From Macrostomum lignano (Eukaryota): a stretch of 64,000 nucleotides of DNA. Below are positions 1 to 64,000 of the stretch, piece by piece. The translations under genes were made by a program, and so were the position numbers. Where the stretch lies: NCBI GenBank assembly GCA_002269645.1, contig NIVC01001486.1, positions 266,747 to 330,746 on the forward strand, in the 5' to 3' direction. The notes beneath the pieces are model-generated. The model worked only from the letters and a program-made list of their open reading frames with translations, was not told the origin of the DNA and did no database searches. Position 1 is the first letter of the stretch. Each line of letters begins with the position of its first letter.

Positions 1-212
1 TCAGGTGAGTAGCTGCAGTCAGGTGAGTAGCTGCAGTCAGGTGAGTAGCTGCAGTCAGGTGAGTAGCTTCAGTCAGGTGAGTAGCTGCAGTCAGGTGAGT
101 AGCTGCAGTCAGGTGAGTAGCTGCAGTCAGGTGAGTAGCTGCAGTCAGGTGAGTAGCTGCAGTCAGGTGAGTAGCTGCAGTCAGGTGAGTAGCTTCAGTC
201 AGGTGAATAGCT
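1..212. repeat. 18-bp tandem minisatellite (TCAGGTGAGTAGCTGCAG)n, about 11-12 copies, cut by the window start
   Basis: Unit read directly, with occasional CTTCAG variants. It explains the SSCSQV-repeat ORF. Confidence 0.95.
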
Positions 213-1039
213 TCGCTTCGTGGTGCGTTCTATGCAATATCTCGAGCAGCGTAGAGCTGACTGCTGAATGACGTGGCGCATCTGCCTTTGTTTTACGGAG
301 TGATCTACAGCGCATTGCCGTGACCGTGGCGCCCATGTGACTGCAAGACATGGAGAAAATTTGTCAATTTCTACTTCCGACCAGAAAACTTTCTCGGGGC
401 TATCTAAACCCAACTCTTTCTCTGATTAGTGCTATTCCTGTAGCTTTGAGACAATTCAAGAAGGAAGTCTCTGTCTCTTTGTTTCAGCGCTTCTTTTGTG
501 TTTTTCAACTCGCTTTCTTTGCATGCCCCGGGCATGAGAAAACTTTCTCTCGGGAAGTCAAAAAAACTCGTTTGTATCGGCTTCTAACATGAAGGCTGTT
601 GGTTTGGTTGAGGCAAAAACGCTTCTCCTTGCGGGATGTTTAAAACAAAAGAAACTTCCTCCTGCTCTCTCTCACCTTTAGATAGAGATTGACTGGGGTT
701 TTAGCTTCTCTATCAGCATGACTCTTCCATTCTCCACCGAGTTGGGAGGCGAAAATGAAGCACATAGGCTTTTTGAAGCTGCTATGCGGTTTTAATAAAT
801 TGCATGGTTCTTGTTTTGTTGTTTAATTTATTTGTTATATATGGCAATTTAGTTTAAACAGCAATCTAGTGCCCCCAATCTAGTGCTCCTAAGCAAGGAG
901 CAAATTTTTTCATAAACCACCTTATTCGAGTAAAATTGTCACGGACAAAGATGTTTGCTATGAATCTCTTTTTTCTAAAAGTAACAAAAAGACAATAAAA
1001 TAAAGCCTTCAAAAAGAATACAGGGATTCCCCCCAAATA

Positions 1040-1312
1040 GAAAACATCCCCAAGACAAGATAGCAAGCATCCCCCAGATAGCAAGCATCCCCCAGACAGC
1101 AAGCATCCCCCAGACAGCAAGCATCCCCCAGACAGCAAGCATCCCCCAGATAGCAAGCATCCCCCAGACAGCAAGCATCCCCCAGACAGCAAGCATCCCC
1201 CAGACAGCAAGCATTCCCCAGATAGCAAGCATCCCCCAGATAGCAAGCATCCCCCAGATAGCAAGCACCCCCCATATAGCAAGCACCCCCCAGATAGCAA
1301 GCATGCACCACA
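1040..1312. repeat. 18-bp tandem minisatellite (GAYAGCAAGCATCCCCCA)n
   Basis: About 14-15 consecutive units. It explains three overlapping repetitive minus-strand ORFs. Confidence 0.95.
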
Positions 1313-1319
1313 GACAGCA

Positions 1320-2066
1320 AGTAGCTAGTGCAACTATTTCCTCGGCTAATGCAATAATTGCTTTCTCAGGTAGTGCAATAATCCATGTCTCAGCTAGTGC
1401 AACAGTTCTTTTTCAGCCAGTGGACTAATTCCTTTCTCATCTAGTGCAATTATTCTTTACTCATCAAGTGCAATAATCCTTTACTTATCAAGTGCAATAA
1501 CCCATGCCTCAGCTAGTGCAATAATCGATGTCTCATCAAGTGCAATAATCGATGTCTCATCAAGTGCAATAATTATAGTCTAGCAATTTTACGATCCTTA
1601 TTCACATTTTATGCAGAACAATATGCATGCATTGTTTTTAGGATCGTCAAGCAGCATAACAATGCAAAGAATCAGCGGTCGCAGCACGTGACAACGATTT
1701 GTCTATGGCTCTCGCCTACCGGCGCTCGCAAGACAATCGTTGTCACGCACTGGGACGGCTGATTAAGTAACTGAGTGCAAATAAATGGCAACTGATGGAT
1801 ATATCAAAAAGTCCCATTTATACAAGTGCCTATGGCAAAAATGCTTTCGCGTTCTTTCCTTCTTTTGTGCTTCGGCATTTATTGCCTTTGCACTGGTATG
1901 AACGGGGAATATATAACATTTATCCATTGTCTCATCAAATGCAATAATCCTTTACTCACCAAGTGCAATAATCGATGTCTTAGCAAGCGCAATAATCCTT
2001 TACTCATCAAGTGCAATAATTCATGTCTCAGTTAGTGCAATAATCCTTTACTCACCAAGTGCAATA
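1320..2066. repeat. Degenerate ~24-bp repeats built on AGTGCAATAAT, in two blocks (about 1320-1575 and 1925-2066)
   Basis: Recurrent TCAAGTGCAATAATC(C/G) motif with variable spacers. Confidence 0.8.
1670..1764. repeat. Imperfect inverted repeat / hairpin
   Basis: AATCAGCGGTCGCAGCACGTGACAACGATTTGTCT is near reverse-complementary to AGACAATCGTTGTCACGCACTGGGACGGCTGATT, with a ~25-nt loop. Confidence 0.75.
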
Positions 2067-2411
2067 TAATACTTTCTATGGTCAAGTCTGTTTCGGATAC
2101 GCTGATAAATAGAGTTGAGCCATAGATAAAATTCCATGATAAGACAAGACGTGTTCACTTTAATCTTAGGAGGGACGATACAGAGTTTTGTTAACACTCT
2201 GATCTGCTTACTAATTCTAGAGAATGCTGAACTTAAGCAATCTGCCTGACCAAATGGTCTCCGGCCTATCAACAGACCATCGCTAATGAGCGTTGCGCGG
2301 AGGAACATCGAGCTACGAAGGCTACGCCAATCATCGTGGTAAACTTCAATGGAACGTTTCAAAACTGCACGTTTAATGTATCTGGTATATATCTGAGTAG
2401 GTCTGGGTATA

Positions 2412-2575
2412 GGGGCGCCAGCACCGGGGGCGCCAGCACCGGGGGCGCCAGCACCGGGGGCGCCAGCACCGGGGGCGCCAGCACCGGGGGCGCCAGCACC
2501 GGGGGCGCCAGCACCGGGGGCGCCAGCACCGGGGGCGCCAGCACCGGGGACGCCAGCACCGGGGGCGCCAGCACT
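2412..2575. repeat. 15-bp GC-rich tandem repeat (GGGGGCGCCAGCACC)n, about 11 copies
   Basis: Read directly. It explains the GAPGA and GGAST ORFs. Confidence 0.95.
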
Positions 2576-3429
2576 AGAAACGCCTGCACTAGCATTCATA
2601 TTTTCATCCAATCAGACGGGTTCTGCATACGGGGCAATTATGTAAAAAAACGAGAAACTTTGTTTCTTAGAAAAAATGGGGCTGATTTTGGGCAAAAGTT
2701 CATGACCCTGGAGGATCAGCACCCTCCATGACCCTGGCAGGATCAGCACCCTCAATAGGGTACGGTGACAGGAAAATTTCATTTTTCAGCGCAAAAGTAG
2801 CGTCAGTTTTAATTGAAAGCAGATCAAATGCTCCCTCATCTTGGTAGCATAACTTGCATGTTTTATTGCTGCATTGATTCTTGTAAAGTTTTGTTTGTGA
2901 AAACAAGAGAATTGCTATATTTTTTATTTACTTACTTACTGTGAGAACATGACTTGAGCTCAAACTTTAGTCTCACGTGCTGCCACCGGGGATCAAAAGG
3001 CCTTCAGTGCGGTCAGTTATACCTTGCTATCACCAAAAAGAATGTTTGAATTCAACACTACAAGAAATGTAAACCAAATTATTACACAAGGAGAAACGCG
3101 TTAATATTGTACCATGTAAAGTGACATGCCTGACTTTCTAACCACAAGGCATGTACACTTTCTGTGCCTTGAGGTTAAGGGTTGGATGGGGAATCAAAAC
3201 TGGAGGTGACGGCAGCGTAGATTCGAAAATAAAAAAAATCCGGCTTGCAGACATCATGGCAGTGTGAGTAGGCCTAGAACTATTGCCAATTTTAATCGGT
3301 CAAAATATTTTATGTATTATTCCAGTAGATCAGATCACCGAATACGTTTCTGCTGAAATGCGTTTTACTAACTGCAAATTCCTTTCGTAAATAGGGTTCA
3401 TCAGCACTGTGTTTTTTTTATATATTTGA

Positions 3430-3671
3430 GCGAAGCCACCAAGTGAGCACACACTGCTGCAGAGCTCGTGCGACATGTCTGTGTTGCTCACACACCTGCT
3501 GCTAACGATTTCGAATTCGCCTATCCTTGCGACACCGCTTAGCCCGTTCAAGTCTCTAACTCAACCAGTGAAGTCCACGTAGCAGCCAACGTAGGAGAAG
3601 CGGACGACCCTGCGTGCCTCGCAGGTCAGGAGGGTGCAGACGAGAACTGGCAGTTTCGGCAGCCAAAGCAT
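3430..3671 (-). pseudogene. WSC-PAN family copy A: signal peptide and first half of WSC exon only, with an in-frame stop
   Basis: ATG at 3671 gives MLWLPKLPVLVCTLLTCEARRVVRFSYVGCYVDFTG* (TGA at 3561-3563). Homology to copies D/F continues to MSHELCSSVCSLGGFA and then stops. Confidence 0.85.
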
Positions 3672-6600
3672 GCTTTGAGCTGCTCAACTGCAAGCTACTC
3701 GGCTGGAGCGCGCGAGTTTGAGCATTTAAAGTTGAGCAGCTGTACGCTCATCACGGACTACTTCATTGTCGTTTATTTAAGTAGTCTGTGACGCTCGTAC
3801 AGCCGCAAGGAATTGTTCTGCTGTCCAATGGCGTCGCAGCTTCCATTTAATCTGGCTAAGATTAGTCTTCTAAAGTTTCCGCAAACAATCAGGACAGTAA
3901 AAATTTTTAATTTTGCAAATATTCTTTATTTTAGATAGTGCGATTGATTCTCACGTAGTTGGACCTCTTTCGCCGCCCGCTTATTGCAAAGTATTCAAGA
4001 TAAAACGGCAGTTCTCTGTCGCTCTAGCTACATCCCGACATCCCGAGTATGATTTGAAAGTTTATTATTCTACTTTTAGTAAAATAAAATGCAACAAAAA
4101 GTAACACATTAAAGCTCACAATTTACCTTCCGCGGCTTCAATAATACTCCAGTATCTTGCCTTACTCTGCTGCGCACTGATCATTGAGTGTTGAAGTGGC
4201 AGCTTTTGAGTCTCTCCAAAACATGGACCTTTTGTCCTTCATCCGACTGGGCAGCTTGTTGGCACAAATATCCCAGCCGAGCGTCTGCCTTCTGTACTTT
4301 ATCTCATTTTGGTTGGCTCATAATTGTCATCTCAACCCCGGTTTTGAATCTCTGAATCCGTGGGCCAAGCGGTGCGATAGAGCATACAGGGTGCAGTTCT
4401 GAGTCATGTGGGTCCTTGCTGGCCTTCTCCTGGTTGCGAGTGCTCAAAAATCCCGCAATCTCATGCGCCAGGACGCACCCACACAGAATTAATACGCGAC
4501 TGGACTCACTGGTGCAGCTGTCCTCAGCGGGGCGCCGTTCAAGCTATCGTCCTACCGACTCAACTTCGTACGCGAGTACCGTTGGTTTCGGGTAGCCGAT
4601 CGCCGATAAAAATGGAAGCTGAGCACCTGCATCGCTTAGTATGACATGCGTGGGACACTGCAAGAATACTCAAGTTCGGTGGAGGAGCGTTGAATGAGAC
4701 TCAATTCAAAACAATGGCATGTTTTGATAATGTCAACGACTGATCGTAATTTGCATGCACGCATGTGGGTAATAAGGCTTCCAACTAGCCACATTGCGAT
4801 GGACTGTCAATAAATCTTTCCCACCAATCCAACATCCCAAATAACTCTGAAGGATCATCGATCTCATTTGTATCTGTAATTTCACTGAAATAAACTGGAG
4901 TATAATTTTAAGTTTTGTGCTCTTAGCAACGCTCTTTCTTTTGCTTTAAATTTATGGGGTTGTAATGGTTTTGAAAGTTTGCAGCCGTTAAAAAGCAGAT
5001 TCTTTCTAAAATTCTTCTTTATTTCTCTCGATTCTTCTTTCTATTTGCTAAAGTCGGCACATTTGCGTTAAAGTCTAAATTTGTAATTCAAGAATGGTAT
5101 CAACTAACTGTTTAAGTTCAATCAACCAGTTGTGCTATTGTTCAAGCTGGATAAGATGGTGGATTTTTAGTCAGTGTGCATACCATCAGCAGGTTTTCAC
5201 ACAGCCACTTTCTTATGAAACCAACTTGTCTAATTGCTGACACCAATATCAGGTTCATGTGTCCTCTAATTAGTTTGCAGTGGCCTCTGCAATGTGGCCT
5301 TTAGCTAAAAGATATCCATAGCTAAAAGTGCATTTTCATCTCTATCTAGCTGGAAGCGACACTGCTCGGGTTTTTCCCAGAATCCAACGGTAGCACCTGC
5401 CAGACATTAATCCTACATTGCACGCACAAAGGGGAGATCTGTTAACTGTCAGGCAGACATTGTACTATTTGAATTCCAAGTGCTCATTAAATTTTGGCTG
5501 AGAGGCAGAGCCAGCATCAATCATTTTCAACTGCATCAAAATCGTCCTACTAAGTCCTATAGTTAAAGCTCTGTCTGAATTTACTCTTTTGTGCTTCTCA
5601 CAGAAGCAGTTATTTGCCATTACGAGCTAAATAGATTTTTTTGAGAAACTTCGCACCTGCATTTCCGATTCTCAGGGAATTCTTACGCTGAGAAGATTTG
5701 ACGGGCCATACAGCTTCCAATGCTTCCTCATTCAAGCTTGTAAACCGTAAATCTTTCCCATCCGCAATAAAATGCGTGAAATGTTGGCACAGCTGTTCTG
5801 AATCTGTTGAAACTCGCTTTTTAACTGACTGCAGAACAAATGGCAGCTCTCGCTTCTCTGCAAGATCATCGTATATTGTAGTGATTACCGGGCCGCGCAC
5901 TGAGTGGCGGACTTGACTTGACTGTTTTCAGGTGACCTAGCAACAAAATATCCCATGTCTCAAATTGTTAAAGACCATAAACGACTAAATTTATGGGGTG
6001 ATGAATGTCTGCGTTTTTTCTATCCTCAAAAGCACGAGTAGGAGTAATTGGAATCTTTAGGTATCATAAAATACGAAAGTGAAGAATAACAACATCAAAA
6101 CTTTTGAAATTCGTGCATTCGAGCGTTGGAAACTCGGAGCAATAGTACTAGTAATTTACTTGTAGAAATTTAAATACACTGTATTTTGTAAAAAGTTTTT
6201 TCCTTAAGCCTTACAAGTCCTCATGGTTCACCCTATAGCTAGCACTACATGCAGCTCCAGAAGCCACAGAAGTACGCGTACGAGCATCTGCAATTTTACA
6301 GACGATGTCACAAAAAACCAATCCTGTGTGTGCTTTCTGACTTGTCAGGGGGGGGGGGGTTGTCACTGACTATTGGCTGGCTGACTATTAAAGGCACGTT
6401 CACACTGCCATCAAAAAACGACCAAATTTCTTGTGATTACAGAACTTGTACATCAAATTTGATTCCTTTTGTACATTGGTCGTGTGATTTGGTGGCTCGT
6501 TTGATGGCAGTGCGAATGAGCCTTAAGCTTTAACTCACTCTGTGCCCTGCTTAACGTGCCAAGCGTGCACTCCACTCATGCGTAAATCAATGCGTACATA

Positions 6601-6789
6601 ATGTACTTTTACACCAACTTTTATCAATAACTAAAATATAGTTTTATACCACTTCGTATTTAAATAATTGCATCTAATTTTCTTCGGTGTGTTTTACTTA
6701 CTCAGCAAATATAACAGTCCGCTGTATTGCTATCGCTCCAACTGAAACAAGTCTTACCGGCGTCGCGTCACTTTCCTTGACAATGGCGC

Positions 6790-7165
6790 TCACCAAGAGA
6801 CAGGGGCACCCACCAAGAGACAGGGGCGCCCAACAAGAGGCAGGGGGCACCCACCAAGAGACAGGGACGCCCAACAAGAGGCAGGGGACACCCACCAAGA
6901 GACAGGGGCGCCCAACAAGAGGCAGGGGACACCCACCAAGAGACAGGGGCGCCCAACAAGAGGCAGGGGGCACCCACCAAGAGACAGAGGCGCCCACCAA
7001 GAGACAGGGGCACCCACCAAGAGACAGGGGCGCCCAACAAGAGGCAGGGGGCACCCACCAAGAGACAGGGGCGCCCAACAAGAGGCAGGGGGCACCCACC
7101 AAGAGACAGGGGCGCCCAACAAGAGGCAGGGGGCACCTATGAAGAGACAGGGATGCCCAGCAAGG
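6790..7165. repeat. ~20/40-bp G-rich tandem repeat (CACCAAGAGACAGGGGCGCCCAACAAGAGGCAGGGGGCAC-like)
   Basis: Alternating CCAAGAGACAGGGG and CAAGAGGCAGGGGG subunits read directly. Confidence 0.9.
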
Positions 7166-7326
7166 GCCCTATTCTTTGCGCCCCTGAGAGTTGCGGACCC
7201 TCAAATTAAAATTATTGCGTACGCCACTGTGTCCGGTATACTGACATAGGTTTCGTAGACACATCGACTTTTGTTCAATCGTTTTGAATACAAGTTTTCT
7301 GTAAAAAGCTATAGTGAGCAACTCAC

Positions 7327-7741
7327 TGGGCTTCAAGTAGTTCAAAGCGAACACCGAGTTTCGATAAGGAGCTCCACAATTTTGCAGCGCGTTGCCAGTG
7401 CACGGACTGTTGCAGTCGCTCGGGTCTCCAGAGCCCTGCGACCCGAAGAAGTTGCCGCAGAAGCACTGGTCGCCATCCTGCACGCCGAAGTACAGAAACT
7501 TTCCCAGTGAGCAGGCGCGGCTGCACAGCTCGAGTGACATGCTGCTGCTGCTGTGTATTAAACAGCTTGCTGGATCCATGGAAAATGGACCCAGCCGGAT
7601 GAATCCTGCAACTCCTGTCATGTCTCTGGCATTATCCGTGTAGTCCGCGTAGTAGCCCTCGTAGGTGCAACTGACCACCCTGCAGGTCGCGCAGGTCAGC
7701 AGAACGTGAAGAAAAATTTATACTTTCAAAGCGAATGACAT
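7327..7741 (-). pseudogene. WSC-PAN family copy B: signal + WSC exon with an early stop; no PAN exon found
   Basis: ATG at 7741 gives MSFALKV*IFLHVLLTCATCR. The WSC cysteine pattern follows (LELCSRACSLGKFLYFGVQDGDQCFCGN...CNSPCTGN...CGA). Family donor A|GTGAGT at 7327/7326. The conserved GCY is changed to GYY. Confidence 0.85.
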
Positions 7742-8123
7742 GTTGCTTGAATTGAAAGGTTTTGTTTTTTTCGCTTCTAAAATTCAGTTTACACTAGGTA
7801 AGTAGACTGGAACCATGTCGTTTTATTTGTGTTGAATGGACTCTGTAACAGCCAATGAGATTGTTCATGATTCATTCATATGCTTGCCACTGAAATATTC
7901 TCACGACCAACACATTCTCAAACACGGCCAATTCTGCAATATGAGGAACTTTCTGCTAATCCTTAAATTTTACGGTCTAGGTGACAGTTAACAGTTAAAT
8001 TTAATTTTTTGCCTTGATAGGATGTTACTTGGCAGACCCCTCGTTTAGAACCAAGCAGCTGGTCCACACCAGCATCACTTTGATCAGTCATAAAATCACA
8101 TGATTGGTGTGCGAAGGAATGCA

Positions 8124-8800
8124 ATCTCTACCTATAAAAATCAAAACTCTGTCTGTCTGTCTGTCTGTGGACAAATTACTTCGCTATGGACTCCCAAACC
8201 GCTCAACCAAATGACACCAAACTTTACACCCACCCTAAACTTACTACGGAGAATGTCTTAGGCTACCTTTAAATTTCCTAGACTCAAGTCTTCCTACCTA
8301 AAAGTACAAAAAACTGCTCAAAATGCGCGATTTTTTCACTTAATCCTCCATAGCGCCGCTCCACTTCTACCGATTCTCTTCAAATTTGACACAGATAATC
8401 TTTAACTATTTTGGCACAATCATGTAAAATTTCGAGTCTCAAAGTTAATCCTGAGCGGTGCTGTGCACTTTTAAAGTTAGGCTGTTTTTTTCAGCGTAGC
8501 AACCACCCCAACCTCCGCCCGCCTGCCTCTCTTTCCCGATACCGATCTGGGCCCAGATGTGTAAAAGGGTTTCAAAATTGACTAACTTTCAGCTGCCATA
8601 AGTTTGCTCCACGTAAAGCGATTGACTTCAAACTTGACACAATTCTTCATTGACTCATTCTCTATCTAAATGTAAAGTTTCAACTCTGTAACTCAACCGA
8701 AAAAGAAACTGTAAGCATGTGAAGTTTGTCTGCTTTTTCTGTTGTTTGTGCCACTCACTCACTCATTCCCCCAGAGCCAGACGAAGGGTCAGGCGATAGG
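8124..8800 (+). mobile_element. Possible non-autonomous Helitron/DINE-like repeat
   Basis: Begins TCTCTACCTATAAAAA, then (CTGT)n and AAACCGCTCAACCAAAT...AAACTT, a layout typical of Helitron-derived non-autonomous elements. The 3' end is not resolved. Confidence 0.35.
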
Positions 8801-9369
8801 GCTCAATGTACATAGCGAATGTACAGTGTTTTGGAATAACTTTTTAATAGCCTTCTCTGTACCCCCGCGAGTGGAGAGCCTACGTTTAGCCATAACAGTT
8901 TAGTGAGAAATTCTAACCACTGCCCTCCCCTCTGTATAGGCAAACTCTGCAGCAGTTTAACAGTGGATGGCAATTGGTAAATCGAGGCAATCCAGCATGG
9001 TTTGTAAAAGCGAAATATTTATGAAAAGGCGATGCGATGCAATGAAATACAACCCTACTAAATTAGGCACACCATGGAAATTTTAAGTTTCTCTTAAAGT
9101 TTCTCTTAAACTTTGAAATTTAAATGGCCTAAGAAATGCGTATTTCCTTGGTTGTTAGACTGATGCAGACTGCAGTGGAGCTGAAGATTCACAAATTCCT
9201 TTCAGGGCTGCAAATTGGCAAGAAAGATGACGTGATCAAAGCATGAGAATAACGATGAGAGTAGCACGTCCCACAAACTGGCTTTCGAAGCAGGGATCGG
9301 CAGACTTTTACTTCAAAAGCCAGATAAAGAATCCAGCTTATGTGCGGGCCAGATGAGAGTGGAAAGGAG

Positions 9370-10201
9370 AAGGAATAGACTATTAGAAGAGAGGAGAGGC
9401 GAGACGGGGATAAGAGAAAACATGGAAGATAAGAGGAGAGACAAGTGGTGAGGAGAGAGCAGAGAAGAAGGGAGGAAGAAGCGAGAGGAGGGGAGAAAGG
9501 AGGGAGAGGAAAGAGTAAAGGTGAGAAGAGGGGAGATATGAGACAGAGGATCGATGAGAGGAGAGTAGAGAAGAGTGAGAAGAGAGTAGAGATGAGAGAG
9601 CAGAAAGAAGATGACAGAGGTCAAGAGGAGAGGAGAGATTAGAGAGGAGAGAGTAGAAAGGATAGAAAAGAGAGGAGATAAGAGAGTGAGAGAAGGGGTG
9701 AGAAGAGAAGAGATAGAGATAAGATAGGGGTGTAAGAAGAGGGGAGAAAGGAGAGATGAGAGAGTAAAGGGAAGAGGAGGAAAGAGGAAAGAGATGAGAT
9801 TGTAGAGATGAGACAGATGAAAGGAGAGATGAGAGAGTAAAGATGAGAGATGAAAAAGGTGAGAGGAGAGTGCAGAGAGACGAGAGAAGATAATAGAGGA
9901 GAGAGAGTATAGAAGAGGGAAGAGAAAAGAAGAGAGGAGTAAGGAAAGAGAGGAGTCAGAAGAGGTGAAAGAGAAGAGTACAGAGGAGATAAGTGAGAGA
10001 ACGTATTAGAGAGTAAAGATGACAGATGAGAGAGCAGAGATGAGGGTGAACAGACGAGAGATGGGAGAGTAGAGAGAACAGAGGAGAGATAAGAGAGAAG
10101 AGATTACAGTGACTAGAGGAGAGAGGAGAGAGGGAGAGAGAAGAGGAAATAGGAGAATGAAGAGGGGAGAGAGTAGAGGAGAAGAGAGATGGGAGAGGAG
10201 A

Positions 10202-10267
<66 letters not shown>

Positions 10268-10925
10268 GAGCAGAGAGAAACGAGAAGAGATAAGAGAGAA
10301 AAGATAAAATAAGAGAAAGGAGAGATAAAAACGCAGACAAGAGAGAAGAGAGGTGAGGGAAGAGACGAGTGACGAGGGGAGAGAGAAGAGATAAAACAAG
10401 AAAAGAGATGAGAAGAAAGAGAGAGAGGAAAGAGGTGAGAGAAGAGACGAGAGAAGAGGGGAGAGAGGAGAGAGAGAGGAAAGAGGAGAGAGGAGAGAGT
10501 TAAGAGAAGAGAGAAAAAGAATAGAGAGGAGAAGGAATTGACGAGAGAAGAGGGGGAGAGAGGAGAGAGAGGAGAAGAGAGAAAACGAAAAAGTAGAGAG
10601 GAGAGAGGAGAGGAGAGAGAAAAGAAAAGGGAAGAGATGAGATAAGAGATATGAAAGAGAAGAGAGATGAGGGAAGATACGAAAGAAGATAGGAGAGAGG
10701 AGAGGAGAGAGAAAACGAAAGAGTAGAGAGGAGAGAGGAGAGGAGAGAGAAAACGAAAAGTAGAGAGGAGACAGGAGAGAGGAGAGAAGAGAGAAGAGAG
10801 AAGAGATAAGAGAGATGAAAGAGAAGAGAGATGAGGGAAGATATGAGAGAAGAGAGGAGAGAAGAGAGAGGAGAGAGGAAACAGAAGAAACGATAGAAAT
10901 TTTAAAGGATCCAAGGGACATAGGG
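9370..10925. repeat. ~1.55-kb purine-rich (AG) low-complexity tract with a (GA)n microsatellite at about 10205-10262
   Basis: Plus strand is almost entirely A/G. It explains the Leu/Ser-rich minus-strand ORFs. Confidence 0.95.
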
Positions 10926-11397
10926 AGAGTCAGGGAGAGGCCAGAGTTTGCCAATACATGTTTTAGAGTCAGACAGACATTGCCTGACATTCTGTGAAGT
11001 AACCCAGCCAACAATATCAATGTTTGCTTCAAATCCTAATTTTACACTAATGTGTTCATTTTATGTCTACCTCTATCCTACTAACTATTAACAAGTTTTT
11101 GTTTGTGTATGACCTTAGATTTCAGAATACATGCAAAAGTAGTTCCGGGGATTGGAATTCCCCGGGTTCAAAATCCGCGGGTTTCAACAGCTTGTAATAT
11201 GTACAAGCTGCTCAGCTGGTCAAGAAACAAGTCGTTCATTCGATCGCGGCGGTGTTGGTGAAAGAATCTTAAAAGCATTAGACCGTTAATTAGCCACAAG
11301 GAAAGGCACTTCCGATTTGAATTGCTCGATCAGAACTGCCTCAAAGTGCTTTCAAACGTTTTTACACTCAAAATTTGAGTATTCACTAAAATAAGTG

Positions 11398-11595
11398 TAG
11401 GTTCTGCATAGGTCTGGGTACTAGTTCTGCATAGGTCTGGGTATTGTTCTGCATAGGCCTGGATACTGGTTCTGCATAGGTCTGGGTATTGGTTCTGCAT
11501 AGGCCTGGGTACTGGTTCTGCATAGGTCTGGGTACTGGTTCTGCATAGGCCTGGGTACTGGTACTGGTTCTGCATAGGTCTGGGTATTGGTTCTA
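11398..11595. repeat. 23-bp minisatellite (GGTTCTGCATAGGTCTGGGTACT)n, about 8 copies, related to the 18.6-22.2 kb array
   Basis: Shares the GGTTCT(G/A)CATAGGTCTGG core with the large array. Confidence 0.9.
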
Positions 11596-11598
11596 CCA

Positions 11599-11723
11599 GG
11601 CGCCTGCTCTCTAGGCAGATTCTCGTACTTCAGCGTGCATGTCGGCAAGCAGTGCTTCTGCGGCAACTCGTTCAGATCTCAAGGCAACACCAGCGGCTGC
11701 AACCAGCCGTGCTCTGGCAACTC
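11599..11723 (+). pseudogene. Inverted WSC-domain fragment, on the opposite strand to the rest of the family
   Basis: Translates ACSLGRFSYFSVHVGKQCFCGNSFRSQGNTSGCNQPCSGNS, matching family exon 1. No start or signal peptide. Confidence 0.8.
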
Positions 11724-12097
11724 GATAGTCCTACATGCTAAAAATGATATTTTAAAAAACATTCAAACCAATAACCCACGTTGCAGATGCAGAGGAAAAG
11801 ATCGTGTTTCGCAAGTTGTATTGGGCTTGGCTTAGCTTCTTTTGTTTATATTCAGATCGGTTGTCCAACATTGAATTGGATTGGATTGCTCAGGCTTGAG
11901 TGTTTTTATGAGCTACATTTTAATCAACCGCACTAACTATCACGAGACTTAGGCAATGTAACAGGACTAGTAACTGCAGGGATAGCTACTCGTATTTTTT
12001 ATGTTTCCAAAGTAAAAATCTCAAGTTATTTATCGTTCATTGTTCTTCTTCTCCATGCCGACACCGTCTTGTCGCAAGAGTCAAGCCCGTTTCGCGC

Positions 12098-12827
12098 TCA
12101 GCCACGCTGGTAGAGAGTCCAGTCGGGTCCGGTCAGGCTGGCTGGTGGTAGGCGAACGTCAGCAGGTGCAGGCGAGCAGCCGCTGGAGAAAACGGCGGCC
12201 TGGCAGTCGGCTCTGGCGCTGCAATGGAGCAGGCAGTCCGCGTCAGAATGGGCAGCGGCCGGCCAGGACGAGGTTTTGGAGCTGTCGGTCTTGACGAAGA
12301 GGCTGTTGTCCTTCTGAACCAGGTAGCAACGGTCTGAAATAGAGAAGTTTAGTGCCACATTTTCTTCATCCTGTTTTGATTGAGAAATTATTTCTGACCA
12401 TGGATTAATACCTCCCGTCACTCACAGGGGTAGCTAAGAGCGAACACCGAGTTTCGGTAGGGAGCTCCGCAGATCTGCGATGAGTTTCCTATGCACGGTC
12501 TGTTGCAGTCGCTCTCTTTGCCTTTGCCCTGCGATCGATTGAGTTGCCGCAGAAGCACTCGACACCAACCTGCACCCCGAAGTACGAGAATCCGCCCAGA
12601 GAGCAGGCGCTGCTGCAAGCTCGAGAGTCATGCTTGCTCTTATGGAAGGGTCGTTTGACCGAATCTCAAACGGACCCAGACTGGGTGACTCCAGTCAGTC
12701 CGTCCAAGTCTCTGGCCTTGCCCGTGTAGTCCACGTAGCAACCCACGTACGAGTAATTGACAAACCTGCAGGTCGCGCAGGTAGCCAGAGCGCCGAGTAA
12801 AATCGAAATTCGCGATAGCTGCTCCAT
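12098..12827 (-). pseudogene. WSC-PAN family copy C (exons ~12426-12827 and 12098-12333), several frameshifts; close paralog of copy E
   Basis: MEQLSRISILLGALATCATCRFVNYSYVGCYVDYTGKARDLDGL is nearly identical to copy E. At least four 1-bp indels relative to E. It ends YQRG*, and the splice sites are conserved. Confidence 0.85.
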
Positions 12828-15145
12828 GCTGCTTTAGGCTTTGTTTTTTTTCTTCTCTGCTTATCGCATAATGGGGTTTATAGCCTAGGATGAAACTAAA
12901 CCTTTAAACCCCGTCATCCAATCAATCGGCCGTGTGTTTTTGCTAGTTTTATCCTGGACGAATCCGATACAAACGCACAGCAGTTTAATTCGAATACTGT
13001 AACAGTTGTGCTACTATGCAAATGCGCATACGCAACGGACTTCCATTGCGACAGTAATAGTTCTCAAACTATTATGGTGAGTCACTCATTTTCCGATGCT
13101 ATCCAAACCATGTTTGCAATGCTCTACTGAGTTTCTCGCTGCCTTCGAGACACTAGTATTTTCAATGAGCTTTACTTTTGCGTGAGCGGGCAGACGGCCC
13201 GGTGCAATGCAAGGAGTGCCCGTCACTCTTCAGAGTGTTGACGAAATCTTCGTGATGTTTAGATTCAGACCTGCGATATTAGCAGGCATGTCTGACAGTG
13301 CTTCACTTTCGCCCCATGATTTACCAAAGCTAAGCGAAGGCTGCTGCAGCATATCGACTGCATGGCATGGATAGGAATGTTGGGGTGGATCGGAGCTGCT
13401 GTGTTGAAGTGGCAGCTTTTGAGTCTCTCCAAACCATGGACCGTTTGTCCATCATCCGACTGGGCAGCTCTTTTGCAAAAATAACCTAGTTGAGCGTCTT
13501 TCCTTTGTTTCTATCTCATTTTGATTGAATCCTGATTTATTCTCAAGCCCGCTTCCGAATCTCTGAATCCCTGGGCTAAGCGGTGCGGTACTTTGAGGCG
13601 GGTTTTTGCTGGCCTTCTCCTGGTTGCCAGTGCTCACAAATCCCGCAATCTGATGCGCCAGGACGCACACCAAACAACTTTCGTTTGCTTCTGAACAAAC
13701 AGATTCCGTCTTCCTTTTTCGTTATTTCTCTCGATTATTCTTCCTATTTGCTAAAGTCAGCTTTTTGTGTGAAAGTCCAAAGTTGTAATTGGAAAATTCG
13801 GATCACTTCAACGTGTCGGACATTGTTCAGACTGGGTAAGTGTGGACTTTTTAGCCGGCTCATAAAACTAAATTTTCTAATCGTTGACGCCAATATCGGG
13901 TTCAAGTGCTATGTAATGAGGTTATGTTGTCATAGTAACAATTGCTTCTGAACCACGACTATTCTTGTTAGCTACGCTTCTGATTGCTATATAATTCTGC
14001 CTCTCTCTTACGAGTCGTAAACTAAGCAAAGTCCTTGCCTGCGTCTGTACCGCACTCGTTTCAGAAATATTTTTTTTCCATTCTCAACTTCATGCATTCC
14101 CGTGTCTTAAGCTCTACTGAGCAAATATTCATTAAAAGAAAAGTTTCCCGGGTAGACACACCTGTGGTGGGATACATATCCTGAGAAATTCGGAGACATC
14201 CATAGCTAATACTCGTAGTGCATTTCACACTATCCAGCTGGTGTGTTACTGAAGCGATAATGCTTGGTTTATCCCACAGAATCCAACGGTCTCCTGGCAT
14301 AAATCCTATATATTGCAGTTTACTGTCAGGCAGACACTGCTATTAAATATCTGATGGCTCATTAAGCTTTAAGTGAGAGGCAGAGCCGGCATCAATAACT
14401 TTTTACTGCATCCCAGTCGGTTCTAGTCAAGGCTTTGCCTTCTTTTTTCTTTTTTTCTGTTTCTTTTGTGCTTCCACCGCTGCTGCGGATATTTTCCATT
14501 AATTTGAATTTTCTCGAAAAGCTTCGAACCTGCTGTTCAAATTCTCAGGCAATTCTGACTGGTAATGTGACAGCCACACAGCTTCCAATGTTGCCTCATT
14601 CGAGCTGGTAAACCGAAAATCTTTCTGATCTGCATTGAACTTCCTGAAGTGGCCTGAGCTGCCTGAGTCTATCGAAAGGAGATTTCTTTATCATACTGCA
14701 GAAGCAATGGCAGCTTTAACTTCTCTGTCAGATCATCCCACTGCCATCAAAATTGTTATCGCATCAATCAGTTACGGATTAGAAGTTAAAGGGCGAAATC
14801 ATAAAAAAATCTTAGAACTTATTTTGATGTGCTTCAATGCCCAAATTTGAACGACTTCCAGAGCTCAAAGAAATCTCTGCTGATAATCCCATTCAGCAAC
14901 GTGAACCTTTGCGCATGTATTCTCGGATCGAAGCTAAAATTGCTGAAAAAGACAGATTTCATTGCCATTTCCCAGTGGTATTATTTCTTAATGCCAAAAA
15001 CAATAATCTTTTGACAACTTTCCCAAACTTTTTATTGATTGACAAGCGGAACTGATCGCAACAGAACTGCAAAGATCAGAAGGGCCACGCAACTTCACAG
15101 TTTCAGGCTGACCATGCCAGAATGTTTCGTCAAGTGCTTTGTATC

Positions 15146-15874
15146 TCAGCCGCGCTGGTAGAGAGTCCAGTCGGGTCCGGTCAGGCTGGCTGGCGGGTAG
15201 GCGAACGCCAGCAGGCGGCAGGCGAGCAGCCGCTTGGAGAAAACGGCGGCTAGGCAGTCGGCTGTGGCGCTGCACCGGGCCAGGCAGTCCATGACGGATG
15301 GGCAGCGGCCGGCCAGGACGAGGTCTTGCTGGTCTCCACAGTGAGGATCGAGTGCTTGATCATCTTGTAAAAGTTTTTGTCTGAAACAGATTGTGGTTGA
15401 GATGTGTTTCAGAAAGGACCACCTGTACATAACCCTGAAAGTCAATCGTCGCAAGAACAAAAGCTACTCACTCGGGTAGGTCAGAGCGAACACCGAGTTT
15501 CGCCTTGGAGCTCCGCAGATCTGCGATGAGTTTCCTCTGCACTTGGTGCTGCAGTCGCTTTCGTTGGCTTTGCCCTGAGATCCGAAGGAGTTGCTGCAGA
15601 GGCACGCTTTTCCAACCTGCACCCCAAAGTAGGCGAAGCCGCCAAGTGAGCACACACTGCTGCAGAGCTCGTGCGACATTTCGGTCTTGTTTATCCACTT
15701 TCTGAAGGTGATTTCGTACTCGCCAATCCTTGTGACACCGCTTAGCCCGTTCAAGTCTCTGACTTCACCATTTAAATCCACGTAGCAACCAACGTAGGAG
15801 AAGCGGACGACCCTGCATGCAGCGCAGGTCAGGAGGGCGCAGATAAAAACTGGCAGTTTCGGCACCCGAAGCAT
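15146..15874 (-). CDS. WSC-PAN secreted protein copy D, join(15146..15380,15472..15874); one 1-bp deletion in a G run at ~15301
   Basis: Open exon 1 with signal peptide and WSC cysteines; phase-1 GTGAGT donor and TTTCAG acceptor. Exon 2 is 235 bp against 236 bp in copy F, so it is a real frameshift or an assembly error. Confidence 0.8.
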
Positions 15875-17215
15875 CTTTCAGCTGCTCAACTGCAAGCTAC
15901 TCGGCTGGAGCGCACAAGTTCCAGCTTTTATAGTTGAACAGCTGTACGGCCGCAGAGAATTGTTTCGCTCGCCCAATGGCATCGCAGCTTCCATTTAATC
16001 TGGCTTAGATTAGTCATCTAAATTTTCTGCAAACCGATCGGGCCAACATATGTTTTTGAATTTGCAAATCTTCGTTATTTCAGGTGCTTTCAGATATTTT
16101 CAATAGAGTTAAACGTGTTGCAACAGTGAGTAATAGTGATTAGTGTGTACTTGAGCTAATGGAACTTTAGTAAGCATGTCTAGCACCGCACTGTCGATAT
16201 TTTGAATGTAATTAGATTTCTCTTGTTAAGTAAGAGTAGTTCAGTCTCATTCGACTCTGTTACTTTTAAGACAATCAAATAAGATTCTCCTAATAGAATA
16301 TAGGTACTTGCGACAAAAATGTTGAACAAATCTGGATTATTTATGCAGTATTTAGGTTGGAGCCTCAAACAAGCTTGCATCTGCATCTCATATTCAAGTC
16401 ACATGTCAACAGACGTTTGCTTCACCAACGAGCGTATTGTCTTAAACAACAATGGAGGGCTGAAAACATTGACCGAAATGATGGAGAGGTTTTCTAGTCT
16501 CAGTTTTCGAAGATATTTTTAAGAACTTCATCCAAGTTAAAGTAAAAACTGTGGAAATTTTCGAAACCTACTGACTCGTCCCCGTCCCCGCGAGTATTCA
16601 AGGCAGACCCTAGGGCTGCTGGACTGAACTGGGCTCCGACGCTGGCTACCCATCCAGTGGTTTTTGCCGAACTTGGGTATGCGGGTCTGGCTCAAACCTG
16701 GACCAGGGGAGCAAGGGATTTGCAGTTCCCCGGATAAACTGGAAAGAAGCATGGCACCCTTATGCCAGATGTTTGGTGCGATTTCACAGCAGTTTTTGGC
16801 ACCACTGTCCCCAGTTTTAGCATTTACCAAACAAATACTTCTGATTTTGCGCTGACGGGCCTCTCGGTGTCGGTCCTCTTTGTTTTCAGCACTCTTTGTT
16901 TTCAGCCCTCTTTGTTGTTGGGGCCCCTGTAGCTAGCGTGCCTTGATGCTGGCACCCCTTGCCTTAGAAGGTGCTTCAATGATAGCGTCCCCGAGGTGGC
17001 GCCTCTAGTATTGGCCCCATAATATCCTCATGACGCGCCCCCATGCTGTCTACCATCTATTCAAGTAGCCCTATTGATTAATCAAAATTTTGATACATTT
17101 CACTCTTTAGAGATTCAATAGCATACAGTATCTAGCTGAGTGGGATTCGTACATTCAACGCTAGTGCTGCAATTTAAACATAAGGGACGTGGTTAGTACT
17201 CCGTAAAATAGGCTT

Positions 17216-18115
17216 GTGTCACATGGCGCACCGAAGGCACCGGATTTACAGCCATCCTGGGGCTGTTGGACGCCTGTATGCGGCATTATCCACACAAGAG
17301 TTTCATCAAAGTCGGTCTTTGGAAGCTGCGTATCCGCTCACACAAGGCCGACCCACCACATCTCAATGGGTCGGGTGGGACACGGAAGCGGCAGGGGCAG
17401 AGACTGGAGCGGTACGGCAGAGCGTAGGCGACCTCCGCGACCTCGGAGGTGAACATTGCAGGATCAGCACATTCTCATTGTGCTCTTTTTATGATAACCC
17501 GTTCTCTGTAGCACTCAGACTGTGAATCGGATTCGAGTTCAATTTCTAGCTGCAATTTGTTGCCCTATATTATCAGAGCAGGTTAGGGTTACCACTCGCT
17601 CCCTGTGACTTGACTTAGCTGCAGGGGCATCGACCAGGGTTGAGTTTTTCTGCGAAACCCGGCTTTGCGCGGCCGGCCAATCAGAACCGGCCTGGACCCT
17701 GGCACGCGGCAAAATCCAAGTCTACCCGGCGCCGCGGGCACAGTGCAATTCAGCTTAGCGAGCGGCCGGCCAGACGACCACTACCCGGCTTGGGGGGGGG
17801 GTTGTGAGGGGTTTGACAGTGACTATATATGAAAGTGTGTTTGGCAATCGGATCTCACTTCTTTTTCCCTGCTCGTCCCGGCTTTGGTTTTGTTCAACTT
17901 CCCGGCCGCTTTGCCCTATTTTTGTGGTTCGCGCTTTGAGGCGCCTGAGTTCGTCACCCCGGTCCGTGTTTTGCTCCCTGCCCGACCGCTTCAGTCTTGT
18001 AGCGTAACGTCTACGGCAAATTTCTGTCTGAGGTCGTCGCTATCAAGCGCGGTTAGATAGAGATTGTCGGATTGACCAAGTACGTGGCCTCGATCCTGAG
18101 GGCCTCAGTGTCACA
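17216..18115 (+). mobile_element. Internally deleted LTR-retroelement relic (TRIM-like): 5' LTR stub, PBS, short internal region, PPT, 313-bp LTR at 17803-18115
   Basis: GTGTCACA|TGGCGCACCGAA at 17216-17235 looks like an LTR end plus PBS. A G run at 17792-17801 directly precedes TGTGA...TCACA inverted termini, with TATATAT inside. No coding sequence. Confidence 0.55.
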
Positions 18116-18645
18116 CTGAAGGGCAGTACTGATAGAACTTAGTCAGTGCTCCGTTGAACGGTCAATTCGGCAGGGCTCTCGTTTGAGTGTAGGTTCTGGT
18201 TTAGGCCAGGGGTTAGGAGTCTTCTCCGTGGTCGTGTTCGGTTCCTCTTCTTCTTCAGCTGAGATCCGCTTGCCAGTTGCGTAATTGATTTATTATTACG
18301 AGTATTAATCGTTGTATCCTTATTATCATCAGTTCGAATTATCTGCACCGCGAATTACGTTAAGAATCTTGTAACTTTATTAATCAAATTAAACCGTCAA
18401 TCAAATTTAGCCCCTCTTGAACTAGGATTATCACTCTCTAAATCTATTCGAATCGTGTTCACCTGTGTTCTTCCTTTTCTTGTACCGTACTGCGACAATT
18501 GGAGAAAGATTGGTAGAACTCGCCGACCGGCGATAGGCAATTAGGGCCAATAGTTTTAAAATCTCCGAACGCTCCAAGTAGGTTTGTCTAGGGCCTAAAT
18601 AATTGCTTACCGTGCATGCTATTTATCTAATTGCCTTTATAACAT

Positions 18646-21600
18646 GGTTGTAGTTTCTACATAGATCTGGTTGTAGGTTCTACATAAATCTGGTTGTAGG
18701 TTCTACATAGATCTGGTTGTAGGTTCTACATAGGTCTGGTTGCAGGTTCTACATAGATCTGGTTGTAGGTTCTACATAGGTCTGGTTGTAGGGTCTACAT
18801 AGGTTATGTAGGTTCTGCATAGGTCTGGTTGTAGGTTCTACATAGGTCTGGTTGTAGGTTCTACATAGGTCTTGTTGTAGGTTCTACATAGACCTGGTTC
18901 TAGGTTCTACATAGGTCTGGTTGTAGGTTCTACATAGGTTATGTAGGTTCTGCATAGATCTGGTTGTAGGTTCTACATAGGTCTGGTTGTAGGTTCTACA
19001 TAGGTCTGGTTGTAGGATCTACATAGGTCTGGTTGTAGGTTCTACATAGGTCTGGTTGTAGGTTCTGCATAGATCTGGTTGTAGGTTCTACATAGGTCTG
19101 GTTGTAGGTTCTACATAGGTCTGGTTGTAGGTTCTACATAGGTCTTGTTGTAGGTTCTACATAGACCTGGTTCTAGGTTCTACATAGGTCTGGTTGTAGG
19201 TTCTACATAGGTTATGTAGGTTCTGCATAGATCTGGTTGTAGGTTCTACATAGGTCTGGTTGTAGGTTCTACATAGGTCTGGTTGTAGGTTCTACATAGG
19301 TCTGGTTGTAGGTTCTGCATAGATCTGGTTGTAGGTTCTACATAGGTCTGGTTGTAGGTTCTACATAGATCTGGTTGTAGGTTCTACATAGGTCTTGTTG
19401 TAGGTTCTACATAGGTCTGGTTGTAGGTTCTACATAGGTCTGGTTGTAGGTTCTACATAGGTCTGGTTGTAGGTTCTACATAGGTCTGGTTGTAGGTTCT
19501 ACATAGGTCTTGTTGTAGGTTCTACATAGGTCTGGTTGTAGGTTCTGCATAGGTCTGGTTGTAGATTCTACATAGGTCTGGTTGTAGGTTCTACATAGGT
19601 CTGGTTGTAGGTTCTACATAGATCTGGTTGTAGGTTCTACATAGGTCTGGTTGTAGGTTCTACATAGGTCTGGTTGTAGGTTCTACATAGGTCTGGTTGT
19701 AGGTTCTGCATAGATCTGGTTGTAGGTTCTACATAGGTCTGGTTGTAGGGTCTACATAGGTTATGTAGGTTCTGCATAGGTCTGGTTGTAGGTTCTACAT
19801 AGGTCTGGTTGTAGGTTCTACATAGGTCTTGTTGTAGGTTCTACATAGACCTGGTTCTAGGTTCTACATAGGTCTGGTTGTAGGTTCTACATAGGTTATG
19901 TAGGTTCTGCATAGATCTGGTTGTAGGTTCTACATAGGTCTGGTTGTAGGTTCTACATAGGTCTGGTTGTAGGTTCTACATAGGTCTGGTTGTAGGTTCT
20001 GCATAGATCTGGTTGTAGGTTCTACATAGGTCTGGTTGTAGGTTCTACATAGGTCTGGTTGTAGGTTCTACATAGGTCTTGTTGTAGGTTCTACATAGAC
20101 CTGGTTCTAGGTTCTACATAGGTCTGGTTGTAGGTTCTACATAGGTTATGTAGGTTCTGCATAGATCTGGTTGTAGGTTCTACATAGGTCTGGTTGTAGG
20201 TTCTACATAGGTCTGGTTGTAGGTTCTACATAGGTCTGGTTGTAGGTTCTGCATAGATCTGGTTGTAGGTTCTACATAGGTCTGGTTGTAGGTTCTACAT
20301 AGGTCTGGTTGTAGGTTCTACATAGGTCTGGTTGTAGGTTCTGCATAGATCTGGTTGTAGGTTCTACATAGGTCTGGTTGTAGGTTCTACATAGATCTGG
20401 TTGTAGGTTCTACATAGGTCTTGTTGTAGGTTCTACATAGGTCTGGTTGTAGGTTCTACATAGGTCTGGTTGTAGGTTCTACATAGGTCTGGTTGTAGGT
20501 TCTACATAGGTCTGGTTGTAGGTTCTACATAGGTCTGGTTGTAGGTTCTACATATGTCTTGTTGTAGGTTCTACATAGGTCTGGTTGTAGGTTCTGCATA
20601 GATCTGGTTGTAGGTTCTACATAGGTCTGGTTGTAGGTTCTACATAGGTCTGGTTGTAGGTTCTACATAGGTCTGGTTGTAGGTTCTGCATAGATCTGGT
20701 TGTAGGTTCTACATAGGTCTGGTTGTAGGTTCTACATAGATCTGGTTGTAGGTTCTACATAGGTCTTGTTGTAGGTTCTACATAGGTCTGGTTGTAGGTT
20801 CTACATAGGTCTGGTTGTAGGTTCTACATAGGTCTGGTTGTAGGTTCTACATAGGTCTGGTTGTAGGTTCTACATAGGTCTGGTTGTAGGTTCTACATAG
20901 GTCTTGTTGTAGGTTCTACATAGGTTTGGTTGTAGGTTCTACATAGGTCTGGTTGTAGGTTCTGCATAGGTCTGGTTGTAGATTCTACATAGGTCTGGTT
21001 GTAGGTTCTACATAGGTCTGGTTGTAGGTTCTACATAGGTCTGGTTGTAGGTTCTACATAGGTCTGGTTGTAGGTTCTGCATAGATCTGGTTGTAGGTTC
21101 TACATAGGTCTGGTTGTAGGTTCTACATAGGTCTGGTTGTAGGTTCTACATAGGTCTTGTTGTAGGTTCTACATAGACCTGGTTCTAGGTTCTACATAGG
21201 TCTGGTTGTAGGTTCTACATAGGTTATGTAGGTTCTGCATAGATCTGGTTGTAGGTTCTACATAGGTCTGGTTGTAGGTTCTACATAGGTCTGGTTGTAG
21301 GTTCTACATAGGTCTGGTTGTAGGTTCTGCATAGATCTGGTTGTAGGTTCTACATAGGTCTGGTTGTAGGTTCTACATAGGTCTGGTTGTAGGTTCTACA
21401 TAGGTCTGGTTGTAGGTTCTGCATAGATCTGGTTGTAGGTTCTACATAGGTCTGGTTGTAGGTTCTACATAGATCTGGTTGTAGGTTCTACATAGGTCTT
21501 GTTGTAGGTTCTACATAGGTCTGGTTGTAGGTTCTACATAGGTCTGGTTGTAGGTTCTACATAGGTCTGGTTGTAGGTTCTACATAGGTCTGGTTGTAGG

Positions 21601-22248
21601 TTCTACATAGGTCTGGTTGTAGGTTCTACATATGTCTTGTTGTAGGTTCTACATAGGTCTGGTTGTAGGTTCTGCATAGATCTGGTTGTAGGTTCTACAT
21701 AGGTCTGGTTGTAGGTTCTACATAGGTCTGGTTGTAGGTTCTACATAGGTCTGGTTGTAGGTTCTGCATAGATCTGGTTGTAGGTTCTACATAGGTCTGG
21801 TTGTAGGTTCTACATAGATCTGGTTGTAGGTTCTACATAGGTCTTGTTGTAGGTTCTACATAGGTCTGGTTGTAGGTTCTACATAGGTCTGGTTGTAGGT
21901 TCTACATAGGTCTGGTTGTAGGTTCTACATAGGTCTGGTTGTAGGTTCTACATAGGTCTGGTTGTAGGTTCTACATAGGTCTTGTTGTAGGTTCTACATA
22001 GGTTTGGTTGTAGGTTCTACATAGGTCTGGTTGTAGGTTCTGCATAGGTCTGGTTGTAGATTCTACATAGGTCTGGTTGTAGGTTCTACATAGGTCTGGT
22101 TGTAGGTTCTACATAGGTCTGGTTGTAGGTTCTACATAGGTCTGGTTGTAGGTTCTACATAGGTCTGGTTGTAGGTTCTACATATGTCTGGTTGTAGGTT
22201 CTACATAGGTCTGGTTGTAGGTTCTACATAGGTCTGGTTGTAGGTTCT
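18646..22248. repeat. 3.6-kb 23-bp minisatellite array (CTGGTTGTAGGTTCTACATAGGT)n with higher-order structure
   Basis: Unit read directly. Variant cassettes recur, and a block duplication has an offset of 1078 bp. Confidence 0.97.
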
Positions 22249-23400
22249 AGATCCAAAACGAGATACTACTCAGAATCGCAGTTCTTTGTTGCATTTTGCC
22301 AGAAAAGAGTGAGGGCTGCAATGTAACGCTCGTAGATTCTTAGTTCTGAACCCGTCGTTTTTTATTTTTTTTACTTCTTGTCACTCAGAATCTGAACTCG
22401 CGCCAGCGCCATAAATAGAGGCGCCAACAACATGGGCGCCAGAGCTAGGGTGTCAGTATTAGAGGCGTCTACAACAGGGACGCCCGTAACAGGGGTGCCA
22501 AAGAGCGCTGAAAACAAAGGGCGCCGACACCGAGAGACGCATCAGCAGCGGTAGATCGAAAGCCAAATATTTGTTGTGTATATGCTAAAATTGAGAACAG
22601 TGGTGCTGTACCAAAATATCCGAAAAAAGGATGCCAAGCTTCTTTTCAGCTTATTGGAGACTGCAACCTCCTTGCTCCCCGTCTATGCCTCTGGTGGATA
22701 CCGGTAGATAGCATATATGTTACTATAGTCGCCCATGAGTAATTAATGTTTCGACTTTAGCAGCAGAAAGTTTGTCACTACTCGTAGTAACATCACCGAT
22801 CCCAGCACAAATTTAAACATTTTATCAAAACATAGTACCATAATTTCTGATGATGTGATTCTGTGACCTCGAAATCAAGTAAATAATGGTTCTCATGTTC
22901 TCATGCAGTATAAAATAATCAGTCAATCATTATATTAATGTATGAGAATTCAACGCTCGTCATTTACTTTCGAACAGTTCTCAGGGACTATGCGCTAACT
23001 ATATGTAAGCATTCACCAATTAACGTATGCAAGTAGTACCCTATACTCTATCCTATACTTATGGTGTACCAGACAGAGCGACCGGAAGTGGTGCTTGAGT
23101 GTGATAAAGGTGTTGGATATCTGCTTTGTTGGAACGCCAGTTTTTGTAGCTCCTATCATTTAATCCCTCAAAGTTTAACTGTAACAGGGTACAGTTTGTC
23201 AAGTGCAAGGATAGGCAAGGCACGGGTGCGAGGGCTCATGACTTCAGCGAGGCAACTGAGCGCACAGGCTGACGTATTTAAGAGTGGCTACGGCACGGCT
23301 TTCGCTCACTCCCTGAGGGAGTAATTGCCCTAGGCCACAAATACTGGTTATGCTGTTAGCTCGGTTACCTGGAACTTTCTTCTATAATGCGTCACTACCA

Positions 23401-23570
23401 GGCTGTAGCCTAGTGGTTAGAGCGTCGGACTCACGACTGAAAAGTGAGTCGACTCTCGACTCACTCGGGACAATTTGTGTCCTTGAGCAAGAAGACACTT
23501 AATTCTGCATTTCTGCAGTTCACCCAACTGTAAAACGGGTGCCAGCATTAGCTGGGGTATGAGGTGCAGC
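23401..23570 (+). mobile_element. tRNA-derived SINE with CORE-like domain
   Basis: A-box TAGCCTAGTGG, degenerate B-box, then GTGTCCTTGAGCAAG...CACCCAACTGTAAAA. Same family as 63166-63363. Confidence 0.75.
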
Positions 23571-26500
23571 CGTAAGCAGCCTTCAGCTGCGCCGAGCAAT
23601 AGCTGCGGCTGAGCTGTCGGTTGCACATCTGACTATCAGCGAAGGTACAAGCAATTATTACAACAATAGCAACAAAATACACCGAGTGGCCACAGAGAGG
23701 TGGAGATGTTAGAAGCCACGCCTTTGGGCCGCTCTTCTCAAAAAGTCTACTCCCCAGTCAGAGTCAAAATGAAGGCTCTCTCATCCCTCAGAAGCAGCTC
23801 AGAAGAGGTAGTTATTACTATTTACTAATACTCCAATATTATTGCAATATTGTTTACTCTTAAGGAGGATAACCTATAAAATTAAAGCCACAGTTAGCGA
23901 CCTATTCAGTCAGTGATTAGACAATAGTCGAAACTGAAATTGGAAGTGCTCTGGTTCTTTACTACTGACTATTAGTAAAGTCTATATACTACTACATCCG
24001 GCTCTATAACCAAATAAAAAATATAGCATCACAACGAAGCAACATCTATACTAACTCAGCGCCTCAGGAATTCTAGAACTTTTGACAGTCTACAAGTCAA
24101 TTAATGTCAACTCTGAAACGAAAGATAGGAACCTTCGATCCGTTCTGCTATTTACTTAGTTAGGCTTCCAGGAATCAGTTTGTGATAGTTTCTTGATCTA
24201 ACAAAGCTAAGCTGAGGGACTCATAATTGCTCAAACGAGCTCAAACTAAGATATCTAAGATTTTGCAAATTCGAAATTTGAGTCGATAAAATACTTGTAA
24301 TATGGTAGGTCTCATGTGTTTGATTTTGTATTTTTATGAATAATTTAAACAACTGTTTCCTTCCTTTAAGAAATAGATTCATAAACATAATGTGTGTTAA
24401 TTTAAATACGAGTAAAATTTTCAAGATTTTCTGTGCTCAAAATACTTTCTAAATGGAAAACACACCTTGTAAAATTATTTCCTAATCTATTAGATTCCAG
24501 GAAAAAAAATTAGGTGCCATTCCAAGCCAATTGTTTGTTTAACGGGCTTAAAATTCTGGGCTATTAAAGTCCATTTGCTTCCTTCTACGAGCGTAGAAAT
24601 AAATGGATTCTAACTTCCTGATATGGTTAACCAAACATAGGATACTGCAACAACTTTACTACTCTTTTCTTTTTGTTTGCTTTACGATAAATTGTGAAAT
24701 GCATCGCCGTCAGCCAGCAGGAAATGAACAAAACGCCACGTGCATGTCTGTCCTCGCCTGTAGGGTGACTGCACCGGCTGTCAGCTGTGACGAATATATC
24801 TGATCTGATGTAAGAGTTCGCGTGCTGACGGGCTGCTACATGTATTCAAATTAGCGACGAACACGTAGAACCTTGATTGATCGATGACAACTGGCCGATT
24901 ATTGGATTATTTGTATTTTTTTCTCTCAAACACGGTTGGCAGAAGTATAATATTCGCTTGCAACTGATAGCAAAGTAACGGATCAGGTGGGGTGGCTTCG
25001 GAAGATATGATCTTGTGGAGAACACGGTACTTAAACTGAATGCGGTTTAAGATCTGGCGGAAAGCGTTCTTTAATAATGCTTGAAAAAATGAACTTGCAA
25101 GCGGTAGTTTTAACAGACCAGCTCGTACCCAAGCTTCCTCTCCTCCGAAGCCACAGAATTCAAATGTTAAATAAAGTATTGCCAACCCAGTAAAACGAAG
25201 TATTGCCAACCATCGTCAGCAAACATAAAATACAACTCATTGAAAAAACCAGATTACACATTAAATATTCCCAGCTGATACGAGCTACCAACCGACAAAC
25301 CGACAAACAGACAAAAGAAACCGTCAACGTCACACAGCCATACACTGAAGTTTAATGCTGAGTTGTTTCGATAGATTATCTATTTATTCAATTGTCTACC
25401 GGTATCTCCGCTACCCAACCATACAATCCACCATTGAAGTGACAAATTCAGCTTATTGACGCAATACTATACGACACGACATGAGTACATTAAAACAAAA
25501 TAAAATACATGTAGCGTGCTTTCTGGCTTTGGCAGAAACTTTTTTCTTGAGCTAGCTAAGCTCGTACGTATAAATTGATGGACAAACAAGCGACACGAAG
25601 TCTAGGAGTTTCTTTGATTTGTTTGCAAAGTAGGGATGCGAAAAAAGCTAGGATTTACGAGTATTTTGGAATTTAAAAATTTTGCCAAAGCCAGAATATA
25701 CAGTCCATTAGGCTGACATTGTGCCGGCTGGCTATGTAGTCGGATTCCTCATGCGTGTCTTACGAGCTACTAATAAAACACGTTAGATTGGAAAACTGGT
25801 GCAGCGACTCGCGCTGCTACAAAACCCATTATGGCCGGCCTTACCATGATTTAAAGAACACTGGCTAAATTTAAAATACGGCTTTTCTTTCAAAAAATAC
25901 AGACGGAAATGCACCATTGCATTTTCCAGCCAGCACCAGGGTTGTAAGGGTGTGCCAATACTTTCACAGTGAATTGGGACTGAGGGGGCGCAGCCCCCAA
26001 GCCCTAGCCCCCTGGATGCACCAGTAGTGCATCAGGCCTGAAAACTCAAACAATCCAGTACTCGAAGCCCCAAGATTAAGTCGCTGAATCTTAATGCGTC
26101 AAAAGTTTAGAAAATTCGTGTAAGAGAAACGGATGTGCTTCCGGTGTTCAAGGCTTGGGTTTGTTCCGAAGTTGAGTTGAGTTGACCAAATCACCAACGC
26201 GCGACTGGATCGCCGGTCTATCTAAGAGACTTTTTGCGCCGTCGATGACTCACTCCAGCTGGCTGAGAAAATGTCACAGTTGATAAGAGTGAAACCAGAG
26301 CTACTGCCATCAGTCTCTACAGGACGTCCTGCTGTTCACCTTGCAGACTTAATTTAGGCAGAGCCAACCTCAAACCAGTCTATACGTGGGCTGCGTGCTG
26401 TGCGACGACGGGCGGCCGACATCGTAGGCGAGTGGACTTCTCCGCGCTGCGGCGCGCCATCTGACTCACCCTGATCGCATCAACTAAGAACTTGTAAACA

Positions 26501-26958
26501 AGGGCGTTTTCTGTTGTTGGTAAACATTGAAATATCAAGGTTTAATATATATGACAAGTTATTATGTCTTTAGGTTTAATACATGATGACAAAAACACCT
26601 CCTCAAGCCACTATCCTGCGTCCCAGATGCAGAGAAATGATCGTTTTTTGCGAAATTTATTGGGCTCTGCTTAGCTTCTTTTGTTTATATTGAGATCGGC
26701 TGTCAAACATTGGATAGCAGCATTAACTAATGAAGAATATTCGACTGTCTGCTCAGGCTTAAGTAATTTACTAACTACTTTAGCCAAGACTGGATCACTC
26801 TAACTGTCACGGGTCTTAAGCAATCTTACAGAGGTAGTAACTGTATGTATATCTATTTTAATGTTTCCGAAGTTAAAAATATCTAATTTTTTATTGTTCA
26901 TTGTTCGTCTTCTCCATGCCGACACCCTCGTGTCGCAAGACTCAAGTCAGTTTCGCGC

Positions 26959-27740
26959 TCAGCCACGCTGGTAGAGAGTCCAGTCGGGTCCGGTCAGGCT
27001 GGCTGGTGGGTAGGCGAACGCAAGCAGGTGGCAGGCGAGCAGCCGCTTCGAAAAAACGGCGGCCTGGCAGGCGGCTCTGGCGCTGCACCGGAGCAGGCAG
27101 TCCGCGACAGACTGGTCAACGGCCGGCCAGGACGAGGTTTTGGAGCTGTCGGTCTTGACGAAGAGGCTGTTGTCCTTCTGAACCAGGTAGTAACGGTCTA
27201 AAATAGAAATTTGCGAAACAACCACCGTTTTTCTGCTGTCTCTTTCATTAGGTCTTGAAATAATTTTAAGATGCCGCAAAATAGTTGATTGAAAATTATT
27301 TCAGACCGTGGATTAATCAATTGCCCGTCACACTCACTCGGGTAGGTCAGAGCGAACACCGAGTTGCGAGCTCGACCTCCGCATATTTGCTGCGAGTTTC
27401 CACTGCACTGTCTATTGCAGTCGCTCTCATTGCCTTTGCCCTGCGATCCGATTGAGTTGCCGCAGAAGCACTGCTGACCGACCTGCACCCCGAAGTACGA
27501 GAATCCGCCCAGAGAGCAGGCGCTGCTGCACAGCTCGAGAGTCATGCTAGTTTTTATGAAAGGGTCGTTTGACCGAACCTTAAACGGACCCATCTGGGTG
27601 ACTTCGGTCAGTCCGTCTAAATCTCTGGCTTTGCCCGTGTAGTCCACGTAGCAACCCACGTACGAGTAATTGACAAACCTGCAGGTCGCGCAGGTAAGCA
27701 GAGCGCCGAGTAAAATTGAAATTCGCGATAGTTGCTCCAT
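26959..27740 (-). CDS. WSC-PAN secreted protein copy E, join(26959..27197,27338..27740), 213 aa, intact
   Basis: Hydrophobic signal, then YVGCY...CSSACSLGGFSYFGVQVGQQCFCGN...CNRQCSGN...CGG (WSC). Phase-1 GT-AG intron. Exon 2 has a PAN/apple-like CxxxCxxxxxC...C motif ending YQRG*. The exon lengths sum in frame. Confidence 0.88.
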
Positions 27741-30700
27741 GTGCATTACGAGTATACTTTGGATATTTTACTGTTAATGGAATTAGTCGGGTTTATAGCA
27801 TAGTATGAAACCCATTGGCAGTGGATAGCAGACCAGCAACCAATCACATCGGCCGCGTTCTTTCGCTAGTTTTTTTCCTGGACGAATCCGATGCTAATCG
27901 CGCCTAGCAGTTGGCTCAATACTGTAACAGTTATGCGTCTGTTGTGCTCACATTCTCGTGGCATATTGTCGGTTTCTCAGTAAAGCTGAGGTTGCTCATT
28001 TTTATTTACCTAAGATGGAAAATTACTGAAGCTCACAGTCGACACTTCCTGATAAGACTTTCGATGAGTTATGGAAGTTGTGTTGTTTTTTCTGCAAAGT
28101 GATTTTTGAGTTTTTATCTTAAATCTTCTCACTAAAAACTTAAACTTTTTATTTTGAAATAGCTTGTGTCGACTCAACGCTTCTCTGAGATGACATTGGA
28201 ATTAAGCCCACATGCAACGGACTTCAATGACTACACTTTTTTGGTTAAATAAGCGACATTCGTTTCTCATTTCTCTTATTCATTTCAGAGACTACTGTTT
28301 AAATCAGAATTCGCGATCACAACGGAAGACTAGCTGATTTAGATTATTGTAATTGAAAAGAACTCAAGCAGCCCAGTTTATATATTAAAGCTTATAACAA
28401 TTTTCTGCATCGATAGTTGCATGTAGTACCGGATACGGCAGATATACGAGAGTACGGCAGTAAAGTTTTGCAGAGCCACTGTAACTTCCATTAGTTACGA
28501 TTAGCTTCGATTTGCCGCATTTTCTGCTTTGAGTCCTTCGGCCAGGTGAAACAATACTTATCCGCTTCTGCAAAGAAGCAAGTACTGGCAGCAGAAGTTG
28601 CGGCAGACTTCATCCGGCACTGAATCTGCCTGAGCGGAGGCAAAGTCTGATTACACAGCGACTTTGCTTACCGAAGCGAAAGTTAAAAGCGCTTAAAATG
28701 TTTAAGAAGTCGGGATCTTTGTAGCAAGACCGGCAGACTCCATCAATCTGGATATAAAACGTTTTAAATTTTAACAGAAAGAATGCACGACGCGCGTAGA
28801 GGCTACCCTAGCATTTTGGCTGTTAATGAAGTAATGGATCTGTGGAAGACTCACCCACCATTAAAAGAGGCAGCTATCAACACAGCATTTGTACGACAAT
28901 AATTCAAGTTAAAAATACCGTTTAGGGAAGAAGCTTCTTTCACTATTCACAGAATAATTGTCTCTGTTGAATGAACCCAGGCTAAATTCACTTTTGAAAG
29001 TAAAACTTCTGTAGGCAAAAACTCAATTTGAAAATCTGATTCATGCCCTTTGACATCTCTGTCGGTAAAAACATTTTGCTCTCAATTGTACATGCACAAA
29101 CGAGATTTCAATCTGATTCCAGTACGACAATCAATAGTTAAGACTCAATTGGTTATGCGTGACGGTCGGTCTGTTTAACATTGACGCTAACAAATATTTG
29201 GTTATTCGCTGCGTGCTTGTGGCTACCCTGGTGCAACGCTGTCCGCAACAGCGTCCCACAACAAGTTTCTACGGCAACTCTGCCCGTTCCCCAGACTCCT
29301 GAGCGCATGCAAGCACGCCGATACTGTACTCAGGCACGCTCTCATACGCACGCTCACACAGGGTTTGTTGTTGTTAAACGGGTGGGAAGCGTGTGCTTTC
29401 CGCGGATCAGCCCAGAGAAAGGCTCTACCGCTGGATATTGTAGGGGCCATACTACCAGGGGTATATAGCCCGAGAGGCCCAGATTGGGACTGGGACTCAT
29501 GGCCTAGCTAAGAAACCTTATTGGATGCTACTAGCCCAAGCCTATGGGAACACCGCCAACCCAACACTGGAATCAGGAGACGGGTGCAAAGACTGATCCA
29601 CCCAAGCCACCCCCAACGACAAGTCCCGAGTGTGCGCGAAAAAAGATTGGGATTGAAAATTTCGGAAAATTTCTCGAAAGCGGTCCAAGAGCGAGAAACC
29701 CGAGTCTACAGAAATGGCTTTAAGATTGGAGCCAATCTCTTATAGGGCTGCAAGCCTCAAGGCTTTTTCACTACTCAGCTCTAATAAGCCCAAGTCAAGG
29801 GGTTGGAGAGGAGCACCACAGAGCAAAGAGACACCGGACTCAGCCGGTATTCCCCGATTCAGGACGAGCATCTTCCCCAGTACACCAATCCACTGTCAGA
29901 GATGAGAGCCAGAGACACAATAAGCAGGGAGACAACCAGAGGAGCCAGCAGATGGACCAAGGGAGCAGATGGAATCACAGAGGCGAGATCTATAAACACA
30001 AAGATGCCACGAAGGCAGGAATAAAAGCAAAGGAGGAGGATCACCCAACCTCTGGGGCTCAGCCTCAGGGCTGGCATCAACTGGACTCTACTGTACACTT
30101 TTGTGAATGGTCGTCTTTCCTGCAGGGCGGGTACGACCGGGGGGCTCAAGTCCCGATCTATCCACACTGCAGTCCAGAGTCACAATCACTCCAGGTACAC
30201 CCCACTAAATCAAGGCAGGGTCAAAAAAGAAAGGGTTATTTTTAGAATGTACATCACCTCCGGTGAGGACACTTGAGCTACCCGAGTGGATAGGCCAATT
30301 GGATTGCGCACAACCCGAGAAATGCCGCCAGAGGGCAGCCGGGGTAAAAACAGTCAGAGACCGACTTTACGGCTGGGTAAAACACAGGGTTTACGGCGAC
30401 CCTGACTTTGTAATCGTCAGGCATATTCACTCTCTGTGCGTGTGGGTTGGTGTGAATTTTCGTTCACAAGCCCCAAAATGAATGTGGCCTGGTGTCAATC
30501 AAACAACGAGTATGATAATTTGGGCAATTTTGGCTTTGAATTAATAAGAGCGCGATAGGCAAGATCGAATGAAAAAAAAACTGATAGCTACCAAAAAGAA
30601 AAGAAGGCGGACATTGCATGGTTTCAAAGCTGCCATTATTAATAAAAGACGAAGCTGGCAAAAACTGTATTCATCATCTTCGCATCAGCTGCATGGCTCA

Positions 30701-31888
30701 CTGATGGTTTCACGTTTATTAATTTTGAGCTGGAATGCAATTCTGCAAACTTGATCAAACTTAGTAGTGTTTTAGGATTGATAAAAATTGCTGCTGTGAA
30801 GATGATAAGCCGCTCCTCAATTATTAGGGACGCGTGTTCAGTCCCGTCAGTCAACTGTCCCGAGATGTCGCTCGATTGATTAGGGCCCACCGAACCCCAG
30901 AGGTTGTTCAGGTTGAACTGAATATTCGGGCTGAAATGTACTAAACTAAAGGCATTAAAATATTCATAAACACTTAGTAGATCCTGAGCAGCTACTATTC
31001 ACTTTGTACTTTTTGCTCGCAATAGGTTTGCAGGTTTGCAGTTTGCATTCAAATTCTTTATTTTACGTAGCGGAAAGGAAAGCGGAAAAGGAGGTGTATG
31101 AGTCCTGGGTCGGCTGACTCCGGTCCGCAGGACTTATGCAGCTCGCAAAGCCACTCTATCTGGCCCTCGGGTCTTTCGAAACTTCACAACAGCAAACCGG
31201 CCCGCCCAAGGTTTGAGTCTCTTCTCAGCTCTCTTCTCTCTAATCTCTTGTCCCTTCTCTTTTCTCTACTCCTCCTTCTCTTCTCTCCTCTCTTCTGCCT
31301 GTTTTTCTAAATATTGTCCACAACAAGGAAAGCCGAATCCGAGTACGGAGATGCCAAAAAATGGAGTTTAAGTCTAGAAATCTTCGAAAAAAGTAAAATC
31401 GTGATCGCAGACATCATAACAGTGTGATTAGAACTATTCCAAATATTTTAATCGGTCAAAAAAATAAACAACGCATAGTGAGTATAGTGATGTATATTGC
31501 TCAGATACTGCTCAAATATAGCTCGTACAGTTTGCAAACTGCAAATTACTTTTGCAAACAGGGTTCATCGGCGCTGTGTCTCTCATAGGCAGTGCTAGTG
31601 CTGAGATACCACTGGCTCGTCTAGTTTGTTTTAACCTACAGTATTCAGCAATTAGAACAGGCAAAAATGATTTTTTCGTGTTATATACAGGGCGGAAGTG
31701 TCGAATGGAGTCAAAATATGCAGGTAGACAGCCAGGTCTGCGCTTCGGCAGTTTTCGTGAACTACCGTAAAGACATTTTCGTTGTTTGATTTTAACAGAG
31801 TACTGTGTCTTGGCTCTGGCTAAATGGATTGCTAATGTAGTGGCAATCTTCCATTAACTAAAAATAATGTACGTGTGAGTGCTGGGCG

Positions 31889-31941
31889 CTCAGCCACCCA
31901 CGAACAGAATCCAGTCGGGTCCGGTCAGGCTGGCTGGCGGG
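31889..31941 (-). pseudogene. Short remnant of a PAN exon 3' end (PPASLTGPDW...)
   Basis: CCAGTCGGGTCCGGTCAGGCTGGCTGGCGGG matches the conserved family tail. Confidence 0.65.
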
Positions 31942-32755
31942 CATGGGAGAAACGGCTGGGAGAGAACGTTCGTGAATAGAAAATATGTCAAGAATACACT
32001 TTAAGCGTATGTCTACTCAATCAACTGCTTTTTGAATAGATTTCATCAGTTAAGACACATCGCAACTTCGCAACACAGAATACGTGATTTCGTGAAGTCT
32101 ATTCGGCCATTCTTAAGAGACTTAAAAACTCCAACTGCAGTCAAAGAGGCGCTTGCAAACCTGAAAATGATCTGGCGGCAGCAAGCTAATGCTATTGAAC
32201 TCATTTTTCTGTCCTATATTTAGGTAGCAAGAAAGAAATCGGTAATTCCCTTCTAAGACCTGTGTGTTTAAACAGGGAAGCAGCAGTGTTGACCAGCCTG
32301 AGAAACTGTTTGCTCTACCATTAGTCCCGGCGTTTAGTCAACAAATAAAATATGAAACTTCGTCTTAACACATCATTGACGCAGTCCTGACTGCATGGAA
32401 ACTGAGATGTATGTGCCTTGTAAACTATCATTGAATCCCTGCTTTTTCGACCCTTTCTTCCAGACACGGTTTGCTACTGCTTTTGTGAGCCATGGTGCAT
32501 GTATTCTCGAATCGGAGCTAGAATTGCTGCCAATAATTGCTGAAAAACACATCTTTCATTGCCCTTTCTCAGTGAAATAAAGAATAAATGACATTATTTC
32601 TAGATGCCAAAAAAATTTTCTCTTGATAACTTCCCACACTTTTTATTGATTGACAAGCGGAATTGATCGGAACAGACTGCAAAGTTTAGAACCGCCACAA
32701 AACTTCAAAGTTTCAGACTGATCGTGCCAGAATGTTTCGTCAAGTGCTTTGTAAC

Positions 32756-33485
32756 TCAGCCACGCTGGTAGAGAGTCCAGTCGGGTCCGGTCAGGCTGGC
32801 TGGCGGGTAGGCGAACGCCAGCAGGTGGCAGGCGAGCAGCCGCTCGAAGAAAACGGCGGCCTGGCAGTCGGCTGTGGCGCTGCACCGGGCCAGGCAGTCC
32901 ATGACGGATGGGGCAGCGGCCGGCCAGGACGAGGTCTTGCTGGTCTCCACGGCGAGGGTAGAATCCTTCATCATCTTGTAGAAGTTTTGGTCTAAAACAG
33001 ATTGTGGTTGAGATGTGTTTTAGAAAGGCCCCCTGTAGATAGCCTTGAAGGTCAATCAATCGTCGCAAGAACAAAAGTTACTCACTCGGGTAGGTCAGAG
33101 CGAACACCGAGTTTCGCCATGGAGCTCCGCAGATCTGCGATGAGTTTCCTTTGCACTGTGTGCTGCAGTCGCTTTCGTTGGCTTTGCCCTGAGATCCGAG
33201 GAAGCTGCCACAGAGGCACGATTTTCCACTCTGCACACCAAAGTAGGCGAAGCCACCAAGTGAGCACACACTGCTGCAGAGCTCGTGCGACATTTCGGTC
33301 TTGTTTATCCACTTTCTGGAGGTGATTTCGTATTCGCCAATCCTTGTGACACCGTTTAGCCCGTTCAAGTCTCTGATTTCGCTAGTGTCCACGTAGCAGC
33401 CAACATATGAGAAGCGGACGACCCTGCATGCCGCGCAGGTCAGGAGGGCGCAGATCAGAACTAGCAGTTTCGGCACCCAAAGCAT
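32756..33485 (-). CDS. WSC-PAN secreted protein copy F, join(32756..32991,33086..33485), 211 aa, intact; paralog of D
   Basis: Open signal + WSC exon, GTGAGT donor, TTTTAG acceptor, in-frame PAN-like exon ending YQRG*. Confidence 0.88.
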
Positions 33486-34384
33486 GTTCTCAGTTTCTCA
33501 ACTGCAAGCTACTTAGCTGGAGCTCGCGACTTCGAGCTTTTAAAGTTGAGAATCTGTCCGCTCGTCCAATGGCGTACCAGCTTTGATTAAACCAATCAGA
33601 TGCAGTTCTTCAGCCAAGTCAAGATTTTTTTAATGTGCATAGGTGATCAGTTTCGGTAAATTGTTTTTCAATCGAGTTGAACGTAATCGTTCCCTTGTTC
33701 ACCGCGAATGCAACGCTCATTATTCAGGAGAAACATGCAATGCTCTGCCGCCCAAGCTACAAAAAACAACCGATGTTGAGCATTGAGGGCCATTTCGAGT
33801 TTCTTTTTTATATTTTATACGCTCCTACGTACTGATACTTTCTAGACCCGGCATACCCTGCATACCCGGCACGGCACACTTGCTGTAACTCACATCAGCA
33901 AGGTCCGCAAAGTGACTGAGTTCTTCAATGAATGAGAAAGAATTATTTTATTTTTGATTTGCATCTTGATTTCTACTTATATTGCAAATACTCGTAGAAC
34001 AATCATTGCTTCAAGATGCTTTTAGTTGCAATAAAAGCCTTCTTATAATTTCTGTGTTGAAGTATCTAAGAAATGAAATATAACATGTTACTTATGGCTG
34101 CACCCAAGGACTTCTAGGTAGTCATTGGCTGCACCTAACTTGGCAAAATTTTGTGAATTTTTTGATGACATGCTTCTAGGGATGGCGTAAGCATTCGTGA
34201 ACGCCTGTGCCTTCCTGCTCGCAAAATAGCTACTCAAGCATTGAGTACTCATAATTCCAGAAAATCCTAGTTCGGAATCAAAGACGTTTTGAAATCATTC
34301 ATATATGTAGTTGTAAAAAACACGGGCTCTGGAGATGATAAGTGAAGCTCCAAAATATTTCATATTCATATTTCATATTTCATA

Positions 34385-35410
34385 TTTCCTATTCAACATT
34401 GATTTTAATTGCGGAACTCTCTCCACCAAAGTTTTTCGGAAAAGCACGTTGACCAATCTCATCCTGAACTTCAATGCTTTATGTCCAAGACAGTGGAAAT
34501 CCGGCCTGATTAGATGTCTGCTCCACAGAGCTTTCAGTGTCTGCAACACCTGGACTAACTTTGACCAAGAAGTGATTTTTCTGACCAAAATGTTTCAACA
34601 AAATGGCTATCCTCGTGCGTTTATCCACTCTCTCATTCACAAATTCGTCTCTGAGAAAATCGTCAATCAGCCTAGCGCTAAAGCCGATCCCATCGATCTC
34701 AACGAACCAACTCTTGTCCTCCATTTCTTTGGCTATCCTTCTCAACTTTTCAAAAATAAAATCTGCAAATTATTCCGCAACTCGCTTAATTGCAACATGG
34801 CCGTGTCATCTTTCGTTCTGCTAAGGTTGGCAACTTTGTCGGTCGGTTGAAGTCACGTGTTCCCTGTGCTCTTCGTGCTGGTGTCGTTTATCAGTTCAAC
34901 TGCTCTGATGACCAGAGCGTCTCCTACCTGGGGAAGACAAAAAGGCACCTGCACACTAGAATCAGGGAGCACTGGCTGAAACCGTCGGCTTTCCAAAACC
35001 ATCTCTTAGAGTGTATTAGTTGCTACGACTGCAAACCCGAAGAGCGCTTCAAGGTCATTGATCAATGCTCATTTGACTCCAAACTCCAGATAATTGAAGC
35101 GCTGTACATTAAAGCGCATTCCCCCAACCTCAATACTCAACTCCAACACAGTGGCGCGGGACATGTTTTCCGTGTGTTCTGAGGGAGGGGACACTGGATG
35201 TACATTATATACTTCTAACTATTTCGACTATCATTCCGTCCCTAGACTTTGCCTCTCGACTTTTGGACCAACAAACATGTACTTCAAATATTGATTGATT
35301 TTACACCCAAAATTTTGTATTTATTTACTGCCGATCTCACTCGTTTCTTTCGCTCAAAAATAAACCTAAAGATGCACAGTATCGTGCGAAACGCGTCGTT
35401 CAATTAAATT
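34385..35410 (+). mobile_element. 5'-truncated Penelope-like retroelement: RT C-terminus, GIY-YIG endonuclease and 3' UTR
   Basis: LSTKVFRKST.TN..LNF...CP...KSGLIRCLLHRA...NGYP is typical of the PLE RT thumb. After a frameshift at ~34820 come GVVYQFNC...YLGKTKRHLHTRIREH and IIEALYIK...PNLN (GIY-YIG). Stop at 35182. Confidence 0.9.
35361..35403 (+). ncRNA. Minimal type-I hammerhead-ribozyme-like motif (core variant CUAAAGA) in the Penelope 3' end
   Basis: AAC-CTAAAGA-T-GCAC agtatc GTGC-GAAACGCGTC-GTT. This gives stem I (AAC/GTT), stem II (GCAC/GTGC), GAAA, a palindromic ACGCGT stem III and a GUC site. Core G5 is replaced by A. Confidence 0.6.
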
Positions 35411-35689
35411 AATTTAATGTTGATTTTGCCTTCCTATTCATCGTACTTGCCAAGCGAGCAACTTTACCTGAATTTCATATTCGTACGAGTAAGCTACTCG
35501 CACACATGCCAAGATCATCTGAGAAGCACTTCGAAACAAATTATGTCGAATGGAAACCTGATTTTGTCACTCATTCAAAATATATTTGTTCTTAGCTTCT
35601 CTTCCAACATCTAGTAGATTATGTGTATTAGTTGCATTCCTGAGTGGCGTACAGTTCTGGATGTAGTTTCAGACACGGACACTTTTGAG

Positions 35690-35901
35690 ACAGTCCAGTC
35701 GGGTCCGGTCAGGCTGGCTGGCAGGTAGACGAACGCCAGCAGGTGGCAGGCGAGCAGCCGCTCGGAGAAAACGGCGGCCTGGCAGTCGGCTGTGGCGCTG
35801 CACCGGAGCAGGCAGTCAGCGTCAGACTGGGCAGCGGCCGGCCAGGAGGAGTTCAAGCACTAGTTGGACGAGACTGTTTTGCTTCATCGTTGTGTAGACG
35901 T
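35690..35901 (-). pseudogene. Orphan PAN exon of the WSC-PAN family, with no adjacent WSC exon
   Basis: TTTCAG acceptor at 35902, then SSWPAAAQSDADCLLRCSATADCQAAVFSERLLACHLLAFVYLPASLTGPDWT. Frameshift near the 5' end; the normal YQRG* end is lost. Confidence 0.75.
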
Positions 35902-36714
35902 CTGAAAGTCAGCGTCTATGTCAGTAAGAATACCTGACTCATTGCTTCATTCAAACAGAATTCATTTGCTGTTTCTAAAAAAGTGCATTACTAAATCCAT
36001 ACAAGGCTGGTATACCTTAGTAAAATGTACTTAAAACCGTTAATAACATCGCTAAAGTTTTATTAGCGATGTCACCTAGGTGACTAGGTCGTAAATTCAA
36101 AAACTGGTGCCTTGTCCAGCCTTCTTGGAGGTGACAATAATTTTAAGGACATGCTTATATTTTCATAAATGGATCGTATCAGTCCAGGTAATTGGGTCTG
36201 GAAATCGTTCAAAACAAAAATAGAGCTATCAAACATGCGGCTGGATATTCCGAATTTTTGTCAATTTTGTTCTGTGCAGAGTCATTGGGTGGCTGCACTC
36301 TGGAGTAAGTGAGTCTATTAAAGTGTCTGGGTCCAACTGTATTGTTCACGGAGCAGTGAATCTACTGTTGCATGGTAATAATTATGCCAAAAGCTAGTAT
36401 GATTTTGTGAGTATCTTGCGGCGAGATTTTCTTAGAAATGGACTGGAGGCCGGTAACCGGAAAGGCACGTTTATTTGTCGTTTTGCTAAGTGCATTTTGT
36501 AAGCACTCGAGCAATCAGATTTCTATCGACCGAATTGGATAAAATATTTTTTTTCTTAAGATCGGCCATTGTTCGGTCTGGATCCCTGCATACCCGGCAC
36601 ACTTGCTGGAACTCACATCAGCAAGGTCCGCAAAGTGAGTGAGTTCTTCAATAAATGAGAAAGAATTATTTTATGTTTTGATTTGCATCTCGATTTTTAT
36701 TTATACTGCAATTA

Positions 36715-37313
36715 CACTCAGCAACAGTCAGAAGTTCCACCCTCCAAACGAGGTGAATTTTTCTCACTTATTGCGAGAGACGCAACTTACCGGCAAACGC
36801 GAAGCTTATTAAAACTTGGGGGTGGCTTGGGACTGCATAACGCATGGTACAAAACAAAAGCCGCCACACCGAGCCGATGCTGTTAGTCAACTGAAAGAAC
36901 AGCTGCAGCTGCGCACTCTGCGCTGGTCTTCCCGGTCCCCAGACATGAATCATGTCTGGGACTTCCTAAAACGCAGCTTTCGAAAAGAGAATCCACCACA
37001 GAATGTTGCCACTGAAAACGCTTGGCAGCAGCTTCCCCAGGACTTTCTGCGCCGCCTCATCCTGATCCTCATTCTCATCCGCAGTTCTGCGTGCGAAGGG
37101 ATCCCACACGCGGTACTAAGCATCGCGATTCTAACTGCATATTGCATGCAAAAAAAACTGTTCTGATTTTGTGCGACTAAACGTTTATTACTGATTCAAT
37201 AAACTTTACCTTCCTCGTGGCGGCTTAGTTGCGTAACTGGAGGGTGGAATTGTAAGTGAGAAGTTGTCGCAATAAGTGAGCAAATTTTCATCTCGCTTGG
37301 AGGGTGGAAATTT
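36715..37313 (+). mobile_element. Internally deleted Tc1/mariner DNA transposon
   Basis: WSSRSPDMNHVWDFLKR...AWQQLPQDFLRRLI matches the Tc1 C-terminal WPxxSPDLNPIEHVW motif. Inverted ends TTCCACCCTCCAA.CGAG.TGAA..TT.CTCACTTATTGCGA. Starts after TA. Confidence 0.8.
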
Positions 37314-37449
37314 TACAATCATGCTTCAAGATGCTTTTAGTTGCGTTAAAAGCGAGAGATTGTGTCGCCTCCACACAAAATGGGTTAAAATAGTCAACTA
37401 AACTGTTTAATAATATTCGCAAGACATCCCAGTCTGGTGCTGCGTTCTC

Positions 37450-38183
37450 TCAGCCACGCTGGTAGAGAGTCCAGTCGGGTCCGGTCAGGCTGGCCGGCGG
37501 GTAGGCGAACGCCAGCAGGTGGCACTCAAGCTGGAGCTGGGAGAAAACGGCGGCCTGGCAGTCGGCTGTGGCGCTGCACCACAGTAGACAGTCCGCGTCA
37601 GATTTGGCAGCAGCCGGCCAGGATGAGGTCTCGGACGAGATGACGGTGAGACTGTTCTGCTTCAGCACAGTGTAGAAGTTTTTGTCTGAAATCAGTTTTG
37701 TCAGTTTAGATGGCAGTTTTACTTTTCACCCATACCGATAAAACGGGTATTATTTCCACTGTGGCAAACAGAATCAATTCACTCACTGGGGTAGCTCAGC
37801 TCGAAGACGGAATTGCGGTTAGCCGCTCCGCACTTCTGCCCCGAATTTCCTGTGCAGAGATTGCTGCACTGGCTTTCTCCGGCTGCACCATGGACTCCGA
37901 AGGAGTTTCCGCAGAAGCACTGCTCACCAACCTGGATACCGAAGTACCGGAAGCCGCCTAGAGAGCAGACGCTACCGCACAGCTCGTGCGTCATTGTGGT
38001 CTTGTTGTACACGTAACCGCCAAATGTGATGCTGAGTTCACCGATGTTGCTGACTCCGAGTAGTCCATTCAAGTCCCTTGAGCTTGAGCTGTCCACATAG
38101 CAGCCTCTGTAAAAGAAACTGATGGACTCAGAGCAGGTCATGAAGGCCAGAAGCCATATAAGCAGTTGCTCAAGTTGATTCAT
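37450..38183 (-). CDS. WSC-PAN secreted protein copy G, join(37450..37685,37787..38183), 210 aa, intact
   Basis: MNQLEQLLIWLLAFMTCSES signal, WSC cysteines, phase-1 GT-AG intron, PAN-like exon ending YQRG*. Confidence 0.88.
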
Positions 38184-38799
38184 TTTCCTAGAAGGAAAAG
38201 CGTGTTAAAGCGCATTTTGGGTTCTCACGCTCACGCTTTTATATTCCGAAGCAATGTCGTTAATTGGACATGGATGGCCAATAGAAGCTTTCTGCTGATA
38301 TTTGGTTCTATTGTTGACAATGCTTTGTTCCCATCTGGATCCGTGATCCATTGGAATGGGAAAGGCTCTGGGATTCGTTGCCATAGTGATGCAATTCCGC
38401 AATAAAGAAATCAATTACTGGGTGCCCGAGAGGCTTGGTAAACAGTGCTGAATTAGAGGGTCCATGGCAGCAATCAAGCATACTCCTATATTAACAGCAC
38501 AATTAATTAATGGCATGCGTGTGGTTTCAGAACAAAAGCCATATGAACAGAAAAAGCTAGAACCTGAACGCCATTAAAGGCAGTAAACAAGAATCGCATC
38601 AGACTACTGGCATCAGATTTTTATAGTCTACTGAATACAAAAGAATTTATTGTCCCTATTTCTGATTAAACTGTTCTCGAATAAATTTCAGCACCACTTT
38701 TTCCATTTTTCTACCGAGAAAAGTAGTCTAAACTGTATCTAAATTATATTTTTGTAGATATGCCTGCGTTACAAAGATGTCGTCAGAAAGTGACTTAAA

Positions 38800-38913
38800 A
38801 CTACGTATCGTGCAGATTGTTGTCGATTTTTAGGCAGATTTGACGCAAAATACGCAAATTATACTACTATTTGAAAATGAAGTAAGTAGTATATGAAAAC
38901 GCTATCCTAAGCG
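38800..38913 (+). repeat. Left terminal inverted repeat (114 bp)
   Basis: Matches the reverse complement of 56921-57034 with about 3 mismatches. Looser inverted similarity extends to about 39130. Confidence 0.92.
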
Positions 38914-40149
38914 GGATATACATGGCAATATGTAGTCGTATATGTACATTAATCCCATGTACTGCATTAATCCCTATCTATCTCAAATTGTATATGTACA
39001 TGTCTACTTCTATGTCTATCCCAATTCTACATGTACATTGTCAACTTGTACAGTGCATACTTCTATATGTACACTTGCGCATTAATCTACTTCTATGACA
39101 ATTTCTATATGTACAGTGTATACATTAATCCCCAATCTTACACGACAGCCCCTGCTCTGCGTATTTGAATCGCCAACCCCCCAAGATTATATGTACAATT
39201 CCAACTCGAAACACTAATTGTTACGTGTACAGCGCAGTATATGCAGAGGTGGGTCGGTGCGCGCGCGACAGCTGTACAATCCGTTGCATGCGCGGAATAT
39301 TTACAAAAACGATACATCCAAATATACTAAATCTCCATTCTATACTATTTTCTGTGTTACAACCTATATATATTGGAATCACTATGCATATCGACCTCTA
39401 AAAGTAAGAATCATGGATGCACGGCACGCGATTTCTCTCTCTGAGACATATTTCCTTACACTTGAAATTGTACAATAACCTATAATACATTGCCTTTATA
39501 TTGAGTATGGGCCTGTACAAATCAAGAGATTAAATCAAGCCTGTACAAATCATATAGAGTTTGGGCCTGTACATGTTGAATCACACTTCAACTCTGCCCA
39601 TATTCAAAATCAACCCCAAGACTGTTCAAAAACAGCCACCCTCCAATGGTCAACAGATTCGTCTTCACAGTGCAGGCCCATATAGCAAATCGAATAGAAC
39701 CACTCGTCCCTGTTCTCCGACCTCCCTATTACTAACTGTCAAGGAATTCCGCCCATTTTCAGTGTACAGACAGATCTATCCACAGCACAGACCCTATATT
39801 AAACATTATTCAGCAAAACCCTCTTCTCCGATTACGTCATCCATGCCGCCCCCAGTTAGCAAGAAACCAACTGTTAATGCACATATGAACACCGCAAATC
39901 CGTGTCCACCAACCTCTACCTGCATTGACATAATACCCTGCTTTTGTCAATGTACACAATCTATGAATCAGTGTCTCCACCGCAATGCAATTCTGATATA
40001 CTTGATTCTAACACATTTGCATAGTGTCTCTTACCCTTGCGTTATACTAGAAGTATGCAATTCTACCTCTCCGCCACGCCTCTCCTGCCCTTATTTACTT
40101 CAAGCTTTCAGACTTGGTCCTGAGATGGTTTAATCTGTTCGAAGCAGGA

Positions 40150-41130
40150 ATGAATCATGCACTGACCTCTCCATATACAAAGTCAAGTTGGAATTTCAAA
40201 GAAGAAATTTGGTTATTTTGAAAGTTAAATGACTAGAAATGCGCATTTTTCATAAGAAAAATACAATTTTTCACAGTTTTTAACGATTTTAACGTTAAAA
40301 TGTAGACTTTATTGACCAAAAGCAGTAGTTTCATCACTAGAAACGATACTTTCAACAGCTAATTTGTCCAAATGTCGTTTTCAACTTGACCTTAGACAGA
40401 TTTGAAGCAAGAATGAATCCCACACAAACATCCACAAGCCAGCCCAGAATCAACCAAAGACATGGCTAGAAATGAGCATTTTTTTATAAGAAAATACAAA
40501 TTTTTCACAGTTTTTACGCATTTTTTACGTTAAAATGCAGACTTTATTGATCAAAATCAGTAATTCATCACTAAAAACCACAATTTTAGCACAAAATTAT
40601 CACAAATGCTACTTCTGGCCACTCTGGGACAGCTTTGAGCAGGAATTATAATCGCACACGGATTACCCGAGCCAGTCCAATTTCCACTAAAGCCATGGTT
40701 TTTTTAAAGCTAATTCATAGAATTTCTCATTCTTTCGTTTAATAAAGGCCAATTTTCACAGTTTTATTATTTTCTAACGTTAAAATGCGAAATGCGAAAT
40801 TATCAAACTTAGTAGTTTCATCCCAAAGGCCATAATTTCAACCGCTAATTTGTCCAAATGCTGATTTCAAAGTTGGCAAGAGACAGCTTTCGAGCAGGAA
40901 TGAGTCACACACTGATCTCCATATGCACACCCCTGCCCAAGTTGGAATTCCACCCAAGACATTTTCATTGAAAGCTAAATTACTAGAAATTGCACATTTT
41001 CGTTTCAAAAAAGGTCAATTTTCACAGTTTTTACTCTTTTTAACGTTAAAATGCGGACTTTATTGAACAAAATTAATCACTTCATCAGCAGAAACCATAA
41101 TTTTTACAACTTAATCATCACAAATGCTGC
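40150..41130. repeat. Four degenerate ~250-bp tandem units inside the element
   Basis: Anchor TTTTCACAGTTTT...ACGTTAAAATG recurs at about 40291, 40527, 40776 and 41042. Confidence 0.75.
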
Positions 41131-41698
41131 TTCATCATTCAAATAGGCATGTATATTGCCCAAGAAGAAGCTGGGGAAGTATTCTATAGACACAGTAAAA
41201 TTGGCGCTAAAAACACAGTCTGCTATTATACAGAATGATTTCAGTATCGATTGCTAAATCATGCCATTGATGCTATTTTAAACGTTATTCTCAGTTCTGA
41301 AGCTCCCAACAGCCTCTTTTAGATGCACTGAATCTGTGTTGTTGCACACACTACATTTTGAATCACCCTTCAATTCAACGATTCCCCACAATACATTCTA
41401 GCCATATTCCAAATTCAACCCAGGAGAATAATAATGTCGCAAATATGGAGAGAACAACACCTACCCCAGCCTCACCAAGGCAATTCTTTACTACCGCGTA
41501 AATGCCATAACTGACTCTCTGCTCAGATCCAATAAAATGCCGCATGGAAAAGGAATTGGCGGGGTATTTTTGACCCCCAACTTTCTATATCAAATGCGGA
41601 ACCGAGAGTACAATCGTACACTAATCTAGAAAATATAGACCCGGGAAGAAAATCACGCACACTTCTCGTGCCCCTACCCCATCCTCCCTCTCGCGGGG

Positions 41699-41706
41699 TA
41701 TATAAA
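41699..41706 (+). promoter_or_regulatory. TATA box (TATATAAA) upstream of the putative pPolB first exon
   Basis: Canonical TATA in a GC-rich context. The first downstream ATG is at 41925 (GAAATGG). Confidence 0.5.
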
Positions 41707-41924
41707 GCGGGTGAGAGCTGCTGCAGCCGCATCAGCAAAAGCAGCCAGCAGCAGCAGAAGCCACAACAGCAGAATCAACTGCTTCAACAGCATCAGCCTG
41801 CAACAGCGGCGACACAGCAGCAGCATCAGCACAGCAGCAGCAGCAACAAAAGCAACAACAGCAGCGCCAACTGCCTCAACAACATCACCAGCAGCATCAA
41901 CAACCATCTACCTTCCCCATCGAA

Positions 41925-42084
41925 ATGGCATCGAAGCGCTCTGCCGCGGAAGCGGCTATTTCAGCCTTGTGGGGGCATGCCGGCCCATCCAGGCAGCAGC
42001 AGCAACCACAGCAGCAGCAGCAGCAACCACAGCAGCAGCAGCATCAGCATCAGCCTCCGGCCGCAAAGAGGGGGCGACAGCTAG
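41925..42084 (+). CDS. Putative exon 1 of the pPolB gene (Gln-rich, basic NLS-like motifs), preceded by a CAG/CAA-rich leader
   Basis: MASKRSAAE...QQQQPQQQQQQPQQQQHQHQPPAAKRGRQL ends at CTAG|GTGAGT (phase 1), which is frame-compatible with the exon starting at 52147. Confidence 0.5.
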
Positions 42085-42649
42085 GTGAGTCTTGTTGCAA
42101 GTCTCTGTGTGTAAAACTATGCTTTTAATCTTTAGCATTTGCGAAATCTAAATTCAGAAAAATAGGGCTGTATAACTGCTTTTCAGCTTTAGCATTTGTG
42201 TGATTTGCAAACTTCACGCTTGTTGAAATATGGGCTTTCTTTGAAACCACAGCTTTCCATCTTTAACATTCGTTTTGGCTTAAAATTTCTGAAGTCAGGC
42301 CGTCCTCCTGCCATAGATATCACATTGAAGTAAAAGGGAAGAAACTGCTTTTGCTTTAGATTTATTTGGATTTCTCAATTCAGGCCTATTGAAATAACAG
42401 AGTTTCGGAGAATATCCGCAACAGCAGTATAGTTGGATAATACCTGTAGAGGATAGTCATAAAATTCCAGGGGCAGTATATGACTCATCCTTGAACTAGA
42501 GAGAGAAGAAGCAAAAAACAGCAATCCTGCGGCGCGAACGTGACTCAGCGGGCATGCAGGCTTTCTGGCAGTGATAAAATCAACCCCCGATTTTTTGGGC
42601 TCGGGGTGATGTATGATGTAATCACCGCTGCAAGCCTTAAGAGCCTTAA

Positions 42650-45600
42650 GAGCCTTAAGTTCACATGAAATCCACATTTATCCCCTTTCTCCCCACAGAG
42701 ATCCCCAAACGCTAAAGTGGTCGGGTTTTCGGCATAACGGGAGCCATTTGGCTCCAAATGAAGGGATTGGCGTAGAGAAATCGGGACCCAATGCTTCAGG
42801 CTCCATTCTAGAGCCTTAAGTTCACATGAAATCCACATTTATCCCCTTTCTCCCCACAGAGATCCCCAAACGCTAAAGTGGTCGGGTTTTCGGCATAACG
42901 GGAGCCATTTGGCTCCAAATGAAGGGATTGGCGTAGAGAAATCGGGACCCAATGCTTCAGGCTCCATTCTAGAGCCTTAAGTTCACATGAAATCCACATT
43001 TATCCCCTTTCTCCCCACAGAGATCCCCAAACGCTAAAGTGGTCGGGTTTTCGGCATAACGGGAGCCATTTGGCTCCAAATGAAGGGATTGGCGTAGAGA
43101 AATCGGGACCCAATGCTTCAGGCTCCATTCTAGAGCCTTAAGTTCACATGAAATCCCATTTATCCCCTTTCTCCCACAGAGATCCCCAAACGCTAAAGTG
43201 GTCGGGTTTTCGGCATAACGGGAGCCATTTGGCTCCAAATGAAGGGATTGGCGTAGAGAAATCGGGACCCAATGCTTCAGGCTCCATTCTAGAGCCTTAA
43301 GTTCACATGAAATCCACATTTATCCCCTTTCTCCCCACAGAGATCCCCAAACGCTAAAGTGGTCGGGTTTTCGGCATAACGGGAGCCATTTGGCTCCAAA
43401 TGAAGGGATTGGCGTAGAGAAATCGGGACCCAATGCTTCAGGCTCCATTCTAGAGCCTTAAGTTCACATGAAATCCACATTTATCCCCTTTCTCCCCACA
43501 GAGATCCCCAAACGCTAAAGTGGTCGGGTTTTCGGCATAACGGGAGCCATTTGGCTCCAAATGAAGGGATTGGCGTAGAGAAATCGGGACCCAATGCTTC
43601 AGGCTCCATTCTAGAGCCTTAAGTTCACATGAAATCCACATTTATCCCCTTTCTCCCCACAGAGATCCCCAAACGCTAAAGTGGTCGGGTTTTCGGCATA
43701 ACGGGAGCCATTTGGCTCCAAATGAAGGGATTGGCGTAGAGAAATCGGGACCCAATGCTTCAGGCTCCATTCTAGAGCCTTAAGTTCACATGAAATCCAC
43801 ATTTATCCCCTTTCTCCCCACAGAGATCCCCAAACGCTAAAGTGGTCGGGTTTTCGGCATAACGGGAGCCATTTGGCTCCAAATGAAGGGATTGGCGTAG
43901 AGAAATCGGGACCCAATGCTTCAGGCTCCATTCTAGAGCCTTAAGTTCACATGAAATCCACATTTATCCCCTTTCTCCCCACAGAGATCCCCAAACGCTA
44001 AAGTGGTCGGGTTTTCGGCATAACGGGAGCCATTTGGCTCCAAATGAAGGGATTGGCGTAGAGAAATCGGGACCCAATGCTTCAGGCTCCATTCTAGAGC
44101 CTTAAGTTCACATGAAATCCACATTTATCCCCTTTCTCCCCACAGAGATCCCCAAACGCTAAAGTGGTCGGGTTTTCGGCATAACGGGAGCCATTTGGCT
44201 CCAAATGAAGGGATTGGCGTAGAGAAATCGGGACCCAATGCTTCAGGCTCCATTCTAGAGCCTTAAGTTCACATGAAATCCACATTTATCCCCTTTCTCC
44301 CCACAGAGATCCCCAAACGCTAAAGTGGTCGGGTTTTCGGCATAACGGGAGCCATTTGGCTCCAAATGAAGGGATTGGCGTAGAGAAATCGGGACCCAAT
44401 GCTTCAGGCTCCATTCTAGAGCCTTAAGTTCACATGAAATCCCATTTATCCCCTTTCTCCCCACAGAGATCCCCAAACGCTAAAGTGGTCGGGTTTTCGG
44501 CATAACGGGAGCCATTTGGCTCCAAATGAAGGGATTGGCGTAGAGAAATCGGGACCCAATGCTTCAGGCTCCATTCTAGAGCCTTAAGTTCACATGAAAT
44601 CCACATTTATCCCCTTTCTCCCCACAGAGATCCCCAAACGCTAAAGTGGTCGGGTTTTCGGCATAACGGGAGCCATTTGGCTCCAAATGAAGGGATTGGC
44701 GTAGAGAAATCGGGACCCAATGCTTCAGGCTCCATTCTAGAGCCTTAAGTTCACATGAAATCCACATTTATCCCCTTTCTCCCCACAGAGATCCCCAAAC
44801 GCTAAAGTGGTCGGGTTTTCGGCATAACGGGAGCCATTTGGCTCCAAATGAAGGGATTGGCGTAGAGAAATCGGGACCCAATGCTTCAGGCTCCATTCTA
44901 GAGCCTTAAGTTCACATGAAATCCACATTTATCCCCTTTCTCCCCACAGAGATCCCCAAACGCTAAAGTGGTCGGGTTTTCGGCATAACGGGAGCCATTT
45001 GGCTCCAAATGAAGGGATTGGCGTAGAGAAATCGGGACCCAATGCTTCAGGCTCCATTCTAGAGCCTTAAGTTCACATGAAATCCACATTTATCCCCTTT
45101 CTCCCCACAGAGATCCCCAAACGCTAAAGTGGTCGGGTTTTCGGCATAACGGGAGCCATTTGGCTCCAAATGAAGGGATTGGCGTAGAGAAATCGGGACC
45201 CAATGCTTCAGGCTCCATTCTAGAGCCTTAAGTTCACATGAAATCCCATTTATCCCCTTTCTCCCCACAGAGATCCCCAAACGCTAAAGTGGTCGGGTTT
45301 TCGGCATAACGGGAGCCATTTGGCTCCAAATGAAGGGATTGGCGTAGAGAAATCGGGACCCAATGCTTCAGGCTCCATTCTAGAGCCTTAAGTTCACATG
45401 AAATCCACATTTATCCCCTTTCTCCCCACAGAGATCCCCAAACGCTAAAGTGGTCGGGTTTTCGGCATAACGGGAGCCATTTGGCTCCAAATGAAGGGAT
45501 TGGCGTAGAGAAATCGGGACCCAATGCTTCAGGCTCCATTCTAGAGCCTTAAGTTCACATGAAATCCACATTTATCCCCTTTCTCCCCACAGAGATCCCC

Positions 45601-48600
45601 AAACGCTAAAGTGGTCGGGTTTTCGGCATAACGGGAGCCATTTGGCTCCAAATGAAGGGATTGGCGTAGAGAAATCGGGACCCAATGCTTCAGGCTCCAT
45701 TCTAGAGCCTTAAGTTCACATGAAATCCCATTTATCCCCTTTCTCCCACAGAGATCCCCAAACGCTAAAGTGGTCGGGTTTTCGGCATAACGGGAGCCAT
45801 TTGGCTCCAAATGAAGGGATTGGCGTAGAGAAATCGGGACCCAATGCTTCAGGCTCCATTCTAGAGCCTTAAGTTCACATGAAATCCACATTTATCCCCT
45901 TTCTCCCCACAGAGATCCCCAAACGCTAAAGTGGTCGGGTTTTCGGCATAACGGGAGCCATTTGGCTCCAAATGAAGGGATTGGCGTAGAGAAATCGGGA
46001 CCCAATGCTTCAGGCTCCATTCTAGAGCCTTAAGTTCACATGAAATCCCATTTATCCCCTTTCTCCCCACAGAGATCCCCAAACGCTAAAGTGGTCGGGT
46101 TTTCGGCATAACGGGAGCCATTTGGCTCCAAATGAAGGGATTGGCGTAGAGAAATCGGGACCCAATGCTTCAGGCTCCATTCTAGAGCCTTAAGTTCACA
46201 TGAAATCCACATTTATCCCCTTTCTCCCCACAGAGATCCCCAAACGCTAAAGTGGTCGGGTTTTCGGCATAACGGGAGCCATTTGGCTCCAAATGAAGGG
46301 ATTGGCGTAGAGAAATCGGGACCCAATGCTTCAGGCTCCATTCTAGAGCCTTAAGTTCACATGAAATCCCATTTATCCCCTTTCTCCCCACAGAGATCCC
46401 CAAACGCTAAAGTGGTCGGGTTTTCGGCATAACGGGAGCCATTTGGCTCCAAATGAAGGGATTGGCGTAGAGAAATCGGGACCCAATGCTTCAGGCTCCA
46501 TTCTAGAGCCTTAAGTTCACATGAAATCCCATTTATCCCCTTTCTCCCACAGAGATCCCCAAACGCTAAAGTGGTCGGGTTTTCGGCATAACGGGAGCCA
46601 TTTGGCTCCAAATGAAGGGATTGGCGTAGAGAAATCGGGACCCAATGCTTCAGGCTCCATTCTAGAGCCTTAAGTTCACATGAAATCCACATTTATCCCC
46701 TTTCTCCCCACAGAGATCCCCAAACGCTAAAGTGGTCGGGTTTTCGGCATAACGGGAGCCATTTGGCTCCAAATGAAGGGATTGGCGTAGAGAAATCGGG
46801 ACCCAATGCTTCAGGCTCCATTCTAGAGCCTTAAGTTCACATGAAATCCACATTTATCCCCTTTCTCCCACAGAGATCCCCAAACGCTAAAGTGGTCGGG
46901 TTTTCGGCATAACGGGAGCCATTTGGCTCCAAATGAAGGGATTGGCGTAGAGAAATCGGGACCCAATGCTTCAGGCTCCATTCTAGAGCCTTAAGTTCAC
47001 ATGAAATCCACATTTATCCCCTTTCTCCCCACAGAGATCCCCAAACGCTAAAGTGGTCGGGTTTTCGGCATAACGGGAGCCATTTGGCTCCAAATGAAGG
47101 GATTGGCGTAGAGAAATCGGGACCCAATGCTTCAGGCTCCATTCTAGAGCCTTAAGTTCACATGAAATCCCATTTATCCCCTTTCTCCCCACAGAGATCC
47201 CCAAACGCTAAAGTGGTCGGGTTTTCGGCATAACGGGAGCCATTTGGCTCCAAATGAAGGGATTGGCGTAGAGAAATCGGGACCCAATGCTTCAGGCTCC
47301 ATTCTAGAGCCTTAAGTTCACATGAAATCCCATTTATCCCCTTTCTCCCACAGAGATCCCCAAACGCTAAAGTGGTCGGGTTTTCGGCATAACGGGAGCC
47401 ATTTGGCTCCAAATGAAGGGATTGGCGTAGAGAAATCGGGACCCAATGCTTCAGGCTCCATTCTAGAGCCTTAAGTTCACATGAAATCCACATTTATCCC
47501 CTTTCTCCCACAGAGATCCCCAAACGCTAAAGTGGTCGGGTTTTCGGCATAACGGGAGCCATTTGGCTCCAAATGAAGGGATTGGCGTAGAGAAATCGGG
47601 ACCCAATGCTTCAGGCTCCATTCTAGAGCCTTAAGTTCACATGAAATCCACATTTATCCCCTTTCTCCCCACAGAGATCCCCAAACGCTAAAGTGGTCGG
47701 GTTTTCGGCATAACGGGAGCCATTTGGCTCCAAATGAAGGGATTGGCGTAGAGAAATCGGGACCCAATGCTTCAGGCTCCATTCTAGAGCCTTAAGTTCA
47801 CATGAAATCCCATTTATCCCCTTTCTCCCACAGAGATCCCCAAACGCTAAAGTGGTCGGGTTTTCGGCATAACGGGAGCCATTTGGCTCCAAATGAAGGG
47901 ATTGGCGTAGAGAAATCGGGACCCAATGCTTCAGGCTCCATTCTAGAGCCTTAAGTTCACATGAAATCCACATTTATCCCCTTTCTCCCCACAGAGATCC
48001 CCAAACGCTAAAGTGGTCGGGTTTTCGGCATAACGGGAGCCATTTGGCTCCAAATGAAGGGATTGGCGTAGAGAAATCGGGACCCAATGCTTCAGGCTCC
48101 ATTCTAGAGCCTTAAGTTCACATGAAATCCCATTTATCCCCTTTCTCCCACAGAGATCCCCAAACGCTAAAGTGGTCGGGTTTTCGGCATAACGGGAGCC
48201 ATTTGGCTCCAAATGAAGGGATTGGCGTAGAGAAATCGGGACCCAATGCTTCAGGCTCCATTCTAGAGCCTTAAGTTCACATGAAATCCACATTTATCCC
48301 CTTTCTCCCCACAGAGATCCCCAAACGCTAAAGTGGTCGGGTTTTCGGCATAACGGGAGCCATTTGGCTCCAAATGAAGGGATTGGCGTAGAGAAATCGG
48401 GACCCAATGCTTCAGGCTCCATTCTAGAGCCTTAAGTTCACATGAAATCCCATTTATCCCCTTTCTCCCCACAGAGATCCCCAAACGCTAAAGTGGTCGG
48501 GTTTTCGGCATAACGGGAGCCATTTGGCTCCAAATGAAGGGATTGGCGTAGAGAAATCGGGACCCAATGCTTCAGGCTCCATTCTAGAGCCTTAAGTTCA

Positions 48601-51600
48601 CATGAAATCCACATTTATCCCCTTTCTCCCCACAGAGATCCCCAAACGCTAAAGTGGTCGGGTTTTCGGCATAACGGGAGCCATTTGGCTCCAAATGAAG
48701 GGATTGGCGTAGAGAAATCGGGACCCAATGCTTCAGGCTCCATTCTAGAGCCTTAAGTTCACATGAAATCCCATTTATCCCCTTTCTCCCACAGAGATCC
48801 CCAAACGCTAAAGTGGTCGGGTTTTCGGCATAACGGGAGCCATTTGGCTCCAAATGAAGGGATTGGCGTAGAGAAATCGGGACCCAATGCTTCAGGCTCC
48901 ATTCTAGAGCCTTAAGTTCACATGAAATCCACATTTATCCCCTTTCTCCCCACAGAGATCCCCAAACGCTAAAGTGGTCGGGTTTTCGGCATAACGGGAG
49001 CCATTTGGCTCCAAATGAAGGGATTGGCGTAGAGAAATCGGGACCCAATGCTTCAGGCTCCATTCTAGAGCCTTAAGTTCACATGAAATCCACATTTATC
49101 CCCTTTCTCCCCACAGAGATCCCCAAACGCTAAAGTGGTCGGGTTTTCGGCATAACGGGAGCCATTTGGCTCCAAATGAAGGGATTGGCGTAGAGAAATC
49201 GGGACCCAATGCTTCAGGCTCCATTCTAGAGCCTTAAGTTCACATGAAATCCACATTTATCCCCTTTCTCCCCACAGAGATCCCCAAACGCTAAAGTGGT
49301 CGGGTTTTCGGCATAACGGGAGCCATTTGGCTCCAAATGAAGGGATTGGCGTAGAGAAATCGGGACCCAATGCTTCAGGCTCCATTCTAGAGCCTTAAGT
49401 TCACATGAAATCCCATTTATCCCCTTTCTCCCCACAGAGATCCCCAAACGCTAAAGTGGTCGGGTTTTCGGCATAACGGGAGCCATTTGGCTCCAAATGA
49501 AGGGATTGGCGTAGAGAAATCGGGACCCAATGCTTCAGGCTCCATTCTAGAGCCTTAAGTTCACATGAAATCCACATTTATCCCCTTTCTCCCCACAGAG
49601 ATCCCCAAACGCTAAAGTGGTCGGGTTTTCGGCATAACGGGAGCCATTTGGCTCCAAATGAAGGGATTGGCGTAGAGAAATCGGGACCCAATGCTTCAGG
49701 CTCCATTCTAGAGCCTTAAGTTCACATGAAATCCACATTTATCCCCTTTCTCCCCACAGAGATCCCCAAACGCTAAAGTGGTCGGGTTTTCGGCATAACG
49801 GGAGCCATTTGGCTCCAAATGAAGGGATTGGCGTAGAGAAATCGGGACCCAATGCTTCAGGCTCCATTCTAGAGCCTTAAGTTCACATGAAATCCACATT
49901 TATCCCCTTTCTCCCCACAGAGATCCCCAAACGCTAAAGTGGTCGGGTTTTCGGCATAACGGGAGCCATTTGGCTCCAAATGAAGGGATTGGCGTAGAGA
50001 AATCGGGACCCAATGCTTCAGGCTCCATTCTAGAGCCTTAAGTTCACATGAAATCCACATTTATCCCCTTTCTCCCCACAGAGATCCCCAAACGCTAAAG
50101 TGGTCGGGTTTTCGGCATAACGGGAGCCATTTGGCTCCAAATGAAGGGATTGGCGTAGAGAAATCGGGACCCAATGCTTCAGGCTCCATTCTAGAGCCTT
50201 AAGTTCACATGAAATCCACATTTATCCCCTTTCTCCCCACAGAGATCCCCAAACGCTAAAGTGGTCGGGTTTTCGGCATAACGGGAGCCATTTGGCTCCA
50301 AATGAAGGGATTGGCGTAGAGAAATCGGGACCCAATGCTTCAGGCTCCATTCTAGAGCCTTAAGTTCACATGAAATCCACATTTATCCCCTTTCTCCCCA
50401 CAGAGATCCCCAAACGCTAAAGTGGTCGGGTTTTCGGCATAACGGGAGCCATTTGGCTCCAAATGAAGGGATTGGCGTAGAGAAATCGGGACCCAATGCT
50501 TCAGGCTCCATTCTAGAGCCTTAAGTTCACATGAAATCCACATTTATCCCCTTTCTCCCCACAGAGATCCCCAAACGCTAAAGTGGTCGGGTTTTCGGCA
50601 TAACGGGAGCCATTTGGCTCCAAATGAAGGGATTGGCGTAGAGAAATCGGGACCCAATGCTTCAGGCTCCATTCTAGAGCCTTAAGTTCACATGAAATCC
50701 ACATTTATCCCCTTTCTCCCCACAGAGATCCCCAAACGCTAAAGTGGTCGGGTTTTCGGCATAACGGGAGCCATTTGGCTCCAAATGAAGGGATTGGCGT
50801 AGAGAAATCGGGACCCAATGCTTCAGGCTCCATTCTAGAGCCTTAAGTTCACATGAAATCCACATTTATCCCCTTTCTCCCCACAGAGATCCCCAAACGC
50901 TAAAGTGGTCGGGTTTTCGGCATAACGGGAGCCATTTGGCTCCAAATGAAGGGATTGGCGTAGAGAAATCGGGACCCAATGCTTCAGGCTCCATTCTAGA
51001 GCCTTAAGTTCACATGAAATCCCATTTATCCCCTTTCTCCCACAGAGATCCCCAAACGCTAAAGTGGTCGGGTTTTCGGCATAACGGGAGCCATTTGGCT
51101 CCAAATGAAGGGATTGGCGTAGAGAAATCGGGACCCAATGCTTCAGGCTCCATTCTAGAGCCTTAAGTTCACATGAAATCCACATTTATCCCCTTTCTCC
51201 CCACAGAGATCCCCAAACGCTAAAGTGGTCGGGTTTTCGGCATAACGGGAGCCATTTGGCTCCAAATGAAGGGATTGGCGTAGAGAAATCGGGACCCAAT
51301 GCTTCAGGCTCCATTCTAGAGCCTTAAGTTCACATGAAATCCCATTTATCCCTTTCTCCCCACAGAGATCCCCAAACGCTAAAGTGGTCGGGTTTTCGGC
51401 ATAACGGGAGCCATTTGGCTCCAAATGAAGGGATTGGCGTAGAGAAATCGGGACCCAATGCTTCAGGCTCCATTCTAGAGCCTTAAGTTCACATGAAATC
51501 CACATTTATCCCCTTTCTCCCCACAGAGATCCCCAAACGCTAAAGTGGTCGGGTTTTCGGCATAACGGGAGCCATTTGGCTCCAAATGAAGGGATTGGCG

Positions 51601-52137
51601 TAGAGAAATCGGGACCCAATGCTTCAGGCTCCATTCTGGAGCCTTAAGTTCACATGAAATCCACATTTATCCCCTTTCTCCCCACAGAGATCCCCAAACG
51701 CTAAAGTGGTCGGGTTTTCGGCATAACGGGAGCCATTTGGCTCCAAATGAAGGGATTGGCGTAGAGAAATCGGGACCCAATGCTTCAGGCTCCATTCTAG
51801 AGCCTTAAGTTCACATGAAATCCCCATTTATCCCCTTTCTCCCCACAGAGATCCCCAAACGCTAAAGTGGTCGGGTTTTCGGCATAACGGGAGCCATTTG
51901 GCTCCAAATGAAGGGATTGGCGTAAAGAAATCGGGACCCAATGCTTCAGGCTCCATTCTAGAGCCTTAAGTTCACATGAAATCCCATTTATCCCCTTTCT
52001 CCCCACAGAGATCCCCAAACGCTAAAGTGGTCGGGTTTTCGGCATAACGGGAGCCATTTGGCTCCAAATGAAGGGATTGGCGTAAAGAAATCGGGACCCA
52101 ATGCTTCAGGCTCCATTCTGACTCTTAAGTTCATATG
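42650..52137. repeat. 161-bp satellite, about 59 near-identical tandem copies (~9.5 kb), inside the element
   Basis: ORF-track hits repeat every 161 bp. Variants are mainly ATCCACATTT/ATCCCATTT and CTCCCCAC/CTCCCAC. A triple AGCCTTAAG marks the left edge. Confidence 0.98.
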
Positions 52138-52146
52138 CCCTTTAAG

Positions 52147-55100
52147 GCAAAAGGGGTCGAATACGAGATAGTACGAGCGTATTCACAAATTTGAGCGATA
52201 TTCGCTCAACATTTGAGAATATAATTTCTGTGCTTTGCAGCGACCTGAATGCAGATGACTTCGTCGCATCTAAGCTGACAGCGGACAATATGATGCTCGC
52301 CATCAATGTCCCGCCGGTCTGCGCCGCCCGCTTCACTGCAGAGTTGATATTTAAACATATCAACAAGGTTCTGCAGTCGGACTCCAGTGTCTTGGGCAAC
52401 AACTTTAAATTGTTTTTACTCAAGGCCTGGGTCCCGCGGGGCGGCTGCGGCAGCCTAGATGCGGCGGAGCGCCACATCCAGGCACGCCATTCAATGGGCT
52501 ATAATTACGTTGTCATTGCCAACCGCGACAAGCGGTGCCTTATCCGGGCGCTGATTGTCGCCAAGGCATACGCCGATCTGCAGGCCAAGGCCATCACTAA
52601 GCGGGCTTGGCGGACTATCAAAGCCGACTCCTCACTGCAGACGAAGCTGACTGGGGAGCTTCAGATTGCTGCCAATCCGTATTCGGTGAGTAAAAATGTT
52701 CTTGCACATTTTAATTTGCATTTTTATTAATATACAAATGTTTTAGTCTTTATCAACCATTGCACAGGCCGGGCCTTTCTGGGTTGACGTGCTCCCTCAA
52801 CTGCTCGCCGCCATGAACGCTCAGTCACCCGGCCGGGATTTCGGCGTTCGTGTGTACAGTGCTGAGGGAGGCAACACGTGTGTGTATGCCCTGCCCGGCA
52901 ACACGGTGCTGAATCTGCACCTAATTGGCGAACACTTTAACGCGGTGTGCAAGGTACCGCCATTTTTCGGTGCTCGCCGCTATTGTGAAAGCTGCCAGCA
53001 GCCGTACGACTGCGTGTCTGGAGAACACAAGTGCGCCAACACCTGCCCTCAGTGTAAAGTGCCCGGCTCCAATTGCAAGAGCCTGCGGTGTGACTATAAG
53101 CGCTGCGCTGATTGTGGCCTCAAGTGCTACAATCAGCAGTGCTTTAACAATCACCGCCAAAAAAACCGAGCCGGCAGGTCTCGCTGCAGCTCCATACGCG
53201 TCTGCTCCAAATGCGGATATTTGGAGGAGATGAAAGCGGGCCAGAAGGAGCCGGAGCACAAGTGCGGGCATGTCAAGTGCCCACTGTGTAAACAGTACGA
53301 CGAGGCCGGCTCACATTTGTGTTTCGTCAAGGCTCCCAAAGTGAAAGCTTCGACTATGCCGTACGTGTTCTACGATACGGAAACGTACACGGACGAGGAG
53401 AAGCAGCATCACGTGCATCTGGTGACTGCCGTCACGTGCTGCGAGACCTGCTCCGGCCGGGCGTTTCCGCGCGAGACTTGCCGCCTCTGCAATGGCCTGC
53501 ATAGCGCCGCCAATTGTCTGACTGGCCGCGATCTGGGGGAGGAATTCTCCAATTGCGTCAGCCACTCAGACTGCGCCTGCCAAATGGCCGATTTTGTGGC
53601 TGTGGGCCCGGCCTCGCTGAATGCGTTTTTCGCCTGGCTGAGCACAGCTTTCCGTGGCGGCGCCATTGTTGTCGCGCACAATGCATCAGGCTATGATGCG
53701 TTTCTACTGCTTGGCGCTCTGCTCAACGGCCTGGCCAAGAAGCGGCCCCAAGTACTGTTCCAGGGTAGCCGGCTAATGAGCATGACGGTGGATAAATTGG
53801 TATTTAAAGATTCGTTAAACTTTATACCAATCCCGCTTGCGCAATTCCCCAAAGCGCTGGGGCTCGCTGACACAAAGCTGGCCAAGGGGACGTTTCCCAC
53901 GAGTTCAACAAGCCGGCTAATTGGAACTACGTGGGCCCCTACCCGGCTATTGAATATTATGGCGGCAAAGCAAACAATGACTACGACTCCATCTGTGCTT
54001 GGCTGGCCTCGCGACAGGGCGAGTTGTTCAACTTTAATCGGGAGTATCTCGATTATTGTTTGAGTGACACAGTCCTGCTTCGCGAGGGCTGCATCAAGTA
54101 CAGGGCAATAATTGGCGACATTTGCGACGGCCTGGAACCGTTTGTTCAGGCCAATACGATTGCCAGTTTGGCAATGGCCGTATTTACTACTAAATTCATG
54201 GAGCCCAACTCGGTCGGCGTGATTGCCCGGCAGGCCGACCAGCAGTCATTCAAGGCGCGCAAGTAACTGGCCTATTTGAATGCCACCGAATTTGGCGGGC
54301 GGCTGCGCACCTGCGACTCGACTGGCGGCGAGGCGGTCATTCTCGGCCGCAAGGTGGACGGCTTTGATGAGGCTAGCAACACTGTTTTGCAGTTTCTTGG
54401 TTGTTTCTACCATGGCTGCGAGCAGTGCATGCCCGATCAGGATGTCGTCCACCCGCTCTGAGCCACATTCGCCACGAAACCGAGTGGTTCACTCGCGAGT
54501 TGGAGCGGCATAATTACAGTGTTCGTACAATTTGGGAACATGAATACGACGCTGTATTGGCATCGCAGGCCGATTTTATCGCCGCAACTGCCCATCTGCG
54601 CGCTCCACTCAAGATGGAGGATGCGCTCTATGGCGGCCGCGTAGAGTGTTTTATCCCGCATGCTGTGGCCAGCGAGACTGAGACGCTCAAATATCGGGAT
54701 GTGGTGAGTAGTGATACTACTAATATAGTAGAATATTTTGTAAAAATACAGTTTATGAAAAATAATGCTTTATTTCAACTTGCAGGTCTCTCTGTACCCG
54801 ACGGTGCAGTCGAAAGACCCATACCCGATTGGCCACCCGGTGCAACATCCGACGCCGCAGACGCTCAACTCTGACGCGCTGGCCAGCTACTTTAATTGGC
54901 ATTGCCAAAGTGACTGTGCTACCGCCGTCGGATTTGCATATTCCGCTGCTGCCGTACAGGGTGCAAAAGAAGCTCTTTTTTGGGCTTTGCCGCACCTGTA
55001 TGGAGCAGCAGTGCGGTGGCGAGTGCTGCGACCACTCAGACGAGGAACGGGCGCTGACTGGCACCTGGGCAACGCCGGAGCTGCAAAAGGCCTTCCAGTT

Positions 55101-56175
55101 GGGCTACCGTCTGCAGGCTGTTCACGCGCTAGCCTACTGGACAGAGAAGCGGACCGGTCTATTCGGTGATTACGTGAATGCCTTCCTGAAGCTGAAGGCC
55201 GAATCGAGCGGCTCCCCCGGCATGTCGGATGAAGATAAGGCGGTCTATATTGCCGATTTCTTCGCCAAGGAGGGCGTCACGCTGGACAAGGTCGAACCCA
55301 ACCCAGGACTTCGCTTTGTAGCGAAAATCTTTTTGAATTCGTAAGTATTCATAAATTTTGTTTTTTAAATGATTTTCTTCTACTAACAGTAGCTTTTCTT
55401 TTCACTACACAGGCTCTGGGGCAAATTTTGTCAGCGTGACGACCTGACATCGACCGAGATTGTGTCCAGCTACGAGGACTGGCTCGCCCGGCTGACCGAC
55501 CCCAACCTCAAAGTCAAGGCCTGCGAACCGATTGGCAGCGAGTTTATGCTGCTAGAGTACCGGCACCGTTACTTTAATCAGCGGCCATTCAGGTACTCCA
55601 ATGTGCCAATCGGAGTCTTTACGACCACGCAGGCCCGGCTGCGCCTGTACGAGGCATTGGAGGGGCTCGGCGAACGGGCCATTTACTGCGACACTGACTC
55701 GTAAGTATTGCATTGGAAAAATTCTTTTAGAATTGAATAGTTAGCATGTGGAACTAATTATCTCGTTTTTCTCTCCCCCACACAGGGTCGTTTACCGGCA
55801 TTCCGAGGGCCAATGGGAGCCGCCCCATGGCACGAGCCTCGGAATGTGGACCGATGAGGTGCCCGCAGGCAGCCGGATGACCGACTTTGTAAGTGGGGGC
55901 CCAAGCTCTACACTTACATTGTCGAGGATGCGGCCGGTGTCCGCAGCCAAGTCCTGAAATGCAAGGGCATCCGCCTGACTCCGGAGATACGGGAGCGTAG
56001 CGATGACTTGCGCAACACCCTGCTACACGGCGGCTCTCTGCAGCTGCCGCAGTTTCAGTTCAGGCGCGACAAGGCGTCTTGTACCATACACACGATCAGT
56101 ATGGACAAGACGTTTCAGCGCGTGCTGACGAAACGCGTGTACGGGGCCTGCAGCAGGCCTTATGGCTATAAATAA
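52147..56175 (+). CDS. polB: Spliced protein-primed family-B DNA polymerase, exons 52147-52685, 52768-54703, 54786-55340, 55413-55700, 55786-56175; disrupted in this assembly by four 1-bp frameshifts and one stop
   Basis: ExoI YVFYDTET, ExoII AHNASGYD, FKDSLNF, ExoIII YCLSD, YGGRVE. After splicing: motif A DV|VSLYP, motif B KIFLNS|LWGKF, motif C YCDTDS|V. C-terminus KCKGI...KR...PYGYK*. Introns are GT-AG, 72-85 bp. Confidence 0.92.
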
Positions 56176-56920
56176 TGCTGACTGACAATTCAATGTACAT
56201 TTTGCATTATAAAATTAGTAAAATCTATTTGTTGTACATAATTTGCATATCAATGTACATAAAGCATTTTTGCATTGTAGCTCGTACTATTGCCAAATTT
56301 ATCAGCGTGAATCTATTTGTTGTACATAATTCATGTACATAAAGTATTTTTGTATTGTATGCGGTGAAATTGCCTATGTAATTACGAGTATCTATTGTAC
56401 ATATTTTGCGTGTCAGACCTGCTTAAAATCATTTATGAAGAGAAAAATATTGAAAAACAATGTAAAATTTTCCGTTTATTCTATTTGCTGGTAATGTACA
56501 TAAATTTTTTCCTGTAATATGCTACTGATTTATTGTAAATATATCTTCTTTGTAAATAGTTTATATACGATGTGAGCTGTACAATTAGTTGACTCATTTA
56601 GATGAGATTGTACACCAATTCTCACCTCTGCGAACAACTGTACATGTAGTAGGGTTTCGAGTTGTACATGTAATCTTGGTGATTCATACAGAGCGCGCCG
56701 GCCGTCTGGGGAAGACACTGTACATGTAGATTAATGTAGAAGTATGTACTGCGTACATATAGAATTGGGGATAGAACATGTACAATTTGGGATAGATAGG
56801 GATTAATGTACATGGGATTAATGTACATATCCATTTTGAGATAGATAGGGATTAATGCAGTACATGGATTAATGTACATATGCAAGTACATATAGAAATA
56901 TGCTATGTATACATATTTCA

Positions 56921-57034
56921 CGCTTAGAATAGCGTTTTCATATACTACTTACTTCATTTTCAAATAGTAGTATAATTTGCGTTTTTTGCGTCAAATCTGT
57001 CTAAAAATCGACAACAATCTGCACGATACGTAGT
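56921..57034 (-). repeat. Right terminal inverted repeat (114 bp)
   Basis: Reverse complement of 38800-38913, followed by the TSD CTTAAA. Confidence 0.92.
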
Positions 57035-57284
57035 CTTAAAACTACAAATTTTATTAATGATTTCCAGAACTGGCTTGTTACAGGCGGTCCAGGTGCTGAG
57101 TTAAGACGTTCAGTTAGACTTGCCATAAACAGTCAAAGATTAAATACAAATATTTTAAGTTCAGTTTTGCCGGTAAAAGTGTCACAACACGCTCAAAATC
57201 CCATTCAAGCAAGCATCAGTGTTTAATAAGTAAACACATTCGTGTCTTAAATCAGATAACAAGTGACAGTTGAAGGTTTTTAGA

Positions 57285-58070
57285 TGTTGTTGTGGGTTGA
57301 TGGCTTTGCCATAGACATTTTTGTTACGCGACTGCGTTGATGAATTGAACCATGCTATTGAGTTATGAAATAAATAATAGACGCGTCAGAGGTCAACAGA
57401 CCGCTAGACTGACAATTGCTTAAGACTAAAGCCAAAAGCACAACAGTGGCGTCGGCAAGCATAGGCTACGAAAATGCCTGGAAGTACGCCAGCATCGCCA
57501 ACTAAAGGAGTTGGTAAAACGGTTTCGAGCGACAAAGCACCACCGCTTGCGATCTCGTCGAAATCAGTCCAAGCGACAAAGTCGGCAACAGCGACAGCGC
57601 AGAACCCAAGCGCACAAGTATCGAGAGGACAGCAAGTTGACATCGAAAAACTCGATGAAAGTTCGAACTTCCAGAGGTGGTTGGACCGATTCACACTGTG
57701 CAGCGAACTCAACGGCTGGCAGGACGACACGAAAAATAAGCTGCTGCTGATTAAGCTCAGTACCAAGCTGTACGACGCATTGGCAGATCGAGCCGCTCCC
57801 AAGAAGCCGGGAGAAAAGAGCTTCGATGAACTGACCAAACTACTGGCCAGCATCCTGGAACCAAAGACGTTCGTCATGGCTGAGAGATTCAATTTCCAGC
57901 ATATCACTCGCACGGCATCAATGAGCATTCGTGAGTATGCACAGCAACTCTGCATGCAGGCAGACAAGTGTCAGTTTGGCCTATCCAGAGATGAGAGACT
58001 GAGAGAAAATTTAAACCTTTCAATCATTCGAAATCATGATCCTTGCCCCATCACCTTCATGCAACCTTGA
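57285..58070 (+). mobile_element. gag: Ty3/Gypsy relic: short 5' LTR (57285-57445), PBS and truncated gag (ORF 57474-58070)
   Basis: TGTTGT...ACAACA inverted termini with internal AATAAA, then GTGGCGTCGG (PBS-like). The ORF contains ERFNF..ITR...SIREYAQQL..QADKCQFG...DERLRE, typical of Gypsy Gag, and then breaks off. Confidence 0.75.
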
Positions 58071-58942
58071 CTGGCCGTGCCAATACTCATACCGAATAGA
58101 GCAGCATCACAACAGAGTCCGAAGTGACACGCCATAAGCCCACAGAAATCCGACGTCTGTCCTCATCAATAGGATGTCTGCAGCGTCAGTAGCTCCCGCA
58201 CCGCGGCTATACTGGATTGAAAAAACTTGAGAACGATCCAAGGACCAAGTTTTTCTTCGAACTATTGTTTTCTGAGATTGAATTCAATTTTTTTAATTCT
58301 GCCATCCACACTGCTTTTTGCTCCGGAAGTATTTGTGTCCGTTACCAGGAAATGAGCTTGCTGCATGCCCTCACAATGCATTTTGTTATCTTCCTCAGCA
58401 AGTACCTTTTTACAGGTAGAGTTCCGGAAGATTGCAGGCTGGAATACGTGAGCCCGATGTCTCCGGAGGTGCATCAGTAGCGTCAGCAGTTCCCAGGGAT
58501 GTGGAGACTAGGTACTGGATTGTTGACGATAAATCTGTGGTGAATTTGCATGCTCTATGCGATTATTTAACGTATAAAATGCACTGATTTACTACATCTA
58601 TCAGTAAGAAAATGTACATGCACATTGAGCACTAGCTTATTAGGTGAGAGCCAACCTCTCCTTTCCTCTCAACTCGACTTAATTTATTTGGCGAGCAAAA
58701 ATCGTCTTGACACGATTGAAGGGAACTTTCTTCTCCAAAAAAACTTCTTTTACGTAGATTCTATGCTCATAAAATTGTCAATCTTCTTCTGCATTGCAGG
58801 TATCCAAAAGTTAATTAGACCGAAACTCAAAATATTGTCCAACAGAATGTTACTTTTGCCTCTAGCTCTAGAACTTATTATTTTCAGATCGTTTTCATGC
58901 TGTTTGGCCTCGAAGCTGCTTGTCCGTCCTTACAAGACTCAA

Positions 58943-59654
58943 CTAGGTTTTGATGAACACAGCCCATCCGGGTCCGGTCAGGCTGGCTGGCGGGAAGGCG
59001 AACGGCAGCAGGCGGCAGGCGAGCAGCTGCTTGGAGAAGACGGCGCCGCTGCAGTTGGCTCTGGCGCTGCACTGGAGCAGGCAGTCCGCGTCGGACTGGC
59101 AGCGGCCGGCCAGGACGAGTCGACGGTAGAGGTCACCGTGATGTCCGAATTCTTCAGCACAGTGTATGCATTGTTGCCTGAAAGTTGTGTAATTTTATTA
59201 AGATTTTCTCTCAGTTGAAATTCTAAGAGGCAGCGTCGAGCTAACTCACTCGGGAAGGTCATAGCAAACACGGAGTTGATTGAGAAGCCGCCACAAATCT
59301 GCTCTGGGTTTCCCGTGCACTGCCTGTTGCACATGCTATCACTGAGCTGTCCGTGGAGTCCGTAGGAGCTGCCGCAGAAGCACTGCTTGCCGACCTGCAC
59401 GCCGAAGTAGGGAAAGCGGCCCAGAGAGCAGACGTTGCTGCAGAACTCGTGCGACATGTTGTTGAGGCTGTGCACTAGGTCGCCAACACCAATACTGTAC
59501 GGCCCCAGATTTTTTAACCCTTTCAGACCTGTCATATCTCTGTTCGAGTTATCACCGTCTCGATAACAACCAACGTAGGAGAAATGAGCCACCCTGCGGC
59601 TGCACAGGTCAGGAGGCCGCACAGCAACGCCGACTCTAACAGTGAGATTCTCAT
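58943..59654 (-). CDS. WSC-PAN copy H, join(58943..59177,59250..59654); two 1-bp deletions (~59596, ~59098)
   Basis: MRISLLESALLCGLLTCAA signal, WSC cysteines, conserved phase-1 intron, PAN-like exon ending GWAVFIKT*. Each exon is one base short of frame. Confidence 0.78.
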
Positions 59655-60328
59655 TCTAATTCAAGAATAGTTACGGGTTAAAGCTATCGAATCTCAACAT
59701 CCGGAGCTTGGAAGCAATTCTCTCACGAGCGTCATCCTTTTATCCTTTTCTGAGTACAGGCATTCAGATTTTATCCAATCAGACGGTTATGTAAGCTTTG
59801 AATTAGCCATGCTCGATTATTCACAGATACTAGCGACGGGTCATAGGAAGATTCAAACAGTTGCGAGCGTATCTAAAACTCCGACAGTGGCGTACTGCAA
59901 CTTCATTCCCGTAAACAACAATGAGTACTCGCAAACACTGGTTGAAATTCGCTACAAATAAAAACAAGCAGTCTCGTACAAGAACAAAACTGACCAAATT
60001 TCTCAACCCAATGAAGTGCAGCTACCATTCTGCAACTTTGTCATATACTCAGCAGCATTAAAAAGTCGCCACTCAATGCGCCAGTGAGCAATTTCTCTTG
60101 GACTATTCTGAAATAAAAGATACGAGAAAACTGATCGGGGTAGCTTTAATCCGTCCAACCCTCGCACACCCCCCCTCCACTTCATTCCTCAACTCAAGTC
60201 TGCCGCGGCGTAGCTGAGTTGCATCACTCGCAAAGGATTGAGAGACTTTACCTGCACTCTCAAAAGTGGCGACCACAGACTGGATCTTCTGTGATGGCAA
60301 CTTTTCGATGTTGGTGAGTATATAGTAC

Positions 60329-60405
60329 GTGTCCTTGAGCAAGACACTTATTTACTCTGCATTGCTTCGGTTCACCCAGCTGTAAAATGGGTGCCAGCAA
60401 TAGCT
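60329..60405 (+). mobile_element. Partial SINE (CORE-like segment)
   Basis: GTGTCCTTGAGCAAGACACTT...CACCCAGCTGTAAAATGGGTGCCAGC is shared with the 23401 and 63166 copies. Confidence 0.7.
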
Positions 60406-62066
60406 ATAGCAGTAACTGAGGGTGTGCTAGTCGTCAGGCATGTACACTGTCTGTCCCTCATTGGTTGTCAATTGCACAACAACCCTCGGGCAAGTTTCGT
60501 GCAAAAACCCCCTGAAAAATGGTTCCTTTCACGAAATCGTGAAAGCGAGCGAACGAAAGTGATAAAATTTTCCCGCAGCACAGGCAATATTTTTGGCGAG
60601 CTACAAAAGTTTAAACTTTCAGTAAAAGCATAAAACTGTAGGGACGTTGACCCTAAACTTTGCAGGCTCTAAGCAGAGCTACGGAGATACTCGCAGCACA
60701 GGAGAAGATGATGGAAGCTGTCGAGAGCCGACACTCAGTGGCGGTTTGACAGCTTCAAGCAGGCTGCAGCACAGATTGCAACGCCACCTGATACTCCGTC
60801 GATCCCTCCACATCCCTGTTGTGTCTTTAAAGGCAACCATGTGGACACAGAGCAACCATGCTCGCAATGACCCAATCCACTGACTACAACAGCTTTGTCT
60901 CGCCCTTTGTTCGGAAGGTGGCCGCCTCCCCAGTTACTAGCTCCCTAGCCTGTGAGTTTCCGTTATTGAAAAAATTTCTTCTATATACAATACTGTTTTT
61001 AAACATAGGAAGCAAGCCTCAAAACGAAGGTTTTCCTATTTTTTGAGCAGCTTTTTTTCTTTTCTTATCAGGTATTTCCCAAAACAATAGAAATCCTTGG
61101 AAGGACCGAACCAAAATGAAAACTAAAAAAAATCAATTCGTCAAATTTTTTTCTTCCATCTTTTATTGTCGAGATACTGCGGAAAGCGCGACCGCCGAAA
61201 AAGAAGAGATCGAGCTTTTGCGACGATCACGGAGGAACCATGCAGCGTCGCTAGCAGCTTCCTGCTGGAAGGTGGATTTCTGCCCTTCGAGTGTCTCAAA
61301 AGCAGCGCATGAGCTGATTAAAGTAGTCAGGTTTGCGTCGTTACCTAAATTGTGCGCTAATGTGCATAAATACGCATTCTTGTCAAAATCCCTAATTTCT
61401 AGATCCATCCTGTCTAGATCCATTGCGTGTACTGGTGCATTCCTTTTTGCACTGGTATTTGGATTCGAACTTAGGATCATGCTGCTTATAATAGGAACCT
61501 AGTGGCACAAATGAGAAAACTTCAATTGTAAATTAATTTTTAGGAAGGTGCAGGTGGCCCTGCACTGATGGTTGAAAGTTGTTGGACTCTGGTTTTGGGC
61601 AGCAAATTGAATGAGGTTTAAAGAATACGTATGGAAAGTGGATAATTAGAAGACTAATACAAGTAGTGAGTAAAAGTAGTATATTAGGAAGGTTTTCGAA
61701 CTAAGATGATTTTGTTTTTTTCTTTTAGAATAATCAATATACTTCGTAGAATTAATGGGATTACGGGGGAAGTGAAAACTCGAATAGCACACTCAGGAAA
61801 ACTATTGAAATAAATCTTAATCCCAGGAAGATGCATGGTTTAATGCCATTTGTTAATTGCCAAAAAGCTGATTGACAATCGATTTAAAACATTTTTTATT
61901 TAACTCACACTATCTCACAGTTACAAAGCGAATTCCAGCACATCAAAAATCTTATTAGATCAAAAACCGATTTTTTCTGAGATAAATCTTTTTCAGTTTT
62001 GTTCAGAGTCGAATCGTTGTCATGCTGTTTGGCTTCGAAGCCGCTTGTCCTTTTCTCTGAAATCAC

Positions 62067-62784
62067 CTAAGTTTTGATGAACACAGCCCACTCCGGTCCG
62101 GTCAGGCTGGCTGGCGGAAGGCGAACGGCAGCAGGCGGCAGGCGAGCAGCTGCTTCGAGAAGACGGCGGCGCTGCAGTTGGCTCTGGCGCTGCACTGGAG
62201 CAGGCAGTCCGCGTCAGACTGGGCAGCGGCCGGCCAGGACGAGTCCACGGCAGAGGTCACCGTGATGTCCTTCAGCACAGTGTAGGCATTGCTTTCTGGA
62301 AGTTGTGGTTCCAACAAAAACCTACTCAATTAGATAAATTCGCAACTCCAAGAGAACGGAGCAATGTTAACTTACTTGGGTAGTGCAGAGCGAACACGGA
62401 GTTGATGGTGAAGCCACCGCAAATCTGCTCTGGGTTTCCCTTGCACTGGCTGTTACATTTGCTATCGCTGAGCTGTCCGTGGAGTCCGTAGGAGCTGCCG
62501 CAGAAGCACTGCTTGCCGACCTGCACGCCGAAGTAGGGGAAGCCGAACAGAGAGCAGAAGTTGCTGCAGACCCCGAGCGTCATGTCAGGGCTGTACATTA
62601 ATGCACCGTCGGTGATGTACGATCCCAGATTGTTAAGTCCTTTCAGTGTTTTCAGGCCTGTCAAGTCTCTGTTTGGGTTAGCGGCGTCTTGGTAGCAACC
62701 GACATAAGAGAAATGAGCCACCCTGCCAGCCGCACAGGTCAAGAGGGCGCACAGCAACGCCGACTGCAGCTGGGAAATGCTCAT
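62067..62784 (-). CDS. WSC-PAN copy I, join(62067..62295,62376..62784); one 1-bp deletion in a C run near the 3' end; paralog of H
   Basis: Open exon 1 (MSISQLQSALLCALLTCAAG..., WSC), GTAAGT donor, TTCCAG acceptor. The PAN exon shifts at AF(P)P; restoring one C gives ...GPEWAVFIKT*. Confidence 0.82.
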
Positions 62785-63165
62785 TGAGAAGAACTACAAG
62801 GCGACAGTTTAAGTCTTTGGAGTCTTAATGATAGTGCTAGTGCTATCTTAGTTCTTAGTCGAATCAGTCTTTTATCCTGTTGCGAGTGCAGGCAGTAACT
62901 AGATGTAGATTACTATCCAATCAGGTGGTTTCCATTATTGTCTACGACATTCTGGAAAATGCTAGAAAGCCTATTGCGATTGGCTACGCACTACTGAATG
63001 CTGATTACCTATGATCGCAGATAAAGTGATAAGTTAGAAATAGGTCTAAATTTGCTGCAGTTCAGATGCCGACCAGATTTCGAGTACAATAAATAATAAT
63101 TAAATAACTGATTACTACTGACTTAATGGGCAGATAAACAAACGACATCTGAAAGCAGCGTACGG

Positions 63166-63363
63166 CTATTCAGTCCAAGGACTGGTTGGTCGACACACAC
63201 ACCCTGAATTACTCCAGCTAATGCTGGCACCCATTTTACAGCTGGGTGAACTGAAGCAATGCAGAGTTAAGTTGTCTCGCTCAAGGACACAAATTGTTCT
63301 AATTGGGTCGAGATCGAACCTCCAACCTTCCAGTCGTGAGTCCGACGCTCTAACCACTAGGCT
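63166..63363 (-). mobile_element. tRNA-derived SINE, best-preserved copy
   Basis: Reverse strand reads AGCCTAGTGGTTAGAGCG (A box), GGTTCGATC (B box), then the CORE-like body. Confidence 0.8.
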
Positions 63364-63399
63364 CTAGGTTTTAAGAATTCTCAGTAGCTGCTAAGGTAG

Positions 63400-63950
63400 A
63401 TGCCGACTTTTTCAAGCCGTTTGATGTCCTCTAGTTCTTGCACACCTATACCTGTGAAATTGGCTGAGTCCGAAGGCTCACTTCCCAGATAAAATTTTCC
63501 AACACGGAAAAAACTTTAAGATTGACACTCATCAGCAAAAATCTTCACCACACTATCTGACTCTTTGTCCTACGATGAGGGAAATACTGGCAAGAAATTG
63601 TGGTAAACGTCGTAGGACGAATACTTTTGGAGCCACATGAGACTGTTATACTGCTGCTGACACAACGTGTGCCTTTTTAATTGTTATTACGCACCGTGGA
63701 GCATCGGTGATTGATTAGAAATACTTTTTTACTTTTTCTAAACAGTCACATCACAACCAGTTTAGCAACCTGTGCAATTGCGCACTGATGCTCGAACTCA
63801 GATGCTAAAGCATCAAACAGTTTCGAAGCATTTTTGAAGCAGTTTTGCAGCATTGAAAATTTTTCCTGCGACCAACGAACTGAAGACTTGTCTGCTTCTG
63901 GCACTGAGGAATCGATCAGTATACGCGTTTTTCTCTGGGGCCGGAGTCCG
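63400..63950 (-). mobile_element. Highly decayed non-LTR (LINE) reverse-transcriptase fragment
   Basis: Minus strand gives VSCGSKSIRPTTF (degenerate GVPQGSILGP-like) followed, in another frame, by VKIFADE (YADD-like). Many stops. Confidence 0.4.
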
Positions 63951-64000
63951 GAGTCCGGAAACAGCGAGGAGGCGTTGCCGCCATTTCGCTAAACCTGGTG

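Follow-up and report, generated by a model that had tools for sequence, protein, structure and literature searches.

A probable defective Polinton/Maverick-type insertion with exact ends and a broken, intron-bearing polymerase gene in the flatworm Macrostomum lignano

The DNA analyzed in this work, referred to below as the window, is a stretch of 64 kb from Macrostomum lignano. A repeat-rich region between WSC-domain genes contained an insertion of 18.2 kb, delimited by exact inverted ends and flanked by a target duplication of 6 bp. The features recognized from left to right, including the terminal inverted repeats (TIRs), the target-site duplication (TSD) and a protein-primed DNA polymerase (pPolB) gene, were the following:

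38794 to 38799, no strand: left TSD, CTTAAA, the same hexamer lying immediately outside each TIR
38800 to 38913, plus strand: core of the left TIR, identical at 111 of 114 positions to the reverse complement of 56921 to 57034, with a gapped continuation to about 39001
38914 to 42648, no strand: non-coding left arm, GC 0.30-0.45 outside a CAG tract, with repeats and with stops in all six frames
42649 to 52137, no strand: satellite array of 59 copies of a 161-bp unit, 99% identical (Tandem Repeats Finder), abutting the polymerase gene
52138 to 56175, plus strand: pPolB gene, PF03175 in its homologues, exonuclease and polymerase motifs readable; spliced, broken and truncated at the 5' end
56176 to 56920, no strand: right subterminal AT-rich non-coding region, GC 0.36, with motifs and short tandem repeats
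56921 to 57034, minus strand: core of the right TIR, pairing with the left core and matched by the terminal probe
57035 to 57040, no strand: right TSD, CTTAAA, directly outside the right TIR

When gaps were allowed, the inverted repeat extended over about 200-215 nt (~38800-39001 vs. 56821-57034, 89% identity). A 51-nt terminal probe matched the two TIRs and nothing else within the 64 kb (chance expectation 0), and the termini of the element were ACTACG...CGTAGT. An earlier note on this DNA had described a Polinton-like element with these TIRs, this 6-bp direct repeat on both sides, these terminal bases and a pPolB gene inside; all of this was confirmed, the gene being on the plus strand. The divergence between the TIRs (3 of 114 positions, plus subterminal indels) would be compatible with an old insertion. 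An interpretation in which TTAA is the duplication (piggyBac-like) was rejected because the inverted repeat would then start with a mismatch, the first bases of the two ends not being complementary. Searches with the TIR gave no further match in the 64-kb window beyond the pair, the joined flanks found no paralogous empty site there, and neither the element nor its satellite was represented by additional fragments elsewhere in the window; the DNA of the element was read from one copy only. The host WSC-domain exons adjoining the element lie on the minus strand. The insertion had been placed upstream of one WSC-PAN gene copy (copy G): the adjacency of WSC exons was upheld, whereas the word upstream is in doubt and needs rechecking because of the strand of these exons.

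The interior of the element consisted largely of repeats. In the left arm, which is 3.7 kb long, the subterminal motif GGGATTAATG occurred three times in exact form (38947-39132, minus orientation). The arm also held tandem repeats, degenerate and with a unit of ~250 bp (40138-41133), as well as a tract rich in CAG (41723-42054). The right arm presented GGGATTAATG motifs at 56799-56874 in plus orientation, together with short TGTACATAA-type repeats; GGGATTAATG motifs were found in the two arms only, in mirror orientation, with no other occurrence in the window. Six-frame translations of the left arm gave no match in PHROGs, and scans of the window for tRNA genes and Rfam families found nothing. 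The satellite accounted for 9.5 kb of the 18.2 kb (52% of the element), its left edge arising from a local 9-bp triplication and the final unit at its right edge being diverged. The array is young and expanded inside the element right up to the polymerase. The earlier note was silent on this satellite.

In the translations of the pPolB gene, the motifs Exo I-III and the polymerase motifs A, B, C and KxY were legible, and PDB sequence searches gave a weak to marginal match of the phi29 polymerase to the motif C region of the family. An OTU-like Cys motif (N.D..C..RA) and a His motif (H[YF]..[VI]) aligned with the comparator contigs L034, L035 and L009, which are canonical Polinton loci, and with the protein P0006; the label OTU-like refers to this motif alignment only, and AlphaFold2 run on the five-sequence alignment gave a pLDDT of 35. 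As far as the motifs indicate, the gene belongs to a pPolB lineage in which the PF03175 polymerase would carry a putative OTU-like domain at its N terminus. Four introns with canonical GT..AG borders (61, 82, 72, and 85 nt) interrupted the gene; their borders followed the pattern GT[AG]AGT..YAG and they were AT-rich (66-79% AT, vs. 56% GC in the exons). Removal of each of them restored exact colinearity with intronless relatives, and the description of the polymerase as spliced was thereby sustained. The presence of four canonical introns argues for nuclear transcription and host splicing, and points to a long residence in the host genome.

The gene is also broken, a circumstance that had been missed when its splicing was recognized. 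Anchor-based counting gave five frameshifts and one in-frame stop, and the 5' end was cut off by the satellite: the 20-30 conserved N-terminal residues of the models P0007, P0008, and P0010 were missing here and occurred nowhere in the window. P0007, a gene model from another copy, was uninterrupted across five of the six point lesions, and these five are therefore specific to the window copy. At least two of the frameshifts were single-base length differences in short homopolymer runs; the public M. lignano assemblies are based on early PacBio reads (PMC5730564), and some of the frameshifts could be assembly errors. The term self-synthesising, formerly applied to the element, fails for the window copy because its polymerase is frameshifted, stopped and truncated at the 5' end.

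Neither PHROGs nor tblastn revealed remnants of integrase, packaging ATPase, protease or capsid genes in the element or the window. The rve+chromodomain integrases of L034 and L035 gave nothing in tblastn against the window (E > 7), and the integrase, ATPase and other ORFs of L034, L035, and L009 gave nothing in the left arm (E > 0.2). As for the virion module, no match was found to the ATPase or other ORFs of these three contigs, whose capsid ORFs are unassigned, which makes the capsid part of this comparison weak. The polymerase is thus the sole recognizable gene, as the earlier note had claimed. Its further claim that the element is integrase-less holds for the window copy, whereas for the family its support is weak and indirect, coming from protein searches that returned no M. 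lignano match. The 6-bp duplication, for its part, implies the action of a DDE integrase.

Outside Macrostomum, the nearest relatives with a readable neighbourhood were P0019 (35% identity) and P0017 (29% identity), both located in arrays of intronless ORFs where an A32-like ATPase and an rve+chromodomain integrase accompany pPolB. Contig L009 carried an ATPase and two more large ORFs without assignment. TIRs were not seen in L034, L035, or L009, because these contigs are partial. No relative was obtained in the viral-contig scan, and the metagenome scan yielded relatives at 37% identity or less only.

At this locus, then, a matched TIR pair, mirror-image subterminal GGGATTAATG motifs and a 6-bp duplication enclose a Polinton-type polymerase gene, and the copy is inert, with a broken polymerase, no other surviving gene and a non-coding left arm. 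It is a genomic fossil and not a working self-replicating element. We consider it probable that it represents an old, defective insertion of Polinton/Maverick type, whose DDE integrase is now lost or was supplied in trans. Under this explanation, a virus-like DNA transposon of that type would have inserted once, long ago; a retroviral-type DDE integrase, derived from a lost part of the element or provided in trans by a complete relative, would have recognized the ends and made a staggered 6-bp cut. In the established Polinton model, the polymerase would have replicated the linear element after excision, with protein-primed initiation at the TIRs. Before the window copy died, transcripts of the lineage would have been produced in the nucleus and their introns removed by the host. 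Several observations count against this explanation, namely the lack of an ATPase or integrase match among M. lignano proteins, the lack of gene remnants, the atypical introns, the termini, which are not of AG/AGT type, the availability of DNA from a single copy, with neither a second TIR pair nor an empty site, and the possible origin of some frameshifts in assembly errors.

There is some room, in our opinion a good deal less than an even share, for a distinct M. lignano family bounded by TIRs and carrying only the intron-bearing pPolB, of which the window would hold a dead member. That such a family multiplies without integrase or capsid genes of its own, by means of an integrase acting in trans or of host duplication, we also regard as rather doubtful. 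At least 14 named gene models of pPolB, falling into two subfamilies, were found in M. lignano, and no protein of this species matched the canonical Polinton ATPase and integrase, for which homologues appeared in molluscs and nematodes. All models of subfamily 2 skip the same stretch after motif A, and these copies could have multiplied after the damage. The four host-type introns suggest a long vertical residence, and the window copy retains no gene remnants except the polymerase. However, the models outnumber the actual copies, because redundancy is high in the M. lignano assemblies, where duplicated blocks amount to 180 Mb (PMC5730564). The negatives of the protein search, performed on the same database as the polymerase models, are weak because shared 5-residue words were required and annotated models only were covered. 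Moreover, the 6-bp duplication demands an integrase from some source, the nearest relatives with readable neighbourhoods sit in complete Polinton arrays, the repeats of the left arm could simply have replaced lost genes, and self-synthesis does not apply to the window copy. On the side of the preferred explanation, an old Polinton/Maverick-type insertion, the failure to match ATPase and integrase in M. lignano makes a complete progenitor in the host an assumption.

The satellite raises another alternative, which we judge very unlikely: a composite of two truncated elements, or of an unrelated TIR transposon with a nested polymerase fragment, joined by the satellite, or else an assembly artefact across the array. 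The array alone connects the left arm with the polymerase and, being 9.5 kb long and 99% uniform, is of a type prone to collapse or mis-joining, in a species whose public assemblies were difficult to build (PMC5730564). In contrast, one insertion event is indicated by the 6-bp duplication, which is the same at either outer end, and by the subterminal motifs in mirror orientation, and the edges of the array, with the triplication on the left and the diverged unit on the right, look natural. In addition, the UniRef model P0009 connects exons of the host on the left side of the element (identity up to 100%) with the CAG tract of the left arm and, further on, with the polymerase; the sequence underlying it presents indel differences from the window, although it may come from the same reads. 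The least credible explanation of all is that the polymerase belongs to a host-domesticated (exapted), intron-gaining gene family and that the TIRs are remnants with no present role: the canonical introns, the host-gene-like combination of GC-rich exons and AT-rich introns and the many paralogues would suit it, but in the window the gene is a pseudogene, carrying six point lesions and lacking its 5' end, and the models of the paralogues form chimeras with host genes of other kinds (CHID1-like, ADAM-like, antisense WSC), as for scattered insertions and not for a conserved locus.

The relic constitutes a clean Polinton-type insertion, delimited from end to end, in a free-living flatworm. Such elements have been noted there only recently, insertions related to Orthopolintovirales being reported from rhabditophoran flatworms (bioRxiv 10.1101/2025.04.19.649669). 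It also accounts for entries in the M. lignano proteome that mislead, namely models named "DNA-directed DNA polymerase" and chimeric ones. Two facts deserve attention: the four canonical introns in a Polinton-type polymerase, a gene usually called intronless, and the apparent lack, in a host with many polymerase copies, of integrase and ATPase genes to match. If both were true genome-wide, a virus-like element could lose all but its polymerase and continue to spread. A polymerase-only lineage, which we hold to be possible rather than probable, would amount to a non-autonomous Polinton branch adapted to nuclear expression and host splicing and present in many copies.

Casposons, prokaryotic self-synthesising transposons that integrate by means of Cas1, have a pPolB, TIRs and a TSD in common with the element, which differs from them in its animal host and in having nothing Cas1-like. 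The linear pPolB plasmids of mitochondria and cytoplasm (PMC10583447) likewise combine pPolB and TIRs without an integrase. These plasmids are extrachromosomal, produce no target duplication and usually bear an RNA polymerase gene, whereas the element is chromosomal, is flanked by a TSD, has no second gene, contains spliceosomal-type introns and has Polinton-linked polymerase relatives.

Nine Polintons without MCP, protease and ATPase have been described (PMC4028283), which resemble the element in having lost the virion module and so moved closer to a pure transposon. The definition of Polintons, however, requires an integrase in addition to the polymerase (PMC5499653), and in the present case the integrase is missing as well. 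Vertebrate Maverick loci are mostly eroded fossils (96%; PMC8097293); the likeness to these degraded copies lies in the erosion by stops and frameshifts, in the predominance of dead copies and in the 6-bp TSD where ends survive. In contrast, the element keeps exact ends and TSD with one gene left, and the intervals in that gene are truly intron-like, not random insertions.

With respect to Polintons/Mavericks as a whole (Orthopolintovirales, adintovirus-type), the element differs in the absence of integrase, ATPase, protease and capsid genes, in its four spliceosomal-type introns, as against the intronless ORFs of intact vertebrate Mavericks (PMC8097293), and in that half of it is satellite. 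Its ACTACG...CGTAGT ends differ too from the AG/CT or AGT/ACT repeat motifs reported for vertebrate Mavericks. The distinct family formerly proposed on the basis of non-AG termini is correct as to the difference, but the argument is weak because end motifs already vary among vertebrate Mavericks (PMC8097293). The length of 18.2 kb, the 114-bp TIR core and the 6-bp TSD all fall inside the published Polinton ranges (13-25 kb, 100-1500 bp, and 5-8 bp, respectively; PMC10748475), and 6 bp is the typical Maverick TSD (PMC8097293). The PF03175 PolB is shared with these elements as well, and its OTU-like Cys and His motifs would fit the "Alpha" PolB class of adintoviruses and Polintons, in which a pfam03175 polymerase is joined to an OTU-like domain at its N terminus (PMC8502044). 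Having no integrase, the element is therefore filed as a defective Polinton derivative and not as an autonomous member.

The two terminal inverted repeats (TIRs; 38800-38913 and 56921-57034) are reverse complements identical at 111 of 114 positions and, with small gaps, the inverted repeat extends to approximately 38800-39001 vs. 56821-57034 at 89% identity. Within the 64-kb window a 51-nt terminal probe matched these two sites only (zero matches expected in shuffled sequence). The hexamer CTTAAA abuts the element outside both TIRs (38794-38799 and 57035-57040) and, since the end of complementarity independently fixes the repeat ends, a matching hexamer at this exact offset is not expected by chance (around 1 in 4096). 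A TTAA duplication was ruled out, as the first bases of the two ends would then be unpaired. Each subterminal region holds three copies of the exact decamer GGGATTAATG, those on the left in minus orientation and those on the right in plus orientation, and the 64 kb contains no other copy; this mirror symmetry and the common target site duplication (TSD) tie the left and right arms to a single element. The decamer copies are candidate binding sites for a protein that handled the element ends.

Between the TIRs the following features were found:

38914-42648, left arm of 3.7 kb, GC-poor (0.30-0.45 outside the CAG tract)
40138-41133, degenerate tandem repeats with a unit of about 250 bp, in the left arm
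41723-42054, CAG-rich tract, in the left arm
42649-52137, satellite array, 59 units of 161 bp at 99% identity, 52% of the element
52138-56175, plus strand, polymerase gene
56176-56920, right subterminal region, AT-rich

The 161-bp satellite unit was confined to the array, with no copy elsewhere in the window. The left edge of the array arises from a local triplication of 9 bp (AGCCTTAAG x 3), and at the right edge the final unit has diverged. That the array is so uniform (99%) when the TIRs have diverged by 2.6% suggests that it arose after the insertion. Every unit bears GGGATAAATG, which differs by one mismatch from the subterminal motif and has the orientation of the left-arm copies; this could be due to chance.

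Regarding gene content, the left arm was stop-dense in all six frames and gave no PHROGs match. When all ORFs of three comparator loci, including two rve plus chromodomain integrases and two packaging ATPases, were compared with the whole window by tblastn, polymerases alone matched (E 1e-23 to 1e-54); integrases, ATPases, and the other comparator ORFs gave no match (E > 0.2). The earlier note had proposed an integrase-less family: no integrase match was indeed present in this copy or elsewhere in the window, the extension to the family level being unproven.

The largest ORF matched M. lignano models named "DNA-directed DNA polymerase," at up to 91-93% identity, in which PF03175 (protein-primed PolB of organelles and viruses) is present; the window is thus from M. 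lignano or a very close relative. The exonuclease motifs (Exo I, II, and III) could be read in the translations, as could the polymerase motifs A, B, C, and KxY, and in a PDB search the motif C region of the family matched phi29 polymerase marginally. In the N-terminal region, a Cys motif and a His motif align with canonical Polinton polymerases. In adintoviruses and Polintons, the "Alpha" PolB class is characterized by an OTU-like domain fused to pfam03175 (PMC8502044), and the alignment points to the same arrangement here, with a putative OTU-like domain preceding pfam03175. An AlphaFold2 model from five sequences reached a pLDDT of 35, too low to confirm the fold.

Read against its homologues, the coding path shifts frame several times. 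Four canonical introns (61, 82, 72, and 85 nt) start with GT[AG]AGT and end with YAG, their composition being 66-79% AT vs. 56% GC in the exons; one interrupts the putative OTU-like domain, and the other three lie inside polymerase motifs A, B, and C. The residues flanking each of the four are contiguous in an intronless relative, a metagenomic locus with an ATPase beside its pPolB (L009), so that the description of the gene as spliced proved correct; the TIR pair, the TSD, and the presence of a pPolB gene inside the element, all put forward in the earlier note, were likewise borne out.

The polymerase also contains five frameshifts without an intron-like interval and one in-frame stop, and its 5' end is missing: the match to the N-terminal parts of three homologous models (P0007, P0008, and P0010) begins at the satellite edge, and their preceding 20-30 conserved residues were not found anywhere in the window. 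With these lesions, the claim that the element is self-synthesising fails for this copy. In two or more of the frameshifts a short homopolymer run differs in length by a single base, which is the commonest error class in long-read assemblies. As the public M. lignano assemblies were built on early PacBio reads (PMC5730564), the true lesion count could be lower than that observed; the in-frame stop and the 5' truncation are not of this kind. At five of the six point lesions P0007, a model from another copy, reads on without a break, and these lesions are thus private to this copy or this assembly.

The polymerase family comprises no fewer than 14 named UniRef models from M. lignano, a kind of count that is inflated by assembly redundancy (PMC5730564). 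They fall into subfamily 1, at approximately 85-93% identity to the window polymerase, and subfamily 2, at approximately 62%, with which three further models (P0012-P0014) group. Seven subfamily-2 models (P0001, P0002, P0004, P0010, P0156, P0158, and P0159) all skip the same stretch of around 130 residues after motif A, either through a lesion common to the copies or through a recurring predictor artefact. Several models are chimeric with unrelated host genes, joining the polymerase to a CHID1-like N-terminus (P0158, A0A1I8GML4) or to flanks resembling an ADAM-like metalloprotease with disintegrin (P0011, A0A1I8JAK4), and match a pattern of scattered insertions. Another model, P0009 (A0A1I8I8M4), is a chimera covering this locus or its duplicate and runs from plus-strand ORFs over the WSC region to the left of the element (26965-37986) through the CAG tract (41988-42107) into the polymerase. 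Indels distinguish the sequence behind it from the window. It lends partial backing to the left junction; the underlying reads may be identical to those of the window. These polymerase-host fusions in public M. lignano gene models are annotation artefacts from the insertions.

With the ATPase and integrase of a canonical Polinton locus (L034) as queries, a collection of 5.8 billion proteins in which the polymerase models are present gave no M. lignano match; homologues came from bivalves, nematodes, and many metagenomes. This search needs five-residue words in common and covers annotated proteins only, so its negative result is weak. Mainly on this absence, a polymerase-only family in M. lignano is entertained as a rather unlikely possibility.

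Outside Macrostomum the best matches showed 29-36% identity to the window polymerase. The two that were placed on contigs (P0019, 35%, and P0017, 29%) both lie in canonical Polinton arrays, where a long pPolB ORF without introns is accompanied by an A32-like ATPase and a chromodomain-bearing rve integrase. On L009 (1-11910), a Walker-A ATPase and two more large ORFs come after an intact OTU-like pPolB of 1233 aa; the part of the contig covered has no integrase, and the locus looks like a Polinton-like virus. In most of the other metagenomic relatives the polymerase is in a single frame. On a 337-kb eukaryotic contig (L001, 10001-18300), the gene calls divide a related polymerase (P0006) into several parts, with about 2.8 kb of other ORFs between them; this is another decayed copy.

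An M. lignano model matches host exons on the left side of the element at up to 100% identity. WSC-domain exons flank the element on the minus strand, so that its proposed position upstream of WSC-PAN copy G may be reversed. A 198-aa ORF around 430 bp past the right end resembles, by eye in translation, a retrotransposon Gag fragment, and the element therefore sits in TE-rich DNA; a 116-aa ORF to the left is similar, also by eye, to the C-terminal part of a Tc1/mariner transposase. The further tandem arrays are in line with reports that the M. lignano genome is rich in tandem repeats. Features surrounding the element were:

1-212, 1058-1321, and 6785-7164, two 18-bp arrays and a 41-bp array
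9450-10879, GA-rich tract of about 1.4 kb
18645-22249, tandem array, 23 bp x 158
36816-37166, plus strand, Tc1/mariner-like ORF
37779-38183, minus strand, WSC-domain exons
57474-58070, plus strand, Gag-like ORF
58978-59622, minus strand, WSC-domain exons

The Polinton model was reportedly established by Kapitonov and Jurka in 2006. It involves integrase-joined ends and protein-primed replication (summarised in PMC10748475 and PMC5718144). Following this model, the excised element would have been replicated by its polymerase, protein-primed from the TIRs, and its ends would have been joined by a DDE integrase to target DNA cut with a 6-bp stagger. Since no integrase is present in this copy, the enzyme would either have disappeared together with the remainder of the interior or have been provided in trans. 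The interior decayed after insertion, and the satellite then expanded from the local 9-bp triplication up to the polymerase, removing the gene start.

Taken together, for the DNA of this one copy, compared with loci on anonymous metagenome contigs, the observation in the earlier note was confirmed and its interpretation supported in part: this is a genuine element with clear boundaries, yet a dead one. The polymerase introns and the polymerase-only pattern in M. lignano are the parts most deserving genome-wide attention. The element resembles Polintons in polymerase type, TIRs, TSD, and size, whereas it differs from them in lacking an integrase and a virion module, in its terminal motif, and in having introns. 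Strictly defined (PMC5499653), autonomous Polintons do not include this element, and it is filed as a defective Polinton-type derivative. Linear plasmids and casposons have the polymerase and TIR logic in common with it, but differ in host and have neither its introns nor its 6-bp duplication in chromosomal DNA. With respect to capsid-less Polintons (PMC4028283) the M. lignano element goes one step beyond, and in kind it equals the eroded Maverick fossils, which constitute 96% of vertebrate loci (PMC8097293).

What the first reader, a model, noticed from the sequence alone, without database searches (positions are those of the whole stretch)
42085..52146. A 10-kb putative first intron of the polymerase is filled by a homogeneous 161-bp satellite
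Seen: about 59 almost identical units between the donor G|GTGAGT (42085) and the acceptor CCCTTTAAG|GC (52146). The two flanking exons join in frame (phase 1), and there is an in-frame TAA just before the acceptor. The very low divergence implies recent amplification. Inference: a TIR element is carrying, or seeded, a satellite that makes up half its length. Amplification may be linked to slippage or recombination during replication by its own strand-displacing polymerase.
Basis: partly seen in the sequence, partly recalled or inferred. Interest (0 to 1): 0.72.

Follow-up and report, generated by a model that had tools for sequence, protein, structure and literature searches.

The report
Satellite breaking a flatworm Polinton polymerase
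A block of 59 near-identical 161-base repeats really does fill half of a virus-like jumping element in a flatworm genome, but it sits where the start of a coding exon has been lost from an already broken DNA-polymerase gene, so it looks like damage by a passenger repeat rather than a giant working intron.

Summary
The array is real: 59 units of 161 bp, 42,649-52,137, making 52% of an 18,235-bp element with terminal inverted repeats and a 6-bp target duplication. The element holds one recognisable gene, a Polinton-type protein-primed polymerase whose named relatives are all from Macrostomum lignano. The '10-kb first intron' is not supported. The proposed acceptor (52,146) lies inside conserved codons, relatives continue upstream with about 30 residues that the window lacks, and the in-frame join works only because of a frame break 30 bases downstream. 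The gene has six further breaks. The unit belongs to a larger, diverged repeat family with other flanks. The array ends in a distinct 22-bp cap abutting TTAA, like a Kolobok/T2-MITE end; its other end is missing. Best reading: a tandem-repeat-carrying passenger inserted into exon 2, and a deletion removed its left end and the true acceptor (about 0.5; array native to intron 1, then deletion, 0.3). Nothing links amplification to the element's own polymerase. More unusual than the satellite: this polymerase family has four short spliceosomal introns, two seen spliced in probable RNA runs of two studies.

The parts
38794..38799 (.). Left 6-bp target-site duplication (CTTAAA)
   Evidence: of lengths 3-14 only 6 gives a direct repeat on both sides
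38800..57034 (+). Polinton-like element, 18,235 bp, ends ACTACG...CGTAGT, inserted in a cluster of WSC-domain genes
38800..39001 (+). Left terminal inverted repeat (88.6% to the right one over 220 columns; 3 mismatches in the first 110 nt)
40138..41133 (.). Old, decayed tandem repeats of about 235-265 bp (about 70% alike), unrelated to the 161-mer
   Evidence: no similarity to the unit
41925..42084 (+). Candidate first exon, Q-rich, ending in a phase-1 donor; its link to the polymerase gene is inferred, not shown
   Evidence: gene model P0007 uses this donor
42085..42632 (+). Non-coding stretch after the donor (probable 5' remnant of intron 1; may include passenger DNA)
   Evidence: no homologue peptide maps here
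42633..42659 (.). Three copies of a 9-bp piece of the unit at the array's left edge (slippage or repair-type junction, inferred)
42649..52119 (.). 161-bp satellite array, 59 units; every unit holds a pyrimidine tract plus CAG (59 acceptor-like sites)
52120..52141 (.). Terminal cap, related to but different from the unit start; read inward from the right it begins AGGG
52142..52145 (.).
52141..56175 (+). Remains of a protein-primed family-B polymerase gene (PF03175): start of exon 2 absent; frame breaks near 52,174-52,181, 53,871-53,898, 54,458, 54,886-54,893 and 55,897-55,903; stop at 54,264
52686..52767 (+). Short GT-AG intron (82 bp), inferred from homologue alignment
54704..54785 (+). Short GT-AG intron (82 bp), seen as a joint in two probable RNA runs
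   Evidence: table 5 (X11, X18; not X6, X1)
55341..55412 (+). Short GT-AG intron (72 bp), inferred from homologue alignment
55701..55785 (+). Short GT-AG intron (85 bp), seen as a joint in two probable RNA runs
   Evidence: table 5 (X11, X18; not X6, X1)
56821..57034 (-). Right terminal inverted repeat
57035..57040 (.). Right 6-bp target-site duplication (CTTAAA)

Best explanation
The array is a passenger in a dead Polinton derivative, not the filling of a working intron. Steps: (1, shown) a Polinton-like element with an intron-bearing polymerase gene inserted here with a 6-bp duplication. (2, inferred) A non-autonomous DNA transposon of the TTAA-targeting Kolobok/T2-MITE type, carrying the 161-bp unit next to its end, inserted at the TTAA inside the F-K codons of exon 2; the 22-bp cap is its surviving end. 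(3, loss shown, mechanism inferred) A deletion removed its other end, about 30 codons of exon 2, the real acceptor and an unknown length of intron 1, leaving a 9-bp triplication at the new junction. (4, inferred) The unit expanded and was homogenised by host unequal crossing-over or gene conversion, as in other transposon-borne satellites; part of the homogeneity may come from assembly polishing. A transcript from the donor at 42,085 would meet 59 stronger acceptor-like sites first, and splicing to the first of them gives a stop within a few codons. That 42,085-52,146 is not a working intron: about 0.9. That the carrier is a TTAA-type element inserted in exon 2: about 0.5.
For: Of 170 proteins held, 13 contain the LPKF(K/R)A segment (11 of the 19 hits, plus P0023 and P0168); all 13 run on upstream with at least 10 conserved residues, across two subfamilies about 55-60% alike. 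P0001 residues 70-102 have no hit anywhere in the window at E<=1. Summed contig depth inside the unit is 13,535 (X6) and 6,789 (X1) against 16-27 for contigs that look single-locus, in 48 and 31 variant contigs; 10-11 contigs per DNA run join the second half of the unit to other upstream DNA, and contigs follow the array end to 52,127 (X18, 1 contig) or 52,143 (X11, 3 contigs, agreement 0.59) and then leave into other DNA. T2-MITEs and Kolobok are defined by a TTAA target and AGGRR or RR ends, and the T2-MITE Xmix carries the amplified internal repeat Xstir (PMC6004289, passages); the cap reads TTAA-AGGGC and matches one Kolobok end in that paper's Table 5 at 10 of 13 bases (my comparison by eye, best of 10 rows).
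Against: No second terminus: the best match to the cap in 38,800-42,660 is 10 of 16 bases, so the deletion is needed as an extra event. The three X11 contigs leave the window after TT (52,143), not after TTAA, so they do not confirm a TTAA target. The fifth base of the end is C, not the purine of AGGRR. No empty site and no second full insertion could be examined (no genome held). Unit depth is only 19-30 times the gene depth, which does not exclude arrays inside many element copies; depth is no copy number by the tool's own warning, and the three subgenomes of this species (PMC10733133, passages) can multiply one array. Gene model P0004 has a unit-like peptide (8 of 9 residues; 0 of 200 shuffles above 6) directly before the conserved exon-2 residues, which fits the intron-1 rival as well.
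Confidence: 0.5

Rival explanations
1. The array was first a resident of intron 1 in a subgroup of these elements (so the element family does carry and spread it); in this copy a later deletion from the array's end into exon 2 removed the acceptor. The cap is just a diverged last unit and the TTAA is chance or microhomology.
For: Unit-like peptide next to exon 2 in P0004, a copy about 94% identical to the window's; unit-to-gene depth ratio of 19-30; needs no lost terminus; donor at 42,085 is canonical and used by P0007.
Against: Many diverged unit variants with other upstream DNA point to a dispersed family; the P0004 peptide looks diverged beyond its 9-residue core and a gene model can borrow an exon from any nearby repeat; the cap ends exactly at a TTAA with an AGGG end.
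Confidence: 0.3
2. The carrier is a Helentron-type non-autonomous element (HINE), which inserts at TT without duplication and often holds a central array of 140-180-bp units.
For: HINEs carry such arrays and prefer TT sites (PMC7492417, passages); X11 contigs leave the window after TT; the left side needs no inverted terminus.
Against: No sub-terminal inverted repeat pair, microsatellite or significant hairpin at either end (z -1.6 to 0.0); insertion alone does not explain the missing exon-2 codons.
Confidence: 0.08
3. The layout is an assembly artefact: the array is mis-sized or joins two places that are not adjacent, which would explain the missing exon start.
For: Recurrent 1-bp losses in C-rich runs in 19 of 59 units, co-occurring (Fisher P 8e-5) but not clustered, look like long-read consensus error with uneven polishing; at two of the gene's frame breaks (53,895, 55,896) all X1 contig depth differs from the window; this genome is known to be hard to assemble and one assembly has chimeric scaffolds (PMC5730564, PMC10733133, passages).
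Against: Matching 6-bp duplication and inverted repeats on the two sides, and the same WSC gene cluster on both flanks; gene model P0007 links the left flank, exon 1 and the polymerase; the cap-polymerase junction word and the variant base of the last units are present in DNA contigs.
Confidence: 0.07
4. One reading: a functional 10-kb first intron spliced at 42,085/52,146, with the satellite amplified by the element's own strand-displacing polymerase.
For: Canonical donor, phase-1 join on paper, very low unit divergence; the family's other introns are spliced.
Against: Acceptor inside conserved codons; join in frame only through a frame break; about 30 conserved residues missing; six further breaks in the gene; 59 stronger acceptor-like sites upstream.
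Confidence: 0.04

Closest known systems
Polintons/Mavericks of animals (10.1101/2023.08.22.554363; PMC8097293)
   Same: Protein-primed family-B polymerase, terminal inverted repeats of about 200 bp, 6-bp target duplication; distant relatives of this polymerase sit beside integrase, packaging ATPase or capsid genes (L001, L007).
   Different: No integrase, ATPase, protease or capsid gene in this copy; 8.7 kb without the array; ends ACTACG...CGTAGT instead of (AG)3 or (AGT)2; four or five spliceosomal introns in the polymerase, where intact vertebrate Mavericks are intronless and L001's polymerase is one 1,250-aa frame.
Xenopus T2-MITE Xmix with its internal satellite Xstir; Kolobok superfamily (PMC6004289)
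   Same: Tandem array next to an end that reads TTAA-AGGG; high-copy, diverged family.
   Different: Only one end is present; fifth base C; unit 161 bp; no transposase seen; target duplication not shown.
Transposon-borne satellite arrays of invertebrates: HINE/Helentron arrays of Crassostrea gigas (PMC7492417), MITE-derived satellites (PMC12628747)
   Same: Dispersed arrays of 140-180-bp units with a defined flank.
   Different: HINE substructures not found here; array longer and more uniform.

Membership tests
Polinton/Maverick | [quoted passage not shown] | tested here: met
   PF03175 weakly on window pieces, 4.6e-39 on relative P0002; the profile A2 gives one PDB hit, DNA polymerase 1xhx (that this is phi29 polymerase is recalled)
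Polinton/Maverick | Terminal inverted repeats of 100-1500 bp | tested here: met
   220 columns at 88.6%
Polinton/Maverick | 5-8 bp (usually 6 bp) target-site duplication | tested here: met
   CTTAAA on both sides
Polinton/Maverick | Retroviral-type integrase gene | tested here: not met
   No Pfam family in six frames of 38,800-41,700 or in the ORFs scanned; other copies could not be read
Polinton/Maverick | ATPase, protease, major and minor capsid genes | tested here: not met
   so filed as a Polinton-derived, non-autonomous copy, not as a full member
Polinton/Maverick | AG-type end motifs, (AG)3 or (AGT)2 (vertebrate elements) | tested here: not met
   Ends read ACTACG on both sides (motifs)
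Polinton/Maverick | Intronless genes (intact vertebrate elements) | tested here: not met
   Four short GT-AG introns, two seen as joints in probable RNA runs
Spliceosomal intron 42,085-52,146 | Acceptor at the edge of conserved coding sequence, frame kept | tested here: not met
Spliceosomal intron 42,085-52,146 | Junction seen in RNA | tested here: inconclusive
   Only 51,985-57,300 was laid, on contigs, with rows cut
Kolobok / T2-MITE | TTAA target beside the end | tested here: inconclusive
   TTAA at 52,142-52,145 on the one end present; X11 contigs leave after TT
Kolobok / T2-MITE | RR end (AGGRR in T2-MITEs) | tested here: inconclusive
   AGGGC: RR met, 4 of 5 for AGGRR
Kolobok / T2-MITE | Two inverted termini with duplicated TTAA | tested here: not met
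   No left terminus in 38,800-42,660; so not filed as a member, only as 'works like'
Kolobok / T2-MITE | Dispersed copies with the same ends and empty sites | not testable with these tools
   No genome held
HINE/Helentron | Sub-terminal inverted repeats, 5' microsatellite, 3' palindrome | tested here: not met

The most novel reading that the evidence does not exclude
Macrostomum holds a family of compact, intron-bearing 'mini-Polintons' that keep only a spliced, expressed polymerase between non-canonical ACTACG ends, are integrated in trans with 6-bp duplications, have spawned many more polymerase-less copies sharing the ends, and routinely carry and spread the 161-bp satellite in intron 1, making a self-synthesising element a satellite vector.
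Probability: 0.1. Interest if true: 0.62.

Novelty: new variant of a known kind. Interest (0 to 1): 0.3.

Why it matters
The satellite-in-a-transposon part is a known pattern and here marks a dead copy. What is worth a follow-up is the host: a Polinton-type polymerase family split by host-style introns, with splicing seen in probable RNA runs. Such genes are described as intronless in intact vertebrate Mavericks, so this lineage appears to have lived long as a nuclear, spliced transposon rather than a virus. If the family also spreads the satellite, it would give a direct test of whether self-synthesising elements disperse satellite DNA.

Tried and rejected
Unit as an amplified intron-end plus exon-2 start (my first idea): rejected; the best tblastn likeness to the missing peptide has E 0.13-1.5 and 27-38% identity, while element copies are 90% or more alike. 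Inverted, decayed unit copies in 42,085-42,630 as a lost left arm: 22 of 200 shuffles score as well. Other unit copies in the window outside the array: none by blastn or nhmmer. Unit folding: z -0.61. Unit translation (one 72-aa frame) against the protein database: 0 hits among 4 candidates, weak evidence. Exon-1 peptide search: only P0007, E 0.14. Cap pattern in metagenome contigs: 0 matches. No run on record as RNA was listed as holder; X11 and X18 are RNA by the tool's guess. A notebook idea that P0004 is in the same subfamily as the window's copy was not borne out (93.9%, like P0001). PC4-like and other upstream frames seen in P0005 and P0009 have no match in the window. The 2015 PNAS genome paper was not held. 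Earlier-finding look-ups by sequence, place and words gave nothing on this array.

Full report
Observation. Tandem Repeats Finder gives period 161, 59.1 copies, 99% matches at 42,649-52,137. Cut at a fixed anchor, 38 of 58 complete units are identical; the other differences are 27 single-base losses at three C-rich places and three substitutions in units 56 and 58. The array is far beyond chance and makes up 52% of the element.

The host element. Self-comparison finds inverted repeats at 38,795-39,001 and 56,821-57,039 (88.6%). The element runs 38,800-57,034 with a 6-bp duplication, the only length from 3 to 14 that matches on both sides. Both flanks belong to one cluster of WSC-domain genes. 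The only recognisable gene is a protein-primed family-B polymerase. All 19 hits to its N-terminal piece are named Macrostomum lignano polymerases, 51-86% identical by BLASTP. A whole-library search gave 1,622 hits, 12 at E 1e-30 or better, most of the rest near 30% identity. Two distant contigs tested lie beside integrase and packaging ATPase (L001) or a weak capsid match (L007). The left arm has no Pfam match in six frames. So this is a Polinton-derived copy lacking the other core genes. It is broken: frame breaks near 52,174-52,181, 53,871-53,898, 54,458, 54,886-54,893 and 55,897-55,903 and a stop at 54,264. Two of these (53,895, 55,896) are not shared by any X1 contig depth and may be assembly errors.

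Why 52,146 is not the acceptor. Positions 52,141-52,173 encode FKAKGVEYEIV, 11 of 11 identical to P0001, and the AG lies in the K-A codons. Of 170 proteins held, 13 include this segment, and all 13 continue upstream with at least 10 conserved residues; 12 of them with about 20 or more. The other 8 of the 19 named hits start later or skip the segment. P0001 residues 70-102 have no match anywhere in the window. The donor at 42,085 may well be real: gene model P0007, which also matches the left flank at 93-100%, uses it but splices to a site near 52,254. That is a prediction, not a transcript.

What the satellite is. Four runs were laid on 51,985-57,300 as contigs. Summed depth inside the unit is 13,535 (X6) and 6,789 (X1), against 16-27 for contigs that look single-locus; taken naively that is 280-700 units at 90% identity or more, against about 12-31 polymerase copies. 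The tool warns that depth is no copy number, and sister subgenomes could multiply this one array. The qualitative signs are firmer: 48 and 31 variant contigs at one position, a 526-bp contig matching over only 127 bases with 12 differences, and 10-11 contigs per DNA run that attach the second half of the unit to different upstream DNA. The family is therefore larger and more diverged than this array. The array does not end mid-unit: it ends in a 22-bp cap that resembles the unit start but differs from it and abuts TTAA; read inward it begins AGGGC. Kolobok elements and Xenopus T2-MITEs have TTAA targets and RR or AGGRR ends, and one of them carries an amplified internal repeat (PMC6004289, passages). 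One X18 contig and three X11 contigs follow the array end and then leave into other DNA. Against this reading: the X11 contigs leave after TT rather than TTAA, and no left terminus exists in the window.

The main rival. Gene model P0004 has a unit-like peptide (8 of 9; 0 of 200 shuffles above 6) right before the conserved exon-2 residues, and P0008 begins with a 6-of-9 match. No genome was held, so I could not decide.

Age. The low divergence fits recent expansion or conversion. But the short C-runs fall in 19 of 59 units, co-occur (9 units have both; Fisher P 8e-5) and do not cluster along the array, and substitutions survive only at the edge; uneven polishing of a long-read consensus would look the same (inference). 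The variant base of the last two units is seen in DNA contigs, so the edge variants are real. Nothing ties the expansion to the element's polymerase: this copy cannot make it, and intact copies acting in trans were not testable.

The more unusual feature. The polymerase gene has four short GT-AG introns (82, 82, 72, 85 bp). Two of the four appear as joints in X11 and X18, from two studies, and not in X6 or X1 (RNA status is the tool's guess, and the contigs come from family members at 90% identity or more, not necessarily this copy). Intact vertebrate Mavericks are intronless (PMC8097293, passages). Searches for a description of this family found nothing relevant: Macrostomum lignano with Maverick, 1 unrelated listing; with Polinton, 1 listing on Tc1/mariner, not opened; Polinton, introns, PolB, flatworm, 0; one search listed 9 papers, one of them read. 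The library lacks most subscription papers and Repbase. Introners inside dinoflagellate Polinton-like viruses are published (PMC12166617, passages), and unchecked notes of this scan report intron-bearing Polintons in three other genomes, so the trait is not unique.

[quoted passage not shown] Simple and tandem repeats make up 15% of one M. lignano assembly, and this window has several other arrays, so a satellite here is unremarkable.

Verdict. Array confirmed; intron not supported; own-polymerase amplification unsupported. Best reading: passenger repeat element plus deletion in a dead Polinton derivative (0.5), then intron-1 resident plus deletion (0.3). Interest 0.3, carried mostly by the intron-bearing polymerase family.

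Noticed in passing
window 52,686-55,785: Four short spliceosomal introns in a Polinton-type polymerase; two are seen spliced in probable RNA runs of two studies.
   Followed up: partly
window 56,791-57,034: Contig depth in the terminal repeat (13,028 in X6 and 2,368 in X1 at 56,963) is about 10-18 times that of the polymerase gene, hinting at many polymerase-less copies that share the ends.
   Followed up: no
window 38,794-38,805 and 57,029-57,040: Element ends read ACTACG rather than the AG-type motifs of vertebrate Mavericks; the 6-bp duplication contains TTAA, so a TTAA-target parsing with one terminal mismatch is a less economical alternative.
   Followed up: partly
proteins P0005, P0009: Gene models of other copies include a PC4-like domain (PF02229, E 2e-4, below cut-off) and another frame upstream of the polymerase; neither is in the window, so longer family members probably exist.
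   Followed up: partly
proteins P0010-P0021, P0023, P0024: A second polymerase subfamily, about 48-64% identical to the window's; P0020 is fused in its gene model with ADAM metalloprotease domains, suggesting insertion into such a gene.
   Followed up: no
window 7,300-38,200 and 58,900-62,800: Tandem cluster of at least nine short WSC-domain gene copies (about 70-90% alike in DNA), interrupted by the element.
   Followed up: no
window 57,465-58,070: Gag-like frame (DUF7083 above cut-off; weak Retrotrans_gag), probably a retrotransposon remnant next to the element's right end.
   Followed up: no
window 18,645-22,249 and 11,400-11,594: A 23-bp array of 158 copies (93% matches) with a related shorter array 7 kb away.
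   Followed up: no
window 54,267-54,455: A DG-F...F.GCFYHGC stretch inside the polymerase resembles the VSR-type nuclease insert of some Polinton polymerases (motif recalled; no Pfam match).
   Followed up: partly
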